From the NCBI GenBank assembly GCA_036630325.1, contig CP142726.1, positions 434,001 through 498,000 of the forward strand: a DNA stretch of 64,000 bases, read 5' to 3'. Within the stretch, counting starts at the first letter, position 1. The number at the start of each line of letters is the position of its first letter. The notes beneath the pieces were generated by a model. That model was given only the letters and a program-made list of their open reading frames with translations, was not told the origin of the DNA and did not search any database. Both the position numbers and the translations under genes were made by a program. This document shows positions 1-64,000 of this stretch, in pieces. Origin of the DNA: Vairimorpha necatrix (lineage: Eukaryota).

Positions 1-136
1 ACTTTATGCGCACCTCCTTATTTTGTACATTTTTTTAGTACCATTTAATATTATAAGTTGATAGATAGAACCAGAGCAAAATTCCTATAAATCTACTATT
101 TAATATAGATCTTAATTCAACCCCAGGTCGCATAAG

Positions 137-140
<4 letters not shown>

Positions 141-172
<32 letters not shown>
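141..172. repeat. (AT)n microsatellite
   Basis: Uninterrupted AT dinucleotide run of about 16 units. Confidence 0.95.
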
Positions 173-174
<2 letters not shown>

Positions 175-966
175 GCTTGATTATGAGTTAAGTGTAACAG
201 TTTGAGTTTATAACTTGTCACACGACATCCTTCCTGTTCCTAAGACAAGCCCAATGAGACTCTAACACTCGAACCCCCGGGGGCTGTCATATCTCAATTA
301 CGGCCGAGCCATAGACGTAAACAAATACGTCTTCGTCAACAAACAAATGACGAATAAGAAAATGTCTAATCTAGTGAATAATGTCAGAATATGAAAATCT
401 GTACAAGAGGCCATCTTTTCCTCCAATAATTGACATGCTTGACATTTATTAAAAATAAAACATAAAAGGATGAATTTCTAGCCCTTGGTCGAGTTATGAA
501 AAGAACAAGAGTCAATAAAAATTATACTAAAGTAAATTATTTAAACAAGCCAAGCGGCCAGGAAGGCAGCTCGCACCACATAACTCATTTTAAACTTCAG
601 ATTATACATATTTTTGTAAACTGAAAGAAATTAACTGTGAAGCATACAATCAAAATAAAAATTCTTTAAAGGTTTCTTGTATCTATTCCAAAATATTCAA
701 CCTATTCATAAAAAACCAACATTAAAATGAACTATCAAAAAATATTTTTATAATGTGACAATAACAGCTTTTTGCAAGAAATTAAAATCTTTCGGGCCAA
801 CATGGCAATAAAATGTGTTGATTGGTATAATGAAGCTAAAAGGCAAAAGGAACTTTTTTAGCATCTTCTGAGGTGCACAATTTCTAATTTGATTGAGACA
901 ATTTTGAATTTGACGAGAGGTTATTGTAGAAATTTAAAAGTGTTTTTTAATATAATCCATTTCTAC

Positions 967-3900
967 TAAACATATTTATTCTAAAATTAAGGATATAAAA
1001 TATAATTTTTTAAATCTCAACATCCCCTCTTAAAAACATTCGTCTATTTTTAATTTCGGCTGAGAAGAATGTCACTTAATAGTTTTGTTTCCTGTCCTCA
1101 CCAGATATGTGTTGTTTTCTAAAACTTTATAAATTAAACATAGAACTCTAAATTTGGGTTCTCCTTTTCTGACCCCCGTTTCCGTTTTTATAATAACGCT
1201 ATCTCCCTGTAAAAATTGTGGTTCGGTTTCTCGGTTTTTATTTCTTTCATTGAATTTTAGTATCTCCTCATATTGTTTTTCTTTCACCTTTTGGAAATTA
1301 GTCGGGGTTAAAGCTTCATTCGGAGACATACCTAATTTACTATGATTTATATAGTTATATACATCTAAAACCTTTGAAAGTCTAATTTAAAGATTTTCTT
1401 TTCCCTCTTGTTTGTATATTCCTTCTTGTATTGTCCTATTAAATCTTTCCACTCTTCCATTGGACTGGTGGTGAAATGGCGAGGTATAATGTAATTCGAC
1501 ATTATTACTCGCTGCCCAACATCTTATTTTTTACTTAGGTTTTCTTTCGATTAATCTAAAATTAGTTTATGTATCTTAATTTTTTGATTTATCATATCTA
1601 AAAATTTTACAATTTTCTTACTCTCCCTGGAACTTAGTACCTTTCCAAATCCGAATCGACTAAAGTAATCAATCCCAGACACGATATATTGGTTGTTAAT
1701 TGGACCAATAATATCTATTGCTACTTTCTCTCCAATTGCATGTGACTTTACAAAAAAATTCTTTTCCCTCTTTTAAAATTATACATTTTACACCGAATAC
1801 ACCTCTTTAGCTAGTTTTTAGTCAATTTTTCCATATATTTCAAATCGTATTTCTTTTTAAATTCATTTTGAACTGCTTTATAACCTCTATGGACAAGTTC
1901 TAGAAGTTTATCACGATTAATTTTTCTTTTGTCTTCCTCAGTCATTTCTAATTCTAGATTTTTAATCTCTAATATTTCTTGTCTTGGTGATCTGGATAAG
2001 CAATCACATGTGGAATGTATGTTCCTTTTCTATATACAACACAATAATTATATTCACTAAGTTTGTCTAACCATCGTTGGATACGCAAGGATTTTATCTC
2101 TCCCCGATTTAGTGCTTTTAGGGCCATATGGTCAGTGACTGCAGTAAATTCATTTCCATAGAGGAAATATTTGAAATGTTTTATCCCTCATAACATCGCT
2201 AAACATTCCTTTTCGCTGATTCCATAGTTTATCTCAGCAAATAACAATCTTCTTGAAGCGAAAGCAATTGTTACTGGACCACTTCCATGATCTTGTGAGA
2301 GGATAGCTCCTATTCTTGACTGGCATGCATCTGTTTCTAAAATATAAGGTTTTTTGTAATCGGGTTGGGATAGAACCACGCGTGATCTCAATATACTTTT
2401 TAATTTCTTAAAAGCTTTTTCTTCTTCCTCTTCCCACTTAAATACAACATCCTTTTTAAGTAAATTATACAATGGCCCGGCAATGATTGAACATTGTGGA
2501 ATAAATTTACGATAGTAATTAATCAATCCTAAAAATTCCTCACAAGATTTTCTATTATTTGGTCTTTCTATATTTTCAATTCCTTGTTCGGCCGAAAATT
2601 TCGGCTTTATCTTGTTATATTCAATAACATGTCCTAAAAAATCTATGTTCTCTTTTTTATGTATAGTCTTTGACTCGTTAATTCGTAGCTCATATTTTTG
2701 TAGCTTGTTAAAAACCTTTGTATAGCTTGTATCATGTATTTCTTCATTTCTACCAAAAATAAGAATGTCATCAACATAGACAAAGCAATTTTTCCCTATT
2801 TCTTCTTCAAGGACGTTGCCCATAAACCTTTGAAAACCGGCTGTTGCATTTTTAAACCCGTGGGCATTACGTTCCATTTGTATATTAAATGATTAAATCT
2901 GAAAGCGGTTTTGTGTTTGTCTTTTTCAGCCAATTTAATTTGAAAAAATCCATATTTTAATCTAAATTTTGAAAAAATATTTCATGTCTCTAAGACTGTA
3001 TATAAGTCTTTCAAGATTATGGCGGGAATAATTATCTAGATCTACCAATCTGTTGAGCGCTATTAAATTCGTAGTAACTCTTATGGATCCATCCGGTTTG
3101 ATCACTGGCTTAAGGTTATTTAGCTATGTCGAATTAGATTTCCTTTAAACTCGTTTTTTAATAACTCATTTATAGAGCTTTGTATTCCTTCCTCCAATTT
3201 CTTTGGTAAACTATAAACGTGTTCTATTACCTTCTCTCCTGGTTTTGTATTGATCCCACAAATTCTATTGTTCGGTTGTCGAAAGACTTTACAAATATCA
3301 TCTTTTTCTATTAATATTTAAAATTTTTTAACTTTAGGTAAAACATACATTCTGCTTTTAAATATTCTATCACCATATTTGTATTCCACAATAACATATT
3401 TTCAACTAAAAATTCTTCTTTAAGGCATGTGAAAAATTTCAAAACATTCATATTCTTATTAAGTTTCAATTTTAAATCATAGACAGCTTAAAGAGAGATA
3501 AAGTTGTAGGCCGCACCCGAATCAAAAACCACGGGCACTATTTTAGTCCCAACATAAATAAAATTATTTTTATTCGTAATATAGCTTTGATCTACTTCCT
3601 GACTATCCTTTTCAATCTCATTAATATTCTTTCGATCATCATTAGCCTGTTTATTATTTCGATTTACCCTACAATCCTTAGCTAAATGTCCCGGCCTTCT
3701 GCATCTAAAGCATGTATTTAGTTCCTCTGTTTAGTAAGTCTTAAACCAGCCAACTTGATATTCAATAATGCTTAAATCTCCATCTCATTTAATATTTTGT
3801 AAAATTCTTTGGTGATCTCATATTGGGTTGCAAGAAAAATTTTAATCATTTTTAACTTTTTATCTACTCCTGATCTAATAATTTTTCTTCTGTTAAAATT

Positions 3901-4291
3901 GGAAATTCCATTTTCATTACATTTAGAAACTACATCTTTGATAAAATCAAGAACTTTTTGTTCTTCCTTCTGCTTCATATTGTAAATGTCAAAAAGCAAT
4001 GTTTTATTCTCAAATTCTTGTTCCACTTCATTTTTCCAAATTTCAAACGTTAAAGCGGCTTTCCTTTTATCTTTAAAAGTCCTACAATGCCAATCTAAAA
4101 TATGAGAGCTAGGTCTGCTTATTAAAAAATCTAACTTCTCCTCATTGGTCATTTTTGCCCAACTACTCAGAGCCTCTGCTCTTCCAATCTCTACAATTAT
4201 ATTGTCTTTGTTTATTTCGATTTTATATTCTCCACCATAAACATATTTATCTAAAAATTAAGGGTATAAAATATATTTTTAAATTTCAACA
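967..4291 (-). mobile_element. Degenerate Ty3/Gypsy LTR retrotransposon with ~55-bp LTRs
   Basis: Similar direct repeats at 967-1022 and 4238-4291. TSD TCTAC at 962-966 and 4292-4296. Minus strand shows PBS TGGTGGAGAAT beside the 5' LTR and PPT AGAGGGGA beside the 3' LTR. Remnant motifs: CFRCRRPGHLAKDC knuckle (~3670-3715), FDSGA protease (~3515-3530), YVDD RT and TDAC RNase H (ORF 2188-2877), frameshifted integrase. Confidence 0.9.
2188..2877 (-). pseudogene. RT/RNase H fragment of Gypsy pol
   Basis: GFKNA..FQRFM, YVDDILIF, FLGLINYYRKFI, LETDAC, NYGISEKECLA; flanked by frameshifts and stops. Confidence 0.9.
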
Positions 4292-4643
4292 TCTACATCA
4301 AATACCTATTCATAATTTTTAATTTCGATTATCATTTTTTTCATAACAAATTAGTCAAATTCGGTCTAAACAAATATTTTATTAGCTTTTAATATTGTCT
4401 CTTGCCAAAAAATATCTCATTCTACATTAAAAAGCGCATTAAGAGATGTCAAAAAATAAATTGTTCTAAAAAATAAATCCAGAATGATGGAACGGTATCT
4501 TCGAAAGTAAAATAAACATAATTTTGGCATTAATTGCCACATTATATTAATTCAATTTCCCTCTAAATGAATTTTCTAGAATTTATTTTTCTATAAAAAT
4601 AGATGAATTTTATTAAGGTATACTTATTACAAATTATTTTTTT

Positions 4644-4885
4644 TTAACAAGGGAAGGATCCGTGTTGGCGTCTCCTGTTTGTAGATGGCTTCTCGTCTAA
4701 AGTTCTTTCCACGTCGGCTTTGTCTCCTCTCATTCGGTAGTCCAGAAAAATGCTTTCTAGCGTCTTCTTTGGCGTGATCATCTGGAAGTACGCTTCTACC
4801 TTATTAGGGATTATAAGTCTTGTGGTATTATATTTGTGAAAATTAATCACTATAACGTCCTAAGTGATTATGTAGGGAATTATTT
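4644..4885 (-). mobile_element. 3' fragment of R4/Dong-like (REL-endonuclease) non-LTR element
   Basis: Reverse complement matches 42215-42360 (AAGGTAGA.GCGTAC.TCCAGATGATCACGC.AAAGAAGACGCTAGAAAGCATTT.TCTGGACT). Confidence 0.75.
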
Positions 4886-6245
4886 CTCTTTTAATTTTCC
4901 TATAAATATTTTCTTTTTACTTTATGACACAAAAATGTCAAGGAAAACAGAGGAGTACCACAAACAGCGTCAAGAACCGCTTTTTTTCAGAAGAGGGAAA
5001 ACTATGCCTAAGGAGGCTATATAAATAAATACGATTTAATTAATAACAAAACTTTAGCACTCGGGAGAAGCATCATGAATGCTATCTGAGTAATGGTCAA
5101 CTTCCGAGTAATACCTCGATGTAATATATTAGAAAAGCATGTCTAAAAAGCAGCTGTACCTATTAGTAGGTACTTAGAGCGCATCTAATAAGTAAGAATT
5201 AGAATTAATTACAGTTCACTATTTCCAACATGTCAATTTTTATGTAAGAAATTGAAAAAACGAATCATTTTTGCACCTGATAGGCATAAATTTTTACACA
5301 AAGCAGTTTAAACTAGTACTCAAAGGCCAAGCTGTACTTCTTAAAGGACATTTATAATCGAATAAGACATGATTTTTTCCTAGCAAAAAGTCTAATCACA
5401 TCGTACATGGGCCATTATTTTAGAAAATGGCCCGAAATGCGTGTTTGACCGAAATTTTTTTGCTGGAATACGAAGGTTGAAGTTGTATTTTAATTTTATA
5501 AAAATTATTAGATTTGTTTGAAGTTTTTTATTTGGAGGTCTTAGATTTATGAATAACAATTTTTTTAATTGTAAATTTGTCTATAGGAGTAAAGCATATC
5601 TCAGTCTATCCTCTACGCATTTATAATCGATATAATTATAGCAAAAGGTCTTTTGCTAAAGCTGTATTCGAAAATAAGTTTATATTAGTTCTTGCCTATG
5701 TGTATTCTCTTCTTGCGACCTGAATATTGAATTTTTGAATGTCTTGTTGTGACGAGCACTTATCATAAGTGTTGAAGAATTTGTTCTTAAGATTGCCCAA
5801 TGTGATTCATTACAACATTAGGTAGAATCATATATGACGAAAAATGAATGGTCTCTAATGCCCTTTTACGATTTTGAAATTGCGTTTTTCGTTTAAAAAT
5901 AAAGATTTAGAATATTTTTTCACATAGAAACATGCGGCCTTTATGTTTAAATGTAACAACTCTTTATTTCCTTTAATATGTAAAAGGTATAAATTTAAAA
6001 AATAACATCAAAAATTGGATGTGCATATAAAATTTTGCGCGGGACTCTAACAATTGTAAAATCTTGTAAGCTCTTTTTTGCAGAATGTATATTTCAAAAA
6101 TTGAGCATTAAGCTATGTTTTAATATTTACAGTATGTTTTTCTTTTGTAAGAACATTTATTTTTGTACTATAATATTTATTTATTTTACATACAATTTAT
6201 GCATCTAAAAAAATGATAGCATCAATTTTAATTAAATTTTAAAAT

Positions 6246-7030
6246 TGTAGTCTATACTAAGGGGGTTTTTGGGTTTTATGCACAATGAAAATGAGAATAC
6301 AAATCATATGTACTTATTTTTATAATGAGAGATAGAAATTATTCAAATATATAACATCCCTCTTCCAAGAAGGGTTTTCTTCCTTTATCCTCATCCCAAG
6401 CAAATTTTTTGAATCATAGCGTATTTTCTTCACGTATCTTTCAATTCCGCGCTTTACAATGTATGAATCACTACCAAATCTCTCTATAAATTTAAATTTT
6501 CGCAAAACCTGTAATTCGAATTTTTATATGTACCTTTTAAGTTTTACTTCTTAGCTACCCTAACGTAATCATCTATTTTAGAACTTCTCGCTTTCCCTTG
6601 TTAAACATTTTTTCCATAGTTTCATTGCGGATGTTCTTAATCATTACTTTCCATGTTTCATTTTCTGTTTCTTCTTTTGGTTTACATTTATTGCGGCGTA
6701 CTAACTTAAATTATAATTATCAATACTACTCATAACCTCCTCTTCTAAGGTACCTTATTTGTACTATAAATTCTCTCTTGCAACGTTCCTATGACCCTTC
6801 CGACCCTATTCTTACTCCTGTTGGACTGACCATTTACTTTTCTATTTTAATTTCTAGTCTGTTACAAAACGCTCTTAACCCTCATTAATAAATTCTCGTC
6901 CGTATCAGTTAAAATCTATTCAGGCTTTTCCCTTGCGCGCATAATCTACTAATAAATTCTTAATAAATTGTTTATTTGTGTATAATATAATACCTTACTT
7001 ACTGATTACTTTTGACAAGCTATACTCACA
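6246..7030 (-). mobile_element. 3' remnant of Gypsy element (integrase end, PPT, probable ~110-bp LTR)
   Basis: Minus strand GGAAGAGGGA followed by TGTTATATAT at 6356. ORF 6320-6505 (GSDSYIVK..VKK) resembles the integrase C-terminus of the 19858 element. Left LTR edge uncertain. Confidence 0.55.
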
Positions 7031-7099
7031 ATTTCTTCTGACAGTTATCGGAGTTCAACCTGAAATTCACATATTGGGTTCTCGAATACCCCTTCCTAT

Positions 7100-7620
7100 T
7101 CAGTATCAATCCCATGTCTGATTGACATAGTTAGGCTTTCTAAAGTCATTTTAAGGACTCTTGTCTTTATATATGCTTCCGTTCTGGGTTCTGATCGTAG
7201 CTCTTTGATATGCAAGCGGTGGAAATTAGTAACTATTCCATCCCAAGTCATCACATAAAAAATAATTTTCGGCTTATATTTTTAAAGAGAGGTCACATGT
7301 TTTGCAGGCAAAATATATTTATGTTTCTTTTCTGTTTCTGCCGCATGAGTGTTGTTAAAAATATGATTCCAACTTCTACAACGATCACTTTTTCCTCAAT
7401 TTGTCCAAAAAAAGAAATAAGGCTTGTTTATCTTTTATTTTGATACTTGAATGTATCCCAGTGTTAACTTTTATCTCAACATACTCATTAGCTACACATT
7501 TCTAGACCGAATAGTTTCTTATTCTTTTAACATGGGATAAACATATGTTTTACACAACTGCAGGTGTGTGCATCGAAGTGCCTCACTGTGTCGCCTCATG
7601 ATTCAAAGTATCATAAAATA
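7100..7620 (-). mobile_element. Degenerate R4/Dong-like non-LTR remnant (REL endonuclease region)
   Basis: Minus strand gives RRHSEALRCTHLQLCKTY, ANEYVEIKVNT and VIVVEVGI, paralleling RRHNEIVKCIHLLLCEKY, ANKDVEIRIET and IRIIEIGV at 41850-42215. Confidence 0.6.
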
Positions 7621-8303
7621 TACTTACAAATATTTAACTCCATATTCTCAGTCTCTCTTTATACGATAATTTAGATAAATTATCCTGAGAAGGGGACGAT
7701 AATGACGACGAAGGCGAGAGAAACGTCAAGTAACAATAACAAAAAAAAATAATATTATAAACACGTTTCTCAGTGATGGATACCACACATGTTTTTTTTT
7801 TATGCTATATTGAGAACAAGTATGCTTTAAAATAGATAATTAAAGCTTGCTTTACATGATGAATCTATATCAATATTTTTTTATTGTCAAATTGGATTTG
7901 ATTATAATTATTATTTATAAGTGCTTAACATAATTAGGGTTTAATATTATTATTGAATATAACATTATTTATATAGATAATAATTGCATTATAGTATTTT
8001 AAAATTGACTTGTAAACATAGAAGTGATAACTAAAAGCAACTTTTATAAGGTTTATGTTGTTTATTATCGTATGTCCAAAATGTATATTTTTAAATGTGT
8101 AAAATACTTTTTATTATTTTTGATATTACAAGGCGTGCGATCTAAGTTCCTATGAACATGCACAAAACAAAAAATATGTTTATTTTTTTATTATTTTATC
8201 TATAAAAATATTCAATCATTTTTGTAACCAAATAATTTTCATAAGTAATGTTCAAAAATGTATTATGGTTCATAATAGCTTGATTGGTATATTTTTTATT
8301 AAA

Positions 8304-8728
8304 TCAACCTTGTTTTAATAAATTCTTCCTTCTTTTCTTTGTTTTACAATAAAGGATAATTAATTCATAAAATTTAGCATAAGCATTTCTTGCAAAAATC
8401 TCATCCACATCTTGTAGTTCTGGTGGTTGGGAACAATTATTTCGTCCAACATTAAATTTCTGCATTTCTAATTTTATTCTCATCCGACAATGCCTTCGTT
8501 AATACTACCTTATACGCATAATGTAGGATATATTTAAAGGCTTGATTTGTTAATATTATACAATTTGATTTTTGATTTGATAGTTAAATTATCATGATGT
8601 CTTCCAATGAATTTATAGTCTTAAATTTTTTATTGGTACTTATGTTATTTTATTGGTTATTGGCATGATTACATAAATAAATATTTCTATTGGTACTTCT
8701 TTGGTTTTCTATAATTTTCGTTAATCAT
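8304..8728 (-). pseudogene. Possible frameshifted gene divergent from the TBC gene
   Basis: CCCC motif just upstream of ATG 8728. Protein-like segments in shifting frames (KYILHYAYKVVLTKALSDENK; SQPPELQDVDEIFARNAYAKFYELIILYC). No family recognised. Confidence 0.2.
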
Positions 8729-8731
8729 AGT

Positions 8732-9712
8732 ATGGGGAATATAAGAACTCGTAGTGTGAATATTGATTCAAAAATAGAAAAGCAAATTAACCCTAAGGAT
8801 TGTATGGCCATAAATCTTTTTCAAATAAATAATTATATTTATTGTGGATTTTCGAGTTCAATATACCGCCCTAAATATTGGAAAATTTTACTTGGATATT
8901 ACTCAACTAATAAGTTTAAAAGTAGTATATTTTACATGAAGCAACGTTATTCATATTCGATATACATTAAAGATCTATCGAGTATCAAAAATCAATATTT
9001 TAAAATAATTGAAAATGATGTTTCACGTATGTGCATTGAACCTATAATAATTAATAAAAAAGAAAAATGTGGATTTCTTGATACATTACATTTAAAATCT
9101 GGGCTGACTCGTAGAGATATTTTAATTAGAATATTAAAATGTTTCGTAGTTCACAATAAATCAGTAGGTTATATACAAGGAATGATAATGGTGTTAATTC
9201 CTATATACCATGTTTTTATATATAGTGAGGATATAGAAGATTATAGGAATTCTGAAGAAGATGCGTTTTTCTGTTTTAATTTTTTAGCTTCACATTTGTT
9301 CGAAAAATTTATAAGTGAAATCGACAATGAGCAAAATCTTTTATTTTTAATGAGTCGAGTATGGAAAATTTTAAAAAATGTAGATTATGAATTGTATAGA
9401 TGTTGTCTGAATAAAAAAATAATAGAATGTCACATATATCTGAAATGGATCTTATTTATATTCTCTACAGAATTTAAAATGGAAGACACTCAATGGTTAT
9501 GGGATAGAATTCTAAGTGATTCTAATAGATTCGAAATAGTTTATTATTGCGTAGCTGCCATTTTTAAAATATTTAAAGAGACTATTATAAAGGAATCATA
9601 TGAAATCATTCTAGAACAATTGCAAAATATATCATTATTAGATGTAAAAAAAATATTTTACATTGCTAATGAACTTAGAAGCGAAATCATACAATTTAAT
9701 GTTGACATATGA
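8732..9712 (+). CDS. TBC-domain Rab GTPase-activating protein
   Basis: RPKYWKILLGY, IENDVSR (IxxDxxR arginine finger), VGYIQGM (glutamine finger), EEDAFFCF, LWDRILSD. First ATG is 8732; ATG 8804 preceded by CCC is an alternative start. Confidence 0.9.
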   Translation: MGNIRTRSVNIDSKIEKQINPKDCMAINLFQINNYIYCGFSSSIYRPKYWKILLGYYSTNKFKSSIFYMKQRYSYSIYIKDLSSIKNQYFKIIENDVSRMCIEPIIINKKEKCGFLDTLHLKSGLTRRDILIRILKCFVVHNKSVGYIQGMIMVLIPIYHVFIYSEDIEDYRNSEEDAFFCFNFLASHLFEKFISEIDNEQNLLFLMSRVWKILKNVDYELYRCCLNKKIIECHIYLKWILFIFSTEFKMEDTQWLWDRILSDSNRFEIVYYCVAAIFKIFKETIIKESYEIILEQLQNISLLDVKKIFYIANELRSEIIQFNVDI

Positions 9713-12593
9713 AAAACGGAAAACCAAAGTATATTGTATATTGTATAGTATTTTTAGAAAGAATAAGATTATAATATAACGCGAATAATATAAAACTAAA
9801 AAAATTCCTAAATTTGTTAAATTCTTAGAAAAAAATTATGGCTAGATATGAGTACAAAGTAACATAGCTCTTTATAATTTTTTTAGTCTAAATCAACTAA
9901 CTCGTTTTCCATCAACTAACTATATTAATCCTCCTGAAGAATTTTGAGAATCTCATTAAACATATTCCAAGAGATTAGTTTCATTAATAAAAATGGATTT
10001 TGACGCTAGTTACTATACTCTACTGTATCTCTTAAAGATACATTCCTCGTGTTAATTATTTAGATCCAAGAGTACAATCGTTGTATAAATGAAATATATT
10101 TTTGAGACTTCTCAGATATATCTTTAATTTAGATAATTATATTTTATGTGTTTAAAAAATTGGTCTATGACTTTAAAGCGGATTCCTGTTTCTAGGCATG
10201 TTTTTACAATTATTATTTATGCTCGCCCCCAGTAAAAAATTTAATGTATATTTGATGAAATGTTTTGTATAGTAATTAAAGTTATTGTTATTGTTTTTTT
10301 GATATGCATTTTACTGTATTATATTTTTAAAGTTCTACTCATACACATAAATTTTTAGTTTTTCTATAATTAAAAATTGTCAGATTTATACATTTTTTTC
10401 ATCGCTTATATAACTGTACATAAAAATGACTGTTGTCAGTGTAAACTTTGTCTTTTTAAATTATTATTACCGAACTTTTATATATTTTTTATTAATCGAT
10501 AATATATGGTTTAAGTTCAAGGACGTATAACATTGATTAAAATATTAACTATCCTATTAGCTACAAGTTTAAATCAATTGCAAATAAAATAAAAAATTAA
10601 TTAAATGATAGAAAATTGTAGGTTAAGGTTTAAGTCATTGTATATTTATATTCTTAACGTCTCGCGCATAATTTAGAACTGAGTGTTGTAATTATCTTTA
10701 CTACTTCCTACGGCCACAACTTGTCTCTCAAATAAATGTATACTTTTATGTGGACTAACTATGGGCTGGATTTTACTCTTTTTGCGTCTTACTATCCCTT
10801 CTTGGATCGGTCTTTATAATATTTTTTCCACTTTTATATTACATAAAGGCTATGGGCATCCGATTTTTCTTTACGCGTGTATTCCCATACAATGGAATTG
10901 AATTTTATCCGCCTATATATTTTTTAAGTACGACACGGTTTTTTTTGAACTCCTCTCTTTTATACTTTCTTTGGATTTTTGGACACTAGTGGTTCGTCTA
11001 TCTTGCCACGACAACTTTAATTGTGAATAAGGGAATGTAGGACTACACCTAACTTGCACATCACTTATGCGAGATCTTATTAAAGTCAATACTTTTTCTT
11101 GCCGCTTTTCATAGCTCCTTACGTCTTCAGCTCTACGGATCTTTCGACTAATGCAAGTATCACCTTCTATTCTGCTAGCCAACCAACTAACCATTGAAAC
11201 TTATTCGGCCTTTCTTACGTTTATGCCTTACAAAACATACAACATCTTCTTTTGGTATTGTTTGCGTTTAATAATTTTTTGTACTCCACCACGTTAAAGA
11301 TGTTTGTAAGTTACGGTTAAATTTATTAAATATATATTCTTTACAAGCATGATTAAATTGGTTAATAATCCATTTTAGTGATGCCCTTCCGCGAATATTA
11401 TCATATACAAGCTATGTTATTTTAAGTCTTTATCTCTCAATTGATCTTTATGTTTCGTAAAGTAAAAATATATTCCTTTCGCCAGTTGATTGACTCTTAA
11501 ACAAGATTAATCATCCTTGAAGATCGGAAGCAATAAATATATCAATTTTTTTGTAAATATTTAAGACACATTCATTTGAGCTCCCATAAACTTGTTAATG
11601 AATTTGCAAAAATGTTGTCAGCCATTTTTTATATTTGAAAGATAAAACTTTTTAGAAATTAAGTAGATTTCATAACTAGATGAATTTTAAAAAATGGGTT
11701 TGTTAGAATAATAATAATAAGAGGATTCTGTCTCTGATTTATGAGCAAAACATTTGATTTAATTATAAATTAGATCTAAGCAGACAGGATTAATTTGTAG
11801 ACAACAAAGATAACAACTCTAATTATATATGCATCGCTGTATTTGCAAACTAACTCATGATAAGTAATATAAGACTTCAAAACGGAACATTTGCTCTTTT
11901 AATTTGGTTATAGTTAAAAGGGTAAGATTTGCCCCCATGTTATAATATTTAATGGAATCAATGAAATACCACGAGATATTTTTTAGCTGTCCTTATATGC
12001 CGATATCTCGTGCAAATGCACAAAACTCAGTTATAGAAGACTCTTAAAAGTGAGTTACCCTTTAGAATGCAAAATATATAGTCAGTAAGTAACGACAAAT
12101 AACGACGAAAATTGGAAATAGCATAGCAAATAGTTTATATAAAAACGAAGATGGTTACATGAAAACAAATATAATAATAAATTTTTTAATTGCTTCTTTT
12201 ATCCGTATATCATTTCGTGATGACTTTTATTAATGAATGTAAAACATCATCACATTAATCATTTAGTTTATTATATTTTTCCAAACAAAATGTCATTCAT
12301 TTGTTTGTTTGTTTACAAACAATTAAATATTTAAAATATTTAAAAATAGCCCCTCACCAAAAAATAGAGGATGATGAGCAATAAAAGAAATAAAACTCAA
12401 TATAGTAAAAACCATATTTACAACCCTCAAACTAATAATCTCATTGAGACGTACCTTCGCTTGGGGTACGTCACATTCATAAAATAAAAATTTATTTGAA
12501 GTGTTGATGCTTTTTCGATATTTTTATTCAAATTGAAAATTGTTTCTGTTTCACTTATATTGTTTTGTTATGATAATTTATCAAAATATATTA

Positions 12594-13910
12594 CAGGGTT
12601 TTGCATTTTTATAGTCCAACTTTTGAAAAAAAATAACAAAAAACCCAGAATTTGATACAATGAACAATCAATAGAATTATGTGTAAATAATATGCAACCT
12701 CATTTAATTAGATAAACTCGTTTTTCTGCCTTGCCATTTCTAGCCATCTTACCATATTAGTGTAGAATCCATTACACGAAAGGCTAAAATCGTTGTTAAT
12801 CACTTGCTCCAAATCTGTTTCTACTGTATTATTTAAGTTTCGTATAGCACAAAACCTCGATTTTATCATAGAAAAAAATTCTTCAATAGGATAAAGTTGT
12901 GGGGAATATGAAGGAAAAAAACATAAGATATGCATAATTCTCTTAGCTTATCCAAAACTTCTCTTGAATGATGAAATTTAGCATTATCCATTATTAAAAT
13001 TTTTTGAAGATTTGTTTGGAAAAAATCTACAAGATGCCTTTCAATAAATTCGACGAATAGAGCAGAATTATATGCGTTTTTTTTCATTTCGTATGCTATA
13101 ATATTCGATTTTGAAATCACGCAAAGATAACTTAAATTTTTGCCTCGATTTGCGGGGACTGTTTTAAATGCTTTTTTATTTTTATAAGAAAACCCATAAT
13201 GCCTTGTGGTATGGGCATTAAATCCAGTTTCATCCAAAAAAACAAATTTTCTAATGAATACCCCGATATTTCCATGGCACATTCAGCTCTTTTATCAATT
13301 TTGTCCTGCGAATTACGCTCTGCAGGAATTAGAGATAGTCTTTTTCTTGTAATATTGAGATATTTTAACTTTCGAGAAATAGTAGACAAAGACATTGAAA
13401 CATTTCCTAAAGTATTTAGTTCCTCTTTGATTTCACTAAGAGTCTTGTCATTACTACGTGCAATTAAGTTTTTTAGCACAAGGTCGGATGGCTTTAATAC
13501 ACTAGGAGATGATACTTTGATACGATTTATTGTACTTGTAGAACAAATGGATTCTCCCTCTAACATTTTCCTATGTATCCTCCAAACTGCTTTATAACTT
13601 CATTCTAATGTAGTAGCCATATCTTTTAATGTTAAGTTTTCGTTTTTTATATGTTTTCAATAAGGAAAAGACATCTGGAGTGACTGTAGATCTTGGTTTT
13701 CTAGGCATTAGGGGGGTTTTTTCAAAAAAAAACCTTCGGAAATAAAAAAAAATGGACTATAAAAATGCAAAAGTTGGACTATAAAAATGCAAAAGTTGGA
13801 CTATAAAAAATGCAAAAGTTGGACTATAAAAATGCAAAAGTTGGACTATAAAAATGCAAAAGTTGGACTATTAAAATGCAAAAGTTGGACTAAAAAAATG
13901 CAAAACCCTA
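12594..13910 (-). mobile_element. Tc1/IS630-like DD(34)E DNA transposon, transposase frameshifted
   Basis: TIR CAGGGTTTTGCATTTTTATAGTCCAACTTTT at 12594 with an inverted copy ending at 13910 (terminal base mutated). TA on both flanks. FLDETG, IMDNAKFH and SPQLYPIEE are split across ORFs 13132-13566, 12866-13282 and 12708-12935. ATG 13708 follows CCCCCC. Confidence 0.9.
13753..13905. repeat. Seven tandem ~22-bp units (TGGACTATAAAAATGCAAAAGT) at one transposon end
   Basis: Units start at about 13753, 13775, 13797, 13820, 13842, 13864 and 13886. The unit is the inner part of the TIR. Confidence 0.95.
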
Positions 13911-13993
13911 TAAAAAATATCATACTATGCGGGTTGAGAAACATTATATAAAAGCAAAATATGCTATAGGAGATACAATTGCGTATACATTTG

Positions 13994-16900
13994 TGTTGAC
14001 GTTAGCCGAAATATGAGGTTTTAGAGTATTCTTTTTATTATTGCCCATCCTCATAAATTCGAGGATGTATTTATATTTAATTCTGAAACGTTGTTTCAGA
14101 ATTATCATGTTTCAGATGTCAAGAAGACAATCTGATTGGTCCGGACTATCCGCCGTCCACACTCTCCCCTTCATCAAATAAGATATCGTCTTTTCAGTTT
14201 CGGTTACAGCAACTAAATCTTTTCGATTAATATCAAATGTTTTCCCTCCATTACAACTTCTTATTTGATAAGCACCTTTGCCTTTCTTAGTGATAATTTC
14301 GAATTCTTCATCTTCGTATGGTGATTCGAATTTTCTCTTCAATAGTGCGTGTTTCTTTAAAAGAACTGTATCTCCTATGTCTAAGTCATTGGGGTCTGCT
14401 TTATATAAGTTTCGTTCGTTAGACTTAGCCTTTTTCTTATCTTCTACTTCCATTATTATTTCTTTAATAATATTTATTTTCTCTCTTTTCTGTCTTACAT
14501 ATTCAATTGGATCAACAAAATATAAATCAAAGTCTGATGGTATCTCAATTAAATTGCTTGGAACTAAAGGCTCTCTGCCGTATAGTAACATAAAGGGTGA
14601 CGCATTAAAGCGTTCCACTATACCAATCCTATATTGCATTAACACATAAGGGAATACTCTATCCCAGTTCTGTTCATGATCTACCATGGCTTTTGATATT
14701 TTTTCTATCATGGTCTTGTTTGTTCTCTCTGCAAGACCATTAGCTTGTGGGTGGTATGGAGATGAATGTTTAAATCTACTTCCCCATAACTATGCTATTG
14801 AGTTTACTAGTTTATTTGTGAACTCTAATCCCTGATCACTCCTGATCGTTTTGACCGTCCCATGTCTTGAGAATACGTCTTCCACTAGAAATCTTGCTAT
14901 CTCTTCTGCCGATTTCTTTTTTAGAACTTTACCCTCAACCCATTTAGTAAAGTAGTCGGTTGCGAGAACAATGAATTTGTGTCCTGATTTCGACTTTGGC
15001 AGTGGACCGATGCAGTCGATCCCAATTTCCATGAATGTTCCTTCTACATTTGTTGGATATTGTTTGAACGGTCTATTCCTTTTAAATTTTAAACATGTTC
15101 CACATGTTCTCAATATATCTTTCACTCTATCTCGAGATATTCCTGATCCCGCATGATGTATCTTCAAAAAATTGTACGTGTTATTGGCACAACTATGTCC
15201 AGTTAAGGAATGAGCTTCTAAGATTAATTTCGTAGACGCCCCATCGCCATCTTCCTTGGTTATTGATTTTAATTGGACTCTTGAAAGGCAGTCTGCTACT
15301 ACATTATCTTTCCCTTTCTTATATTCAATCACAAATTCCATGTCTGCCAGGAACATCAACCATCTAGCAATCCTTCCTTGTGGATTCTTGACTTTATAAA
15401 GCCATACAAGAGATTTGTGATCTGTTCTTATGACAAATTTTTTATGTAAATAGTTTTTAAAAGTCTTCACCGCATAAATTATTGCAAGAGTTTCCTTTTC
15501 AAGTGTAGGATAGTTCCTCTCAGCAGGCATTAGATTTCTGCTACAGAATCTGATGACCACATCCTTCTGATTCTTTTTCTGTTTGAGAACACCGCCTATA
15601 CAATAATCTGATGCATCTGCTTCTATTATGAACATCTCTTCCATATTTGGGAGTTCTAAAAACGCCGAATTTATTAATTCTAGTCGTAAGTCATTTACAG
15701 TTTTCTCGACTTCAATTTTTGAAAATTCTCTTTTCCTATTGATTATTTCGTTTAATATAAATGTTTTACTAGAAAAATTCTTAAAATAGTTTCTGAAGTA
15801 GCCTATTCCGCCAACAAATGAGTGTAACTGTTTAATAGTTTCTATCTTTAGCTTATCTTTAAAAGGACCTAGTCTCTTTTCATCTGGGAATACCTTTCCA
15901 TCCATTACTGAATGACCTAATAAATCCACCCTCTTCGTGCAGAAAACGCTTTTCTCAGTACTTATTTTAAGTCCGTTTGCTAACAAGACTTGAAGGACCT
16001 CTCTTACATCTCTGTGGTGTTCTTCATGCGTTTTACTATATATGGTAATGTCGTCCATATAAACTACGACTTTGGAATTTATTAAATTTCTGAAAACTCC
16101 ATACATTAGTCTCTGGAATGTTGCCGGGGCATTAGTTAAGCCGAAAGGCATCATTCTATATTGAAACTTACCTACTGGTGACATAAAGGCTGTCAACTCT
16201 TGTGACTCTGGATCCATGGGCACTTGATGATACCCCTTTTCTAGATCTAATTGTGTGAAATATCTGGCTCCACTCAATGAATTAAGGCACTCCTCAATAG
16301 TTGGAGGCTGGCAAACTTCTTTTACCGTTCGATTATTTAATTCTCGATAATCTATACACATCCTGTGTCCTCCCGTGCGTTTTTTAACCACTACTATAGG
16401 TGCATTCCACCTACTCACGCTTTCTGTTATGATTCCATTTTTAGCCAACTCTAGGCATTCGTTAATTATGAACTCCTTCTTTTTACCGTTCATAGTATAA
16501 CTTCTCATATTAGCTATTGTCACGTTGGGGCGTAAATCAATTTTATGGGCTATTCCCAACGTATTGCTGAGACCTTCTTCACGTCCTTTCAGCCTTTCAA
16601 AGTAGTCTTTGACTAATTCCAACGTTGTGTTACATGTGCTGTGAACACTTGGCTGTCGTGATGTCTCTTTAGATATATGTCTTAACTCCAGACAATCCAT
16701 ATTTTTTTTTATATTTCCGGTTTTTAATATATTTTTCCCAAGAGTAATTCTTTTGTTATGGAAATCAATCGCTCCTTTGTTTATTTCCAAGAAATCTCTT
16801 CCTAATATTACATCTTCGCTTAATGGACACATCACCTGGAGGGGGATTTTGTACCTCTTTCCTTCAATCTCCAGGACTCCATTAATGCTACCATAACTAG

Positions 16901-18016
16901 AAACTATACCAGTGGCAGTTGTTATGCGTTCTCTTCTCATGTTTTCTAACTTACATTCTTGTATGAGACTTTTATCTATAAACGAATGCGATGCTCCTGT
17001 ATCTAGTAAGGCATTAACAGTTTTATTATAAATTTTGACTTTTAAATAAACTAAATCAGTTTTATTTTCATTGACTTCGTTGAGTTTTTTAGTGTCTTTA
17101 GAAATAATTTGAGCCCTTCTAGAACTTGAATAAGCCGCTTTTTCTTTCTTCAGATTTTGGTTTTTGCTCGGACATCTACTCGCATAATGTTGCCCTCCGC
17201 AGTTAAAACATGAAATTTCTGCTTTAGTATCTTTTCTCTGTTTTGTTATTAAAGATGAGTTTTTAGACTTTATTTCTGGTGTAATTTTATTATATTTACC
17301 TAATCTTTTAATAAAATCTTCGTTATCATTTAAGATTTTGATGATGCTCTTCCAGTCCATCGACTCTTTTACTTTGTCGTGAAGAACAGTTGGGAAAAAC
17401 TCGATCAGTTCCATTTTGACTGTATTAAACTCTAATTTAGCTTTCCTATTCTGGGTTATAACCTCCATTATGAAATCTTCCAGGCCACTTTCGTTAGGAC
17501 CAGATATTAATATTCTGTATAACTCTTTGATTTCATTTCTTGTCGTTTGTTTATTTACACCAAATTTAGTTATAAGAGCTTGTTTAAAACTGATGAAGTC
17601 AGTATATTCGATTTCTTCCATCGCTATCATCCATTTTTTTGCTCTTCCCACGACATAGGGTTTCATATAGGATAGAAGTTTTTCGCCTTTCCATTCCCCT
17701 TCTAAATACGAGAATTGTTCCAGCCATAGCTCAACTTCCATGCCTCCTTTACCACTGAATGGTCTTATGCCATCCTTCCTGAAGCCCACTGCTTCTAGTA
17801 AAGTACTTAATCTGTCCTTCTCAACAGATTGGTTTGCGTTGTCGCCAGTGTTGACGTTAGCCGAAATATGAGGTTTTAGAGTATTCTTTTTATTATTGCC
17901 CATCCTCATAAATTCGAGGATGTATTTATATTTAATTCTGAAACGTTGTTTCAGAATTATCATGTTTCAGATGTCAAGAAGACAATCTGATTGGTCCGGA
18001 CTATCCGCCGTCCACA
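13994..18016 (-). mobile_element. Near-intact Ty3/Gypsy LTR retrotransposon with 168-bp LTRs
   Basis: LTRs at 13994-14161 and 17849-18016 look identical (TG..CA). CATTTG flanks both ends. Minus strand shows PBS TGGCGAC and PPT GAAGGGGAGAG. Confidence 0.97.
14112..17963 (-). pseudogene. gag-pol (knuckle-PR-RT-RH-IN) with one in-frame TAG in integrase
   Basis: CFNCGGQHYASRC, LLDTGAS, YMDD, EADAS, H..GH..C..C, GIDCIG, SDQG. TAG at 14790-14792 is followed in frame by LWGSRFKHSSPYHPQANGLAERTNKT, joining ORF 14112-14711. Confidence 0.92.
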
Positions 18017-19857
18017 CATTTGTAAAAAAGTCTTTAATGATTCGTATTTTTATTTTTTAATCCAATACAAACAACTAATGTTATTGCCTCCTGTTTATTC
18101 TATCTTAATTACTAACAATTTTTTTCCAAGGACAAAAAGCATAGATCATGCAAAAATATCCAATTTCCGCTCCGATCAATCTTCTCTATGTATTATTCTT
18201 ATAATATTGACGTTTTTTTGACGACAATAAGATTTCCTAGCAGGAAATATGTTTCGGAATATTTAATAGGACAAGTCTCACGTTGTTATTACAATTGAAA
18301 CATTTTAACAAAGTTTTTATATGTCAAAATACATTTAAATGTTTGTAGGCTTAAATTCACTTTTCGACTATGAATTCTTCGATTTGGTTAGTATTACAAG
18401 GAAGGTGTATATGAGAATTTTTTATATGATACAAGTATGATGTACATTATGTAGTACATTAAAATCACAAATATTAAATTAAATAAATCTATTTTTCAGT
18501 TTTTTATCGTTTTTGTGTTGTTCGTAAATATTACTGGCACCTTGAAGTAATGAATGTTGCTCGTGTGTAAGAGAAAAACGCCAATATACTTCGTTGTATA
18601 TTTTTTAATCACGATAGTAATGTAGCATAAGATTTCCAAATACAGACAAATTAATTACAATATTGCAACAAATTGATGCGGACTACATTTCTTCTTTATA
18701 GTATGAAACATATCTTTCTTAAAAAGCAATAATTGATTCTTGTACATTTTTATCGATTTCTCTTAGAGTCTTTCATAATCATCACTAACAATGTGATATT
18801 ATAGAACGCTTTTCGTTTTCAAGTTTTTTATATGCAACAAGTTCTGAATTTTAAGACGATTATTTAGAGAATTTTTTATTTGTCTGGTTTTTATTTTCAA
18901 ATGCATAAGTATAATCCAAGCAAATATATTTTCTTCTTCTCTTTGTATCTCTCATGTCGCGAGAGTAAGGTCTGCTTCAACAATATATAGGCCCATCTAG
19001 GTGGCCATACTAAGCTCATGATCAAAAAAGATGTCATATTTTTTGATATATTAGGATTATGGTATGTTTTACAAATCTACTGAAGATGTATCTCTGATTT
19101 AGCATCACCAAGAAAATTCGATCTAAATCTCAGAGAATCGCATCTTTTTAGTTCTAAAAAGCATACACTTTTTATTAAGAAATGGAAAAAATTATGGTAA
19201 TTATGTTTTAGCAAATAACTTTAGTCAAAGAGGGATTTATACTGCTTACATTATAGATTGCATTTCATTTGTTTTTTTGGTATGGGCTGCTCATTCCGTA
19301 TGTGTATTTATATTCGTGATTGTCATAGGAGCTCTTGGGCTCTTACGAGTTTGACATTTCTTAATATTAAAAACTTTTATATTTTACCCTCGAGCAACAT
19401 ATACGGAAGGAGTCGAAAACTAAGAAATAATTTAATAATGACAGCAATAATCGTGAATTAACATGACATTTTTAACGTCGTGTATACTTTGTTGTTTAAA
19501 TCCTATGGTATAACTATAAACTGACATATTGAAAAAACATATCGCCATATCATTGATTTAAAACTTCTAAAAAATCCATTAAAAGTATCCAACATTTGTA
19601 ACCTAGGTGTTTAATGACAACCTTATCTTGCAGTTTTACCTCGAAAATAATTTTTTTGAAATGTTACAAATAAGTTAACAGAAATTCCATTTTTCCAACT
19701 GAGTACGGATTACATTGCTTATTAATGCTCCACTTCTCAAATACTTATCCTGTTTTTTTCCTTTTTATTTTCTAAACCAATGCTTTTTTCTAAATAAAAA
19801 ACGTTTACTATCCTCAAAGAATTTATGGTAAAAAATGTGTAATCTATTTTTATAATA

Positions 19858-22800
19858 TGTTATATATCCTTATTATTTTTACCCCTTATTATGGAAAATA
19901 AACACATGGGGGCGATACCAGAAAATGGGTCTACAAAGGAGGACCGTGGCCAAGAGGCTAGAATATTATTAAAAGAGGTTAAAAGGATTGTTTATGAGTT
20001 GTTTTTAGAGAAAATTGATGAGTGTGGATTTAAATTAGAAATTTTTAGGAGAGGTTCTATTTTATTGAGAAATTTTATTGTTGAGAGGATCTCGCAAGAG
20101 GGTAGTTGGAAGGAAATTGAGGAAAAATTAGAGTTGCTAGCTATTCAGGAGGAAAAGGAACAAGTGAAAAAAAAAGAATTTGAAGAGTTGTCCCTAGCGT
20201 TATGGGCTAAATTTGAGGAGAAGAATAAGTTGTCTCGTGAGGAAAATAAAAAGAATATGCGTTGCTACAATTGTGGGAAGTTAGGCCATAGTGTTAGATT
20301 TTGTAGGGGAATGAGGCGAGATTCTGAAGACAGAAGAAATAAAAGTAGTTTTAATTATGTTGGTAAATGTAAAGTGCAATTAGACTTAGAGGGTAAATGT
20401 GATGACGATTCCAATTCGGAAAAATGTGATTATTATAATGTTGATGGTGGGAAACGTAAGAAGAAAAATTTAGGGGATATACAAGATTATAGCAAAAGGG
20501 ACAATAATAAGAGAGTTCTGTTGAGAAGGGATGTAAGAGGCATCGCGTATTTAGAGGAGATTATTTCACGGGTAGGAGGAAGAGAGGATGAAGATATTAG
20601 TTTTTGTAAGGTTGAAAAATGTATTATCAAGACTCAAGAAGGCAAGAAAGTTGTTAAAAAAGGGCAGGCTATAGCTCAGGCTTTGTTGAAGAAGACGGAA
20701 GATTATATTAATAGTTTGGAAAGAAGAAAGATAATTAGAAGGTCGACATTTGACTGGAGAAATCCCATTAGAGCGATTGAGAAACCGAATGGTGATATAA
20801 GATTAGTAAGTAATTTAATTGCTCTTAATGACATTGTAGAGAAGGATCCTTATGAGTTAACTAGGATAAGAGATGTTATTAGAAGTACACAGGGATCTGA
20901 ATTTTTTACCGTGATAGATCTAAAGGAGGGGTTTTATAGTATTGAGATTGAAGAGAAGGATAGGTTTAAGACGGCTTTTGAGTTTAATAAAAAGGTATAC
21001 GAGTGGAATTCGATGGTCATGGGGTTTAAAAACTCACCGCAGATATTACAAAGAATAATGAATGGGATTTTTGAAAAATTTATTGGTAAGGGAATCGAAA
21101 TTTATATGGACGATATTGTGATTCATAGTAAGACAAGAGGGGGTCACGACAAATTGTTGAAAGAGGCTGTGGATATATTAGAGGAGAATAGTATGAAAAT
21201 TAATTTGGCTAAGGTTCAATTATGTAAACGAGAGGTGATGTTGTTAGGAGTAACAGTTAATGGCAAGGAGATACTGCCATCTGAAATAAAGCAAAATGAA
21301 GCGTTAGAATTTCCCAAACCGGAGTGTGTATCAGATGTTAGGAAGTTTCTTGGGCTGGCTGGATGGTTTAGAAATCATATTGATAATTATGCAAAACGTA
21401 CATTGGCGTTGACGGATTCTCTTAAAGGACGAGGGAGTAATTGGAAATGGACAGAAGAAATGGAAAAAGAATATATTAGTTTAAGGGAAGTGATTAGGGA
21501 TTTAAAAGGTTTAGCAATTGTTAATTATAATAAGGAATTTTTGTTACGCACGGATGCGAGTAATGTTGGAATGGGTGCTGTTTTAATGCAGGAAGATGAT
21601 CAAGGTAATTGGGTACCAGTACAGTGGGCATCAAAAAAGTTTACGCCTACGGAAACGAGATATGGAATCAGTGAGAAGGAGATGTATGAAGTCTTTTGGG
21701 GAATTAAAAAGTTTGAATATGAACTACGCGGAAGAAGATTTAGGGTAGAAACTGATCATAAGGCATTGATCGAGATTAGAAATAAACCAGCATTTAACAA
21801 TAATAGAATTAACAGGTGGATTGAAAAGATTCAAGAGTTCGACTTTAGCATTGAATATAGAGAGCCTAGTACCATGGTTGTAGCAGATGCACTGAGTAGG
21901 GTACATGAAAATGAGAAAACGCTAATGAATAAGGAGAGAAGTATTAAACAGGCACAGGGTAAGTGGGACAAGCATGTTAAAGTTGTTGATGGGAAGGAAA
22001 TTTGGGTATTTGACTCTGGTAGAGAAGCGGAGATTCCAAAGAAAGAATTGCGTGAAGGTTTAATTGTCAATGCTCATGAAAATTTGGGACATAGAAGTTT
22101 AGGATCAGTGTACTATGCAATGAAGTTTGAATTTTATTGGCCGGGTATGAAGAAGGATATCGAGGATGTTTTAAAGAAGTGTGAAGTTTGCCAAATATAT
22201 AATAGGAAAAAGAGTGGTGGTTGTGATTTTGTTAGTTCAAGATTTTATTTGGAAAAGGTTGCTTTGGATTTGATTGAGTTTAGAGATTTAGGGAAATATG
22301 TGTTGGTCGTGATTGATTATTATACTAGGATCGTTTGGGGAAAAGTAATAGAGGACAAACGCGGAAGCTCGGTTGTAGGATTTTTAAAACAGTTGTGTGG
22401 ATCAGGAATGAAACCGGTAGAAATAATTACTGACAACGGTAAAGAATTTAGTAATGAATATATGAGGAATTGGTGTTCAGAGGAAAATGTATTACATAGG
22501 AAAGTAAGCGTAGAAAGTCATAGAAGTAATGGAAGAGTGGAAAGGGTAATAGGAACCATAAGAGAAGGAATATTGAAAGATGATGCTGTGGATTTTGAAG
22601 CCAAGGTTAATAGATGTATATGGCGTTATAATAACAGCTATCATGAAGGGTTGAGATGTACACCATTTGAGGCCTCAAGAGACGAAACGGGCCATGTTAT
22701 GATCGAGAATGGACCTGAAGGATTTTATAGTAGGAGGTTTGTGGCTCGCAAAAGAGAGAAATTCTATAAAGGTCAGAGAGTTATGGTAGCGAAGAAAGAG

Positions 22801-23041
22801 AACTTATCGGGTTGTAGTAAGTATGAGAAAGGAAGGTTTTTAGGATATGGTGTTATCAAGGAAGTTTGCGGAGCTGACTCGTACTTAGTTAGTTTGGAAA
22901 ATGGTAGGATCGTGAAAAAGCGGCATTATGATTTAAAAGGTCTGCTTGGGATTAATGAGTTCTAGTATGAGACTACCGTCTTGGAGGGGGGATGTTATAT
23001 ATCCTTATTATTTTTACCCCTTATTATGGAAAATAAACACA
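19858..23041 (+). mobile_element. Intact-looking Ty3/Gypsy element with identical 49-bp LTRs
   Basis: TGTTATATATCCTTATTATTTTTACCCCTTATTATGGAAAATAAACACA at 19858-19906 and 22993-23041. TSD TAATA at 19853-19857 and 23042-23046. PBS TGGGGGCG at 19907; G-rich PPT at 22983-22992. Confidence 0.97.
19891..22965 (+). CDS. gag-pol polyprotein (knuckle, RT, RNase H, integrase; no recognisable protease)
   Basis: Uninterrupted 1024-aa ORF: CYNCGKLGHSVRFC, IDLKEGF, YMDD, RTDAS, DALSR, HENLGH..CEVC, LDLIE/TDNG/RVERV. Confidence 0.95.
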   Translation: MENKHMGAIPENGSTKEDRGQEARILLKEVKRIVYELFLEKIDECGFKLEIFRRGSILLRNFIVERISQEGSWKEIEEKLELLAIQEEKEQVKKKEFEELSLALWAKFEEKNKLSREENKKNMRCYNCGKLGHSVRFCRGMRRDSEDRRNKSSFNYVGKCKVQLDLEGKCDDDSNSEKCDYYNVDGGKRKKKNLGDIQDYSKRDNNKRVLLRRDVRGIAYLEEIISRVGGREDEDISFCKVEKCIIKTQEGKKVVKKGQAIAQALLKKTEDYINSLERRKIIRRSTFDWRNPIRAIEKPNGDIRLVSNLIALNDIVEKDPYELTRIRDVIRSTQGSEFFTVIDLKEGFYSIEIEEKDRFKTAFEFNKKVYEWNSMVMGFKNSPQILQRIMNGIFEKFIGKGIEIYMDDIVIHSKTRGGHDKLLKEAVDILEENSMKINLAKVQLCKREVMLLGVTVNGKEILPSEIKQNEALEFPKPECVSDVRKFLGLAGWFRNHIDNYAKRTLALTDSLKGRGSNWKWTEEMEKEYISLREVIRDLKGLAIVNYNKEFLLRTDASNVGMGAVLMQEDDQGNWVPVQWASKKFTPTETRYGISEKEMYEVFWGIKKFEYELRGRRFRVETDHKALIEIRNKPAFNNNRINRWIEKIQEFDFSIEYREPSTMVVADALSRVHENEKTLMNKERSIKQAQGKWDKHVKVVDGKEIWVFDSGREAEIPKKELREGLIVNAHENLGHRSLGSVYYAMKFEFYWPGMKKDIEDVLKKCEVCQIYNRKKSGGCDFVSSRFYLEKVALDLIEFRDLGKYVLVVIDYYTRIVWGKVIEDKRGSSVVGFLKQLCGSGMKPVEIITDNGKEFSNEYMRNWCSEENVLHRKVSVESHRSNGRVERVIGTIREGILKDDAVDFEAKVNRCIWRYNNSYHEGLRCTPFEASRDETGHVMIENGPEGFYSRRFVARKREKFYKGQRVMVAKKENLSGCSKYEKGRFLGYGVIKEVCGADSYLVSLENGRIVKKRHYDLKGLLGINEF

Positions 23042-26000
23042 TAATATAAAGATTATAAAAGACAATTTATATATTATGTTTTGACTAGCATGGAAAGCTG
23101 TCGTAAAGCAGTCAATTTAAAATCTTATTTACTACATTACGGATATCATAAAAAATAGGAGAATTAAAAAAAGTACCAGACAATTAAAAAAAAAATTTAA
23201 ATCATTCAAACGGGAAGCAGGGGTTGTTTAAACCTCTGTTTATTACATAAAATTAGAGATTAATGCTGAAATAAAAGAACAAATAGTATATATACTTTTC
23301 AATCCGAAATATCTAACTGATTTTTTTGCATTTACCATCTATTATAAATCTAGAATTTGAACAAATAATTTAAAAAGAAAAATATCGAAGAGATCAAAGA
23401 AATAAATAATTTGTTTTGATTGTTTAGGTATGAAGACCTCGTTTTTCGTTGTTATTTTTAAATTAAAATTCAATTACTGGCCTTCGAAAAATATAAACAA
23501 TTTTCTTGATAATAGCGCTTTTTATGAACAATTTCTAATCTTTCTTTTAATTAAGTAGTAAAAATGCCAAATAAATTATTGGAATTTGTGCAATGAAAAA
23601 AAGTCATCCAAATACAGCCACAAACAAATGCTTAAGCTCATTAAAGTTCAACTTTGGTAAATCAAACCTCAAAGCACAAGTATTTATATTCTGAAATTAT
23701 AACTTTTCGTGTAAAATCGATCGAAATTAAATTTCAGTTTTTATTACAACGTAGGATGAAAAAAATTCTTAATACTATACTTATTTCAAAAACTAAGGTA
23801 ATCCCGGGGAATTTTCTATGTTCGCGCTAGAAAAATGCATTCGATACTTGATTTTAAACGAAATTAACATATTTATTTGACAGTTTAAAGATTATAATTA
23901 TTATTTTAGAGATTTATCAACGTTGATGTTGCATCTACGATAATGAATATACACAATGGTTTTTTGACAATTTAAAAAAAGATACCCTAATCTTGATTGG
24001 CGTTCATTGAATATCATTGAGAAGATTACATGCAAAAATAACCTAAAAATTTATATGTAATGAAACCATAAAAAAAACCTTTTTAAGTAGAGCAAGGAAA
24101 AATCGCCATATGTTTATGATGATATCATAAAAGACTATTTGAATATGATAAGAATTTAATTATGCATATTTTAATCTGTACTATGACGAATTAAAGAAAT
24201 CGAAAAATAAAAAAGAGTCTATAATAAGTAGAATATAATATATTTTTATCTTTTTTCCGTCTATCTGTATGAATTACAATCTCATAAATTATAAAATGTT
24301 TATTTCGATAAATTAAAAGCAATGTTTTATTAGACAATCAAAGTTTTATTATGTGTTTTTGATTAATCTTATAAATAATACAATTTATATTAGAATTATC
24401 ATAATATGCTTCACTTGTTTTGAATTTCAAAAGGTATTTCGTATAATTGAAAATTTAAAATAATTATTGAGTTTGATATAAATCAAAATGCGATCATTGT
24501 TTCAAGTAGAACACGAATCATGATATTAAATTTAGGAAGATGGCTGTGAAAATTTCTAAAATATTTTTAAAAAAATTGCTTTGATTTGACATAAAACTAT
24601 AAAAGATTTGACATTTGGAAAGATAGAAATCAAAGGATATTATTTCTTTTTTTCTCGAAATTCGGCAGTCAAAAAACAACTTATAAATAAAAAATCGGTA
24701 TGAGTTTTGCAACACATCTTAAGTGTTATTTCAAATATGTAAGATACTAGTGCATTGTGTCAGTAAATTTAATTTTTTTTCCTATTCAAAATAGATGTAA
24801 TTGCCATTGACTTCACTGTGTGTTTTTTTCCTTGATTCAAATTAAAATTGCAGTATGGAAGTATTACTACGAGATATATGTAGAAGATTGTCTTTATAAA
24901 TTTCAAGGCTTTATAGTTTATCTTTAATTGCAATTTGTATTATTTTTTCAATAAACAACATGGACGTCTCCCAAAGGAATTTGGCTTGATTTATGTGTAG
25001 AGTTGCTTCCTTATACTATTTTTGATCTTTGTATATACTTGTCAGGTCGATTTCGGGATGATTATTAACATAAGATTTATGTATATTTAGTATGATTATA
25101 ACCCTATGCTAATTATTTAGATTGTTATATCAATAAAACGATAATAATCCTTCCAACACTCTGAATATGTATAGTTGTAAAACATGAAATTTGAAGTTTG
25201 GCACATGAAAGACTATATTTAATTATAAGCCCTCTAAAAAATTTATGTACTCGTTAAAATATTTTAAGAAAGGGCCTGAATACTTATAATTTTATATGTA
25301 AAATCTTTACTGGGATTTATTTACGTTGTATTCAAAGCAGAAATAAAGAACAGTCGAAATTACTTTAAACTGTATAAATGATAATTGCCAATTAATTAAC
25401 AAATCGTTTTTTAGTGTAATATAAATTTCAAAAGCTATAATTTAATATTGTGCTCTTGTAATGCTTTATAGGGCTAATATTTTTAAAATGTGGCAAGGTT
25501 TTTTATAATATATTGAAAATACATTACTTTGCAATTAATATTACAACATATAATTTATACTTTATTCTTATTTTTTTTAAAAAAGTTATTTTTTATACTC
25601 AAGCGTCTTAAAATACACAATTATTATAAAGGAACACATAATTTTATCAATTGTAACTAAAGTAAATATTAAATTAGTTGCGGCTATGTAACTTCGCACT
25701 CCCAGAAAATTACATGAAGCTATTGTTGTAGCTTAAATTAAGAAGTGAACTAGCTACTACACACGCTAATTATACAAAAGCCTCGAACAGAAATTGTCTT
25801 ACAAATGTAAAAGTATTCTGAGGAAAAACGAAAACAAAGAAACGACAAATTGATTAGTCTTTCTTTTTTGTATAAAATATATACTTTTAAATATTTTTCA
25901 TATAAAAACATCGAATTTCTAATCAGTATCATATATTCGTTTGTTTTGGCGTTTAAGATCTTAGTAAAGGATAAAATTGTTATATTTACACTTTGTATGC

Positions 26001-26539
26001 TTTGAAATGTTTGCATTTAATAAATAATAAAAAAATCTTTTTTTTTATTTTATACAAACATTATAGGATTTAGAATAAAATTTAAAAAATTTATTTGTTG
26101 TGTATATTTATGTCTATTAATTTTCTTTAAGTCTAATATAGTGCCCCGTTCTCAAGTACTTTGTGCTTCTATATTCTAGTGGTTTTCTTTCTCCTTGATT
26201 ATAATCAAAATCCAGCTTATATACTCCGCGACTGGCTATTATCAAACCTTCCAGAGACATTTTGATAATCCTCGTCTGTATATATGTCTTAGTAGAATAA
26301 TATTTGAATTTGTTTGTCAATAAAAACTCTTTTAGAAAATTTGTTGTTGTATTAAACGTTCCATGAATTAAAATAAAATATAAAAAGAAAAAATTTAAAT
26401 TTTTAAAGAAGGGGTCAATATCTATTTATTTACATAAATTATTAATTAATGTAATGTAATTTATAGATTATAAGATTACGGGAAATATATTAAAAGGTTG
26501 GGTCTGTTTGTAATGCACTTTATTCATGACCGGATTTTT

Positions 26540-27200
26540 TATATTTTTTATATGCATATAGTTAATGCGTTTTGTGTCCTTCAAACTATCCCCTTCTTTC
26601 TATCAATTTTATATACCACGCAAAAGTTGCTTTTTATGAGGGGTTCTCAATGTAATTAAAGCAATCTTAAAACCCCCATTTACAATCCCCGTTGAAATAA
26701 TTACGTTTATCTGTGTTTGAACGCTTATTTTATCTATTGGTTCGTTCCCTAGGCTCTTGTTATTCATAATTCATTCATCATCTCAATTAGATTCGATGGC
26801 CTTTCGTCGTCTTACAAATACGATGCTGATTCATCTTCGTATGCCCAGATGATATTTTAACACAATGGTGGAAAAATTGTTTCGCATTGATTTTTATGGA
26901 AGTCTATCGTTTATTTTTATACTGGTTCATGGAATTACATATCCCAAAGTCATCTCAAGATCGCATATTGCACTATATGTTTTATGCATCAAAATCTTCT
27001 ACACACCACATATAAAATCTGCTTTTGCGCGTCGCTTAGGTTACATCATCGAACTTTTTCTAAGTCTCATAATATTTCTAGGGAACCATCCTTCTACGAT
27101 TTATATTCTTTCATTGGATCGCTTACCCTAAAAAATGGTTCATCGACCTAAGCCCCTTTGGTTATTATTTCGTCATTATCTATACTACTCTCCAAATCTT
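26540..27200 (-). mobile_element. Highly decayed Gypsy RT remnant
   Basis: Only traces of DGSL, AF and GFK motifs, in changing frames on the minus strand. Confidence 0.35.
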
Positions 27201-27918
27201 TTCAAAAAAATATAACGAGTGTTCTGTAATCTGAACAATATATTTTTAAGTAGAATAATCTTTTATTGCGCTTCAATATTGATATTGTATGGAATTTTTG
27301 AAAATTTAAATTATGCAAATTGTTTTCTCTCAAAAGAATTTCTTTATTGGTTTATTCTATGAGTCAAGAAAGGTAGACTGATTACATTATCGTTAGAATT
27401 GCCAAATCTACTGATCGTAACAATTTTCTAGAATAATATATGATGTTATTAGTTACATGTATAATTTATATTTATATTATTGCGGTTTAAATACAAAATA
27501 AATAAAGGGTATTGTTATTTTAACAACACAATATTTAAAAGGCTAGACATAAAAAGATTTTATAATGAATATAATACATTAGAATGTTAAAAACCATGAA
27601 TTATATGCAAAAACATATATACCTAATCTCTATCGAATTTAAACAAAAATGTTGTTGTAGCATTAAAATCGAGGGCTTTTAAGCCAACGCCGCTATAAAT
27701 ACGATAGTTAATGTGCTTACTCATGCAATGGATAACCTCAATGAGGAAACTATTAATTTCGAACATGCTTAGTTGAAAACTGAACATCGTAATTAAGAAT
27801 TTTATTACATTATTGTTTTAAAACTTTAAAAGTTTTTGTGCCAATTAGACACATTTTATAGTCTTTAACCTAAAAAAAATTTCGAGTCAATAATTATGTT
27901 AATGTAGGATAATTTTTA

Positions 27919-28723
27919 TTTTTTTTTTTTTATTTTTTTTTCTTGCAAGTAAGAGGTAGGGAGAAACCTTACATAGGGACCAGAGGGATTTGAGTGTGAT
28001 CCTCATCTAACTGGTACTGTGAGATTCTTACTCACTAAAACTCCCTCCATACAACTTGCCGGTGCAGCAAGCTCCGCCGTATCCATTGGACTTTGGCTCC
28101 AGGAGAACACTTTTCATTTATACCTCAAATCGCGTCTAGAGTGACCTCACAGCGGATATACTTAACGGGCATGGTTATCTATAACCCGAGGAGAGACATC
28201 ATCGTACTGACTCAAAGGTCCCTACAATCATCTGTATTACACACACGGCTCCTTACACGACCACATCCCCAGCCCGGCGTTTTTTATTGGGCTGCGTTGA
28301 CCACAAGTCTCCCACTAGTTTCGGCCACCGTGTTAAGAATCTTGTAGGATAGGGTCCACGAGACCTTCTATTGCCCTACTTCGTCTAGTCTCTTAGTTAG
28401 CTCTAGAATCCCACTCTAAAGTGCACCAGCCATGGGCTCCAACTAGGCCGTACCCATTAGATACTTTTATGTATCATTAAGTCACCAAAGGGAGATACTG
28501 CTTTTTGGCCTTGAGGTGCGTTTCTACACTAGATGCTAATCCCCTTGTGGCTGGACACACACAAGTTTCATTGAATCAACTTAATGATTATCGTGGACAT
28601 TTTCATAATCTGAGTTGTTCCAACTGCATCATAGAAAGTAGAAACAATTTTGGTGCCCCTGGGAATCGAACCCAGCCATTGCTCAATGGAAGCATAGCAT
28701 TCTACCACTGTGCTAAGGGCACC
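27919..28723 (-). mobile_element. tRNA-headed SINE, ~805 bp
   Basis: tRNA-like head at 28652-28723, GC-richer non-coding body and A-rich tail (T-run 27919-27941 on +). 14-bp TSD TAGGATAATTTTTA at 27905-27918 and 28724-28737. Confidence 0.88.
28652..28723 (-). ncRNA. tRNA-like head of the SINE (Pol III A/B boxes)
   Basis: Acceptor GGTGCCC/GGGCACC, D-arm AGCA..TGCT with A-box TAGCACAGTGG, T-arm CTGGG-TTCGATT-CCCAG. Anticodon arm irregular. Confidence 0.75.
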
Positions 28724-30981
28724 TAGGATAATTTTTACGCCTACATGTTATTAGTACCAATTAAACATCTTAGGATTACGGTTTTTAATAGTTCAATAAT
28801 TATTTTTTTTTATATACACGAATTTATATGTTGTATACTTGAAGAATATGAACGAAGACATTGATGTGTTCTAAAAAAGTAGAATTATATACTTTTTACA
28901 TTTACATCTATTTTCATAAATGTCTACAATTAAGAAATCAGAGTAAATAAATGAAAACATGAGAAAATTATCCATAATGCAAAAAATTAAAGACTCTGCT
29001 ATCCATAAGGTTTTTATACAATACTGAGATGTAGACAGACTATTTTATTCAAAGGCTTGAAGGAGCTTCATTTAATAAAATTTTTATCTATAGATGTAGG
29101 TAACGGAGATATAAATATTGGCGAAACAGTATTTTTTCTCACGTGGCCTTGGAAGGCATAATAGCACCATTTCAATAATAGCTGTAATATAGCATTTCGT
29201 TTATTCGCCCGCAAGTTAACATACATTCATCTGATGTAACACGTACAATTTTAACAAGTGTATGATTTTCTATTACTTTGTTGTTTCTTCCATTATATGT
29301 TGAATATAAACTAGGTTTCTTGTTTATTATTGAATATATAATATATTGTTTATGAAGAATGTATAGAAAAAGGGTTTTATTACTAATACAAGAAACAATG
29401 ACTATATATGACCGTATACTTTATCCAAAAAGTTTTATTGTTGAGAATAGTAGACATAAGGGGTATTTTAATAATATTGCTATTTATAGCCATCCAACAT
29501 TTATTGATACTAATCATAAATTAGGCATTATTTATTGTAAAAGTCTGCCCGAGAACTCATCACGATTCTCAACTTTAATTTAATCTAGAACTAATCTCCT
29601 TTTTACCACGACTACTTTTCCGGTGTATTGTGTTTTTCAGTTACTAATATTGTTCTAAATTTAGATAAGTTTTCTAAAACAAAATTGTATCTGCTATGAA
29701 AAAAATATTCTATAGTAAACTAGAATCGTATAATTAGTATTAAGTACAGCTCTTAGCTTTTTGCAAAAGATCAAAATGTATCTTTTACAAGTTTATTGTT
29801 TCATTCAACCAGACTAATAGAGAAGGATTTGTTACGTGTGAGATCGTATTATTTCGAGAGAGACTCATCATTATGAGTTTATTATTTATGAACTAATACC
29901 AATATTGCTTCTATTTTCAATGTATTTTTACTTATAACTTATATGTATTCTTTGCCATGGAAACATATAAAGCAACAACTAAATATATCTAAATGTTTAG
30001 AAATTAAGAAAATTATGAAAAATTCCGTCGTATTCTAATTATATGGCATTTACAATAAAACTCAAAAAAAAAATATTGTCCCCTTTTTTTTTGTTGAAAA
30101 TTTATCTTTGTTGTAAAATGTTATCTACAAAAAGTCACCAAATTAGACATGAAATATTCAGTGCATGAAAACAAAAATATTCGCTATTGTTTGAATTTTT
30201 AAATCTAGTAGTATTAAACTCGTATATATAGTTCTTTATTTTTATGTTCAAACTATATTTTGTTTATACCCATATGATTTCAAGATCTATTTTGCATCAT
30301 CTTTCAACGCACCCACCGATAAAACTATATCTAAATCTATAGAGTTATATATAATTGTTGTAGTTACTGTCGCTTAAACCGAGCATTTATAATGCTTGGA
30401 TATTTCTTTATATTTTTATAATATTTTACTTCATCTTATGGAAGGAGAAAAGAAACAATTGAAAATAAATAACTTTACTAAGAATAATATTTCCTATTTA
30501 TGTTTAAGTCAGGGATTATAAAAATTATTTATCATTGTTACTGTGATCCCCAGCTATCGATTTCATCAATATAAAAAATTCTTTTTGTGTTTATTAAAAA
30601 TAAAATTTAACATTATTCAAAAATTCTTTTGAATCAATAAGGATAACTTTATATAAATATCAAAACTAGGGAAATCTTCAGCTGCGGTATTATTATTTCA
30701 ATTTATAAGTTTACACGCATATAATTATAATTTATCATCATATTTTTGCTTATTCAATATTTAAACACTACTTTGGAAAAATTAGTAGAAGAACAGCTAT
30801 ATTTTTCATAGCCTTTTTTAATATGCATTAAGTAAACTAGTGTAAAAAAAGAATGCACGTAGTATCTAAATTGTTTGTTCTGTGATTTAAATTTTATTAT
30901 GTATAATAGCACATATGCTAGGGGAATTCATCGTTATAAATAGAAAAACGAGACAAGATATGAAAAAAAAATAATTATTAC

Positions 30982-33900
30982 TGTTAAGGGACAGATCTTT
31001 AGTGGTCCTAAGATTGCCCTGTTGACCAGAATAACATTCTGTAGGTATTCTTCTCCCTGTCCTTAATTATGTTTTGGAGGGAAAATACTTTATTTCCCCT
31101 CCAACGAACATAAAAGAAAATCATACCCATAAGGGTATGAAGAGGTTAAATAAAACAATAATAAAACTATCTCTTCACAGACTGCATGGCCACTAGTTTT
31201 CAACAATTGTGGTAACGGCGAAGAGGATACGAATTATGAAATCTGTTCCTACGTGGAAAAACTAAGTCTACAAAACAGATGGACAGAATTTACCGGCGAA
31301 GATTTAAGCAAAGCCGAAGACTTTCTTCCCAGTTTAGAAAAGAAGATGTCCATGAGCAAGTCAAGACGCTGGAGATTTCAAAGTCCAAACTAAAGAAAAA
31401 AGCGTTGAGATGGTATAAAGCCTTCGAGGCGGAGGAGATGACAAAATTTGATACATTCAAATCCCAATTTCAAAAGAAATACAAAAAAGAAAAACTACTT
31501 GAAGATGTAACTGATAAGTTTATGCACTCGTACGTACAAGGTCCAAAGAAAAGTGATATCATGAGTTACGCTTACGACCTCAAGAGTTGTGCAAAGAAAA
31601 GCTCTGAATACTTTGATCGATCAAAGATTGCGATAGGAAAAAACTCCCCAGATACGTTGAAAGAATCTATATATGACACCAAAGACTGGATAGAGTTATT
31701 AGATCTGGTAGAAGAGAAAGAAACTCTTTTGATAATTATCTAAAAAAGAAAACCAAATGGCCCCTAATTCCACGTAACGGAGCATCCTTGCAGAAAAAGA
31801 AAGTGATTAAAACTTTTACAAAGAAGGCAGAAGAAGGAAAAACTGCATTACTTTTGAAGGTAGGTAGAGTGGAGAAATCGAAAACTAAAGACATGCATCC
31901 AAGAATTTAACTTTTTTTGGGAAAAAATTTGCCGCACTAATCGACCAGGTGCCCAAATTAACCTGATTAGTAAAAACACTGTCCAACACTTGGGTCTAGA
32001 AACAACAAATGTTTGTTAAAACATTGAGGGAGTAGTAGGAAGTGTTAAATCAGAAAAAATGGTGGAATTCATGATTAAAAAACCTAAAAACAAGAAGAGC
32101 AACAGAGTGGAGGCTTATGTAGTTGAGAAATTGCCAGATAACCTCGTTATAGGTATTGGAGATGCCGTTTCACTAAACTTGTTAAAGATGCTTGATAAAA
32201 TGGAAAGCGCTGTTATAACGAAATCAATATGTACAATAACTTCAGTTAAGAATGAAACACTTATAACTGATGTCGGAGATGAAACATTACTACAAGTTGA
32301 AAGGGAAAAATTCAATAAGCTGATTTTATAGTACTCAGAAATTTTTTACAGCAATGGCCTTCAATCAAGTTTAGACATTGAACACGCGATAGAATTAATA
32401 AATGACGTCTCGGAAATAAAAAAATATTCAATACAGAAGATCGCTGAACAAAATAAGATAATAGAAGATAAAGTTCAAGAATTTTTGAAGAAAGAATTTA
32501 TTGAGAACAGTGATTCGGATTATACTTCCCGGTAGTGTTGGTCAAGAAAATGACGGTGATTTAAGATTTTCATTGACTATAAAAGACTCAACAAAATCAC
32601 GAAAAAAATGATTTGCATAATCCCTCTCATAGAGGGAACTATCAGAGAAATACAAGGATCTTCAATATTTACGGTATCAGACTTAGAATCAGGATATCAC
32701 TAAATAAGAATTTGTTCCAAGGATAGATACCCAACGGCCTTTAGGAGTAGATCGGGGACTTTTCAGTGGGACAGGATGCCATTCGCCTTATTAAATACGC
32801 CCTTTATATTTCAAAGATAATGAATTCAATACTATCCCCTCACTTTTACAAATTCGTACAAGTATATCTAGATGATATAATGATATATTCAAAATCAATT
32901 AAAGAACATCTGGAACATTCAAAGGCAGTAATCAAAATACTAAATAAGTTGAAACTGAAAGAAAAAAAAAATGTAAAATCGCTAAAAACTTTGTCAATTT
33001 CTAGGATATATGATAGATAAAGATGGATTTAGCATACCTTTAGATCTGCAGACAAAATGCTTACGTTTAAAAACACTAACGACTCTCAAAGAAACTAGAG
33101 CCTTCATTGGCTTAATCAAATATTTTCGGAAATTTGTAAAAAACTATACAAGTATCATGGCTCCGATTTATGAGTGCTTAAAAAAGCAGATTTGAGTTCT
33201 GCGAAAATGCGAAAGAAAGTGTATCTTAGAAAAAAAAATTATCACGAGCTCGCCTGCTCTTAATTACCAATTTTAACCTAAGATTTATATTATATACTGA
33301 CGTATCTAATTTGTATATAGGAGCAACATTGATGCAGGTATGGAATCGAAATTTTCGTTTTTTTTTATATCAAGAAAACTAAATACGGCAGAGATTAATT
33401 ATACGGTCACTGAGAAGGAGTGTCTTGCCATAATATGGAGCATAACATAATTCAGACTATATCTTACCAATACTTTTACGATCCGAACAGACCACCAAGC
33501 ACTTAAATGGCTACTCGATTCTAAGGAGAGCACAGGAAGGGTAATGAGGTCGATTCTAACTTTAGAAAATACTCCTGAAATTGAATATATTATAGAAAAA
33601 ATAACGTTATTTCTGATGGATTAACCAGATTTGTCCATACAGTAAAGAAGGACCAGGTAGATGAACAATCGTTTTAGATAAAAGAACTTATTCTAAAGTG
33701 TCACGAAGAATGTGGGCATATAGTATATTTCCAACATACCCGCCAATTCTCAAGAAAACGAAATGGAAAGGTATTTATGCAGATATAAGAAAAGAAATAG
33801 AAAATTGTTAAGTATGTCTGAAATTTAATCCTAAAAAACTACCTAAAGAGCATCACAGGATTCGTCTCAAGGAACCATTTTCCATAGTTAGTATCGATAT

Positions 33901-34915
33901 CGTAGGTCCATTACAAAAATCAGAAATAGGAAAGGTGTATTTAATAGTAGCTACAGATTACTAATCAGATGGAGTGAGGCAAAAGCCGCAGCTAAATTTA
34001 TTTTCGAAGAGATTGTTTCTAAAAATGGGCCTCCAAACAAACTACTATCAGACAGAAGACTTGAGTTCTTAATCATTACAGCCAAAGAAATATGTAGAAT
34101 CTTCAATACACAAAAATCTTTTATCTCGTCTTATCATCCACAATGTAATGGTACTGTAGAGAGAACTAATAAATCTCTTGTAGCGAAACTGGGCAAAATC
34201 ACAAACAGAAAATAGAAGGAATGGGTCGAATACCTAGAGCAGGCTCTTTATGCTTGTAGAACCTCCCCAAAAAAAATTAGAGCATTCTACATTTGAATTA
34301 TTATATGGACGTAAACGGCAGACATGGGAACAGACAAGTGAAGAGTTAATACCAATAGAACCCAATTATTAATATTCGAAAGGCTAAAATAGACCCGAAA
34401 AATTATGCTTCAAGCAGAAAGAGAAGCACGGAAAGGAGAAATGGAAAGTGTGAAAGAAAAATCGTTAAAGTAGGGGATTTAATATTGAGACGTAAACCTC
34501 CCATTAATGTTGAAATAAAATAGACAGTAAATTTGAAGGTCCATATACGATAACAAAAATCGGCAAGAAAGGCGCTTATGAAATAAGATCCAAATGTCGT
34601 AAATTCTCAGTGAATCAGAAGGATTTAAAAAAGATGGATGTCGAAATGGGAACATGGGAGCCTCTAAAGAAGGAGGAAGTGTTATGGGACAGGCCACCAG
34701 AGGTCCTACGTCTACCCCGGAGGCCAGGAAATATAAGTATATAGATATTCTTTTATATTTTAATCATGTTTTGGCGGGGAAATGTACTACATTTTCCCGC
34801 CCATGAACATAAAAAAAATCATCTCTAGACTAGAAGGGTATGAAGAAAATTAAAAAACCATTTAATAGTAAAGATTATTAGAGGACTGTTGAACATACAA
34901 CAGTCTACACCGACA
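30982..34915 (+). mobile_element. Decayed Ty3/Gypsy element with diverged ~225-235-bp LTRs
   Basis: TGTTA.GGGACAG starts at 30982 and 34680, the latter after PPT GAAGGAGGAAG. PBS-like TGGTAAC at ~31210. Remnants of gag, YLDD RT, RNase H and integrase (SIDIVGP, SYHPQCNG). No matching TSD; right end approximate. Confidence 0.8.
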
Positions 34916-35464
34916 ATATCAACTATGCCAGAAGAATTGTTTTTTAACAATATTTATTTTACTTTTGTTAAAATTATAAAAAACATGACTTATTCTATTT
35001 GACCTGTTAACTTTATATATAAAAAATTATCTTTTTTGTTCAAGTTAATTATGAAGGGTAAAAAAGAGCGATCTGAAAACAAAAAACACCAGGAAGAAAA
35101 AACAGATACAAATGAACACGATACAAAGCAGGAGGGGACTGAGGATGGCATACAAACAATACATGATAAGGTGAGCGTCTTGTGTCTCTAAAGTCTATGC
35201 ATACATCTGTGGAATCGAATTCCAACGAGTGGCCCGGAATAGTGCTGGAGGCAATTCTCCAGCGTTCCGGACGGATGCCAGGAGGAGGATGGGATCTCAC
35301 ACATGAGGTATACGATAGTAAATTTAGCTCGACTCCACTTAAATTGCAAGAACTATAGCCGAAAGCTAGTGCAAGAGTGACATAGAAGGCGGCCAACCAT
35401 CAAGCAATAGGAAATTTCTTGCACATCCAAAAACAAGCTAAAGAATGAAAACAATAAAAGACAT

Positions 35465-37702
35465 TGTTAGACATATCCAAGCTAAGGGGTATTTAATAAT
35501 AAAAATATAAAGTAAACAATGACATGAAAATGTCACAACATCCCCCCCATAAGAAATAATCGTCAACGTCGATTTTTCTAAGCTGCGTAGCGTATCTTTG
35601 TACTTATTTCCCATTACTATTGATTTCATATGTATCGTTAGTCAAAATGCCTATAACTTCTCCTGTTTCTACAAACTTTGGTTGTCCTTTGTATTTGTGT
35701 ATATGGTCTTGTATAATGACTAAATCCCTAAGTTCTAACTTTTTATATTCGGGGGTTTTGAATAAACTCTAGTATCTATTTATTCTGTTTTCAAAATGTT
35801 TTCTTCTAACTTCCGAGAGGTTCTCTATTCCCAATGCCTCTATTGGGGGCATCCCCGTTGCTCTGTGGCTTATACAATTATACGCCTCAATCATCTTATC
35901 TACTCTCTTCGACAGTCTAATGCTCTTATCCTGCTTATTTATTCCTTCGCCCACAGTTCTATTAAATCTTTCTATTCTACCGTTTGAAGAATGGTGGTAG
36001 GGCGAGGTAATATGTTGTCTTATTTTATTCTTTAATAACCAATTTCGTATCTTTTCACTTATATTTTCATTTGCGCCGTCTGATATCAGTGTCTGTATAT
36101 TCACCTTTTTGTGTACAATTTCCAAAAACATCAATATGTTGTCACTACTTTTTGTTTTAAATACTTTTGCGAAAGCAAATCTTGAGAAATAAGCTATAGC
36201 TGTAATTATATATCTATCTTCTGTTAGTCCTATGATGTCAAAAGCGGCCTTTTCACCTTTCCCAAATACTTCTACGTGCCCGAATCCCTTAATTCTAATC
36301 GGATTATACTCCTTACATTTATAACATCTTTTTAAAACATCTTCTACTCTCTTTAGTGTTATGCCTTTCATGCTCTGTTCTTTCTTTACTTGTTCATATG
36401 TAGCTTTTGCGCCTCTATGAACTAATTTTTCGTGTATCTTCATGATCATATCAACAACTTCTTGTTCTTCAATCACATTTATTGTCCCATAGTGTCTCGA
36501 GAGAGCATCCACGTGCTCCAAATCTGTGGGTGTTTTGTATCGTATTATGAAATCGTACATCTGTAATCGTTCTATCCGTCTCATTATCCAAGGAGAATTT
36601 ATCTCTCCCTTGCAGTTTAAGGCTTACAGTGCCTTGTGATCCGTGTATATTGTAAATTTCCTTCCGAAGAGGAAATATTTAAAGTGTTCCATTGCCCAAA
36701 GTGTAGCTAACATTTCTTTTTCTGTAATCGTATAATTCCCTTCGGCCTGTCGTAACTGCCTCGAGACAAACGCAATTGGTCGTTCTACCCGTCTATTTAC
36801 TGGCTAAGTACTGCACCTAATACTGTGTTCGATGCGTCTGTTGTTAAAACAAAGTCTCATGTAAATTCAGGTTGATACAGGCATAAATCCGATATTAATG
36901 CATTTTTCAACGTTTAAAATGCTGTTTCTTGTTCCTTTTCCTAAATGAAGGAATGTTTCTTTTTTAATAGTATTACGAGTGGGTAGCATATCTCTGCACA
37001 ATCCTTTATGAACTTTCTGTAATAATTCACAATGCCTAAAAATTTTCGCACCCCATCTACATTCCTCGGGGTGTATATTTTTTTATTCCTTCAGTATTAT
37101 CTGTCAACGGAGTTATCTTATTATATGTTATGTTGTGGCCTAAAAAGTTTATCTCTTCTTTTAATATTTCAATTTTTTTAAACTTAAGCGTTGCTTGTTC
37201 ACACTCCTCTCTCAACTTCCTCAATCCAAGGAAACCAATCTCTAGTATCAGCTCGTCATCGTCAATAATAGTTTCCCCTAACTTTCTCATCCTTATAAAA
37301 AATCTCGGCACGTTTCTTCCTTTTTCTGAAATTCTCTCAAGAATTCTCTTTTGGTTATTTTTTTATCAAACTGAAAAAATGTATTCTTTCCATGCTTCAT
37401 AAGGGATCTTTCTGGGTTTTTTATTTCTTTCGGGGCGTTCGTGGCTTCAATTATAGCCGTATCTGCTCTGTCTAAGATATCTTCAATCTTTTCTTCACCG
37501 TTAAGGATTCAAAATCTTTCTTCCTTTCTAATTTTTTTAAAGTGGCCTTAAGATCTTTACCAGTTATTTGTATGGTGAGATCAGCCAGTAACTTCATAAT
37601 GCCTTGTTTTGAAATATTCTCCACCATGTTAGACATATCCAAGTTAAGGGGTATTTAATAATAAAAATATAAAGTAAACAATGACTTGAAAATGTCACAA
37701 CA
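35465..37702 (-). mobile_element. Internally deleted Gypsy element with 76-bp LTRs
   Basis: LTRs at 35465-35540 and 37627-37702 differ at 2 positions. TSD GACAT; PBS TGGTGGAGAAT; PPT GGGGGGGA. The gag N-terminus runs straight into the RT C-terminal half; integrase ORF at 35769-36584. Confidence 0.93.
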
Positions 37703-38256
37703 GACATAGTAGGGGAATGCAGCTTGAAAGAGGCGGCTTTGTGTGGAAAAATAAAAAACTTGATGTTAACTGCATCGAAAGTTTAGAAGGAAAAGGAATA
37801 GAAGAAGTAGAAAGAACAAATAAAATTCCCAGTGAAATGGGGAACTTCGAACTAATAGAATATATTAATACATCAGTGTGAGAGTATGTGAAGTTATACC
37901 CTCCCAATCGCTTAACAGATATAGCAAGAATTCTGCAATCATCACAGATTGTTTATAAAAATGAATCGCTTAAGCTAAGAGTAAAATCTACATGGAAAGA
38001 AAATATAGCTAAGAAAATTTATATGTGCGATAAGAAGTTAAACTCTTAGAAAAGTTCTTAGAAGAAAATAAACAGATAAAACATGAGAACCAAAAATTAG
38101 CAAAAGCTATCATGAAAGACACGGGTAAAATTTTAAGTAGTAAGAACAACATTAAAGAAGTGATAACAGAATTACAAGAAAACAAAAAAAAGTTATGTTG
38201 TTTTGAGAATCGTCTAAATTTCAGAAGAACAAATAGGAAGTTCGAATTATATAGAG

Positions 38257-40982
38257 CAGAGGTGGGCAAATACTTTAAAGCTGTGGGCCAAAATGAATTT
38301 TTTAAAATGTCTCCCGGGCCGGAGGATTATTTCGGCTTTGCTTTACACAAGCAAAAATTTTGGATGAAGTTTTTTCCCTGCCCATTTTTTTACAAAAATA
38401 TTAAGTATCATTTCAATTAGAATAAAATATGTCAAGTACATTTTAAGGAAATATTATTATAAATAAATGGCTATTAGATAAACCACACAATAAAAGGTTT
38501 TATTTAGTTACTTATTTATGTCTTAACGATATTAATTATTTTATATTGACACATGGTTATTACAATTTAACATTTATATTGCATCTCTAAATATAATAGT
38601 AAAAAAATTCAAAAAAGAAAAAAAAAACACCAAATGTTAAAATAAATATTTAATGTTATTGCGAAACGTGAAATGTCGAATGTTCATCCGATATTTTTTT
38701 CTTTAAAATTAGGTTCTAAATCACTTGTAGCAATTCTTAATACCGAGTGTAGATTTTCGTCAATAATTTGTGATCGATACTTATTTTTCATGGAAACCAT
38801 TAAAGAAAAAGTTCTTTTACAAATATAAGTCGAACCAAATAAAACAAGATATTTCTGAGCATAGTTCAAAAAATGTTTGAAATGTTCATTATTTAACGCG
38901 CCATAGAAAGCACTCAATTCGTTTGAGTGAAAATTTGCTTTTAGTAAATTATTTGATATTAAGTCAATTAGTTCTAGTTGAATTTCAACAGGAGCTTCTT
39001 GCATGTCGAAATTGAAAGGATGGCTAATTAATGATAAAGGTTTTTCAATATCTTTGAAATCTTGAAATTTTCTTTGGAATTCAGAAAGCAGGTCTTGTGT
39101 TATTGCACTATATTTAGAAAAATCTGTATTTTTTAATGATTCTCGCCGTGCTTGCAATGAGGGGAAATGATTTAATAATTTATTATTACAGTTTTCAGCA
39201 AATAAATTGAGTTTTGTCATAAATGCTTTGACGTTTGAGTGCATATTGAAGGCGAATTGGTTTTTACCTTGTATATTTATATTTAGTTCATTCAAATATT
39301 TTACTATATCTACTAAAAACGAGAAATCGTTTAGCCAAGCCTCATTTTGCAATTCAGGAAAATCTTGTAGTTTTTCTTTTATCGAAAAGAATGATACTAT
39401 TTCATCAAGCAAATATTGGAATCTATGTAAAACTTTACCAATGCTAAGCCATCTCACTTCAGTGTAATAGGGAATTTCGTAGTAGTCACTTTCAATTTCT
39501 TTCAAAAATTCAAGAAACTGTCGATGATTTAAGGCACGTCCTCGGATAAAATTCACAACTTTGGTCACAACAGTAACGACGTGATTCAATTTCAAACTTT
39601 TCCGCATAGCATTTCTTGGTGAATAATGCAGTGCAAAAAATAATATATAGTGTTCTGGTTGTAACTTTTTTACTTTGTCGCGAATTCGTTTAAGTAAGCC
39701 TATATTTTTCCCTGTTAAACTAGGACAGCCATCCGTAGTGACGCTTACTATTTTATTCCAAGTTAAACTAACTTTAACTAAACACTCTTCAACAGCGAGA
39801 AAAAGTCTTTACCAGTAGTTGTATTTTTCATTGGATGCACACTAAGAAGTTCCTCGCTAATTTCACATTTCCTATTAATGCCGCGAATAAATATTAATAA
39901 TTGACTTGTATCTGTAATATCGCAGGACTCATCTAAAGCCAGAGAACAATAGGTAAAATCAGCAATTTTTCTGCTTAGCTGGTCAAGTAAGTTTCCTGAA
40001 ATATTTTCAATCCGGCGTACTATCCTTCTTCAAGAAAGGCTTAGATTTTCAAAAATATGTTTCTTTTCAGGACAACATATCTCCGACACTTGTACCATGC
40101 ATTGTTTAACAAATTCTGCTTCTAAAAACGGTTTAAGAACTTAGCAATTTTGTGTGCGACAGCTTAACTTGCTTTTGTGGTAGATTTTACAATATTAATT
40201 CGTTTGGAAAAAAAAAATTGTTGCTGATTCAAGTTTTTTGTTAAGTTTTCAGCTATGTTTTGAAGTTCTTGTAAAGAAAGTGATGCATATTTTCGATGTT
40301 TTGTTGTAAAATGCCTGCTTAAATTGTATTCTTTGAAAACAGCAATTGTTTCCTGACAAACTAAACAAATTGCTTTCTTATTAATGTTTGTAAAAAGATA
40401 TTTTACCGTCTAAGCTTCATTGAAGTTTCTGCATTCCAAATCAACTTTTCTTTTTTAGTTTCTCTCATTTTAAAAGGGCTACAAAAAAAATAAGTTAAAT
40501 AAAAACAATAAAAAAACACCAAAGTTTTAAAAATTTACTTACAAAAAGTCCACTTTTTCAATTTTATATATGCAAACCAATGGTAGATTCGAACTAAAAA
40601 AGAGTATGCGATCAGAATAAAATAATAAATAACAATACCTGGGCTGCGATCTGTCGTCCCTTAAACATTGAGAGGCTGAGAGGAGTGCAGCATATGTCGT
40701 CCACACATGCATTTTAAACCTAGCGCGATCTACTTTGTGTTCGATGAACCCCCCGCCATGAGAGCGATTGTCGCGAGCGATCCGCATCGTTCACACTAGT
40801 GTAATAAGCCAAACGCTTATTTTATTTCGCCTATTATATATACAGTTCGCATACTAATAATGTTTATGTCAACAAAATCTCATAAAGAGTTTTAAAAAAA
40901 TTGCGTTAGAATTTTTCAGCGGGCCGGATAAAATTAGCAAAAGGGCCGGATCCGCCCGCGGGCCGGCTTTTGCCCATCTCTG
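38257..40982 (-). mobile_element. hAT transposon of the Charlie/SPIN (GTF2IRD2-like) group, transposase frameshifted
   Basis: TIRs CAGAGGTGGGCAAA and TTTGCCCATCTCTG; subterminal GGGCCGG motifs. ATG 40468. RKVDLECRNF..CLVCQETIAVFKEYNLSRHF, ALDES, TTDG, HCIIHQE, EVRWLS, FGSTYIC. Confidence 0.92.
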
Positions 40983-43900
40983 GCGTAGAACATACAAATA
41001 TTTGAAAAAGACTTTAGAGGGGCTTAAAATAGAAAGTTGGATAATAAATTCATATCGTTTATTATGAATAGCCGAAAGATAGATATTCTTGTAGATAATA
41101 AGAAAATTATGTTATAAAAATGAAAAAGGAATTCTTCAAGAGCACAGTCTGTCGCCCCTACTTTTTGTACTGGCAATGAACCCGTTATCTAAAAAATTGA
41201 ATGCTACTTATCCTAAGGTAAGTATAAACATAGAGAAGACGGAGTCCTACTGTACAAACCACTTTCTTTTTATAGACGATTTAAAATTAGTAGCAGAAAA
41301 AGAAGAAACACTTGCAGTAATGATAGCAGAATAATGAAATTTTTTAAAGAAGTCGGACTAAAATGAATGAAAAGAATCTGCGATAAATTGCAAAATCAGC
41401 AGCACAAAAATATCTATTATAGGCCAGGATGATGAATTAAATACCTAGGAAATTAGAACCCGGATAAAACAAACCAAGTAATAGTACAATTGAACTTATA
41501 AAGGAAAAAATAATTCACGAGTAAGAATGATTTGCAGTACAAAACTTAACGCCAAAAACACCTTAAAGTCAATTAATGAATTTGGTATTTCACTTATAAA
41601 TTATTATGTCGTGGTACTAGATTTAGAACCGGAGATATTTGAGGAGATAGACTCTTTTATTAGAATATCATTGAACATACTTGAAGATCGACATATAAAA
41701 TTCATCACTATGGCTTAAAGTAGGTAACACGAATACCAGGACAGAAAGTAAGTTATGTGCCATACAAGACCGAAATATATTTAATGGATCGATTAAAACC
41801 TGCCCCATTGCAATAAATCAGCAAAGACCGTGGATCACCTAGCGACAAGGTGCGAAAAAATGCCAGGCACAATTATATGAGAAGGCACAATGAAATAGTA
41901 AAATGCATCCACCTACTACTGTGTGAAAAATATAAAGTGCAGTCTAAGAAGAGATTAAGAAACCACTCAGTACAACAGATAGTTGCCAACAAAGATGTAG
42001 AAATAAGAATAGAAACGACGATAAAAACGGACATAAAGATCAAATATAATAAACCTGATATTGTCGTAGTAGATAAAAAGAATAAATTGATCAGAATAAT
42101 TGAAATAGGTGTCACATCACAAGAAAATCTACAGCAAGTAGAAAACGACAAGTTAAGAAAGTATGATGTCCTTGAGAACAAATATGGCTTAAATATGGTT
42201 TTAAAACAGAAATAATTCCCTACGTAATCACTTGGGACGATATAATGACTAAATTCACAAATCATATACCACAAGACTTGGAATCTTTAAGAAGGTAGAT
42301 GCGTACATCCAGATGATCACGCTAAAGAAGACGCTAGAAAGCATTTCTCTGGACTGCCGAAACAAAGAAGACGAAGCCGATGTGACAAGGACTATGGAGC
42401 CACAAAGCTACCTACAAGCAGGAGACGCTAACGCGGAACCTACCCCCGATAAACTATAAAATTTAAACTACAATAAGCATGTCCTAATTAAATTCATTTA
42501 TGAAGTTTATTTCTAATTGATAACTACTTTAACAAACATAATAATACTAATCTAAACAAAAACTTCATTTGGCATTTTTTACTAAAATTATCTTAATCAT
42601 CTTTATTTTTCTTTCTTTATATACTTATAAAATCATTTTTTTGTTGTAAAAGTTCTACGTATTACTAGACGTAAAATTTAATGAGTTTAGAAAGATTTAG
42701 AAATGATATATTTATTTTAAATCGTCAAATTGTATTTTGTATTGACAATTCGTCATGAGAGGAATATATCAATTTAATTTAAATTTTCAGTTATAATTTC
42801 GCATTGAATGGGTTCTGCGATATATTTTATGATATATTTCGTAGGACCAAGATATACATCATATCATGAGACTTAAAAGCATCGGCATTAGAGTATATTT
42901 TTTTGTACTTACAAATTGGGATATGATACATGTGGATTCATTTCACCTTTAGATCATTTTTACTATAAGTCACATCATTATCGCATTAACAAACGTGATA
43001 AACTTTCTAATTTTATTCAACCCCATTTTTGTGGCTATAAAGTCAATGATGGCATTATATTTTTTATATTTCTACTTCTACTATATTACACCAATAATGT
43101 TACATGGTTTTTATTTTTTTCGTGTTTTAAAACACACCAATTTTATTACTTTATACTTATTGTGTAATTACGATTTAATCTAGTTGAGACGCTCAAATAG
43201 TTTTTTTTAAAGAGCATGTATTATATTTTTATACATATTTATTCAAAGTATCTTTTGTAAAACTTAAATCCAATATATCAATAAGACATTTTTTAAAATT
43301 TTTTAACACTTCCACAAATGAAAACGAAAACATATTACTCATAAAAATGTGTATAATAAGTATAAAATATTAAACCTAAACATTTAGAAGATACCTCATT
43401 ATTGTTTATAGGTTGGTGTGATTTAATTTTCATTTAAGTTTGCTTAAAATGTTATTTCTACTTTTTTAGAATCCATGATCTTTCCTTTTAAAATTCATCC
43501 AACATAGGTCGAAGTCCATATAAAAAAACACCGATGAACAAATCAAGTTGATAGCATTATAAAAAAAGAATGCATAAGCTAGTGTACTTTAAAAATATTC
43601 AGAAAAAAATTTAATCAAAAATTTAAACAATAATACTATCATAAAAAAAATCAGAAAGTAACAAATTGAAAATTTTCCAGGATATTTTAATTTTTTTAAA
43701 AGGATGCAAAGGTCTTATTGAAGATGATGAAGGTCGAGTTGTACAAAGGGAATTAAATTACTAGTAACAGGGGTGTCTTACACGATTATTGATTTAATAT
43801 GATAATTAATGACTACTTTATTCAAGAAAAACTTTATAATATGAGAAAATACATATATGTTTTATGCAAATAGATATTGGAAGTCCAACATAAGGTGTTC

Positions 43901-46900
43901 ATGTTTGTCTATACAATACAATGTAAATTGGCTCTGTTTCTGAAACAAATAATTTTTTAAAAATAATCAAATCGGCTCTGTATGACTGAAAAAATTTAGA
44001 TAGAAAAGATATTGCAGTAATTTTTATTTCTGAAAGATTTTTAACCAGAAACACATAAATCTGAACTCAAATAGGTTGTTTCAGCATCCTGTTTAATGCC
44101 TGTTACAAAAGGGCGTTTAGATAAACAACAATGTACATTCTGTCATTGTTTCTCACTTCTTCGTATTTCAATGTATTGATATGTTACTCAAAAGCCAAAT
44201 TTTTATACTATAATTATCGCCAATAAATAAATAATCCAGAAAAAAAAATTTAATTTATAATATAAAAATTCATGAGCCATAGTCTACGTATAATTGATGT
44301 ATCATAGGTGGAGATACGTCTCGATTAGGTTAAAGGTGTTCATAAAACTATTAGATTTATTGATATTTGAGTTTGCTTTGGCCTTCTTGCTCACCATGCC
44401 CTTTGGGGCTATTTCGCTATTTATAGTTTTACGTGTTTTTTGTAAACAAACAAACAGCAAGAAGTCTTAGAAAGACCATTCTTGGAATGCAATAAGTGTA
44501 ACATTACATAGAATTATAGTTTTTGTTAAGAATAGTAAACAAATAATGTGAGATCTATGTTTTGTTTGATCAGTACATCACAATAAATTAAAAAGAGCTT
44601 CGGATTTACACATTTTATATGGCGTATAATAATTTTGCATCCAAGAAATTAATTATAGTTTAAAATGAAGTATTAGATTTTTTACGATAATAAAGACCTA
44701 AAAACATTTTGGATTGGTTTTAATCTAAATGAAAATAGAATCAGATTCTGCTAATGTTTTATTAGAAATCAAAACTCAGTTGTAAGTTCTGTATCTCATA
44801 CATTGCGACAAAAAGATTAACGATACAATGATTTCTTTAAATATTGAAACCATATTTAGTAGTCATTGTTTGTGGTAAAAATAAATAAAGCTTATAGAAA
44901 ACGTATGAACTGTAAAATACGTAATATGTTATTGTTCAAACACCACAGTATATATGCTTTTGAACTAGAGCTAGAAGACTGCACTGAGACATGATACAGA
45001 CAAAATACATACAATGAATTTGGAACCTAGAGAAAATTTAGATAATAAAGTACGGAAGAAGAAATAAGCCATGAGACAATTCTCAATTGTATATTTTTTT
45101 TATTTCACTAATCTAATGCAGAATTATTTTCATATTTTTAATTTAAAATCGGAATCTATTTATTTTATATTAATACGACTGTTTTTGATAAAAAAATTTT
45201 CTTTATTAAATCAAGAGCCTATTTCTAAAAAATTATTGTTTTCTTTTTTTAGACATTAAAATGCATTTTGTTAATATTTTCTAATTTTTTGTTGGAGACA
45301 ATATATCCCGAGAGACACAAAGACGTTTTACAAATTCAGAAACATAATCTTATAAATTTAAATTGAAGTTTTCACTAAACGGGGGTTACTTGTAAATATT
45401 GTTAATTACAGTCAAATTAAATAGATCCACGAGAGTTAAAATAATTTAATGTTGTTCTTGAGTTTTTAAATAGTTTTAAAACATATATATCAATGAGAAA
45501 CTCAATATTTTAGGAATATATGTTTTTTTATAATTTCAAGCTATAGTATCCGATCAAATATTGACGAAACATATTTTTACAAGTAGAGATTTGTTTGCCT
45601 GCATAAATCATTAAAAACATTTATAAAGAAAAGATGAAATATTACTTTAAAAAATTTACAATTCTTGTAACAGCTACATCGATCTCCCATGTTAATATAC
45701 AGTTACAACTCCTTCTCTAACTAAAGTTATATGTGTGAATGTCTAAAAATTACCCCTCAAAAAAAAATATTAATCTTTTTGTCGCGGCCAAATAAGGGGC
45801 CTGGTCATGATGTTATGTTGCTTTATTTTTTTCTATGTGTTTCATCGTTTTATATATTAATTTTGTGGCTCAATGTTTATATTTAAGAAAATCCACTACT
45901 TTTGTTTGTATTTATCAAAAGCTAACAAAATAAACCTGTATAACTTTATATTTTTGTAGGTCTACTGTCATGTCATAATGACATATCACATAAAATAAAT
46001 CTGTCAAACATCTTATCACTGACCGGCAAAAGTCAATAAAAAAACTTTAGGAATATATTTATAATGTAAAATACAAACAATAAGTATTCTTGTTAAAACA
46101 TACATTAAAAATAAAAAAAGAAGTGCATGTAATCAAATAGGAACAAGGCCAATGAAGCTATCAGTAAGTGAAGAAATAAAAATATATTTTAAGAGCATAT
46201 GTACTTTATACTACATAAATTAATATACAATTATACATGATGCATTTATTTGTATTATACAACACAAACTAACCATGGAAAAGTTTATATAATATTTTTA
46301 TTATGTATAAGTCGACGTCAATTTGGCATCTATCATTATATAGTGTGGTATCCACCACTGAGGAAAGTATGTAAAATGTTTTTATTGTTAATTTTAAATT
46401 TTCTTTCCATTACTCCGTACCCCTCTCCGGATAAAATGATTAAATAAATGTTGGAGGGAAAACTGGAAGAATTTGGCGGGAAATATTTCTAAACCATTTT
46501 TATGATATTTGGGATATCATATATAGATGTCAAGTTTCTTGTTTATTTGTTTAAGTCAACAAATAAACAAAACAAATGTGTATTAGACAATATAATTTTA
46601 TATATGAGAATTAGATATTAAATCATTTAATTATCAGAATTATCATGATTTAAGATAAATTGTCAGTATAAGTTGTGTTATGTATAATACTGCAGTATCA
46701 TGTAGATTCAACTCTTTATAAAGCACCATTTAATATCTATGTTTTTTTATACAATATTTACACAATTATAAATGTTGCTAATCTCAGATCACAATTTTGA
46801 TCAGTGAATCAGTGATTAATCAATCATTTGCTGATTTATTAAAATAATTTTTTACCCTTGTAAAATTTTATTTCATCCAATCTGATATTATATCATTTAT

Positions 46901-47027
46901 TAAGTATTTTTAAACAATTATAGTTTTCATATTTTATATTATAAGAATTTGTATTAAGAAATATATTTATTTCTAATATTTTCATAAATACTGATTAAAA
47001 TCAAATATATTGATTTTTAATACACAA

Positions 47028-48274
47028 CACCAGGTTGATTCTGCCTGACGTAGACGCTATTCCCTAAGATTAACCCATGCATGTTTTTGATATGGAAAAA
47101 TGGACTGCTCAGTAATACTCACTTTATTTAATGTATTAAATTAGTATAACTGCGTTAAAGTGTAGCATAAGACATATACAGTAAGAGTGAGACCTATCAG
47201 CTAGTTGTTAAGGTAATGGCTTAACAAGGCAATGACGGGTAACGGTATTACTTTGTAATATTCCGGAGAAGGAGCCTGAGAGACGGCTACTAAGTCTAAG
47301 GATTGCAGCAGGGGCGAAACTTGACCTATGGATTTTATCTGAGGCAGTTATGGGAAGTAATATTCTATTGTTTCATATTGTAAAAGTATATGAGGTGATT
47401 AATTGGAGGGCAAATCAAGTGCCAGCAGCCGCGGTAATACTTGTTCCAAGAGTGTGTATGATGATTGATGCAGTTAAAAAGTCCGTAGTTTATATTTAAG
47501 AAGCAATATGAGGTGTACTGTATAGTTGGGAGAGAGATGAAATGTGACGACCCTGACTGGACGAACAGAAGCGAAAGCTGTACACTTGTATGTATTTTTT
47601 GAACAAGGACGTAAGCTGGAGGAGCGAAGATGATTAGATACCATTGTAGTTCCAGCAGTAAACTATGCCGACGATGTGATATGATATTAATTGTATTAGA
47701 TGATAGAAATTTGAGTTTATTGGCTCTGGGGATAGTATGATCGCAAGATTGAAAATTAAAGAAATTGACGGAAGAATACCACAAGGAGTGGATTGTGCGG
47801 CTTAATTTGACTCAACGCGAGGTAACTTACCAATATTTTATTATTCAGAGAAGATTTATAATCTGAGAATGATAATAGTGGTGCATGGCCGTTTTCAATG
47901 GATGCTGTGAAGTTTTGATTAATTTCAACAAGACGTGAGACCCTTTTATTAATAGACAGACACAATCAGTGTAGGAAGGAAAGGATTAAAACAGGTCCGT
48001 TATGCCCTCAGACATTTTGGGCTGCACGCGCAATACAATAGATATATAATCTTTATGGGATAATATTTTGTAAGAGATATTTGAACTTGGAATTGCTAGT
48101 AAATTTTATTAAATAAGTAGAATTGAATGTGTCCCTGTTCTTTGTACACACCGCCCGTCGCTATCTAAGATGATATGTGTTGTGAAATTAGTGAAAACTA
48201 CTTGAACAATATGTATTAGATCTGATATAAGTCGTAACATGGTTGCTGTTGGAGAACCATTAGCAGGATCATAA
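47028..48274 (+). rRNA. Microsporidian SSU (16S-like) rRNA
   Basis: Starts CACCAGGTTGATTCTGCC; contains GTGCCAGCAGCCGCGGTAA, TGTACACACCGCCCGTC and AAGTCGTAAC; ends GGATCATAA. Reduced ~1.25-kb size typical of Vairimorpha/Nosema. Confidence 0.99.
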
Positions 48275-48310
48275 TAAGTTAAATTTAAATTAATTTTAAT
48301 TATTAAATTT
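48275..48310 (+). other. Very short AT-rich ITS
   Basis: ~36 nt between the SSU end and the ACCCACACATGGGATC start of the LSU. Confidence 0.8.
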
Positions 48311-49904
48311 ACCCACACATGGGATCAATAGGATACCATAACGATGAAGGTCGTAATAGAATACGAAAGTATATTATTTACCTAATTAATATATTTATAA
48401 TGTATTGATAACCCTTTGAACTTAAGCATATCATTAAAAGGAGGAAAAGAAACTAACTAGGATTTCTTTAGTAGCAGCGAGTGAACAAGAAATAACCCTC
48501 CATTGTAATCCTTAATTGGAGTTGTAAATGGTTTATTCTATTAATTATATTTATAGAGAATATTAAATTCGTTATTAATAGAATAGAATAATGTACTTGA
48601 GTAGAGCTGCTTGGTAGTGCAGTTTGAATAAAGGTAGAATGAAATATCTAAGGTTAAATATAATGGTATACCGATAGAAAATAAGTACTGCGAAGGAACT
48701 TGTGAAAATGTGTGGAGTTTAGCCTTATTTTTAAGGACCCGTCTTGAAACACGGACCAAGGAGATTATAATTATAGCAAGATAAAAATTAAATTTTTTAA
48801 TCTTTATTAACTTGATTAGTTATAATTATAAGACCCGAAACACAGTGAACTATACATGTTCTGGTTGAAGATAAGCAACAGTTTATTGGAAGACCATAAT
48901 CATTCTGACGTGCAAATCGATGATTTAAGATGTGTATAGTGGCGAAAGACCAATCGAACTGTGTGGTAGCTGGTTCACAGCGAAATGTCTCTCAGGACAG
49001 CAGTTATTATTATATAGGACATAGATGTAGGACACTGTTATAGTTTTTTAACTATGAGAAATCTTTAATTCTATGGAATTATATAAATTAAATTTATATA
49101 ATGAATCTATTGGGTAACTAGTGGGCACATGATTGTAAGAATGATGTGCAAAAAGGGATGAACCTTATGAAACATTAAATATTCTAAATAGTAGATATTA
49201 TACCATAAATATGATGAATACATTGAGACAGTAGGGCGGTTGTTATGGAAGTAGAAATCCGCTAAGAAACGTGTTACAACGTACCTACCGAATGTATTAT
49301 TGTATAAAATGGAAGAAGATTACTACTTTTATGAGATGTTTCTAATAAATATTTAGGTAGCTGTGCAATTTGTTTGTATTGAAGTATATATGTGAGTATA
49401 TATAGAAGAAACAAATGAGCCGATCTTGGAGGCAGTAACAATATATTTGTATAGATATAGACTAGGGTTTTCAATTATTATTGAAGTGAATCGGTGTTAT
49501 TTATAAAAACAAAAAAGATTAATAATTCTTTATTAAATTATTATAAGGTAACTTGATAATGACAGTATATTTCAATAAATTTAAGATAAATGAATTAAAT
49601 TTAATTTTAACTATGGATTGTCATGATAAGAAATAGTTAGTTATATATACTTGATAAAAATAAAATAATTTTAACCGTACCTATACCGCATCAGGTGTCT
49701 TTGTATCATAACAAATATTTTAAATTAAAGTAAGTAAGGGAATTCGGCAAATTAGATCTGTAACTTTGGGATAAAGATTGGCTCTAGCATGCTAGAACTT
49801 TTACTATGTAAGGAATCTGACTGTTTATTAAAAACATAGCTTTTTGTATTTACAAGAAGTGAATTCTGCCCAGTGCATTTATTGTTAAAGTTGTGTAAGC
49901 GAAT

Positions 49905-49957
<53 letters not shown>

Positions 49958-50056
49958 TTAATTGGTGACGCGCATGAATGGAGCAACGAGATTCCTACTG
50001 TCCCTACTTACAATTTTGTGAAACCACGAGACAAGGGAACGGGCTTGTTATTTATC

Positions 50057-50088
<32 letters not shown>

Positions 50089-50523
50089 TTAGTATGTTTT
50101 AATAAATATTCGGTATATTGTAGAGAGGTGGGAGAAGTATTGTGAAACCACTAGTATGTTTGAACATTTATTTATTAGAATATATGGGGAGTTTGGCTGG
50201 GGCGGTACAGCTGTTAAAAAGTAACACAGCTGTCCTAAGGTAGATGAATGATGGATGGTAACCATCAGTTTATTATAAGGGAATAAATCTGCTTTACTTT
50301 ATGCATATGACTGTATTTAGTAGGGAAACCTTGGCCTAGCGATCCCAATTACATTCATTATGTATTGGGTGATTGAAAAGTTACCACAGGGATAACTGGC
50401 TTGTAGCAGGCAAGCGATCATAGCGACTCTGCTTTTTGATTCTTCGATGTCGTCTCTTCTGATCATCGTAGTGTATATGTTACGAAGTGTTGGATTGTTC
50501 ACCCGGTAATGAGGAACGTGAGA

Positions 50524-50565
<42 letters not shown>

Positions 50566-50790
50566 TAAGTATTTTTGAGTGAACTTTGATAGTACGAGAG
50601 GAACTCTAAGTGATGACCACTGGTAGTGCGATTAACTATTAAGTTATGTTGCTTAGCTACGTCGTTTCGATTAAGGCTGAAAGCCTCTTAAGCCTGAAGC
50701 GTAGCTCAAAGATACCATTTAGGAGAATACTACTCTTTTAAGCAGAACTGTAAGAATGAAGGTGTATGCCGACATTTTGAGGTTACTGCT
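48311..50790 (+). rRNA. LSU rRNA with fused 5.8S
   Basis: 5.8S-like CGATGAAG near the start with no ITS2; GACCCGTCTTGAAACACGGACC; GACTCTCTTAAGGTAGCCAAATGCC; sarcin-ricin loop AGTACGAGAGGAAC at 50591. 3' end approximate. Confidence 0.97.
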
Positions 50791-50858
50791 TTTTTTGTAT
50801 GTATAGTAGGTGTTGGCCTTCACAAGAGAGCGTATTTTTTTTTATTTTATTTGGTACT

Positions 50859-50927
50859 ACCCTCCACAAGAAAGCGTCCACGTCGCGGAGAGTGGGACCG
50901 ATGTTTTTTAACTAGGTGCAGATCTCT
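50859..50927 (+). ncRNA. Putative HDV-like self-cleaving ribozyme
   Basis: Manual fold. P1 ACCCTCC (50859-65)/GGAGAGT (50887-93), 1 mismatch. P2 AGAAA (50869-73)/TCTCT (50923-27), 1 mismatch. P3 GCG/CGC with L3 TCCACGT. P1.1 CC/GG (50894-95). P4 closed by ACC/GGT. J4/2 GCAGA with candidate catalytic C50919. Confidence 0.7.
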
Positions 50928-51046
50928 AAGTCATACCAACCTTCGGCTGCTGGTTGGTAAGTAGGGTCAGCTATACTCTAGGGGTGGGAGACCCATTGCT
51001 GGTGAGAAGAACACCGTTAACTTTCGAGTAATTCTTCATATTTTAA

Positions 51047-51131
51047 ACCTGGGAGAGGTTGGGCATGATACTGAAGCTGTATTGTTCCGCTGAACTGAGT
51101 CGTGTTCTTAAATGATGTATTGAACCAGGCG
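51047..51131 (+). repeat. 85-nt CCTGG..CCAGG element, repeated at 56619-56703 and 61624-61708
   Basis: Three copies; the first differs from the others at 4 positions. Terminal CCTGG/CCAGG are complementary; each copy is followed by a T-run. Confidence 0.92.
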
Positions 51132-51172
51132 TTTTATTTTTATTTTTTTTTTTTAATATGTAGTCAGAGAAT

Positions 51173-52846
51173 ATGAAGGGTGAGACAAAACAAACCAGGA
51201 GCGAGCTCAGTAGAGCAAAAAGTGACCACTTTGGTAGTCCAAACAACAATTTAGATACAGAAATGTATTTAAAACAACAAACTAAGCATGTTTATGCTAA
51301 TAAAAGTTTCCCAAGTGTTACTTTCAAAAATGATGGAGAAATGAAATATTTTCTCAAGAAAATCAAAATTCTCTCAGAAAGAATTAATAAAAATGATATT
51401 TTTGACACGTCAAAAAAAGAAAATAACAAAGATCTTATTGATCTTAAAAGATACATATCTAGCACAACTGAATTAGTATTTATTCAGCAGACATATTTGG
51501 AGCTCTTCCATGACAAGCTAGAAAAACAAAATATCAAATTAAAAAATTTGATTAAAAATAATCTGATGGATGACAGTAATCAAATTACCGAATCATCCAA
51601 AAATAAAATCGAGATAATGATTGAGAATCACTCAAAAGAATGTGTAGAACAAAAGGATAATAACTCCGATGTTCCAAATGATACCAGTAGCGAAACCCTT
51701 CAGTTAGCTACTGGAAACAATGATATTTCTAAATTAGAAATCATAAATGAAGATGTTTTAATTAATGTCAAAAATATCGTGTCTGCTGTCAAAGTAGAAG
51801 AAGAAGATCGATTGTCAGATGATGGCAAAAGAAAATGTATAGGTGTCTCAAATGCGTCTACAAATATTATAATTAATAAAAATATTAAAACAAAAGATGT
51901 TAAGCTAGACTTAGCTTTCATTAATAAAAAAGCAGTAGTTAGACATCTGTCAACTATCTCTGCTATTATAGCTGGTAAAAGAAAAGCTCCTAAGAATGGA
52001 GTCAAGCTTTTCCATATAAACGAAGACGGATGGACATCTGTCAAACACACATTCAAGCCTAAAGTCCAGATAGACTTGAAGAAAAACAGAAGTGGTAAAA
52101 CCACAGATAAAACCAACTTTAATAGATTTAAATCACTTAAAGTAGAAACTAGTGGCAATGTAAAAGTGCCCAAAAAGATTAATCATGAAGCTGTAAAGAG
52201 AAAGAATATCATTCCTAAAAAAGATCATGAAAAGGAAAGATTACAAAATCAGAGAATAAATTTTACAAAAAAAACGAAGGACAGAAAAAATGAGAAATGT
52301 CAACAAAAAAGAGTTCCAGTTTTACCAAAGAAAAACTGGGCCAAAGAGCTATCTGAAGAAGCTCTTATGAAAATTATTAAGGATGGTAGAATTATTTCCA
52401 AGTGTAAGTTTAGGATAGCTCTTGTGTCTGGACTCGGATTGAAAGGGAAACCTCAATCTAGAGACGCTTGGGCAGCCTTAGCTGATGTGGAAAATAAAGA
52501 TATACCACTTATAAAACAATTTAAAGATTCGGAAGTAGTACTTCTGATGATTAGAGAACACGTGGGCCAAAAGGTACTAAGCAAAATTAAAGAAAAGTTC
52601 GGAGGTTCTAATATCTGCGATGAAGTTAATTTCTTCACCGACTTTATGTCTTTAACAAAAACAACTGTTCTAGGAGAGCTGCAAAGACTCTCTGGAACGC
52701 ATAAAAATTTTGTACCGCTTGTAAAAGCATGTTGGTACATAACTAAAGAATTAAATAAAGAAAACCCAAACCATGGTTCTTTCATTATTTTAGAAAATAT
52801 GATGGGTGAGCCTGCCCGAGAATCTAAGGACTTTAACAATGAATAA
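51173..52846 (+). CDS. LINE ORF1 protein, Lys/Asn-rich, no motif recognised
   Basis: 557-aa ORF directly upstream of ORF2; homologous sequence is repeated in copy 2. Confidence 0.8.
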   Translation: MKGETKQTRSELSRAKSDHFGSPNNNLDTEMYLKQQTKHVYANKSFPSVTFKNDGEMKYFLKKIKILSERINKNDIFDTSKKENNKDLIDLKRYISSTTELVFIQQTYLELFHDKLEKQNIKLKNLIKNNLMDDSNQITESSKNKIEIMIENHSKECVEQKDNNSDVPNDTSSETLQLATGNNDISKLEIINEDVLINVKNIVSAVKVEEEDRLSDDGKRKCIGVSNASTNIIINKNIKTKDVKLDLAFINKKAVVRHLSTISAIIAGKRKAPKNGVKLFHINEDGWTSVKHTFKPKVQIDLKKNRSGKTTDKTNFNRFKSLKVETSGNVKVPKKINHEAVKRKNIIPKKDHEKERLQNQRINFTKKTKDRKNEKCQQKRVPVLPKKNWAKELSEEALMKIIKDGRIISKCKFRIALVSGLGLKGKPQSRDAWAALADVENKDIPLIKQFKDSEVVLLMIREHVGQKVLSKIKEKFGGSNICDEVNFFTDFMSLTKTTVLGELQRLSGTHKNFVPLVKACWYITKELNKENPNHGSFIILENMMGEPARESKDFNNE

Positions 52847-55800
52847 AGTATCTTTGTTAAAGTCCTGTTATTATAGGAAATTATTTTCCTATAACAAGAG
52901 TGATATTTTCAAATCTCTAAATAAAAAAATGCATAATCCAATTGGTTATAATAAATTAAAAAATACTTTCAAAACACCAAGGAGACTGAATAGTTTCAAA
53001 TATTTTTCTATTAGAAAGAATATGTGGTGGAAGAAAGTACAAGAACAATATTGTATTGTCAAGATACAAAGAATTCCTTATGGAGTGAAAGATCTCCTCA
53101 AAGACTTATGTAAGAAGAACTCTCTTTTGGAGAATTCCATCATTACAGCAAGAAAGTATAGACGAAGAGACACGTCTTTTACAAAAATAATAGTTGAAAA
53201 ACTATACGCAAATTTATTGATTAAGACAGTTAAAGCTAAAGGCTTTAAAGTTTTAAATGATAATAGAAAAGAACTAGAGAAATCTAGTAAAGTAAATAAA
53301 AAGACCAAAGAGAACATAAAACTCTTAAGTCTAAACATTAATCATCTCTCTAATAAGAGAGAAGAACTTGAGTTTCTTCTTAAGAAGGAGAAACCAGAAA
53401 TTATGTGTTTACAAGAAACTTGGAGACAATCTACAAGACCTTTAAAACTTGAAAAATACACTACAGTTGAAACACCTAGTGGTGGAAAAAATAAACCAGG
53501 ATTAATAACTCTGGTTAGAAATAATGGAGCGATCAGATGTTCCAAAAAAGGAACCGACTCAAACATTCTGCAAACTGTAGTTGAGTTTAGTTCAGCAGGC
53601 AAATGGATTAAGTATTTAGTCTTAAATGTCTACATACCACAAAACAAGGATCTCAAAAGGGAGACCTTGGCTAGATTATTTTCTCTTTTAGAAAAAGAGA
53701 ATTTCAGAAATAACTATAGTGAGATCATAGTGATGGGAGATATGAATATGCAGAGTTCTAGTCTCAAGAAAAAATTAAATGTAGTTGGTTTGCCAGTTAC
53801 AATAAAATATAACAGCAACGATGGTACAAGGATCCTCAAAGATGGTAAAAGATCTAAGAGGAAAATTGATACCATCTTTCGACTAAAAAGTAATGATAAT
53901 GAGAAGATCATTATATCCAAGTCTTGGGTATTAAGTGATCACTTAGTGCTCAAAAGAAGTATTAAACTTGCCGTTGATAAGATCTCCGATCAACTAGTTT
54001 ATGATAAGAAAATGCTGGAAAATCCAAAAGTGATTAAAAAGCTAAAAAAGAAGTTGTGTAATCAACAATTAAACATGAATAATCTCCCCGAGATTATTCA
54101 GAAAGTTTGTACATCTTTGAAGATTTACAAAAAGAGAAGAGTCCATACTGGACTTACAATGAGATGGAGATATTTAAAAGTCTTCAAAGAAAAACGTCTA
54201 GCAGCAAGAGCTGTTATGAAAAATTACAATGAAATCAACTCAATTAGATTCGAATATCTCAAAAAGAGAGTAGACGAAACTAAAAAGTTGATTCGCAAAG
54301 ATAGATCGAAACTTTGGGCTTTAAGAGGAATAAAGCTCTTTAAAAGTAACAGATCCCGAGAATTCTGGCAATGGCTGAAAAATAGAAGTGTTTCCATTCG
54401 TTTGGATCAAGTGGCTCTAATTGACCACAATAAGCTTCTTCAGACTTGCCGAGCAAAGAAGCTAGAAATAGCAAATAATTTTTACGCTGATTTGGCGTCA
54501 GAGAATGATATAGATGTCAATGTCTATGATAAAGTAGATCTTGTTGTTCTTCCCCCAGAGATAACAGATGAAGAATTTCTATCCGCACTGAAGAAATGTG
54601 GAAATAACAAAGCTGCCGGTCCTGATGAGATTCCAACCGAGCTATACAAATACTTACTGACTAGAGCAGTAGAAGATAAATTCTTTAAATTCATGCTACA
54701 TGAATTTAATAAATATATTTGTGGAAATAGTACTCCTGAATATTGGAGCATGGCAAACATGATTTGCCTTCACAAAAAAGGAGATGAGACAGATCTGAAT
54801 AATTATAGGGGAATCTCCTTAATTAACACAATTAGTAAGATCTATCTCAAGATAATAAATGACAGGTTAACTCAATTTGTCGAAGAACAAGATATACTCT
54901 CTAGATACCAAGCAGGATTCCGAGCAGGTGAAGAGTGTATGAATCAGATTACATCTTTACTAGAAATAGTGAGAAGAAGAGAATTCAGAGGCTTGAACAC
55001 AATAATGTGTTTCATTGACTTTGAAAAAGCTTATGATAATGTAAGTCATGACTTATTATTTGAAAAGCTTACAAAACTTAATATCCCATTGTATTTAATC
55101 AATACAATAAAGGATATTTATAAATATACCACCATGCGTGTGAAAATTGGTGGTGACACGTCAAGTGGTTATAGCTACAGAAAAGGAGTGAGACAAGGGT
55201 GCCCTTGTTCTCCAATGCTGTTCAATATATTCATCAATGATATTTTTGACGGCATAGAAGGAGTTTTGATCCCAAGATCAAATACGAGAGTTCCGGGACT
55301 GATGTTCGCAGATGATATTGTTGTCTTCGGAAACAACATTGATGATCTTAATAATAAGATCAATAGAATTTCAAAGTGGGCAGTTAATAACAGAATGAAG
55401 ATTAACTGCACAAAAAGCGGAGTATTAGAATGGAATGCTCATTCCAACATACAAGAATTCCGAAGTTTGTATTCTCTCAGTACAGACTTTGGTGTGATTG
55501 AAGAAGTCACTGAATACAGATATCTAGGTGTCTTAATTAAAAGAAACACGCTAGAAGAACATTTGGTCAAAGACGCAGCAATGCGTGGCAAGAAAGCCTT
55601 AGACGCCTTGATGCCCAAGTTGATGAATAATAGCATCAACCTTTACTTCAAGGCGATCTTAATCAAATGTGTACTAGTACCCACACTAATGTATGGTAGT
55701 GAACTGTGGGGAATGTCAAGTACAAGAGCAGGTAAGATTAACAGGATCTTAAGAAAATCTATCAGAATGATATTCAAAAGAGTATTAGTTCCACTAGATA

Positions 55801-56531
55801 GAGTAATGGACGAGTTCAGTATCGAACGAATTCATATACAAGCAGCTTTAAGTAGATTTAGAGCATACAACAAGTGGAAACACAATAAGACAATCATATC
55901 GGATATAATTGCAATAAATCCGAAAGAAAGAAAAACTACCTGGTGTTCAAGAACACAAAGATGGTTAAAACGATTTGTCGGCAACGAATACGAATCAAGT
56001 GATAGTAAATTTATCACTTCAAAAATAATTGATGTACTAAGAAGTCGAAGAACTTTAAATACTTCCTTAGCTGCATCAATAGCAAACCAATATGACATAA
56101 GAAAATCACAAATAAAATATGTCATGAACAAAATAAATAATAGAAAAATTAGAACATATTTTAGATTGAGATGTAATCTAGTAAAGTGGTCCTCAGCAAT
56201 AGCATATTCAAAAAGAATACCAATGAGTTATAGAAACAAATGCTTTTTGTGTGATGGACCACAAGAAAATTTAGAACACTTTCTGTTGGAGTGCGTCTGT
56301 TTTACTGACATTAGAACATCTTTTGAAAATAAACTGCCTCTACTGACTTGTTCAAAAACAAATATCCGAGAAAAAACCAAACAACTCCTTGGTAATAAAA
56401 TCGGACTAAAAAATAACCCAGATAAGATAAAAGAACTTTGTTGGACTATAGAGTTCTTAGATAGAATGGTTGTCTCTAGAAGAATTATATTTGAAAAGAA
56501 ACTTAAAGAGATAACAAAACAGGATAATTAA
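52839..56531 (+). CDS. LINE ORF2: AP endonuclease + reverse transcriptase + C-terminal CCHC
   Basis: LNINHL, CLQET, NVYIP, MGDMN, IDTIF, LSDH; AAGPDEIP, NYRGISL, QAGFR, FIDFEKAYD, GVRQG, FADD, YLG; CFLC..ENLEHFLLEC. First ATG at 52839 overlaps the ORF1 stop. Confidence 0.97.
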   Translation: MNKVSLLKSCYYRKLFSYNKSDIFKSLNKKMHNPIGYNKLKNTFKTPRRLNSFKYFSIRKNMWWKKVQEQYCIVKIQRIPYGVKDLLKDLCKKNSLLENSIITARKYRRRDTSFTKIIVEKLYANLLIKTVKAKGFKVLNDNRKELEKSSKVNKKTKENIKLLSLNINHLSNKREELEFLLKKEKPEIMCLQETWRQSTRPLKLEKYTTVETPSGGKNKPGLITLVRNNGAIRCSKKGTDSNILQTVVEFSSAGKWIKYLVLNVYIPQNKDLKRETLARLFSLLEKENFRNNYSEIIVMGDMNMQSSSLKKKLNVVGLPVTIKYNSNDGTRILKDGKRSKRKIDTIFRLKSNDNEKIIISKSWVLSDHLVLKRSIKLAVDKISDQLVYDKKMLENPKVIKKLKKKLCNQQLNMNNLPEIIQKVCTSLKIYKKRRVHTGLTMRWRYLKVFKEKRLAARAVMKNYNEINSIRFEYLKKRVDETKKLIRKDRSKLWALRGIKLFKSNRSREFWQWLKNRSVSIRLDQVALIDHNKLLQTCRAKKLEIANNFYADLASENDIDVNVYDKVDLVVLPPEITDEEFLSALKKCGNNKAAGPDEIPTELYKYLLTRAVEDKFFKFMLHEFNKYICGNSTPEYWSMANMICLHKKGDETDLNNYRGISLINTISKIYLKIINDRLTQFVEEQDILSRYQAGFRAGEECMNQITSLLEIVRRREFRGLNTIMCFIDFEKAYDNVSHDLLFEKLTKLNIPLYLINTIKDIYKYTTMRVKIGGDTSSGYSYRKGVRQGCPCSPMLFNIFINDIFDGIEGVLIPRSNTRVPGLMFADDIVVFGNNIDDLNNKINRISKWAVNNRMKINCTKSGVLEWNAHSNIQEFRSLYSLSTDFGVIEEVTEYRYLGVLIKRNTLEEHLVKDAAMRGKKALDALMPKLMNNSINLYFKAILIKCVLVPTLMYGSELWGMSSTRAGKINRILRKSIRMIFKRVLVPLDRVMDEFSIERIHIQAALSRFRAYNKWKHNKTIISDIIAINPKERKTTWCSRTQRWLKRFVGNEYESSDSKFITSKIIDVLRSRRTLNTSLAASIANQYDIRKSQIKYVMNKINNRKIRTYFRLRCNLVKWSSAIAYSKRIPMSYRNKCFLCDGPQENLEHFLLECVCFTDIRTSFENKLPLLTCSKTNIREKTKQLLGNKIGLKNNPDKIKELCWTIEFLDRMVVSRRIIFEKKLKEITKQDN

Positions 56532-56936
56532 TATGAATAATTAAAAACAATAAAATCTAGAAATGGAAGAAAGAGATGTTATTTTACTAACAAGAAAACT
56601 TATATTTAATTATATTTGACCTGGGAGAGGTCGGGCATGATACTGATGCTGTATTGTTCCGCTGAACTGAGTCGTGTTCTTAAATGGTGTATTGAGCCAG
56701 GCGTTTTCGTTTTTCATCAGACTCATGAAAGTGGGTCTCTAGTCATATTATGACTAAGGATGTATCCTATGGGAACAAACTTTTCTCCTACAAGCGAGGC
56801 CGTTAAGGTATGCTGGCGTGTAAACGCACTTATTGATGATTTTTTCTTTATTAGTGGAGTTTTTGGTGGCTTGGAGGCTTTTCTTCGTTTTGCTGATTCT
56901 GTCTTTTTTTACAATAAACAATTTTATTTTTTTTTT

Positions 56937-59900
56937 AGTAGTTAGACATCTGTCAACTATCTCTGCTATTATAGCTGGTAAAAGAAAAGCTCCTAAGAAT
57001 GGAGTAAAACTTTACCATACAAATGAAGACGGATGGACATCTGTCAAACACACATTCAAGCCTAAAGTCCAGATAGACTTGAAGAAAAACAGAAGTGTCA
57101 ACCCCACGTATAAATCTAACTTTAATAGATTTAAATCACTTAAAGTAGAAATCGGTGGCAATATAAAAGTGCCCAAAAATACTATTTATGAAGTTTTAAG
57201 GAGAAAATTTATCATTCCTAAAAAAGATCATGAAAAAAGAAGATCACAAAATCGTAAAAAAAATTCTACCCCCAAAATGGAGAACAAAAAAGGGGAGAAA
57301 TCTCAGAAAAAGGGAAGCTCAGTTTAACCAAAGAAAAACTGGGCTGAAGGGCTATCAGACGAAGCTCTCATGAAAATTATTAAGGGTGGTAGATACATAT
57401 CTAAATGCAAGTTCAAGTTAGCTCTTGTGTCTGGACTCGGGTTGGACGGGAAGCCCCAATCTAGAGATGCCTGGGCAGCGATGATGGAAGTGCAAAGCAA
57501 AGATATCACCCTTATAAAACAATTTAAAGAGTCAGAAGTAGTACTCATGATGATTAGAGAAAACGTGTGCCAAAAGGTACTTAAAAAAATTAAAGAAAGA
57601 TTTGTAGGTTCCGACATCTGCGATGATGAAGAATTCTTTGCTGGCTTCTTATCTTTTAATAAATCAATTGTTCTTGGAGAACTACTGAGACTCTCCGGAA
57701 CACATAAAAAGTTTGTACCACTTGTGAAAGCATGTAGGTACATAACTAAAGAATTGAATAAAGAAAGTCCCGAATACGATTCCTTTATTTACTTAAAAAA
57801 AATGATGGGTGAACCTGCCCGAGAATTCAAGGACTTTAATAATGAATAAAGTATCTTTGCTAAAGTCCTGTTTTTATAGGAAATTATTTTCTTATAACAA
57901 AAGCGATATTTTTAAATCTTTAAATAAAAAAATGCATAATCCAATTGGTTATAATAAATTAAAAAATACTTTCAAAACACCAAGGAGACTGAATAGTTTC
58001 AAATATTTTTCTATTAGAAAGAATATATGGTGGAAGAAAGTACAAGAAAAATATCGTATTGTCAAGATACAAAGAATTCCTTATGGAGTGAAAGATCTCC
58101 TCAAAGACTTATGTAAGAAGAATTCTCTTTTGGAGAATTCCATCATTACAGCAAGAAAGTATAGACGAAGAGACACGTCTTTTACAAAAATAATAGTTGA
58201 AAAACTATACGCAAATTTATTGATTAAGACAGTTAAAGCTAAAGGCTTTAAAGTTTTAAATGATAATAGAAAAGAACTAGAGAAATCTAGTAAAGTAAAT
58301 AAAAAGACCAAAGAGAACATAAAACTCTTAAGTCTAAACATTAATCATCTCTCCAATAAGAGAGAAGAACTTGAGTTTCTTTTTAAGAAGGAGAAGCCAG
58401 AAATCATGTGTTTACAGGAAACTTGGAGACAATCTACAAGACCTTTAAAACTTGAAAAATACACTACAGTTGAAACACCTAGTGGTGGAAAAAATAAACC
58501 AGGATTAATAACTCTGGTTAGAAATAATGGAGCGATCAGATGTTCCAAAAAAGGAACAGACTCAAACATCCTGCAAACCGTAGTTGAGTTTAGTTCAGCA
58601 GGCAATTGGATTAAGTATTTAGTCTTAAATGTCTACATACCACAAAACAAGGATCTCAAAAGGGAGACCTTGGCCAGATTATTTTCTCTTTTAGAAAAAG
58701 AGAATTTCAGAAATAACTATAGTGAGATCATAGTGATGGGAGATATGAATATGCAGAGTTCTAGTCTCAAGAAAAAACTAAAGGTAGTTGGTTTGCCAGT
58801 TACAATAAAATATAACAGCAACGATGGTACAAGGATTCTCAAAGATGGTAAAAGATCTAAGAGGAAAATTGATACCATCTTTCGACTAAAAAGTAATGAT
58901 AATGAGAAGATCATTATATCCAAGTCTTGGGTATTAAGTGATCACTTAGTGCTCAAAAGAAATATTAAACTTACTGTTGATAAGATCTCAGATCAACTAG
59001 TTTATGATAAGAAGATGCTGGAAAATCCAAAAGTGATTAAAAAGCTTAAAAAGAAGTTGTGTAATCAACAATTAAACATGAATAATCTTCCTGAGATTAT
59101 TCAAAAAGTTTGTACATCGTTAAAGATTTACAGAAAGAAAAAAGTCCATACTGGACTTACAATGAGATGGAGATATTTAAAAGTCTTCAAAGAAAAACGT
59201 CTAGCAGCAAGAGCTGTTATGAAAAATTACAATGAAATCAACTCAATTAGATTCGAATATCTCAAAAAGAAAGTAGACGAAACTAAAAAGTTGATTCGCA
59301 AAGATAGATCGAAACTTTGGGCTTTAAGAGGAATGAAGCTCTTTAAAAGTAACAGATCCCGAGAATTCTGGCAATGGCTGAAAAATAGAAGTGTTTCCAT
59401 TCGTTTGGATCAAGTGGCTCTAATTGACCACAATAAGATTCTTCAGACTTGCCGAGCAAAGAAGCTAGAAATAGCGAATAAATTTTACGCCGAATTGGCG
59501 TCAGAGAATGATATAGATGTCAATGTCTATGATAAAGTAGATCTTGTTGATCTTCCCCCAGAGATAACAGATGAAGAATTTCTATCCGCACTGAAGAAAT
59601 GTGGAAATAACAAAGCAGCCGGTCCTGATGAGATTCCAACCGAGCTATACAAATACTTACTGACTAGAGCAGTAGAAGATAAATTCTTTAAATTCATGCT
59701 ACATGAATTTAATAAATATATTTGTGGAAATAGTCCTCCTGAATACTGGAGCATGGCAAACATGATTTGCCTTCACAAAAAAGGAGATGAGACAGATCTG
59801 AATAATTATAGGGGAATCTCCTTAATTAACACAATTAGTAAGATCTATCTCAAGATAATAAATGACAGGTTAACTCAATTTGTCGAAGAACAAGATATAC

Positions 59901-61941
59901 TCTCTAGATACCAAGCAGGATTCCGAGCAGGTGAAGAGTGTATGAATCAGATTACATCTTTACTAGAAATAGTGAGAAGAAGAGAATTTAGAGGCTTGAA
60001 CACAGTAATGTGTTTCATTGACTTTGAAAAAGCTTATGATAATGTAAGTCACGACTTATTATTTGAAAAGCTTACAAAACTTAATATCCCATTGTATTTA
60101 ATCAATACAATAAAGAATATTTATAAATATACCACCATGCGTGTGAAAATTGGTGGTGACACGTCAAGTGGCTATAGCTACAGAAAAGGAGTGAGACAAG
60201 GGAGCCCTTGTTCTCCAATGCTGTTCAATATATTCATCAATGATATTTTTGACGGCATAGAAGGAGTTTTGATCCCAAGATCAAATACGAGAGTTCCGGG
60301 ACTGATGTTCGCAGATGATATTGTTGTCTTCGGAAACAACATTGATGATCTTAATAATAAGATCAATAGAATTTCTAATTGGGCGGTTAATAACAGAATG
60401 AAGATTAACTGCACAAAAAGCGGAATATTAGAATGGAATTCTCATTCCAACATACAAGAATTCCGAAGTTTGTATTCTCTCAGTACAGACTTTGGTGTGA
60501 TTGAAGAAGTCACTGAATACAGATATCTAGGTGTCTTAATTAAAAGAAACACGCTAGAAGAACATTTGGTCAAAGACGCAGCAATGCGTGGCAAGAAAGC
60601 CTTAGACGCCTTGATGCCCAAGTTGATGAATAATAGCATCAACCTTTACTTCAAGGCGATCTTAATCAAATGTGTACTAGTACCCACACTAATGTATGGT
60701 AGTGAACTGTGGGGAATGTCAAGTACAAGAGCAGGTAAGATTAACAGGATCTTAAGAAAATCTATCAGAATGATATTCAAAAGAGTATTAGTTCCACTAG
60801 ATAGAGTAATGGACGAGTTCAGTATCGAACGAATTCATATACAAGCAGCTTTAAGTAGATTTAGAGCATACAACAAGTGGAAACACAATAAGACAATCAT
60901 ATCGGATATAATTGCAATAAATCCGAAAGAAAGAAAAACTACCTGGTGTTCAAGAACACAAAGATGGTTAAAACGATTTGTCGGCAACGAATACGAATCA
61001 AGTGATAGTAAATTTATCACTTCAAAAATAATTGATGTACTAAGAAGTCGAAGAACTTTAAATACTTCCTTAGCTGCATCAATAGCAAACCAATATGACA
61101 TAAGAAAATCACAAATAAAATATGTCATGAACAAAATAAATAATAGAAAAATTAGAACATATTTTAGATTGAGATGTAATCTAGTAAAGTGGTCCTCAGC
61201 AATAGCATATTCAAAAAGAATACCAATGAGTTATAGAAACAAATGCTTTTTGTGTGATGGACCACAAGAAAATTTAGAACACTTTCTGCTGGAGTGCGTC
61301 TGTTTAACTGACATTAGATCATCTTTTGAAAATAAACTGCCTCTACTGACTTGTTCAAAAACAAATATCCGAGATAAAACCAAGCAACTCCTTGGTAATA
61401 AAATCGGACTAAAAAATAACCCAGATAAGATAAAAGAACTTTGTTGCACTATAGAGTTCTTAGATAGAATGGTTGTCTCTAGAAGAATTATGATTAATAA
61501 CAAACTGAAGGAGATAACGAAACAAAATAATTAATATAGCTTAATTAAAAAAAATGAAGATCTAGAATTAGAAGAAAGAAGTGTTATATTTTTAACAAAA
61601 AGACTTATATTTAATTATATTTGACCTGGGAGAGGTCGGGCATGATACTGATGCTGTATTGTTCCGCTGAACTGAGTCGTGTTCTTAAATGGTGTATTGA
61701 GCCAGGCGTTTTCGTTTTTCATCAGACCCATGAAAGTGGGTCTCTAATCATATTATGACTAAGGATGTATCCTATGGGAACAAAATTTTCTCCTACAAGC
61801 GAGGCCGTTAAGGTATGCTGGCGTGTAAACGCAATTATTGATGATTTTTTCTTTATTAGTGGAGTTTTTGGTGGCTTGGAGGCTTTTCTTCGTTTTGCTG
61901 ATTCTGTCTTTTTTACAATAAACAATTTTATTTTTTTTTTT
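56937..61941 (+). mobile_element. LINE copy 2, 5'-truncated within ORF1
   Basis: Begins at the equivalent of 51934, right after the copy-1 T-tract. ORF1 remnant is frameshifted near 57300; same 3' UTR. Confidence 0.95.
57842..61534 (+). CDS. LINE ORF2 (APE-RT-CCHC), copy 2
   Basis: Open, same length as and nearly identical to copy-1 ORF2. Confidence 0.95.
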   Translation: MNKVSLLKSCFYRKLFSYNKSDIFKSLNKKMHNPIGYNKLKNTFKTPRRLNSFKYFSIRKNIWWKKVQEKYRIVKIQRIPYGVKDLLKDLCKKNSLLENSIITARKYRRRDTSFTKIIVEKLYANLLIKTVKAKGFKVLNDNRKELEKSSKVNKKTKENIKLLSLNINHLSNKREELEFLFKKEKPEIMCLQETWRQSTRPLKLEKYTTVETPSGGKNKPGLITLVRNNGAIRCSKKGTDSNILQTVVEFSSAGNWIKYLVLNVYIPQNKDLKRETLARLFSLLEKENFRNNYSEIIVMGDMNMQSSSLKKKLKVVGLPVTIKYNSNDGTRILKDGKRSKRKIDTIFRLKSNDNEKIIISKSWVLSDHLVLKRNIKLTVDKISDQLVYDKKMLENPKVIKKLKKKLCNQQLNMNNLPEIIQKVCTSLKIYRKKKVHTGLTMRWRYLKVFKEKRLAARAVMKNYNEINSIRFEYLKKKVDETKKLIRKDRSKLWALRGMKLFKSNRSREFWQWLKNRSVSIRLDQVALIDHNKILQTCRAKKLEIANKFYAELASENDIDVNVYDKVDLVDLPPEITDEEFLSALKKCGNNKAAGPDEIPTELYKYLLTRAVEDKFFKFMLHEFNKYICGNSPPEYWSMANMICLHKKGDETDLNNYRGISLINTISKIYLKIINDRLTQFVEEQDILSRYQAGFRAGEECMNQITSLLEIVRRREFRGLNTVMCFIDFEKAYDNVSHDLLFEKLTKLNIPLYLINTIKNIYKYTTMRVKIGGDTSSGYSYRKGVRQGSPCSPMLFNIFINDIFDGIEGVLIPRSNTRVPGLMFADDIVVFGNNIDDLNNKINRISNWAVNNRMKINCTKSGILEWNSHSNIQEFRSLYSLSTDFGVIEEVTEYRYLGVLIKRNTLEEHLVKDAAMRGKKALDALMPKLMNNSINLYFKAILIKCVLVPTLMYGSELWGMSSTRAGKINRILRKSIRMIFKRVLVPLDRVMDEFSIERIHIQAALSRFRAYNKWKHNKTIISDIIAINPKERKTTWCSRTQRWLKRFVGNEYESSDSKFITSKIIDVLRSRRTLNTSLAASIANQYDIRKSQIKYVMNKINNRKIRTYFRLRCNLVKWSSAIAYSKRIPMSYRNKCFLCDGPQENLEHFLLECVCLTDIRSSFENKLPLLTCSKTNIRDKTKQLLGNKIGLKNNPDKIKELCCTIEFLDRMVVSRRIMINNKLKEITKQNN

Positions 61942-61956
61942 ATATGTAGTCAGAGA

Positions 61957-62162
61957 TGACTAAGGATCTGTTACCTACAGGAACAAATTTTTCTCCCACA
62001 AGCGAGGCCGTCAAGGTATGCTGGCGTGTAAACGCAATTATTGATGTTTTTCTTTATTGGTGGAGTTTTTGGTGGCTTGGTGGGTTTCTTCGTTTTGCTG
62101 ATTCTGTCTTTTAACAATAAACTTTTTTATTTTATTTTTTTATTTTTACAAGCGAGGCCGTT
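61957..62162 (+). mobile_element. Short LINE 3'-UTR-only fragments
   Basis: 61957-62147 is a diverged copy of the last ~190 nt of the 3' UTR with its T-tail. 62148-62162 (ACAAGCGAGGCCGTT) is a 15-nt internal UTR piece. Confidence 0.85.
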
Positions 62163-64000
62163 GTGGCTCTAATTGATCACAATAAGCTTCTTCAGACTTG
62201 CCGAGCAAAGAAGCTAGAAATAGCGAATAATTTTTACGCTGATTTGGCGTCAGAGAATGATATAGATGTCAATGTCTATGATAAAGTAGATCTTGTTGAT
62301 CTTCCCCCAGAGATAACAGATGAAGAATTTCTATCCGCACTGAAGAAATGTGGAAATAACAAAGCTGCCGGTTCTGATGAGATTCCAACCGAGCTATACA
62401 AACACTTACTGACTAGAGCAGTAGAAGATAAATTCTTTAAATTCATGCTACATGAATTTAATAAATATATTTGTGGAAATAGTCCTCCTGAATACTGGAG
62501 CATGGCAAACATGATTTGCCTCCACAAAAAAGGAGATGAGACAGATCTGAATAATTATAGGGGAATCTCCTTAATTAACACAATTAGTAAGATCTATCTC
62601 AAGATAATAAATGACGGGTTAACTCAATTTGTCGAAGAACAAGATATACTCTCTAGATACCAAGCAGGATTCCGAGCAGGTGAAGAGTGTATGAATCAGA
62701 TTACATCTCTACTAGAAATAGTGAGAAGAAGAGAATTCAGAGGCCTGAACACAATAATGTGTTTCATTGACTTTGAAAAAGCTTATGATAATGTAAGTCA
62801 TGACTTATTATTTGAAAAGCTTACAAAACTTAATATCCCATTGTACTAAATCAATACAATAAAGGATATTTATAAATATACCACCATGCGAATAAAAATC
62901 GCCGGAGAAACATCAAGTAGCTATAGTTACAGAAAAAAAATAAGACAAGGGTGCCCTTGTTCTCCAATGCTGTTCAATATACTTATCAATGATATTTTTG
63001 ACGGCATAGATGGTATCTTGATCCCAAGATCAAACACGAAAGTTCCGGGACTGATGTTCGCAGATGATATCTTTGTCTTTGGAAACGACAATGATGATCT
63101 TAGTAATAAGATCAATAGAATTTCTAATTGGCGGTTAATAACAGGATGAAGATTAACTCCACAAAAAGCGGAGTCTTAGAAATGACTGCCCACTCTAACA
63201 TACAAGAAATCCGAAGTTTGTATTCTCTCAATACTAACTTTGGTGGGATTGAAGAAGTTACAGAAGACAGATATCTGGGTGTCTTAGTTGAAAGAAACAC
63301 GCTAGAAGAACACTTGGTCAAAGACGCAGCAATGCGTGGCAAGAAAGCCTTAGATTCCCCGATGTCCAAGTTGATGAATTACAGCATTAACCTCTATTTC
63401 AAGGCGATCTTAATAAAATGTGTACTAGTACCCACACTAATGTACGGCAGTGAATTGTGGGGAATGTCAAGTACAAGAGCAGGTAAGATTAACAGGATCT
63501 TAAGAAAGTCTATCAGAATGATATTCAAAAGAGTATTAGTTCCACTAGATAGAGTAATGGACGAGTTCAGTATTGAACGAATTCATATACAAGCAGCTTT
63601 AAGTAGATTTAGAGCATACAACAAGTGGAAACACAATAAAACAATCATATCGGATATAATCTCAATCCATCCGAAAGAAAGAAAAACTACTTGGTGTTCA
63701 AGAACACAAAGATGGTTAAAACGATTACGAAACGAGTTATAGTAGATTTATTACTACAAATATCTTTATTTACTAAGAAGTCGAACAACTCTAAATACTT
63801 CTTTAGCTGCATCAATAGCAAACCAATATGACATAAGAAATTCACAAATTAAATATGTCATAAACAAAATAAATAATAGGAAAATTAGAACATATACTAG
63901 ATTGAGATGTAACCTAGTAAAGTGGTCCTCAGCAATAGCCAATTCAAAAAGAATACCAATGAGTTATAGAAACAAATGCTTTTTGTATAATGGACCACAA
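62163..64000 (+). mobile_element. LINE copy 3, 5'-truncated within ORF2, defective, runs off the window
   Basis: Starts at the equivalent of 54411; stop at 62847-62849 and frameshifts near 63130 and 63730. Confidence 0.93.

Follow-up and report, generated by a model that had tools for sequence, protein, structure and literature searches.

Among the described LTR retrotransposons, Ty3 of Saccharomyces cerevisiae has LTRs of 340 bp; its proteins come from two ORFs linked by a frameshift, its capsid has two lobes, and its protease is essential, as it is in Ty1 and Tf1. Ty1, from the same yeast, follows the Ty1/copia domain order, has a protease and LTRs of about 334 bp, starts GAG within the LTR and carries its primer-binding site (PBS) in coding sequence. 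TRIM and SMART elements have very short terminal repeats and no coding capacity, and elements that depend on a helper have usually lost their enzymes. For Ty1, PMC3592414 gives a 5' UTR of 53 nt and a PBS of 10 nt.

In microsporidia, 5' UTRs are shorter than 7 nt, with CCC upstream (PMC2803860), and the succession of T-tract, CCC and ATG is a promoter layout (PMC2803860, Table 1). Microsporidian LTRs of 45–50 bp were already tabulated in 2014, without comment (PMC4202319). One of the elements in that study, Aalg retro L of Anncaliia algerae (Parisot et al. 2014), has a 50-bp LTR, an ORF from base 32 and a length of 3127 bp (PMC4202319, Supplementary Table S1), and was placed in 'Microsporidia Group 1', a label taken from extracted figure text (PMC4202319, Fig. 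S1). The main text is silent on LTR length and protease, and the word 'protease' occurs 0 times in it. Among the papers listed in our literature searches on short LTRs, protease-less elements and microsporidian/Nbr elements, none dealt with the LTR size or protease of the lineage described here. Short LTRs are therefore not new, and we found no paper on protease loss.

The element studied here lies in a window of 64,000 nucleotides from Vairimorpha necatrix (GCA_036630325.1, contig CP142726.1, positions 434,001 to 498,000) and is best explained as a Ty3/gypsy-derived element, reduced to about 3.1 kb, from an old lineage of microsporidian retrotransposons. It shares with Ty3 the order of reverse transcriptase (RT), RNase H and integrase, a tRNA primer, a polypurine tract (PPT), a 5-bp target-site duplication (TSD) and a CCHC knuckle, and differs from it in LTR length, in its single ORF, in lacking the protease and apparently in the capsid. 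The predicted short 5' UTR, the short PBS within coding sequence and a Gag that starts inside the LTR recall Ty1, from which it differs in domain order, LTR length and protease; the three enzymes set it apart from the non-coding TRIM and SMART elements. Compared by eye with Aalg retro L (PMC4202319, File S1), it shares the start of the LTR, the CCC-ATG, an ATG in frame at the junction and the motif before the PPT, with RT about 85 codons after the knuckle in retro L; the host and primer site differ, and retro L, a consensus built on a fragmented assembly, lacks TSDs. This visual likeness suggests that both belong to one lineage.

Results

A recently amplified element with 49-bp LTRs

The LTRs match over 49 of 49 bp, from TG to CA (Table 1), and direct TG..CA LTRs, a TSD of 4–6 bp, and a PBS (5') and PPT (3') next to the LTRs, as is canonical for Ty3/gypsy, are all present. 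The identical repeats, the perfect duplication and the 3184-bp length of the original prediction are borne out, as is its remark that such LTRs fall under the roughly 100-bp minimum of LTR finders (LTRharvest default 100 bp; PMC2253517, Table 1). Many copies are just as compatible with an LTR of 48 bp and a TSD of 6 bp; we chose 49 and 5 because the CA end is then kept, because copies without A at -1 (2/26) also fit, and because the target motif becomes symmetric (A at -1 in 24/26, T at +1 in 26/26).

Table 1. Features of the element and its immediate flanks, in window coordinates
Feature	Position	Strand	Remarks
Whole element	19858–23041	+	3184 bp
Target-site duplication TAATA, 5' copy	19853–19857	+	
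5' LTR	19858–19906	+	49 bp, TG..CA
T-rich tract and CCCC	19870–19885	+	inferred U3 core promoter (sequence, layout of PMC2803860)
Likely start codon in LTR	19891–19893	+	in frame with ORF
Single ORF, 1024 aa	19891–22965	+	mini-Gag, linker, RT, RNase H, integrase
AATAAA	19897–19902	+	candidate poly(A) signal; 3' LTR counterpart 23032–23037
Second in-frame ATG	19906–19908	+	last LTR base and first two primer-site bases
Primer-binding site, 13 nt	19907–19919	+	complementary to 3' end of host tRNA-Pro(AGG)
Mini-Gag helical part, aa 20–121	19948–20253	+	models: small helical lobe and one long helix
CCHC zinc knuckle, aa 125–138	20263–20304	+	
Low-confidence variable linker, aa 146–215	20326–20535	+	usual protease location
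RT core RVT_1, aa 296–456	20776–21258	+	YMDD
RNase H, aa 546–650	21526–21840	+	
Integrase HHCC and DDE core, aa 717–870	22039–22500	+	beta-rich C-terminal domain after
Lineage-specific motif GAGACTA(N)YCGTCT	22969–22981	+	before PPT; genome pattern matches
Polypurine tract	22983–22992	+	adjoins 3' LTR
3' LTR	22993–23041	+	equal to 5' LTR
Target-site duplication TAATA, 3' copy	23042–23046	+	

With up to 3 mismatches, the 49-mer occurs 54 times in the whole genome (0 for a reversed control), as 27 pairs at 27 distinct sites. The LTR is 49 bp in every copy, none being longer, 26 of the 27 have a 5-bp TSD, and each site has flanks of its own. Contigs from two runs, X1 and X2, reproduce the 3' LTR boundary, which in one X1 contig is joined to a different flank; across the contigs of four runs there was no RNA start or end and no empty site. 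That the 49-mer is a host repeat or a misassembly is refuted by these loci, with their differing flanks and TSDs, and by the X1 contig; we found nothing in favour of this reading and give it a negligible probability. The element is almost certainly a genuine LTR retrotransposon, recently amplified. Its recency is better shown by the mean divergence of 14 full copies (0.58%) than by the LTR identity originally invoked, since 49 identical bp give little dating. The complete 1024-codon ORF is retained in 14 of 24 full-length copies; variation among 14 copies (69 non-synonymous variants over 2485 sites, 31 synonymous over 587) is only weak evidence of selection.

A probable promoter and a likely start codon within the LTR

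The AT tract, CCCC (19882–19885), ATG and AATAAA all lie in the LTR exactly where the original prediction had put them. As in microsporidian core promoters, an A/T tract leads into a CCC that stands some 15 nt or less before the ATG, and the 5' LTR is probably a promoter of this type. The layout is kept in sister families: CCC occupies LTR position 25–26 in all those with 48–49-bp LTRs, and an in-frame ATG lies within the LTR in the families with LTRs of 38, 48/49, 71, 76 and 168 bp, followed 9, 15 or 27 nt later by the junction ATG. Exceptions are the 168-bp family, which lacks the CCC, the 38-bp family, which lacks the T-tract before it, and copy L015, with a damaged CCCC in both LTRs. In Anncaliia, 43 of 50 complete consensus elements have promoter and start codon within the LTR, an arrangement that is the norm for microsporidian elements. 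The short LTR is less surprising than was claimed because of this promoter anatomy and of the 2014 table.

AATAAA is separated by 4 nt from the end of the LTR and is read in frame as Asn-Lys codons; the hexamer occurs as A(A/T)TAAA in 17–30% of shuffled LTRs and is placed differently in two sister families, and for these reasons it is no more than a candidate poly(A) signal. From its position, U5 may be lacking from the element RNA. The frequency of the hexamer in shuffles also fits the view that the LTR is not a working promoter, that CCC and AATAAA are by-products of base composition, and that flanking AT-rich host DNA drives transcription or the copies start at the junction ATG. Copy flanks are indeed 27% GC around an AT-rich target motif, the 38-bp family does without the T-tract, and in the clade protein alignment conservation is higher at the junction Met than at the other. 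The constancy across families of the CCC position (168-bp family excepted) and of the upstream-ATG frame argues against this view, which we consider improbable.

Priming signals

The PBS lies within ORF codons 6–10, and its complementarity to host tRNA-Pro is 13 nt for AGG, 8 for CGG and 7 for TGG. The original prediction had overlooked this site, along with the in-frame junction ATG and the missing protease. Among the matches listed, no tRNA pairs over a longer stretch outside the PBS; within the element, no 5'–3' complementarity exceeds 7 nt, and a sequence pattern for another primer class gave no matches. The motif before the PPT can fold as a hairpin of 4–5 bp and, together with the PPT, has 148 matches in the genome (0 in the control).

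Intact enzymes and a reduced Gag

The predicted open frame exists as one polyprotein ORF starting in the LTR, rather than as separate gag and pol, as in microsporidian Ty3/gypsy Group 1. Its enzymes follow the Ty3/gypsy order with catalytic residues intact; across 23 clade proteins of 41–60% identity, neither these residues nor those of the CCHC knuckle vary. The RT fold matches that of Ty3 (4ol8) with E 4e-30 and rmsd 3.7.

Gag has about 125 residues. Its knuckle is the CCHC nucleocapsid type of Ty3/gypsy, and aa 20–85 leave space for a single capsid lobe; in the models, the mini-Gag looks like one capsid lobe, a coiled coil and the knuckle. Its match to the first lobe in the Gag of a sister element with a protease is weak, only one of six lobe comparisons being above its own shuffles. 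The model had no Foldseek match at E<=0.001. It matched the Arc C-lobe (Z 6.0, rmsd 2.5, 64 aligned), tied with unrelated helical bundles, and reached a best Z of 6.6 in VIA structure comparison, with no capsid N-lobe among the matches listed. Alignment with the Gag of a neighbouring element by hhalign gave 19%, a match partly driven by the knuckle, and the N-terminal profile found 1 match among short proteins.

A missing protease

The canonical Ty3/gypsy protease between Gag and RT is absent, and therefore we file the element as a gypsy-derived variant, which works in the manner of a canonical member without being one. Aspartic-protease families are 0 of the 25 Pfam families listed for 45 clade proteins; Peptidase_A17 matches were rejected as protease, since they overlap RNase H. 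A protease profile built from 36 outgroup elements recovered the two microsporidian proteases that had been kept out of it, at 61.0 and 27.5 bits; none of 47 clade proteins scored above 2.0 bits. From knuckle to YxDD, several clade members have 218–220 aa, against 293 and 370 in two protease-bearing controls.

A protease too divergent for recognition, or encoded in another frame, could just fit the knuckle-to-RT linker of about 100 aa in the studied copy, and D[TS]G does occur upstream of RT in 2 of 43 clade proteins. This linker shrinks to about 35–40 aa in several members, does not align across the clade and is disordered in the predicted model, and no other ATG-started frame of at least 80 aa overlaps the element. 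The model, the Pfam families and the profile scores largely refute a hidden protease, to which we give a very small probability; the protease has very probably been truly lost.

A lineage with relatives that keep the protease

The RT–RNase H regions of 43 clade members group on a single branch (FastTree support 0.995); since the clade was assembled from proteins that resemble the query, its monophyly is partly by construction. Members of the lineage carry the labels Anncaliia, Enteropsectra, Nosema and Vairimorpha, and sister families have LTRs of 38 and 48–49 bp. No relative with intact ends turned up in viral_contigs; of the 5 loci in metagenome_contigs, 2 belong to a single truncated clade member that lacks an LTR pair. 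In the sampled tree, the sister of the clade is an element with 71-bp LTRs and a protease. In the same genome, families with 71-, 76- and 168-bp LTRs share short LTRs, TG..CA and the in-frame ATG in the LTR, and differ in that the D[TS]G protease is retained and Gag is longer and in two parts. Solo LTRs further distinguish the families of 76 and 168 bp: 2–3 in the former and 1 against 6 pairs in the latter, which is young, with 0 in the 49-bp family. We rejected a low solo-LTR count as a family trait, the numbers being too small and the families too different in age.

Discussion

On balance, we favour a small-LTR element that uses its own enzymes and an uncut or linker-nicked polyprotein. Transcription would begin a few bases before the ATG, giving a U3 of about 30 nt and an R of about 16–21 nt, and the RNA would probably be cleaved at or just beyond the 3' LTR end, leaving a U5 of about zero. 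tRNA-Pro would prime within the first codons, the strong-stop DNA of 16–21 nt would jump to the 3' R, and the plus strand would be primed from the PPT. The element itself would supply RT, RNase H and integrase, the latter inserting into AT-rich palindromes of the form A|TNNNA|T and duplicating 5 bp. Given the missing protease and a capsid that seems to be about half complete, the polyprotein would most likely be active uncut, or with its disordered linker only nicked by a protease of the host, in a small ribonucleoprotein that the helical mini-Gag holds together, no classical particle being built. The essential role of the protease in Ty1, Ty3 and Tf1 counts against this explanation.

For R length, precedents diverge: R regions of 11 and 21 bp are functional in MMTV and RSV (PMC3601003), and a 25-nt repeat failed to support strand transfer in Tto1 (PMC3061985), which counts against an R of 16–21 nt.

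Maturation without a helper is evenly poised. At least 146 gypsy protease loci of other families, above the Pfam cut-off, make a helper protease available in the same genome, which counts against it. Many of these loci lie in open frames of more than 1200 aa, and the element could be semi-autonomous, with its own enzymes and cis signals, while a second gypsy family contributes the Gag with which it is co-packaged and the protease that cuts it. The protease-bearing sister branch has the same design of short LTRs with an internal ATG, and the single retained lobe, given its weak match, could co-assemble with a full capsid. We nevertheless regard such dependence as the less likely reading: helper-dependent elements usually lose the enzymes whose catalytic residues are kept here, at 41–60% identity and under four genus labels, and the linker has no conserved cleavage motif. 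That the favoured, self-sufficient design—uncut Gag–RT–RNase H–integrase, single lobe, LTRs of 38–50 bp, neither protease nor classical particle—characterises a lineage across microsporidia is a more tentative proposal, which we hold as a possibility rather than an expectation.

Protease loss with a Gag of apparently one capsid lobe is a stronger oddity than the short LTR. It raises the question of whether protease and full capsid are dispensable, though held essential for retroviruses and LTR retrotransposons; if true, self-sufficiency would make this the most compact working design among tRNA-primed retroelements that use an integrase. The LTRs set a natural lower bound, since 38–49 bp must hold both integrase ends, promoter, start codon and strand-transfer repeat. 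In practice, finders set to a minimum of 100 bp overlook the ends of this lineage, whose 3' ends number at least 148 in the 15-Mb genome, and its ORFs end up annotated as host genes.

A family of retrotransposons with 49-bp LTRs

The Ty3/gypsy-derived element of 3184 bp is real and well supported: its LTRs are identical, its target-site duplication (TSD) is perfect and a single open frame runs through it, all as in the original prediction, which also placed the CCCC and AATAAA motifs correctly (table). The LTRs start with TG and end with CA. It had overlooked the polypurine tract (PPT), the second in-frame ATG at the junction of the LTR and the primer-binding site (PBS), and the PBS itself, in which 13 nt are complementary to the 3' end of the host tRNA-Pro(AGG); with the CGG isoacceptor the match is 8 nt long, with TGG 7 nt. 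The element carries its own signals and enzymes for priming by a tRNA, reverse transcription and integration. For reference, Ty1 has a 5' UTR of 53 nt and a PBS of 10 nt (PMC3592414).

Features of the window (TSD, target-site duplication; -, reverse strand)
Feature	Position	Remarks
Decayed gypsy fragments and a transposase frame that we take to be hAT-like	1000-4900, 31200-35000, 38684-39808, 40400-42400	
Frame, presumably TBC-like	8681-9712	
Probable DNA transposon with sub-terminal repeats	12586-13920	22-bp tandem repeat (13725-13920), inverted match (12586-12625), transposase-like frame between
Gypsy element (-)	13994-18016	identical 168-bp LTRs; 6-bp TSD; protease present; ORF begins in LTR; one in-frame stop within integrase
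49-bp family element	19858-23041	TSD TAATA on either flank
5' and 3' LTR	19858-19906, 22993-23041	
CCCC	19882-19885	
ORF, from ATG in 5' LTR	19891-22965	1024 aa; coding strand G 27%, C 9%, a strong skew far above neighbouring gypsy elements
AATAAA	19897-19902	
Junction ATG	19906	last LTR base and first two PBS bases
Pre-PPT motif	22969-22981	
PPT	22983-22992	
tRNA-Met	28651-28723	
Gypsy element, internal deletion (-)	35465-37702	76-bp LTRs with CCC and in-frame ATG; 5-bp TSD
LINE-like non-LTR array, head to tail	51000-64000	period ~5.0 kb; 1242-codon endonuclease-RT frame in two copies, third copy truncated

Related proteins bear the labels Nosema granulosis (80% identity), Vairimorpha necatrix (54-58%) and Enteropsectra breve (48%), which makes the host a microsporidian of Nosema/Vairimorpha type. 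With up to 3 mismatches allowed, the LTR has 54 matches across the genome (15.0 Mb, 12 contigs) and its control has none. The 54 form 27 pairs: 24 full-length elements, two internally deleted and one split by a nested element; no solo LTR occurs among them. The LTR measures 49 bp in every copy, 24 of the 27 pairs match exactly, and 26 of 27 have a 5-bp TSD. Recent transposition had been deduced from LTR identity, the perfect TSD and the open ORF; recent amplification stands, but identity over 49 bases is poor evidence for it, and better evidence is the mean divergence of 0.58% (range 0.16-0.82%) among the 14 of 24 full-length copies that keep the 1024-codon ORF. Insertions fall in a palindromic target, A|TNNNA|T (of 26 sites, 24 have A at -1 and all have T at +1), which is a further reason to prefer a 49-bp LTR with a 5-bp TSD over the possible 48+6. 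Contigs of other public runs contain family variants ~3% apart, one of them with the same end at 23041 followed by a different flank; no empty insertion site was seen in these contigs. One copy of the family, at L042 (G000:C3:881500-890500), contains a nested element that has 71-bp LTRs and a protease.

Loss of the protease and, probably, of part of the capsid

The micro-LTR is the extreme of a microsporidian norm tabulated before now. In Anncaliia algerae, retro L (3127 bp, ORF 32-3049) has an LTR of 50 bp and retro S one of 45 bp (PMC4202319), and by our own count 43 of the 50 complete elements listed there begin their ORF within the LTR. Compared by eye, retro L shares with our element the LTR start, the junction ATG, the knuckle-to-RT spacing and the pre-PPT motif. 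The consulted portions of PMC12449221 and PMC13174016 add nothing on LTR size; the default minimum of LTRharvest is 100 bp (PMC2253517). To a specialist, the real surprise would be the loss of the protease, and apparently of about half of the capsid, in a thriving lineage. The main text of PMC4202319, in the portions consulted, remarks on the single polyprotein and nowhere mentions a protease, and a search thin on subscription papers and excluding Repbase found no published account of such a loss in this lineage.

Several observations bear on this loss. First, the domains that Pfam recognises in the 1024-aa protein are a CCHC zinc knuckle (zf-CCHC, 124-138), RT, RNase H and integrase; a protease is not among them, while a neighbouring element scores several protease families. 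Second, none of the 43 close homologues (E <= 3e-102, the next match being at 3e-78) has a precomputed protease domain, and the 25 families listed, of 77, for 45 clade members include no aspartic-protease family. Matches to Peptidase_A17 were dismissed, as they overlap RNase H. Third, a profile of 36 outgroup proteases recovers the two microsporidian proteases that had been held out of it, at 61.0 and 27.5 bits; no score among 47 clade proteins exceeds 2.0 bits. D[TS]G precedes the RT in 2 of 43 proteins. An alignment of 23 members shows every catalytic residue and the knuckle unchanged throughout; what lies between knuckle and RT is short and resists alignment. For 38 of the 41 members, 218-296 aa separate the knuckle from YxDD; one more has 356 aa, and the values of 86 and 115 were taken as pattern errors. 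The controls have 293 and 370 aa, so that the clade and control ranges touch and the distance is not decisive alone.

The AlphaFold model (pLDDT 79) has three short helices and a long one at residues 20-121, then the knuckle, a low-confidence linker (146-215) and an RT whose predicted fold matches those of CaMV and Ty3. Language-model features liken the N-terminal ~125 residues to retrotransposon Gag (0.90-0.94), which serves only as a lead. Their profile matches the first Gag lobe of the 71-bp family (score 22.0, with no shuffle above 13.7); five other lobes tried gave no match. In structure searches Foldseek had no match at E <= 0.001, and a match to the Arc C-lobe (Z 6.0) was level with unrelated helical bundles. 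We read this mini-Gag as a putative single capsid lobe, probably the first, with a coiled coil and the knuckle.

A FastTree phylogeny was built on 113 full RT-RNase H regions, for which 4 of the 47 clade proteins were left out. All 43 protease-less sequences fall on a single branch (support 0.995), with the protease-bearing element of L042 as sister, in a sample where the clade was picked by its likeness to the query and where few members of other microsporidian groups are included.

The polyprotein might mature through a protease borrowed from other gypsy families, which offer at least 146 protease loci (of 260 candidates, 150 were scored). We consider this less likely, given that RT, RNase H and integrase are retained across deep microsporidian lineages, and lean towards a polyprotein that would stay uncut or be nicked by a host protease. 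In this explanation as a whole, tRNA-Pro would prime inside codons 6-10 of the ORF, R would be short and U5 near zero.

The LTR as a probable promoter

Microsporidian 5' UTRs are shorter than 7 nt and preceded by an A/T tract and CCC (PMC2803860), and LTR positions 13-33 closely resemble the Nosema ceranae promoters exemplified there. U3, R and U5 had been predicted to span tens of bases or less; if the 5' UTR rule applies here, U3 takes up ~30 nt and R no more than 16-21 nt, while a U5 near zero would be our extrapolation. Such an R would be comparable to those of MMTV (11 bp) and RSV (21 bp) (PMC3601003); in Tto1, 25 nt was insufficient as a repeat for strand transfer (PMC3061985). The case for AATAAA as a poly(A) signal is weaker than the promoter reading: the motif lies only 4 nt before the LTR end (cleavage is typically ~20 nt downstream of the signal; PMC2803860) and reads in frame as Asn-Lys, an A(A/T)TAAA hexamer arises by chance in 17-30% of shuffled LTRs, and the motif stands at position 39-40 at nine of the ten loci examined but at 20 at the tenth, as in the 38-bp family. 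The RNA would be cleaved beyond the 3' LTR and would lack U5.

Sister families with 62-66% amino acid identity across the enzyme region have LTRs of 48-49 bp, in which CCC stands at position 25-26 and an in-frame ATG at 33-34; they have the junction ATG as well. Another has LTRs of 38 bp (loci L103-L109; TSD in 7/7 fetched copies, an open 1006-codon ORF in three), which begin with a short inverted repeat spanning CCC and lack the T tract; part of the promoter may therefore come from the AT-rich target site. The ORF likewise starts in the LTR, in frame, in the protease-bearing families with 71-, 76- and 168-bp LTRs. The lineage-specific pre-PPT motif, possibly a small hairpin, has 148 genome matches (control, 0) and is common to families with different primer tRNAs and Anncaliia retro L.

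Host genes are sparse in the window. The 168-bp family comprises six near-identical pairs and one solo LTR genome-wide, and fuller copies of the 76-bp element elsewhere bear a protease.

What the first reader, a model, noticed from the sequence alone, without database searches (positions are those of the whole stretch)
50859..64000. Candidate new system: ribozyme-released APE-LINE array in the spacer right after the rDNA LSU
Seen: about 70 nt after the LSU end lies an HDV-like fold, then at least three same-strand, head-to-tail copies of a two-ORF APE-RT LINE with no host DNA between them; two copies have open ORF2s. Established: R2 (REL endonuclease) sits inside 28S, is co-transcribed by Pol I and frees its 5' end with an HDV-like ribozyme; R1 (APE) targets 28S and forms tandem arrays. 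Inference: this LINE uses the same strategy from the 3' spacer, riding Pol I read-through without disrupting the rRNA. I know of no description of this in microsporidia but cannot confirm novelty without a search.
Basis: partly seen in the sequence, partly recalled or inferred. Interest (0 to 1): 0.9.

Follow-up and report, generated by a model that had tools for sequence, protein, structure and literature searches.

The report
LINE array behind microsporidian rRNA gene
A family of jumping genes in a microsporidian parasite sits in head-to-tail copies directly behind the large ribosomal RNA gene, and may cut itself out of the ribosomal transcript with a tiny self-cleaving RNA, which would be a non-destructive variant of a strategy known from insect R elements.

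Summary
An intact microsporidian rDNA unit (SSU 47028-48274, LSU to about 50824) is followed on the same strand by three head-to-tail copies of a two-ORF APE+RT LINE. Copy 1 is intact. Copy 2 has an open ORF2 but a broken ORF1. Copy 3 is deleted, frameshifted and cut by the window end. The closest relatives are Vairimorpha LINEs.

A 51-nt HDV-like fold without P4 starts at 50859, 34 nt after the last conserved LSU motif. It matches Rfam's CPEB3 ribozyme core at 22 of 26 positions but scores 14.8 bits against a threshold of 35, and RNAfold gives no support.

The new evidence is comparative. In an independent metagenome contig (L003) a sister-lineage LINE also starts about 40-50 nt after a microsporidian-sized LSU, on the same strand and again in several pieces. 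A more distant relative (L001) interrupts an LSU gene and has a similar 51-nt fold starting exactly at the junction.

Three things remain open. Copies 2 and 3 lack the fold. It is unclear whether 50859-51038 belongs to the LINE or to the rDNA spacer. Neither Pol I read-through nor self-cleavage was tested.

Verdict: a real LINE lineage living in the rDNA 3' flank, a new variant of a known kind. The ribozyme is plausible but unproven.

The parts
47028..48274 (+). SSU rRNA gene (microsporidian type)
   Evidence: Rfam RF02542, 1056.9 bits, full model
48311..50824 (+). LSU rRNA gene with a fused 5.8S-like start. The ends are approximate. Rfam's nominal span is 48389-50989.
   Evidence: Rfam RF02543, 1346.8 bits. 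The tail alignment is poor. The 5.8S-like motif upstream of 48389 was read directly. The last motif shared with the L003 LSU ends at 50824.
50835..50852 (+). T-rich tract between the LSU end and the fold. A similar tract precedes the LINE in L003.
   Evidence: Read directly; aligned with L003
50859..50909 (+). Candidate P4-less HDV-like ribozyme, with predicted cleavage 5' of 50859. P1 is 50859-65 with 50887-93 (6 of 7 pairs, one C.A mismatch). P2 is 50868-73 with 50904-09 (5 A-U and 1 G.U). P3 is 50874-76 with 50884-86 (3 G-C). L3 is 50877-83. P1.1 is 50878-79 with 50894-95. Candidate catalytic C is 50898 or 50899.
   Evidence: Descriptor scripts. Rfam CPEB3_ribozyme local hit at 50864-50888: 14.8 bits, 22 of 26 model positions identical. 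GC is 55%.
50910..51038 (+). GC-rich (47%) leader with two short perfect hairpins. It has no counterpart in copies 2 and 3. It is either the LINE 5' UTR or the rDNA 3' spacer.
51039..51141 (+). 103-nt block shared by all three copies (also at 56611-56713 and 61616-61718). Copy 1 is 91% identical to copy 2; copies 2 and 3 are identical.
   Evidence: A second, weak descriptor match lies at 51052-51107.
51173..52846 (+). ORF1 of copy 1, 557 aa, no recognised domain
   Evidence: No Pfam match, no PDB match. Homologues in V. necatrix (58%) and V. ceranae (47%).
52839..56531 (+). ORF2 of copy 1 (the frame is open from 52806). The first ATG overlaps the ORF1 stop. APE lies at residues about 174-380, RT at 657-909, and a C-terminal CCHC follows.
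56532..56610 (+). 3' UTR of copy 1: A/T-rich, no poly(A) run
   Evidence: Read directly; GC is 18%
56611..61615 (+). Copy 2. It holds the 103-nt block, a 223-nt unrelated module (56714-56936) in place of ORF1 residues 1-254, an ORF1 remnant at 56938-57849 with an in-frame stop at 57325-57327, and an open ORF2 at 57809-61534.
61616..64000 (+). Copy 3, cut by the window end. The 5' block and module are 99% identical to copy 2 and the module is partly duplicated. An internal deletion joins it to ORF2 residue 536 at 62163. ORF2 is frameshifted.

Best explanation
This is a microsporidian L1-like LINE (APE endonuclease, RT and a C-terminal CCHC, plus an ORF1 of unknown fold) whose niche is the first few tens of bases behind the LSU rRNA gene, in the direction of rRNA transcription. 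That position leaves the rRNA gene intact.

Proposed mechanism:
1. RNA polymerase I reads past the LSU end into the element.
2. A compact, P4-less HDV-like ribozyme at the element's 5' end (50859-50909) cuts the co-transcript 5' of 50859. This releases a LINE RNA with a 5'-OH and leaves the pre-rRNA with a short 3' tail.
3. ORF1 and ORF2 are translated.
4. The APE nicks the same T-rich site behind another LSU gene and the RNA is copied in by target-primed reverse transcription.
5. Repeated insertion at a site that survives on the LSU side, together with unequal crossing-over, stacks copies head to tail, with the youngest next to the LSU.

Shown here: the anatomy, the intact rDNA, the intact proximal copy with progressively damaged distal copies, purifying selection on ORF2, the same placement in an independent genome, and the resemblance of the fold to a known ribozyme core.

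Inferred only: read-through, cleavage, site-specific nicking, the order of insertion, and that 50859-51038 is part of the element.
For: Anatomy.

ORF2 is functional-looking. The APE and RT catalytic columns, including FADD and the CCHC, are invariant in 10 aligned sequences. Copy 1 against copy 2 ORF2 gives 97.85% nt identity, dS 0.058 and dN/dS 0.23.

There is a gradient of decay away from the LSU: copy 1 is intact, copy 2 has a truncated ORF1 with a stop, and copy 3 is deleted and frameshifted.

Placement recurs.
- Of 84 loci fetched by ORF2 similarity, only L003 and L001 carry rRNA. This comes from BLASTN of the window rDNA against all 84 and Rfam gathering on 20 of the 84.
- In L003 a 2.6-kb LSU is followed on the same strand by a T-rich tract and then two 5'-truncated LINE pieces.
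- The first tblastn match in L003 starts 48 nt after the LSU motif that lies 34 nt before 50859 in the window.
- The L003 LINE falls in the sister group of the window/Vairimorpha/Nosema group. The joint 11-row clade has support 96 in FastTree on 93 rows and SH-aLRT 96 in IQ-TREE on 45 of those rows.
- Both members of that clade whose upstream flank could be read (the window and L003) lie behind an LSU.

Fold.
- The Rfam CPEB3 local hit covers the end of P1, J1/2, the P2 5' strand, P3 and L3, with 22 of 26 positions identical.
- A compact descriptor with an L3 pattern taken from that consensus hits only 2 places in 369,266 bases searched on both strands: 50859, and L001 base 124, which is the exact first base after the LSU break.
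- P4-less forms, P1 mismatches and P2 stems of 5 or more bp are within the natural range of R2 ribozymes (PMC3774820, passages and section 16).
- 50859-51038 is 47-55% GC, against 23% for the spacer before the SSU.
Against: The fold is far below Rfam's gathering score (14.8 against 35), and no HDV-family model matches it globally.

RNAfold z-scores are not significant: -0.45 for 50859-51045, -0.12 for the 103-nt block and -0.24 for the copy 2 leader.

My loose descriptor hits 106 starts in the window's two strands. The compact descriptor without an L3 rule hits 152 starts in 738 kb. The L3 rule that leaves only two hits was chosen after seeing them.

The fold deviates from the classical form: A-U instead of a G.U pair at the cleavage site, one C.A mismatch in P1, and a P2 made of A-U and G.U pairs only.

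The L001 fold gets no Rfam hit at all.

50859-51038 is absent before copies 2 and 3, and all three copies share the same left boundary. That is simplest if the element starts at about 51039.

The surrounding 47 kb is TE-rich, with four Ty3/gypsy pol ORFs, so TE accumulation near this rDNA unit is not special in itself.

L003 is a single short metagenome contig with truncated LINE pieces.

There are no expression or 5'-end data.
Confidence: 0.42

Rival explanations
1. The LINE really starts at about 51039-51052, as in all three copies. The 180 nt at 50859-51038, including the HDV-like fold, belong to the rDNA unit, either as a host-owned 3' external spacer element that trims or terminates the Pol I transcript, or as the relic 5' end of an older LINE copy. 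The LINE still benefits from read-through, or else uses its own promoter in the 103-nt block.
For: The three copies share an identical left boundary, and 50740-51037 has no homology to the rest of the LINE (local alignment score 23 against a shuffle mean of 23). Copies 1 and 2 are mosaics of different subfamilies: ORF1 C-terminal part 82%, 3' UTR 81%, ORF2 97.85%. They are therefore hard to derive from one truncated insertion. The 103-nt block is conserved (91-100%) and itself passes the compact descriptor at 51052-51107. The GC-rich character fits any functional RNA.
Against: In L003 the LINE homology begins 38-48 nt after the shared LSU motif, not about 215 nt after it. HDV-like ribozymes are typically found at LINE 5' ends (PMC3774820 passages). 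The 51052 match has GU-rich helices and an L3 unlike HDV or CPEB3.
Confidence: 0.27
2. There is no ribozyme and no rDNA targeting. An ordinary LINE with an internal promoter landed in a T-rich, TE-tolerant stretch beside this rDNA unit and was multiplied locally by unequal crossing-over. The fold is a chance match.
For: TE-rich, gene-poor surroundings. Sub-threshold Rfam score and non-significant folding energies. Loose descriptors match often in this AT-rich DNA. Copies 2 and 3 are 99% identical in their 5' region, which shows that local duplication occurs.
Against: The same LSU-then-LINE layout on the same strand occurs in L003, from a different organism (LSU blocks 73-97% identical, LINE 36% identical). 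A relative, L001, sits inside an LSU with a fold at the exact junction. dN/dS of 0.23 between copies 1 and 2 is not neutral decay of local duplicates. The CPEB3-core match has E 0.21 over all 4227 families in 231 nt.
Confidence: 0.2
3. The LINE and the rDNA unit travel together. Co-transcripts that escape cleavage are reverse-transcribed past the LINE 5' end (5' transduction), seeding new single rDNA units, each with a LINE behind it.
For: In Vairimorpha necatrix, whose LINE proteins are the closest named ones (161 of 171 residues identical over the ORF2 N-terminus), 18-20 full rDNA loci per haplotype are dispersed, neither tandem nor subtelomeric (PMC10759460 passages). Here a single rDNA unit sits among TEs with the LINE directly behind it.
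Against: No target-site duplication or 5' boundary of such a unit could be examined. A Pol I transcript would not carry its own promoter. Only one rDNA locus was seen.
Confidence: 0.08

Closest known systems
R2 elements of animals (28S-specific LINE with a 5' HDV-like ribozyme)
   Same: Same orientation as the rRNA. Proposed co-transcription by Pol I and release by an HDV-like ribozyme at the 5' junction. P4-less ribozyme variants exist in silkmoth R2 (PMC3774820, passages and section 16).
   Different: R2 is described in the listed abstracts as a single-ORF element that inserts inside the 28S gene. That its endonuclease is restriction-like and lies C-terminal to the RT is recalled. Here the endonuclease is an N-terminal APE, there are two ORFs, and the element lies behind an intact LSU.
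R1 and other APE-type rDNA-specific LINEs (recalled; not read here)
   Same: An APE+RT LINE tied to rDNA.
   Different: R1 inserts inside 28S. No R1 or TRAS endonuclease structure is among the 17 PDB sequences matched at E<=0.01, while the L1 endonuclease and L1 ORF2p are. L001, a relative found here inside an LSU, is closer to that lifestyle than the window element is.
L1Tc of Trypanosoma cruzi (LINE with an HDV-like ribozyme in its first 77 nt)
   Same: A LINE whose 5' end is an HDV-like ribozyme (PMC3185411, abstract in the search listing only).
   Different: L1Tc is dispersed and carries an internal promoter (same abstract). It has no rDNA link.
Microsporidian non-LTR lineage (Heinz 2012; Parisot 2014; Mikhailov 2016)
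   Same: ORF2 is 59% identical to two V. ceranae LINE subfamilies. It groups with the N. granulosis sequence and, more distantly, with the Nematocida and Amphiamblys sequences. The papers report a monophyletic microsporidian LINE group (passages).
   Different: The passages I read say nothing about placement behind rRNA genes or about a ribozyme. Their supplementary trees and consensus sequences could not be opened.
Human LINE-1 ORF2p
   Same: Best solved-structure match: E 4.3e-32 over residues 169-914, spanning endonuclease through RT.
   Different: About 165 extra residues precede the APE. There is no poly(A) tail, and ORF1 has no detectable L1 ORF1p domains.

Membership tests
APE-type LINE (non-LTR retrotransposon) | Reverse transcriptase domain with the FADD active site | tested here: met
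   RVT_1 at 133.9 bits, cut-off 29.6. F834 A835 D836 D837 are invariant in 10 sequences.
APE-type LINE (non-LTR retrotransposon) | N-terminal apurinic/apyrimidinic-like endonuclease | tested here: met
   Exo_endo_phos at 25.0 bits against a cut-off of 24.5 in copy 1, and 23.5 bits in copy 2. L1 endonuclease structures match at E 7e-6. The conserved E204, D312, N314, D378 and H379 columns are present.
APE-type LINE (non-LTR retrotransposon) | Target-site duplication and a defined 3' tail | not testable with these tools
   The array runs off the window end. No poly(A) is present at the internal junctions.
HDV-like self-cleaving ribozyme | Nested double pseudoknot (P1, P1.1, P2, P3, optional P4) with the cleavage site at the first base of P1 | tested here: inconclusive
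   P1 6 of 7, P2 6 of 6 (A-U and G.U only), P3 3 of 3, P1.1 2 of 2, no P4. Descriptors of this looseness match often by chance. The architecture rules are recalled, and partly supported by PMC3774820.
HDV-like self-cleaving ribozyme | Score at or above the gathering threshold of an Rfam HDV-like family | tested here: not met
   Best is CPEB3_ribozyme at 14.8 bits against 35, a local match to model positions 17-42 of 78.
HDV-like self-cleaving ribozyme | Catalytic C in J4/2 and self-cleavage activity | not testable with these tools
   Candidate C at 50898 or 50899 in a C-N-R-A context. Activity needs an in vitro assay.
R2 clade | Single ORF, restriction-like endonuclease after the RT, insertion inside 28S | tested here: not met
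   Two ORFs and an N-terminal APE. The LSU is complete on the Rfam model, positions 1-3401.
R1 clade | Insertion at the R1 site inside 28S; RT and endonuclease grouping with R1 | tested here: not met
   The insertion is outside the LSU. Clade placement against named R1 references could not be tested because no reference sequences were on hand. No R1Bm or TRAS1 endonuclease hit in the PDB search.
Microsporidian LINE lineage | ORF2 groups with LINEs of other microsporidia | tested here: met
   7-row clade with V. ceranae and N. granulosis, support 100. 36-40-row clade with the Nematocida and Amphiamblys sequences, support 99.

The most novel reading that the evidence does not exclude
The LINE does more than lodge behind the LSU gene. 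By reverse-transcribing uncleaved rRNA-LINE co-transcripts it has copied whole rDNA units to new chromosomes. This would be why Vairimorpha has about 20 scattered single rDNA units instead of a tandem array. In that reading the ribozyme sets the balance between LINE-only and rDNA-plus-LINE copies.
Probability: 0.08. Interest if true: 0.9.

Novelty: new variant of a known kind. Interest (0 to 1): 0.62.

Why it matters
In the papers I read, rDNA-specific LINEs are mainly animal elements that insert inside the rRNA genes (review PMC10946416, passages). Units carrying R2 insertions are usually inactivated (abstract of PMC8789037, listing only).

A lineage that occupies the first bases behind the gene would get Pol I transcription without harming the gene. 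It would also extend rDNA-linked LINEs, and possibly LINE ribozymes, to microsporidia.

The claim is directly testable, because a telomere-to-telomere Vairimorpha necatrix genome with 18-20 dispersed rDNA loci per haplotype exists (PMC10759460).

If the 51-nt fold cleaves, it would be among the smallest natural HDV-like ribozymes. If it belongs to the host spacer, it would be a new way of trimming or terminating Pol I transcripts.

None of the microsporidian genome papers or rDNA/TE papers whose passages I read describes this. None of my six completed literature searches listed a paper that does.

Tried and rejected
Folding and descriptor checks
- RNAfold on 50859-51045, on the 103-nt block and on the copy 2 leader gave z-scores of -0.45, -0.12 and -0.24, so there is no thermodynamic signal.
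- The loose HDV descriptor gave 55 + 51 starts in the window and is unspecific.
- The first HDV descriptor did not call the L001 fold. Only the compact P4-less descriptor did.

Rfam
- No ribozyme family reaches gathering score in the window or in 20 loci.
- There were no HDV-like hits at E<=5 in 8 loci, none in the L001 5' region, and none around the copy 1/copy 2 junction.

Searches for the leader or for further loci
- 50740-51037 aligned against the LINE showed no similarity beyond shuffles.
- Viral contigs held no relative.
- Genome contigs gave 4 loci. The two that fall in the L003 group (L081 and L082) are internal LINE pieces without flanks. Their MAGs hold no further LINE copy and no eukaryote-like LSU.
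- An 88-codon open frame across the LSU end, the fold and the leader was used as a probe for the same DNA elsewhere. No candidate was found.

ORF1
- No Pfam match and no PDB match.
- The AlphaFold model has mean pLDDT 35, so it was not searched further.
- The Atlas gave no usable hit.

Sequencing runs
- The best holders have 0.49 and 0.43 of the words of 50600-51500 and all others have 0.18 or less.
- Nothing was laid, so these shares are no evidence of expression, habitat or copy number.

Other
- The MAFFT alignment of the two 51-nt folds was not structure-consistent.
- The first tree attempt timed out in MAFFT.
- I considered an in-frame fusion of a short 5' ORF to ORF2 in copy 3 and rejected it on reading the frame.

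Full report
WHAT IS THERE

Rfam places a microsporidian SSU rRNA gene at 47028-48274 and an LSU gene from 48389 on the + strand. The fused 5.8S-like start lies a little upstream, at about 48311 (read directly).

The nominal LSU end of 50989 overshoots. When the 3' part is searched alone the match ends at 50901, and its last 170 nt are a low-information alignment. The last motif that the window shares with a second microsporidian-like LSU (L003) ends at 50824.

Self-comparison shows three same-strand, head-to-tail units with left boundaries at 51039, 56611 and 61616. There is no LINE homology anywhere in 1-50800 at either the DNA or the protein level.
- Copy 1 has an open ORF1 (51173-52846, 557 aa) and ORF2 (frame open from 52806, first ATG at 52839 overlapping the ORF1 stop, ending at 56531).
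- Copy 2 has an open ORF2 (57809-61534). Its ORF1 residues 1-254 are replaced by a 223-nt unrelated module, and the rest has an in-frame stop.
- Copy 3 is internally deleted, frameshifted and cut by the window end.

WHAT KIND OF ELEMENT

ORF2 carries an N-terminal APE endonuclease and a reverse transcriptase.
- In copy 1, Exo_endo_phos scores 25.0 bits against a cut-off of 24.5. In copy 2 it scores 23.5 bits.
- RVT_1 scores 133.9 bits.
- The catalytic columns, FADD and a C-terminal CCHC are invariant in an alignment of 10 relatives.

The best solved-structure match is human LINE-1 ORF2p (E 4.3e-32 over residues 169-914), followed by R2 proteins through the RT only. L1 endonuclease structures match at about 7e-6. 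No R1 or TRAS endonuclease is among the 17 sequences matched.

The nearest proteins in the large collection are two LINE subfamilies at 59% identity. Their cluster members are named Vairimorpha ceranae endonuclease-reverse transcriptase.

ORF1 has no Pfam or PDB match and an unusable structure model. It does have full-length homologues in V. necatrix (58%) and V. ceranae (47%).

The V. necatrix protein, annotated as an RNA helicase, is a chimeric gene model. It consists of an ORF1 C-terminus, then an ORF2 N-terminus that is 161 of 171 residues identical to the window's, then a whole second ORF1. This also hints at LINE-next-to-LINE arrangements elsewhere in that genome.

The window is thus from Vairimorpha or a close relative. 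The element belongs to the microsporidian non-LTR lineage already reported as monophyletic (passages of PMC3486916 and PMC5381614).

THE COPIES ARE NOT SIMPLE LOCAL DUPLICATES

Between copies 1 and 2, ORF2 differs at 80 of 3726 bases, with dS 0.058 and dN/dS 0.23. By contrast the ORF1 C-terminal part is only 82% identical, the 3' UTR 81% and the shared 103-nt block 91%.

Copies 2 and 3 are 99% identical in the 5' region but 93% identical in ORF2.

This mosaic points to elements of different subfamilies that were under selection, plus exchange within the array. Intactness falls with distance from the LSU.

THE STRETCH BETWEEN THE LSU AND THE ARRAY

After the LSU comes a T-rich tract (50835-50852) and then, from 50859, 180 nt that are the most GC-rich DNA in the neighbourhood. 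They are 55% and 47% GC, against 23% for the spacer before the SSU and 33% for the LSU itself.

The first 51 nt can be drawn as an HDV-like double pseudoknot without P4.
- P1: 50859-65 with 50887-93, 6 of 7 pairs with one C.A mismatch.
- P2: 50868-73 with 50904-09.
- P3: 50874-76 with 50884-86.
- L3: 7 nt.
- P1.1: 50878-79 with 50894-95.
- A C-N-R-A context at 50898-50901.

Rfam's only relevant signal is a local match to the mammalian CPEB3 ribozyme over 50864-50888. It is identical at 22 of 26 model positions and covers the inner end of P1, J1/2, the P2 5' strand, P3 and L3. It scores 14.8 bits against a gathering score of 35, with E 0.98 in 1.1 kb and 0.21 in 231 nt for all 4227 families.

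Against the fold:
- No global match to any HDV-like family.
- Non-significant RNAfold z-scores.
- An A-U pair instead of G.U at the cleavage site.
- An A-U/G.U-only P2.
- Loose descriptors that match roughly once per 1-5 kb in this material.

Natural R2 ribozymes do include P4-less forms, P1 stems with mismatches and P2 stems of 5 bp (PMC3774820, passages and section 16). The deviations therefore do not exclude activity.

COMPARATIVE EVIDENCE

No genome is held for the window. Close relatives' DNA could not be fetched. Metagenome, prokaryote-genome and viral collections gave only distant LINEs.

Among the 84 loci, rRNA homology occurs in just two. This comes from BLASTN of the window rDNA against all 84 and Rfam gathering on 20 of them.

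L003 (5718 nt) has a complete LSU of microsporidian size (nominal span 2.6 kb; blocks 73-97% identical to the window's).
- On the same strand the LSU is followed by a T-rich tract and two 5'-truncated LINE pieces: ORF2 residues 799-874 at 2806-3033 and residues 507-1225 at 3510-5710.
- The first LINE match begins 48 nt after the LSU motif that, in the window, lies 34 nt before 50859.
- In RT trees the L003 LINE, with three other sequences, is sister to the window/V. ceranae/N. granulosis group. The joint clade of 11 rows has support 96 in both trees.
- The FastTree run used 93 rows. Three of 96 inputs were dropped for incomplete RT coverage, and only 35 of the 84 loci covered the RT well enough to enter.
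- The IQ-TREE quick run used 45 of those 93 rows, keeping the relevant clade and a few outgroups.
- The two other loci of that subgroup (L081 and L082) start inside the LINE and give no flank.
- So both members of the clade with a readable upstream flank sit just behind an LSU.

L001 is a more distant relative (27% identity, in the neighbouring clade). It interrupts an LSU gene: rRNA homology stops after base 123. A 51-nt P4-less fold of the same layout (P1 7 of 7, P2 6 of 7, P3 3 of 3, L3 of 7 nt) starts exactly at base 124.
- The compact descriptor alone hits 152 starts in 369,266 bases searched on both strands.
- With a general HDV-type L3 rule it hits 14.
- With the L3 pattern shared by the CPEB3 consensus and these two folds it hits only these two. 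That last pattern was chosen after the fact.
- L001's fold gets no Rfam hit.

WHERE DOES THE ELEMENT START?

Two readings remain.

(A) The full-length element starts at 50859 with the ribozyme. Copies 2 and 3 descend from one 5'-truncated insertion multiplied and reshuffled by unequal exchange. L003 favours this reading, because there the LINE/flank junction lies close to the LSU end. So do the usual position of such ribozymes at LINE 5' ends and the GC-rich, structured nature of 50859-51038.

(B) The element starts at about 51039-51052 in all three copies, and 50859-51038 belongs to the rDNA spacer or is a relic. The identical left boundaries favour this reading, as does the lack of any homology of 50740-51037 to the other copies. 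A weak second descriptor match lies at 51052-51107 inside the shared block; the only two differences between copies there fall in unpaired positions.

I cannot decide between them with one locus. I put A at roughly twice B.

MECHANISM AND RIVALS

My best reading (0.42) has five steps:
1. Pol I reads through the short T-rich tract.
2. The fold cleaves 5' of 50859.
3. The uncapped LINE RNA is translated.
4. The APE nicks the same flank behind another LSU.
5. Repeated insertion plus unequal exchange builds the array, with the youngest copy next to the LSU.

Only the anatomy, the selection on ORF2, the recurrence of the placement and the resemblance of the fold are shown. Everything else is inference.

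The rivals are:
- a host-owned or relic fold with the LINE starting at 51039 (0.27);
- no ribozyme and no targeting, only a TE-rich neighbourhood, given four Ty3/gypsy pol ORFs and one RabGAP-TBC gene in the 47 kb upstream, plus local duplication (0.20);
- co-mobilisation of the rDNA with the LINE (0.08). This is suggested by the 18-20 dispersed, non-tandem rDNA loci per haplotype in V. necatrix (PMC10759460 passages).

COMPARISON WITH WHAT IS KNOWN, AND NOVELTY

The element works like R2: rDNA-resident, same strand, with an HDV-like ribozyme at the 5' junction. It is not an R2, because it has an APE and two ORFs and lies outside the gene. It is not at the R1 site either.

LINEs with 5' HDV-like ribozymes are known, for example L1Tc (PMC3185411, abstract only). 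Other ribozyme classes also serve LINEs (PMC8501958, abstract only).

A 2024 review of rDNA-TE relations lists only MITEs for microsporidia. It lists LINEs in spacers only for Cucumis (PMC10946416 passages).

Six literature searches completed, covering microsporidia with non-LTR elements and rDNA, HDV-like ribozymes with microsporidia, and site-specific LINEs with spacers. None listed a paper describing a LINE lineage behind the LSU gene or a ribozyme in microsporidia. Passages from eleven papers likewise contain no such description. Supplementary files, which may hold full-length consensus sequences, were closed.

I rate this a new variant of a known kind.

WHAT COULD NOT BE DONE

- No whole genome is held.

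Noticed in passing
L001:1-180: A metagenome LINE (27% identical ORF2) interrupts an LSU gene. rRNA homology stops after base 123, in the conserved core of domain V. A 51-nt P4-less HDV-like fold with a perfect 7-bp P1 starts exactly at base 124. It has no Rfam hit.
   Followed up: partly
window 51052-51107 (also in copies 2 and 3): The 103-nt block shared by all three LINE copies passes my compact HDV-like descriptor, but with GU-rich helices and an L3 unlike HDV or CPEB3. The two differences between copies fall in unpaired positions. It could be chance or a second processing site.
   Followed up: partly
protein P0155 (V. necatrix, annotated ATP-dependent RNA helicase): This is a chimeric gene model: a LINE ORF1 C-terminus, then the first about 170 residues of ORF2 (161 of 171 identical to the window's), then a complete second ORF1. 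The helicase name is probably wrong, and the locus holds two adjacent LINE copies.
   Followed up: partly
window 2188-2877 (-), 14790-17963 (-), 19891-22965 (+), 35769-36584 (-): Four Ty3/gypsy-type pol ORFs (protease, RT, RNase H, integrase). The 47 kb upstream of the rDNA unit is gene-poor; the only ordinary gene found is a RabGAP-TBC ORF at 8732-9712. GC skew reaches +0.52 at 20-22 kb.
   Followed up: partly
window 56714-56936, 61719-61940, 61957-62162: A module of about 220 nt replaces the ORF1 N-terminal half in copy 2 and is partly duplicated in copy 3. It has no match in copy 1 and its origin is unknown.
   Followed up: no
clusters of P0001 and P0002: Members of both V. ceranae LINE subfamilies (P0124, P0147) list a longest contig of 10113 nt. 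They may lie side by side on one contig, as in the array here.
   Followed up: no
window 1-64000: No 5S rRNA gene reaches Rfam's gathering score anywhere in the window, either before the SSU or after the LSU.
   Followed up: no

What the first reader, a model, noticed from the sequence alone, without database searches (positions are those of the whole stretch)
50859..50927. HDV-like double-pseudoknot ribozyme just downstream of LSU rRNA
All HDV elements occur in the correct order (P1, P2, P3/L3, P1', P1.1, P4, J4/2 CNRA, P2'). The core GCG-TCCACGT-CGC is one base from the CPEB3 ribozyme core GCG-TTCACGT-CGC as I recall it. Caveats: one C-A mismatch each in P1 and P2, and an A-U first pair instead of the usual G-U, so this copy may be weak. 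Besides releasing the LINE RNA, it could help trim the pre-rRNA 3' end.
Basis: partly seen in the sequence, partly recalled or inferred. Interest (0 to 1): 0.85.

Follow-up and report, generated by a model that had tools for sequence, protein, structure and literature searches.

The report
Degenerate HDV-like ribozyme motif after rRNA
Just past the large-subunit rRNA gene of a microsporidian parasite, at the head of a row of jumping genes (LINEs), lies a sequence laid out like the hepatitis-delta self-cutting RNA; it is probably real but worn, and whether it still cuts is untested.

Summary
Window 50859-50927 (+) carries every HDV-like element in the right order. Its 13-nt P3-L3-P3' core differs by one base from the Rfam CPEB3 consensus. 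A descriptor fitted to it after the fact, requiring a GC-rich P3 and a C at L3 position 3, hits only this site in the window. It hit 9 of 501 shuffled windows.

Membership is not established:
- Rfam scores only 14.8 bits, against a threshold of 35.
- The cut-site base is A, not the invariant G.
- P1 and P2 each carry a C/A mismatch, and P4 is only 3 bp.
- Competing folds are about 10 kcal/mol more stable.
- No homologue could be retrieved, so covariation is untested.

The motif does not sit at the LINE's recurrent 5' end, which is near 51155. It follows a T-run and heads a ~300-nt unit (50854-51154) whose tail is a 95.5%-identical copy of the LINE 3'-UTR block. That unit opens a head-to-tail LINE array in the same orientation as the rRNA gene.

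Best reading (about 0.45): a decayed or weak HDV-like ribozyme that once freed LINE-related RNA from rRNA read-through transcripts. It would be a new member of a known kind and apparently the first in microsporidia. The main rival is a chance look-alike inside a spacer hairpin.

The parts
47028..48274 (+). SSU rRNA gene (microsporidian type)
   Evidence: Rfam RF02542, 1056.9 bits, full model 1-1311
48389..50833 (+). LSU rRNA gene. The 3' end is uncertain. The confident alignment ends near 50725, and the tail helices probably lie within 50726-50833.
   Evidence: Rfam RF02543, 1346.8 bits. The reported end is 50989 and 50901. The alignment of the last helices is poor.
50807..50832 (+). Upstream copy of a 26-nt imperfect direct repeat. 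It matches 50851-50876, which covers the P1/P2/P3 5' strands, at 19 of 26 positions.
   Evidence: A match this good arose in 1 of 200 mononucleotide shuffles of 50760-51060. The repeat finder did not report it.
50834..50852 (+). T-run directly in front of the motif. A 15-nt stretch is identical to a LINE tail variant at 62123-62137.
50859..50927 (+). HDV-like motif. P1 50859-65/50887-93; J1/2 50866-68; P2 50869-73/50923-27; P3 50874-76/50884-86; L3 50877-83; P1.1 50894-95 with 50878-79; P4 50897-99/50915-17; J4/2 50919-22, with the candidate catalytic C at 50919.
50851..50901 (+). Competing plain hairpin. It extends the P1 helix upstream of the proposed cut site and uses the P1.1 Gs and the P4 5' strand.
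   Evidence: MFE -16.8 kcal/mol, z = -1.27, 21 of 200 shuffles fold as well
50928..51037 (+). GC-rich spacer (48% GC) that resembles nothing else in the window
51038..51154 (+). Copy of the LINE 3'-UTR block followed by a T-rich tail. 51047-51134 matches 56619-56706 at 84 of 88 positions. This forms the tail of 'unit 0'.
51155..51172 (+). Recurrent LINE head: 15 nt that follow a T-run here and again at 61941-61955
   Evidence: (family D12)
51173..52846 (+). LINE ORF1 (557 aa). Homologues named Vairimorpha necatrix and V. ceranae start at the same MKG.
52806..56531 (+). LINE ORF2 (AP-type endonuclease plus reverse transcriptase). The likely ATG is at 52839.
56532..56936 (+). LINE 3' UTR, containing the conserved block 56619-56706 and ending in a T-run
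56937..64000 (+). Further head-to-tail LINE units, each starting after a T-run: a unit 5'-truncated in ORF1 (from 56937), an internally deleted unit (from 61941), and a unit truncated in ORF2 (from about 62163, running off the window).

Best explanation
50859-50927 is most likely a genuine but mutationally worn (weak or dead) HDV-like self-cleaving ribozyme. It sits at the 5' head of a short LINE-related retro-unit (about 50854-51154: ribozyme head, 110-nt GC-rich spacer, LINE 3'-UTR block, T tail).

That unit opens a same-strand tandem array of AP-endonuclease-type LINEs immediately downstream of the LSU rRNA gene of a Nosema/Vairimorpha-like microsporidian.

Proposed mechanism (inferred, not shown):
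1. Transcription that reads through from the rRNA gene, or from anywhere upstream, enters the array.
2. The ribozyme folds co-transcriptionally and cuts 5' of A50859, using C50919 as the general acid.
3. This releases a 5'-OH RNA that carries the LINE tail needed for reverse transcription.
4. The pre-rRNA side is left with a short 3' spacer ending in a cyclic phosphate.

This copy has A where the canonical fold has G at the cut-site base and at one position each of P1 and P2. It probably cleaves poorly or not at all.
For: **Layout and core (shown).** All elements are present in order, with U...CC.CG in L3, two G-C P1.1 pairs and a CNRA J4/2. The core is 12 of 13 identical to the Rfam CPEB3 consensus.

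**Chance (shown).** It is the only hit in the window under the stricter descriptor, which hit 9 of 501 shuffled windows.

**Conditional control (shown).** Of 113 analysable viral-contig sites with the same core plus GG, 21 also had a P1 with at most 1 mismatch. Only 4 also had CNRA plus P2. By eye, at least two of those four (L116, L118) are clean canonical HDV-like folds. So the core does occur in HDV-type folds. Core-bearing sites rarely have the remaining helices.

**Context (shown).**
- The LINE array is on the same strand as the rRNA gene.
- All 4 unit junctions in the array are a T-run followed by a unit head. The motif likewise starts 6 nt after a T-run.
- The segment it heads ends in a 95.5% copy of the LINE 3'-UTR block plus a T tail.
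- The segment is 41-51% GC in a 31% GC window.

**Decay (inference).**
- All three departures from the canonical fold are A where G is expected.
- 3 of the 4 differences between unit 0's block and units 1 and 2 are A/T in unit 0.
- Both fit an older copy drifting towards AT.

**Literature.**
- R2 ribozymes tolerate P1 and P2 mismatches and a variable or absent P4 (PMC3774820, section 16 read).
- LINE-specific repeats flank rRNA operon tails in other microsporidia (PMC12449221, passages seen).
Against: - The cut-site base is A. G1 and the G-U wobble are described as invariant or essential (PMC8495972, passages seen).
- There is an internal P1 mismatch. Such mismatches coincided with no in-vitro cleavage in horseshoe-crab R2 (PMC3774820).
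- P2 alone is +3.9 kcal/mol and P4 is -1.6. The nested helices total -8.3, against -18.1 for the competing MFE.
- Upstream bases extend P1 and sequester both P1.1 Gs. This is a known inhibitor of P1.1 (PMC3185411).
- No Rfam HDV-type family reaches threshold.
- There is only one copy in the window, and no relative was found anywhere. Conservation is therefore untested.
- The LINE's recurrent head is at 51155, 296 nt downstream. Membership of the motif in the LINE family is inferred only from the T-run rule and the shared tail.
- Read-through transcription past a 19-nt T-run is assumed, not shown.
Confidence: 0.45

Rival explanations
1. Chance look-alike. 50851-50901 is simply an imperfect hairpin in the native 3' external spacer or intergenic spacer of the rDNA. 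The weak P2, P4 and J4/2 assignments are read into neighbouring sequence. The LINE array then begins only at 51038.
For: - The helix runs on upstream of the supposed cut site, and the plain hairpin is -16.8 kcal/mol against -8.3 for the HDV helices.
- The permissive descriptor is common by chance: 7 hits against 3.8 expected.
- The invariant G1 is missing.
- Homology to the LINE starts only at 51038.
- The Rfam match is sub-threshold.
- The scan covers very many windows, so events at about 2% per window will occur somewhere.
Against: - The exact GC-rich 13-nt core, one base from the CPEB3 consensus, occurs in a 31% GC window.
- The stricter descriptor hit 9 of 501 shuffles.
- Only 4 of 113 core-bearing viral sites also have P1 and CNRA plus P2.
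- The hairpin's own z-score is only -1.27.
- The location, between an rRNA gene and a co-oriented LINE array, is exactly where such ribozymes are known.
- There is no T-run in front of 51038, unlike all 4 other unit junctions.
Confidence: 0.28
2. A native rDNA ribozyme. An HDV-like ribozyme belongs to the 3' external transcribed spacer itself and cuts the Pol I transcript to start 3'-end maturation or termination. It is independent of the LINEs, which later inserted beside it.
For: - It lies within roughly 30-130 nt of the likely LSU 3' end.
- 50854-51037 has no similarity to the LINE.
- A 26-nt imperfect repeat links the motif's 5' half to sequence at the LSU tail.
Against: - No such spacer ribozyme came up in the literature searches run here. 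These looked for HDV-like ribozymes with microsporidia and with retrotransposons. No search for rDNA-spacer ribozymes as such was made.
- The same weaknesses of fold and G1 apply.
- A T-run separates the motif from the LSU.
- Nothing could be compared across rDNA units.
Confidence: 0.07
3. Part of the mature LSU rRNA. The hairpin is the reduced terminal helix set (H99-H101) of the microsporidian LSU, as the Rfam alignment places it.
For: Rfam's LSU alignment runs through the region, to 50901 and 50989. It pairs GGTAC at 50853-57 with GGACC at 50895-99 as the closing helix.
Against: - The two alignments disagree on the end, and non-canonical pairs are flagged.
- A 19-nt T-run would lie inside the rRNA.
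- A plausible H98-H101 set already fits in 50726-50833 (fold).
- LSU lengths recalled for Nosema species (about 2.5 kb; recalled, not checked) put the end near 50800.
Confidence: 0.05

Closest known systems
Mammalian CPEB3 ribozyme (Rfam RF00622), an HDV-like ribozyme
   Same: The P3-L3-P3' core is 12 of 13 identical to the Rfam consensus. The local alignment covers 50864-50888 against model positions 17-42. The order of elements is the same.
   Different: - Only 26 of 78 model positions align, at 14.8 bits against a gathering score of 35.
- The cut-site base is A, not G.
- P4 and the P2 3' strand do not align.
- CPEB3 is an intronic ribozyme of mammals, not linked to a transposon or to rDNA.
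- The shared core may be convergence. [quoted passage not shown]
R2 retrotransposon 5' ribozyme (Eickbush & Eickbush; PMC3774820)
   Same: It is an HDV-like fold at the junction of the LSU rRNA gene and a co-oriented non-LTR element, and it processes an rRNA co-transcript. Within the family, P1 is 6-7 bp with mismatches in about a quarter of elements, P2 has mismatches in about a third, and P4 is variable or absent (section 16 read).
   Different: - R2 sits inside the 28S gene at a fixed site. It uses a restriction-like endonuclease (recalled).
- Here the elements lie past the LSU 3' end, and ORF2 has an AP-type endonuclease.
- The motif is 296 nt upstream of the recurrent LINE head.
- Activity is unknown.
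L1Tc/NARTc ribozyme L1TcRz of Trypanosoma cruzi (PMC3185411, PMC3383444)
   Same: An HDV-like ribozyme lies in the first 77 nt of a LINE, and the same 77 nt are shared with the non-LTR partner NARTc (abstract listing). Upstream bases that extend P1 disturb P1.1 (PMC3185411, passage seen). The same situation holds here.
   Different: It comes from a different eukaryotic lineage and LINE family. L1TcRz doubles as an internal promoter and its cleavage is proven. Here the full-length LINE in the window lacks the motif.
Theta / minimal HDV-like ribozymes of phages (Kienbeck et al. 2024, PMC10879173; listing and abstract only)
   Same: The same core plus GG occurs in phage contigs with clean HDV-like helices: L116, L118, and L024 with a one-base offset. 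L001 has a 6-bp P1 with a G-T first pair and no P4 (judged by eye).
   Different: These are a prokaryotic-virus setting with GC-rich helices, some lacking P4. There is no relation to rDNA or LINEs. They are not homologues, only users of the same core.

Membership tests
HDV-like self-cleaving ribozymes | Nested double pseudoknot with the order P1, P2, P3/L3, P1', P1.1, P4, J4/2, P2' | tested here: met
   Helices laid out on the sequence. The descriptor accepts the site.
HDV-like self-cleaving ribozymes | G at +1 forming a G-U wobble at the cut site (described as invariant or essential in PMC8495972) | tested here: not met
   A50859 pairs with T50893. An 8-bp register starting with a T50858/G50894 wobble is possible but atypical.
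HDV-like self-cleaving ribozymes | P1 of at least 6 continuous base pairs | tested here: not met
   Six of 7 positions pair, but the C50861/A50891 mismatch splits them into runs of 2 and 4 bp. About a quarter of R2 ribozymes carry 1-2 P1 mismatches.
HDV-like self-cleaving ribozymes | 3-bp P3 and an L3 with the conserved U, CC, C and G positions | tested here: met
   GCG/CGC and TCCACGT, one base from the CPEB3 consensus. Which L3 positions are conserved is partly recalled. The conserved G and its reverse wobble with U are from PMC3774820.
HDV-like self-cleaving ribozymes | P1.1 formed by the bases after P1' with the L3 cytosines | tested here: met
   GG 50894-95 with CC 50878-79. The same Gs can instead pair with T50858 and C50857.
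HDV-like self-cleaving ribozymes | Catalytic C in a CNRA-type J4/2 leading into P2' | tested here: met
   CAGA at 50919-22, followed by TCTCT. This is by sequence only.
HDV-like self-cleaving ribozymes | P2 of at least 5 bp and a closed P4 or short linker | tested here: inconclusive
   P2 has 4 of 5 pairs and is +3.9 kcal/mol alone. P4 is 3 bp with a 15-nt loop at -1.6 kcal/mol. R2 ribozymes show similar looseness.
HDV-like self-cleaving ribozymes | Site-specific self-cleavage dependent on the catalytic C | not testable with these tools
   This needs an in-vitro transcription assay.
HDV-like self-cleaving ribozymes | Conservation with compensatory changes among related copies | not testable with these tools
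   No related copy was found in the window, earlier findings, viral contigs, metagenome contigs (chance hit only), prokaryote genomes or the protein collection.
Rfam CPEB3_ribozyme (RF00622) and other Rfam HDV-type families | Score at or above the family's gathering threshold | tested here: not met
   14.8 bits against 35. No other ribozyme family scored at E up to 10 in a 96-nt search.
R2-type ribozyme (5' end of an rDNA-resident LINE) | Ribozyme at the element's 5' end, at the junction with rRNA sequence | tested here: inconclusive
   The motif heads a LINE-tailed unit right after a T-run. The recurrent head of the full-length LINE is at 51155 and lacks the motif.
R2-type ribozyme (5' end of an rDNA-resident LINE) | Element of the R2 clade inserted inside the 28S gene | tested here: not met
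   The array lies beyond the conserved LSU. ORF2 carries an Exo_endo_phos (AP-type) endonuclease.

The most novel reading that the evidence does not exclude
The motif is an active HDV-like ribozyme despite an A-U first pair and two A/C pairs, which may act as protonated wobbles. It caps a new kind of short non-autonomous retroelement: a ribozyme head, a LINE 3'-UTR tail and a T-rich end. This element and its partner LINEs home to T-runs at the tail of microsporidian rRNA genes and ride on Pol I read-through. One cut would both free the retroelement RNA and set the 3' end of the pre-rRNA. That would give a mechanism for the reported co-location of LINEs with rRNA operon tails in microsporidia.
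Probability: 0.12. Interest if true: 0.7.

Novelty: new member of a known kind. Interest (0 to 1): 0.45.

Why it matters
HDV-like ribozymes are known to free R2 and other LINE RNAs from host co-transcripts.

None has been reported in microsporidia. My search for 'HDV-like' with 'microsporidia' found 2 papers, and by title and abstract neither is on this topic.

Long-read assemblies now show LINE repeats lying specifically at rRNA operon tails in several microsporidia, without a mechanism (PMC12449221, passages seen). A ribozyme at such a junction would give a testable mechanism, namely rRNA-driven expression of the LINEs. It would also be a marker for finding these junctions in other species.

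If this copy is dead, it is still a dated footprint of that mechanism.

Tried and rejected
**Whole genome.** None is held.

**Sequencing runs.** The best holders had 0.38 and 0.31 of the sampled words, and the rest had 0.14 or less. None was laid, so they say nothing about habitat, strain or expression.

**Read laying.** There is therefore no RNA-end or junction evidence.

**Collection scans.**
- Metagenome scan with a 22-mer of the motif: one hit (L002), inside a high-GC bacterial contig and with no HDV layout.
- Viral scans: the 19-mer gave one phage locus, L001. ORF2 and a 26-mer from the LSU 3' region gave nothing.
- Prokaryote genome scans: nothing.

**Spurious-ORF trick.** The 88-aa stop-to-stop frame across 50698-50961 was searched for annotated look-alikes in relatives. 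No candidate was found.

**Earlier findings of this scan.** Nothing on this genome or sequence.

**Alternative folds.**
- A P4-less version (J4/2 CCGA 50898-901, P2' T6 50904-09) was rejected. Only 2 nt link P1.1 to J4/2. The phage examples have linkers of 5-8 nt.
- A large-P4 version with P2' at 51032-36 was rejected because its J4/2 is not CNRA.

**Fold stability.** Neither the LINE block 51040-51140 (z = -0.17) nor unit 0 as a whole (z = +0.88) folds better than shuffles.

**LINE tail.** My first reading, that the LINE tail includes GTAGT(C/T)AGA, was wrong. At 56937 those bases belong to ORF1 of the next unit.

Full report
**What the window is**

Rfam finds a complete microsporidian SSU rRNA at 47028-48274 and a eukaryotic-type LSU rRNA starting at 48389, both on the + strand.

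The LSU 3' end is not well defined. The full scan ends the match at 50989, while a scan of 50300-51400 ends it at 50901. The confident alignment stops near 50725, and the last helices are aligned with flagged non-canonical pairs. A fold of 50720-50860 can accommodate the terminal helices before the T-run at 50834-50852.

Downstream on the same strand lies a head-to-tail array of non-LTR retrotransposons:
- ORF1 51173-52846 and ORF2 52806-56531 (RVT_1 E = 8e-39; Exo_endo_phos 25.0 bits against a cut-off of 24.5).
- A second ORF2 at 57809-61534.
- A third, truncated copy from about 62163.

ORF1's only relatives in the protein collection are named Vairimorpha necatrix (58% identity) and V. ceranae (47%) by their sources. 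Both share the same MKG start. The organism is therefore a Nosema/Vairimorpha-like microsporidian. The rest of the window is rich in Ty3/gypsy-type elements.

**The observation**

- P1 has 6 of 7 pairs (C50861/A50891 mismatched).
- P2 has 4 of 5 pairs (A50872/C50924 mismatched).
- P3 is GCG/CGC and L3 is TCCACGT.
- P1.1 is two G-C pairs.
- P4 is 3 bp.
- J4/2 is CAGA, with C50919.

The recalled likeness to CPEB3 is confirmed by a tool. Rfam aligns 50864-50888 to positions 17-42 of the 78-position CPEB3 model, and the 13-nt core differs at one base. The score is 14.8 bits against a threshold of 35. No other ribozyme family appears at E up to 10, even in a 96-nt search.

**Is it more than chance?**

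A purely structural descriptor loose enough to accept the site is not informative. It gives 7 distinct hits in the window against 3.8 +/- 1.6 in 40 shuffles.

Requiring P3 with at least two G-C pairs and a C at L3 position 3 leaves this site alone. That version hit 9 of 501 dinucleotide shuffles of the window and 10 of 1791 shuffles of 47000-64000. The descriptor was fitted after the fact, so the true chance level is somewhat higher.

Of 113 analysable sites, 21 had a P1 with at most one mismatch, and 4 also had CNRA followed by a P2 with at most one mismatch. By eye, L116 and L118 are clean canonical HDV-like folds. L024 fits with a one-base offset. L001, which has a 6-bp P1 and was found with the 19-mer, is a P4-less version.

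Two things follow. The core is one that real-looking HDV-type folds use. A site with the core seldom has the remaining helices by accident.

**What speaks against an active ribozyme**

- The base at the cut site is A, paired with U. A review co-authored by workers in the field calls the G-U wobble essential and G1 one of at least six invariant nucleotides. It also notes that single mismatches in the substrate helix lower cleavage (PMC8495972, section 5 passages).
- In R2 elements a P1 mismatch coincided with no in-vitro cleavage in horseshoe crab (PMC3774820). The same paper reports P1 mismatches in about a quarter of R2 ribozymes, P2 mismatches in about a third, and P4 ranging from absent to long (section 16).
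- The HDV helices are weak. P1+P3+P4 total -8.3 kcal/mol and P2 alone is +3.9. The unconstrained fold of 50845-50935 is -18.1.
- The P1 helix continues upstream of the proposed cut (T50858/G50894, C50857-G50895, then 50851-55 with 50897-901). This uses both P1.1 guanines and the P4 strand. Such P1 extension is a known inhibitor (PMC3185411).
- That plain hairpin is itself unremarkable: z = -1.27, and 21 of 200 shuffles fold as well.

**Where the motif sits relative to the LINE**

All four unit junctions in the array consist of a T-run followed by the head of the next unit, truncated at different points.

A 15-nt head directly in front of the ORF1 ATG (51155) recurs after the T-run at 61941, in front of an internally deleted unit. 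The LINE's usual 5' end is therefore about 51155, not 50859. I cannot exclude that the T-run lies inside a longer 5' UTR.

Upstream of 51155 is a T tail (51135-54). Before that is a copy of the LINE 3'-UTR block (51047-51134, 84 of 88 identical to units 1 and 2, which are 88 of 88 identical to each other). Homology to the LINE stops at 51038, and 50800-51037 matches nothing else in the window except T-runs.

There is no T-run in front of 51038. The nearest is 50834-50852, six bases before the motif.

By the T-run rule, 50854-51154 is one retro-unit. It has a ribozyme-like head, a 110-nt GC-rich spacer, a LINE tail block and a T tail. It is 41-51% GC in a 31% GC window.

This architecture resembles short internally deleted or non-autonomous partners of ribozyme-bearing LINEs. 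One example is NARTc with L1Tc, which share the same first 77 nt (abstract listing). R2-derived SIDEs are another (recalled, not checked).

**Signs of decay**

- All three departures from the canonical fold are an A where G would be canonical: the +1 base, the P1 mismatch and the P2 mismatch.
- Three of the four differences between unit 0's block and the younger units are A/T in unit 0.
- Three departures in 69 nt matches the 4.5% divergence of the block.

This fits an older copy drifting towards AT. It is inference.

**An unexplained detail**

50807-50832, just before the T-run, matches 50851-50876 (the P1/P2/P3 5' strands) at 19 of 26 positions. One of 200 shuffles of the local 300 nt did as well. 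The repeat finder did not report it. It could be a second, tiny head-plus-tail unit, a target duplication or an accident.

**What could not be done**

- No genome is held for the window.
- The metagenome scan returned only a chance match in a bacterial contig.
- Viral, prokaryote-genome and protein-collection searches returned no relative of the region.
- Earlier findings of the scan hold nothing on this genome.

Conservation, covariation, RNA ends and read-through transcription are therefore all untested.

**Verdict**

| Reading | Confidence |
|---|---|
| Real but weak or dead HDV-like ribozyme heading a LINE-tailed unit at the rDNA tail | about 0.45 |
| Chance look-alike within a spacer hairpin | about 0.28 |
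| Native spacer ribozyme | about 0.07 |
| Part of the mature LSU | about 0.05 |
| Unassigned | remainder |

It cannot be filed as a member of the HDV-like family. The G1 feature and the Rfam threshold were tested and not met. The layout and context still make 'works, or once worked, like the R2 ribozyme' the leading idea.

Literature context:
- LINE repeats specific to rRNA operon tails have been reported in other microsporidia without a mechanism (PMC12449221).
- The search for HDV-like ribozymes together with microsporidia found nothing on the topic.

Noticed in passing
window 51047-51134, 56619-56706, 61624-61711: An ~88-nt block is conserved at 95-100% in the LINE 3' UTR. It also lies directly before the T tail of the short unit upstream of ORF1. 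It may be the RNA element the LINE's reverse transcriptase recognises. Its fold is no better than shuffles (z = -0.17).
   Followed up: partly
window 51135-51172, 56920-56948, 61926-61970, 62108-62170: The LINE units end in T-rich runs on the sense strand rather than poly(A). Every new unit starts right after such a run, truncated at a different point. This suggests target-primed insertion into T-runs, including the elements' own tails, and would explain the tandem array.
   Followed up: partly
P0001 (protein named Vairimorpha necatrix 'ATP-dependent RNA helicase', 816 aa): This database protein is a read-through of LINE pieces: an ORF1 C-terminus, about 165 aa of ORF2 N-terminus nearly identical to the window's, then a full ORF1. 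It is not a helicase. It shows that the same LINE family forms rearranged tandem copies in V. necatrix.
   Followed up: partly
L116, L118, L024, L001 (IMG/VR viral contigs): Phage contigs carry the same P3-L3 core in clean HDV-like layouts. L118 and L024 start P1 with T-G rather than G-T. L001 and L024 lack P4. Rfam gives L001 only the same sub-threshold CPEB3 partial hit (13.8 bits). They look like theta or minimal HDV-like ribozymes.
   Followed up: partly
window 2188-2877 (-), 14790-17963 (-), 19891-22965 (+), 35769-36584 (-): Several Ty3/gypsy-type LTR retrotransposon ORFs (protease, RT, RNase H, integrase) lie upstream of the rDNA. The rRNA unit therefore sits in a transposon-rich region. 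A RabGAP-TBC gene is at 8690-9712.
   Followed up: no
window 50807-50832 and 50851-50876: A 26-nt imperfect direct repeat (19 of 26) brackets the T-run in front of the motif. Its origin is unexplained.
   Followed up: partly
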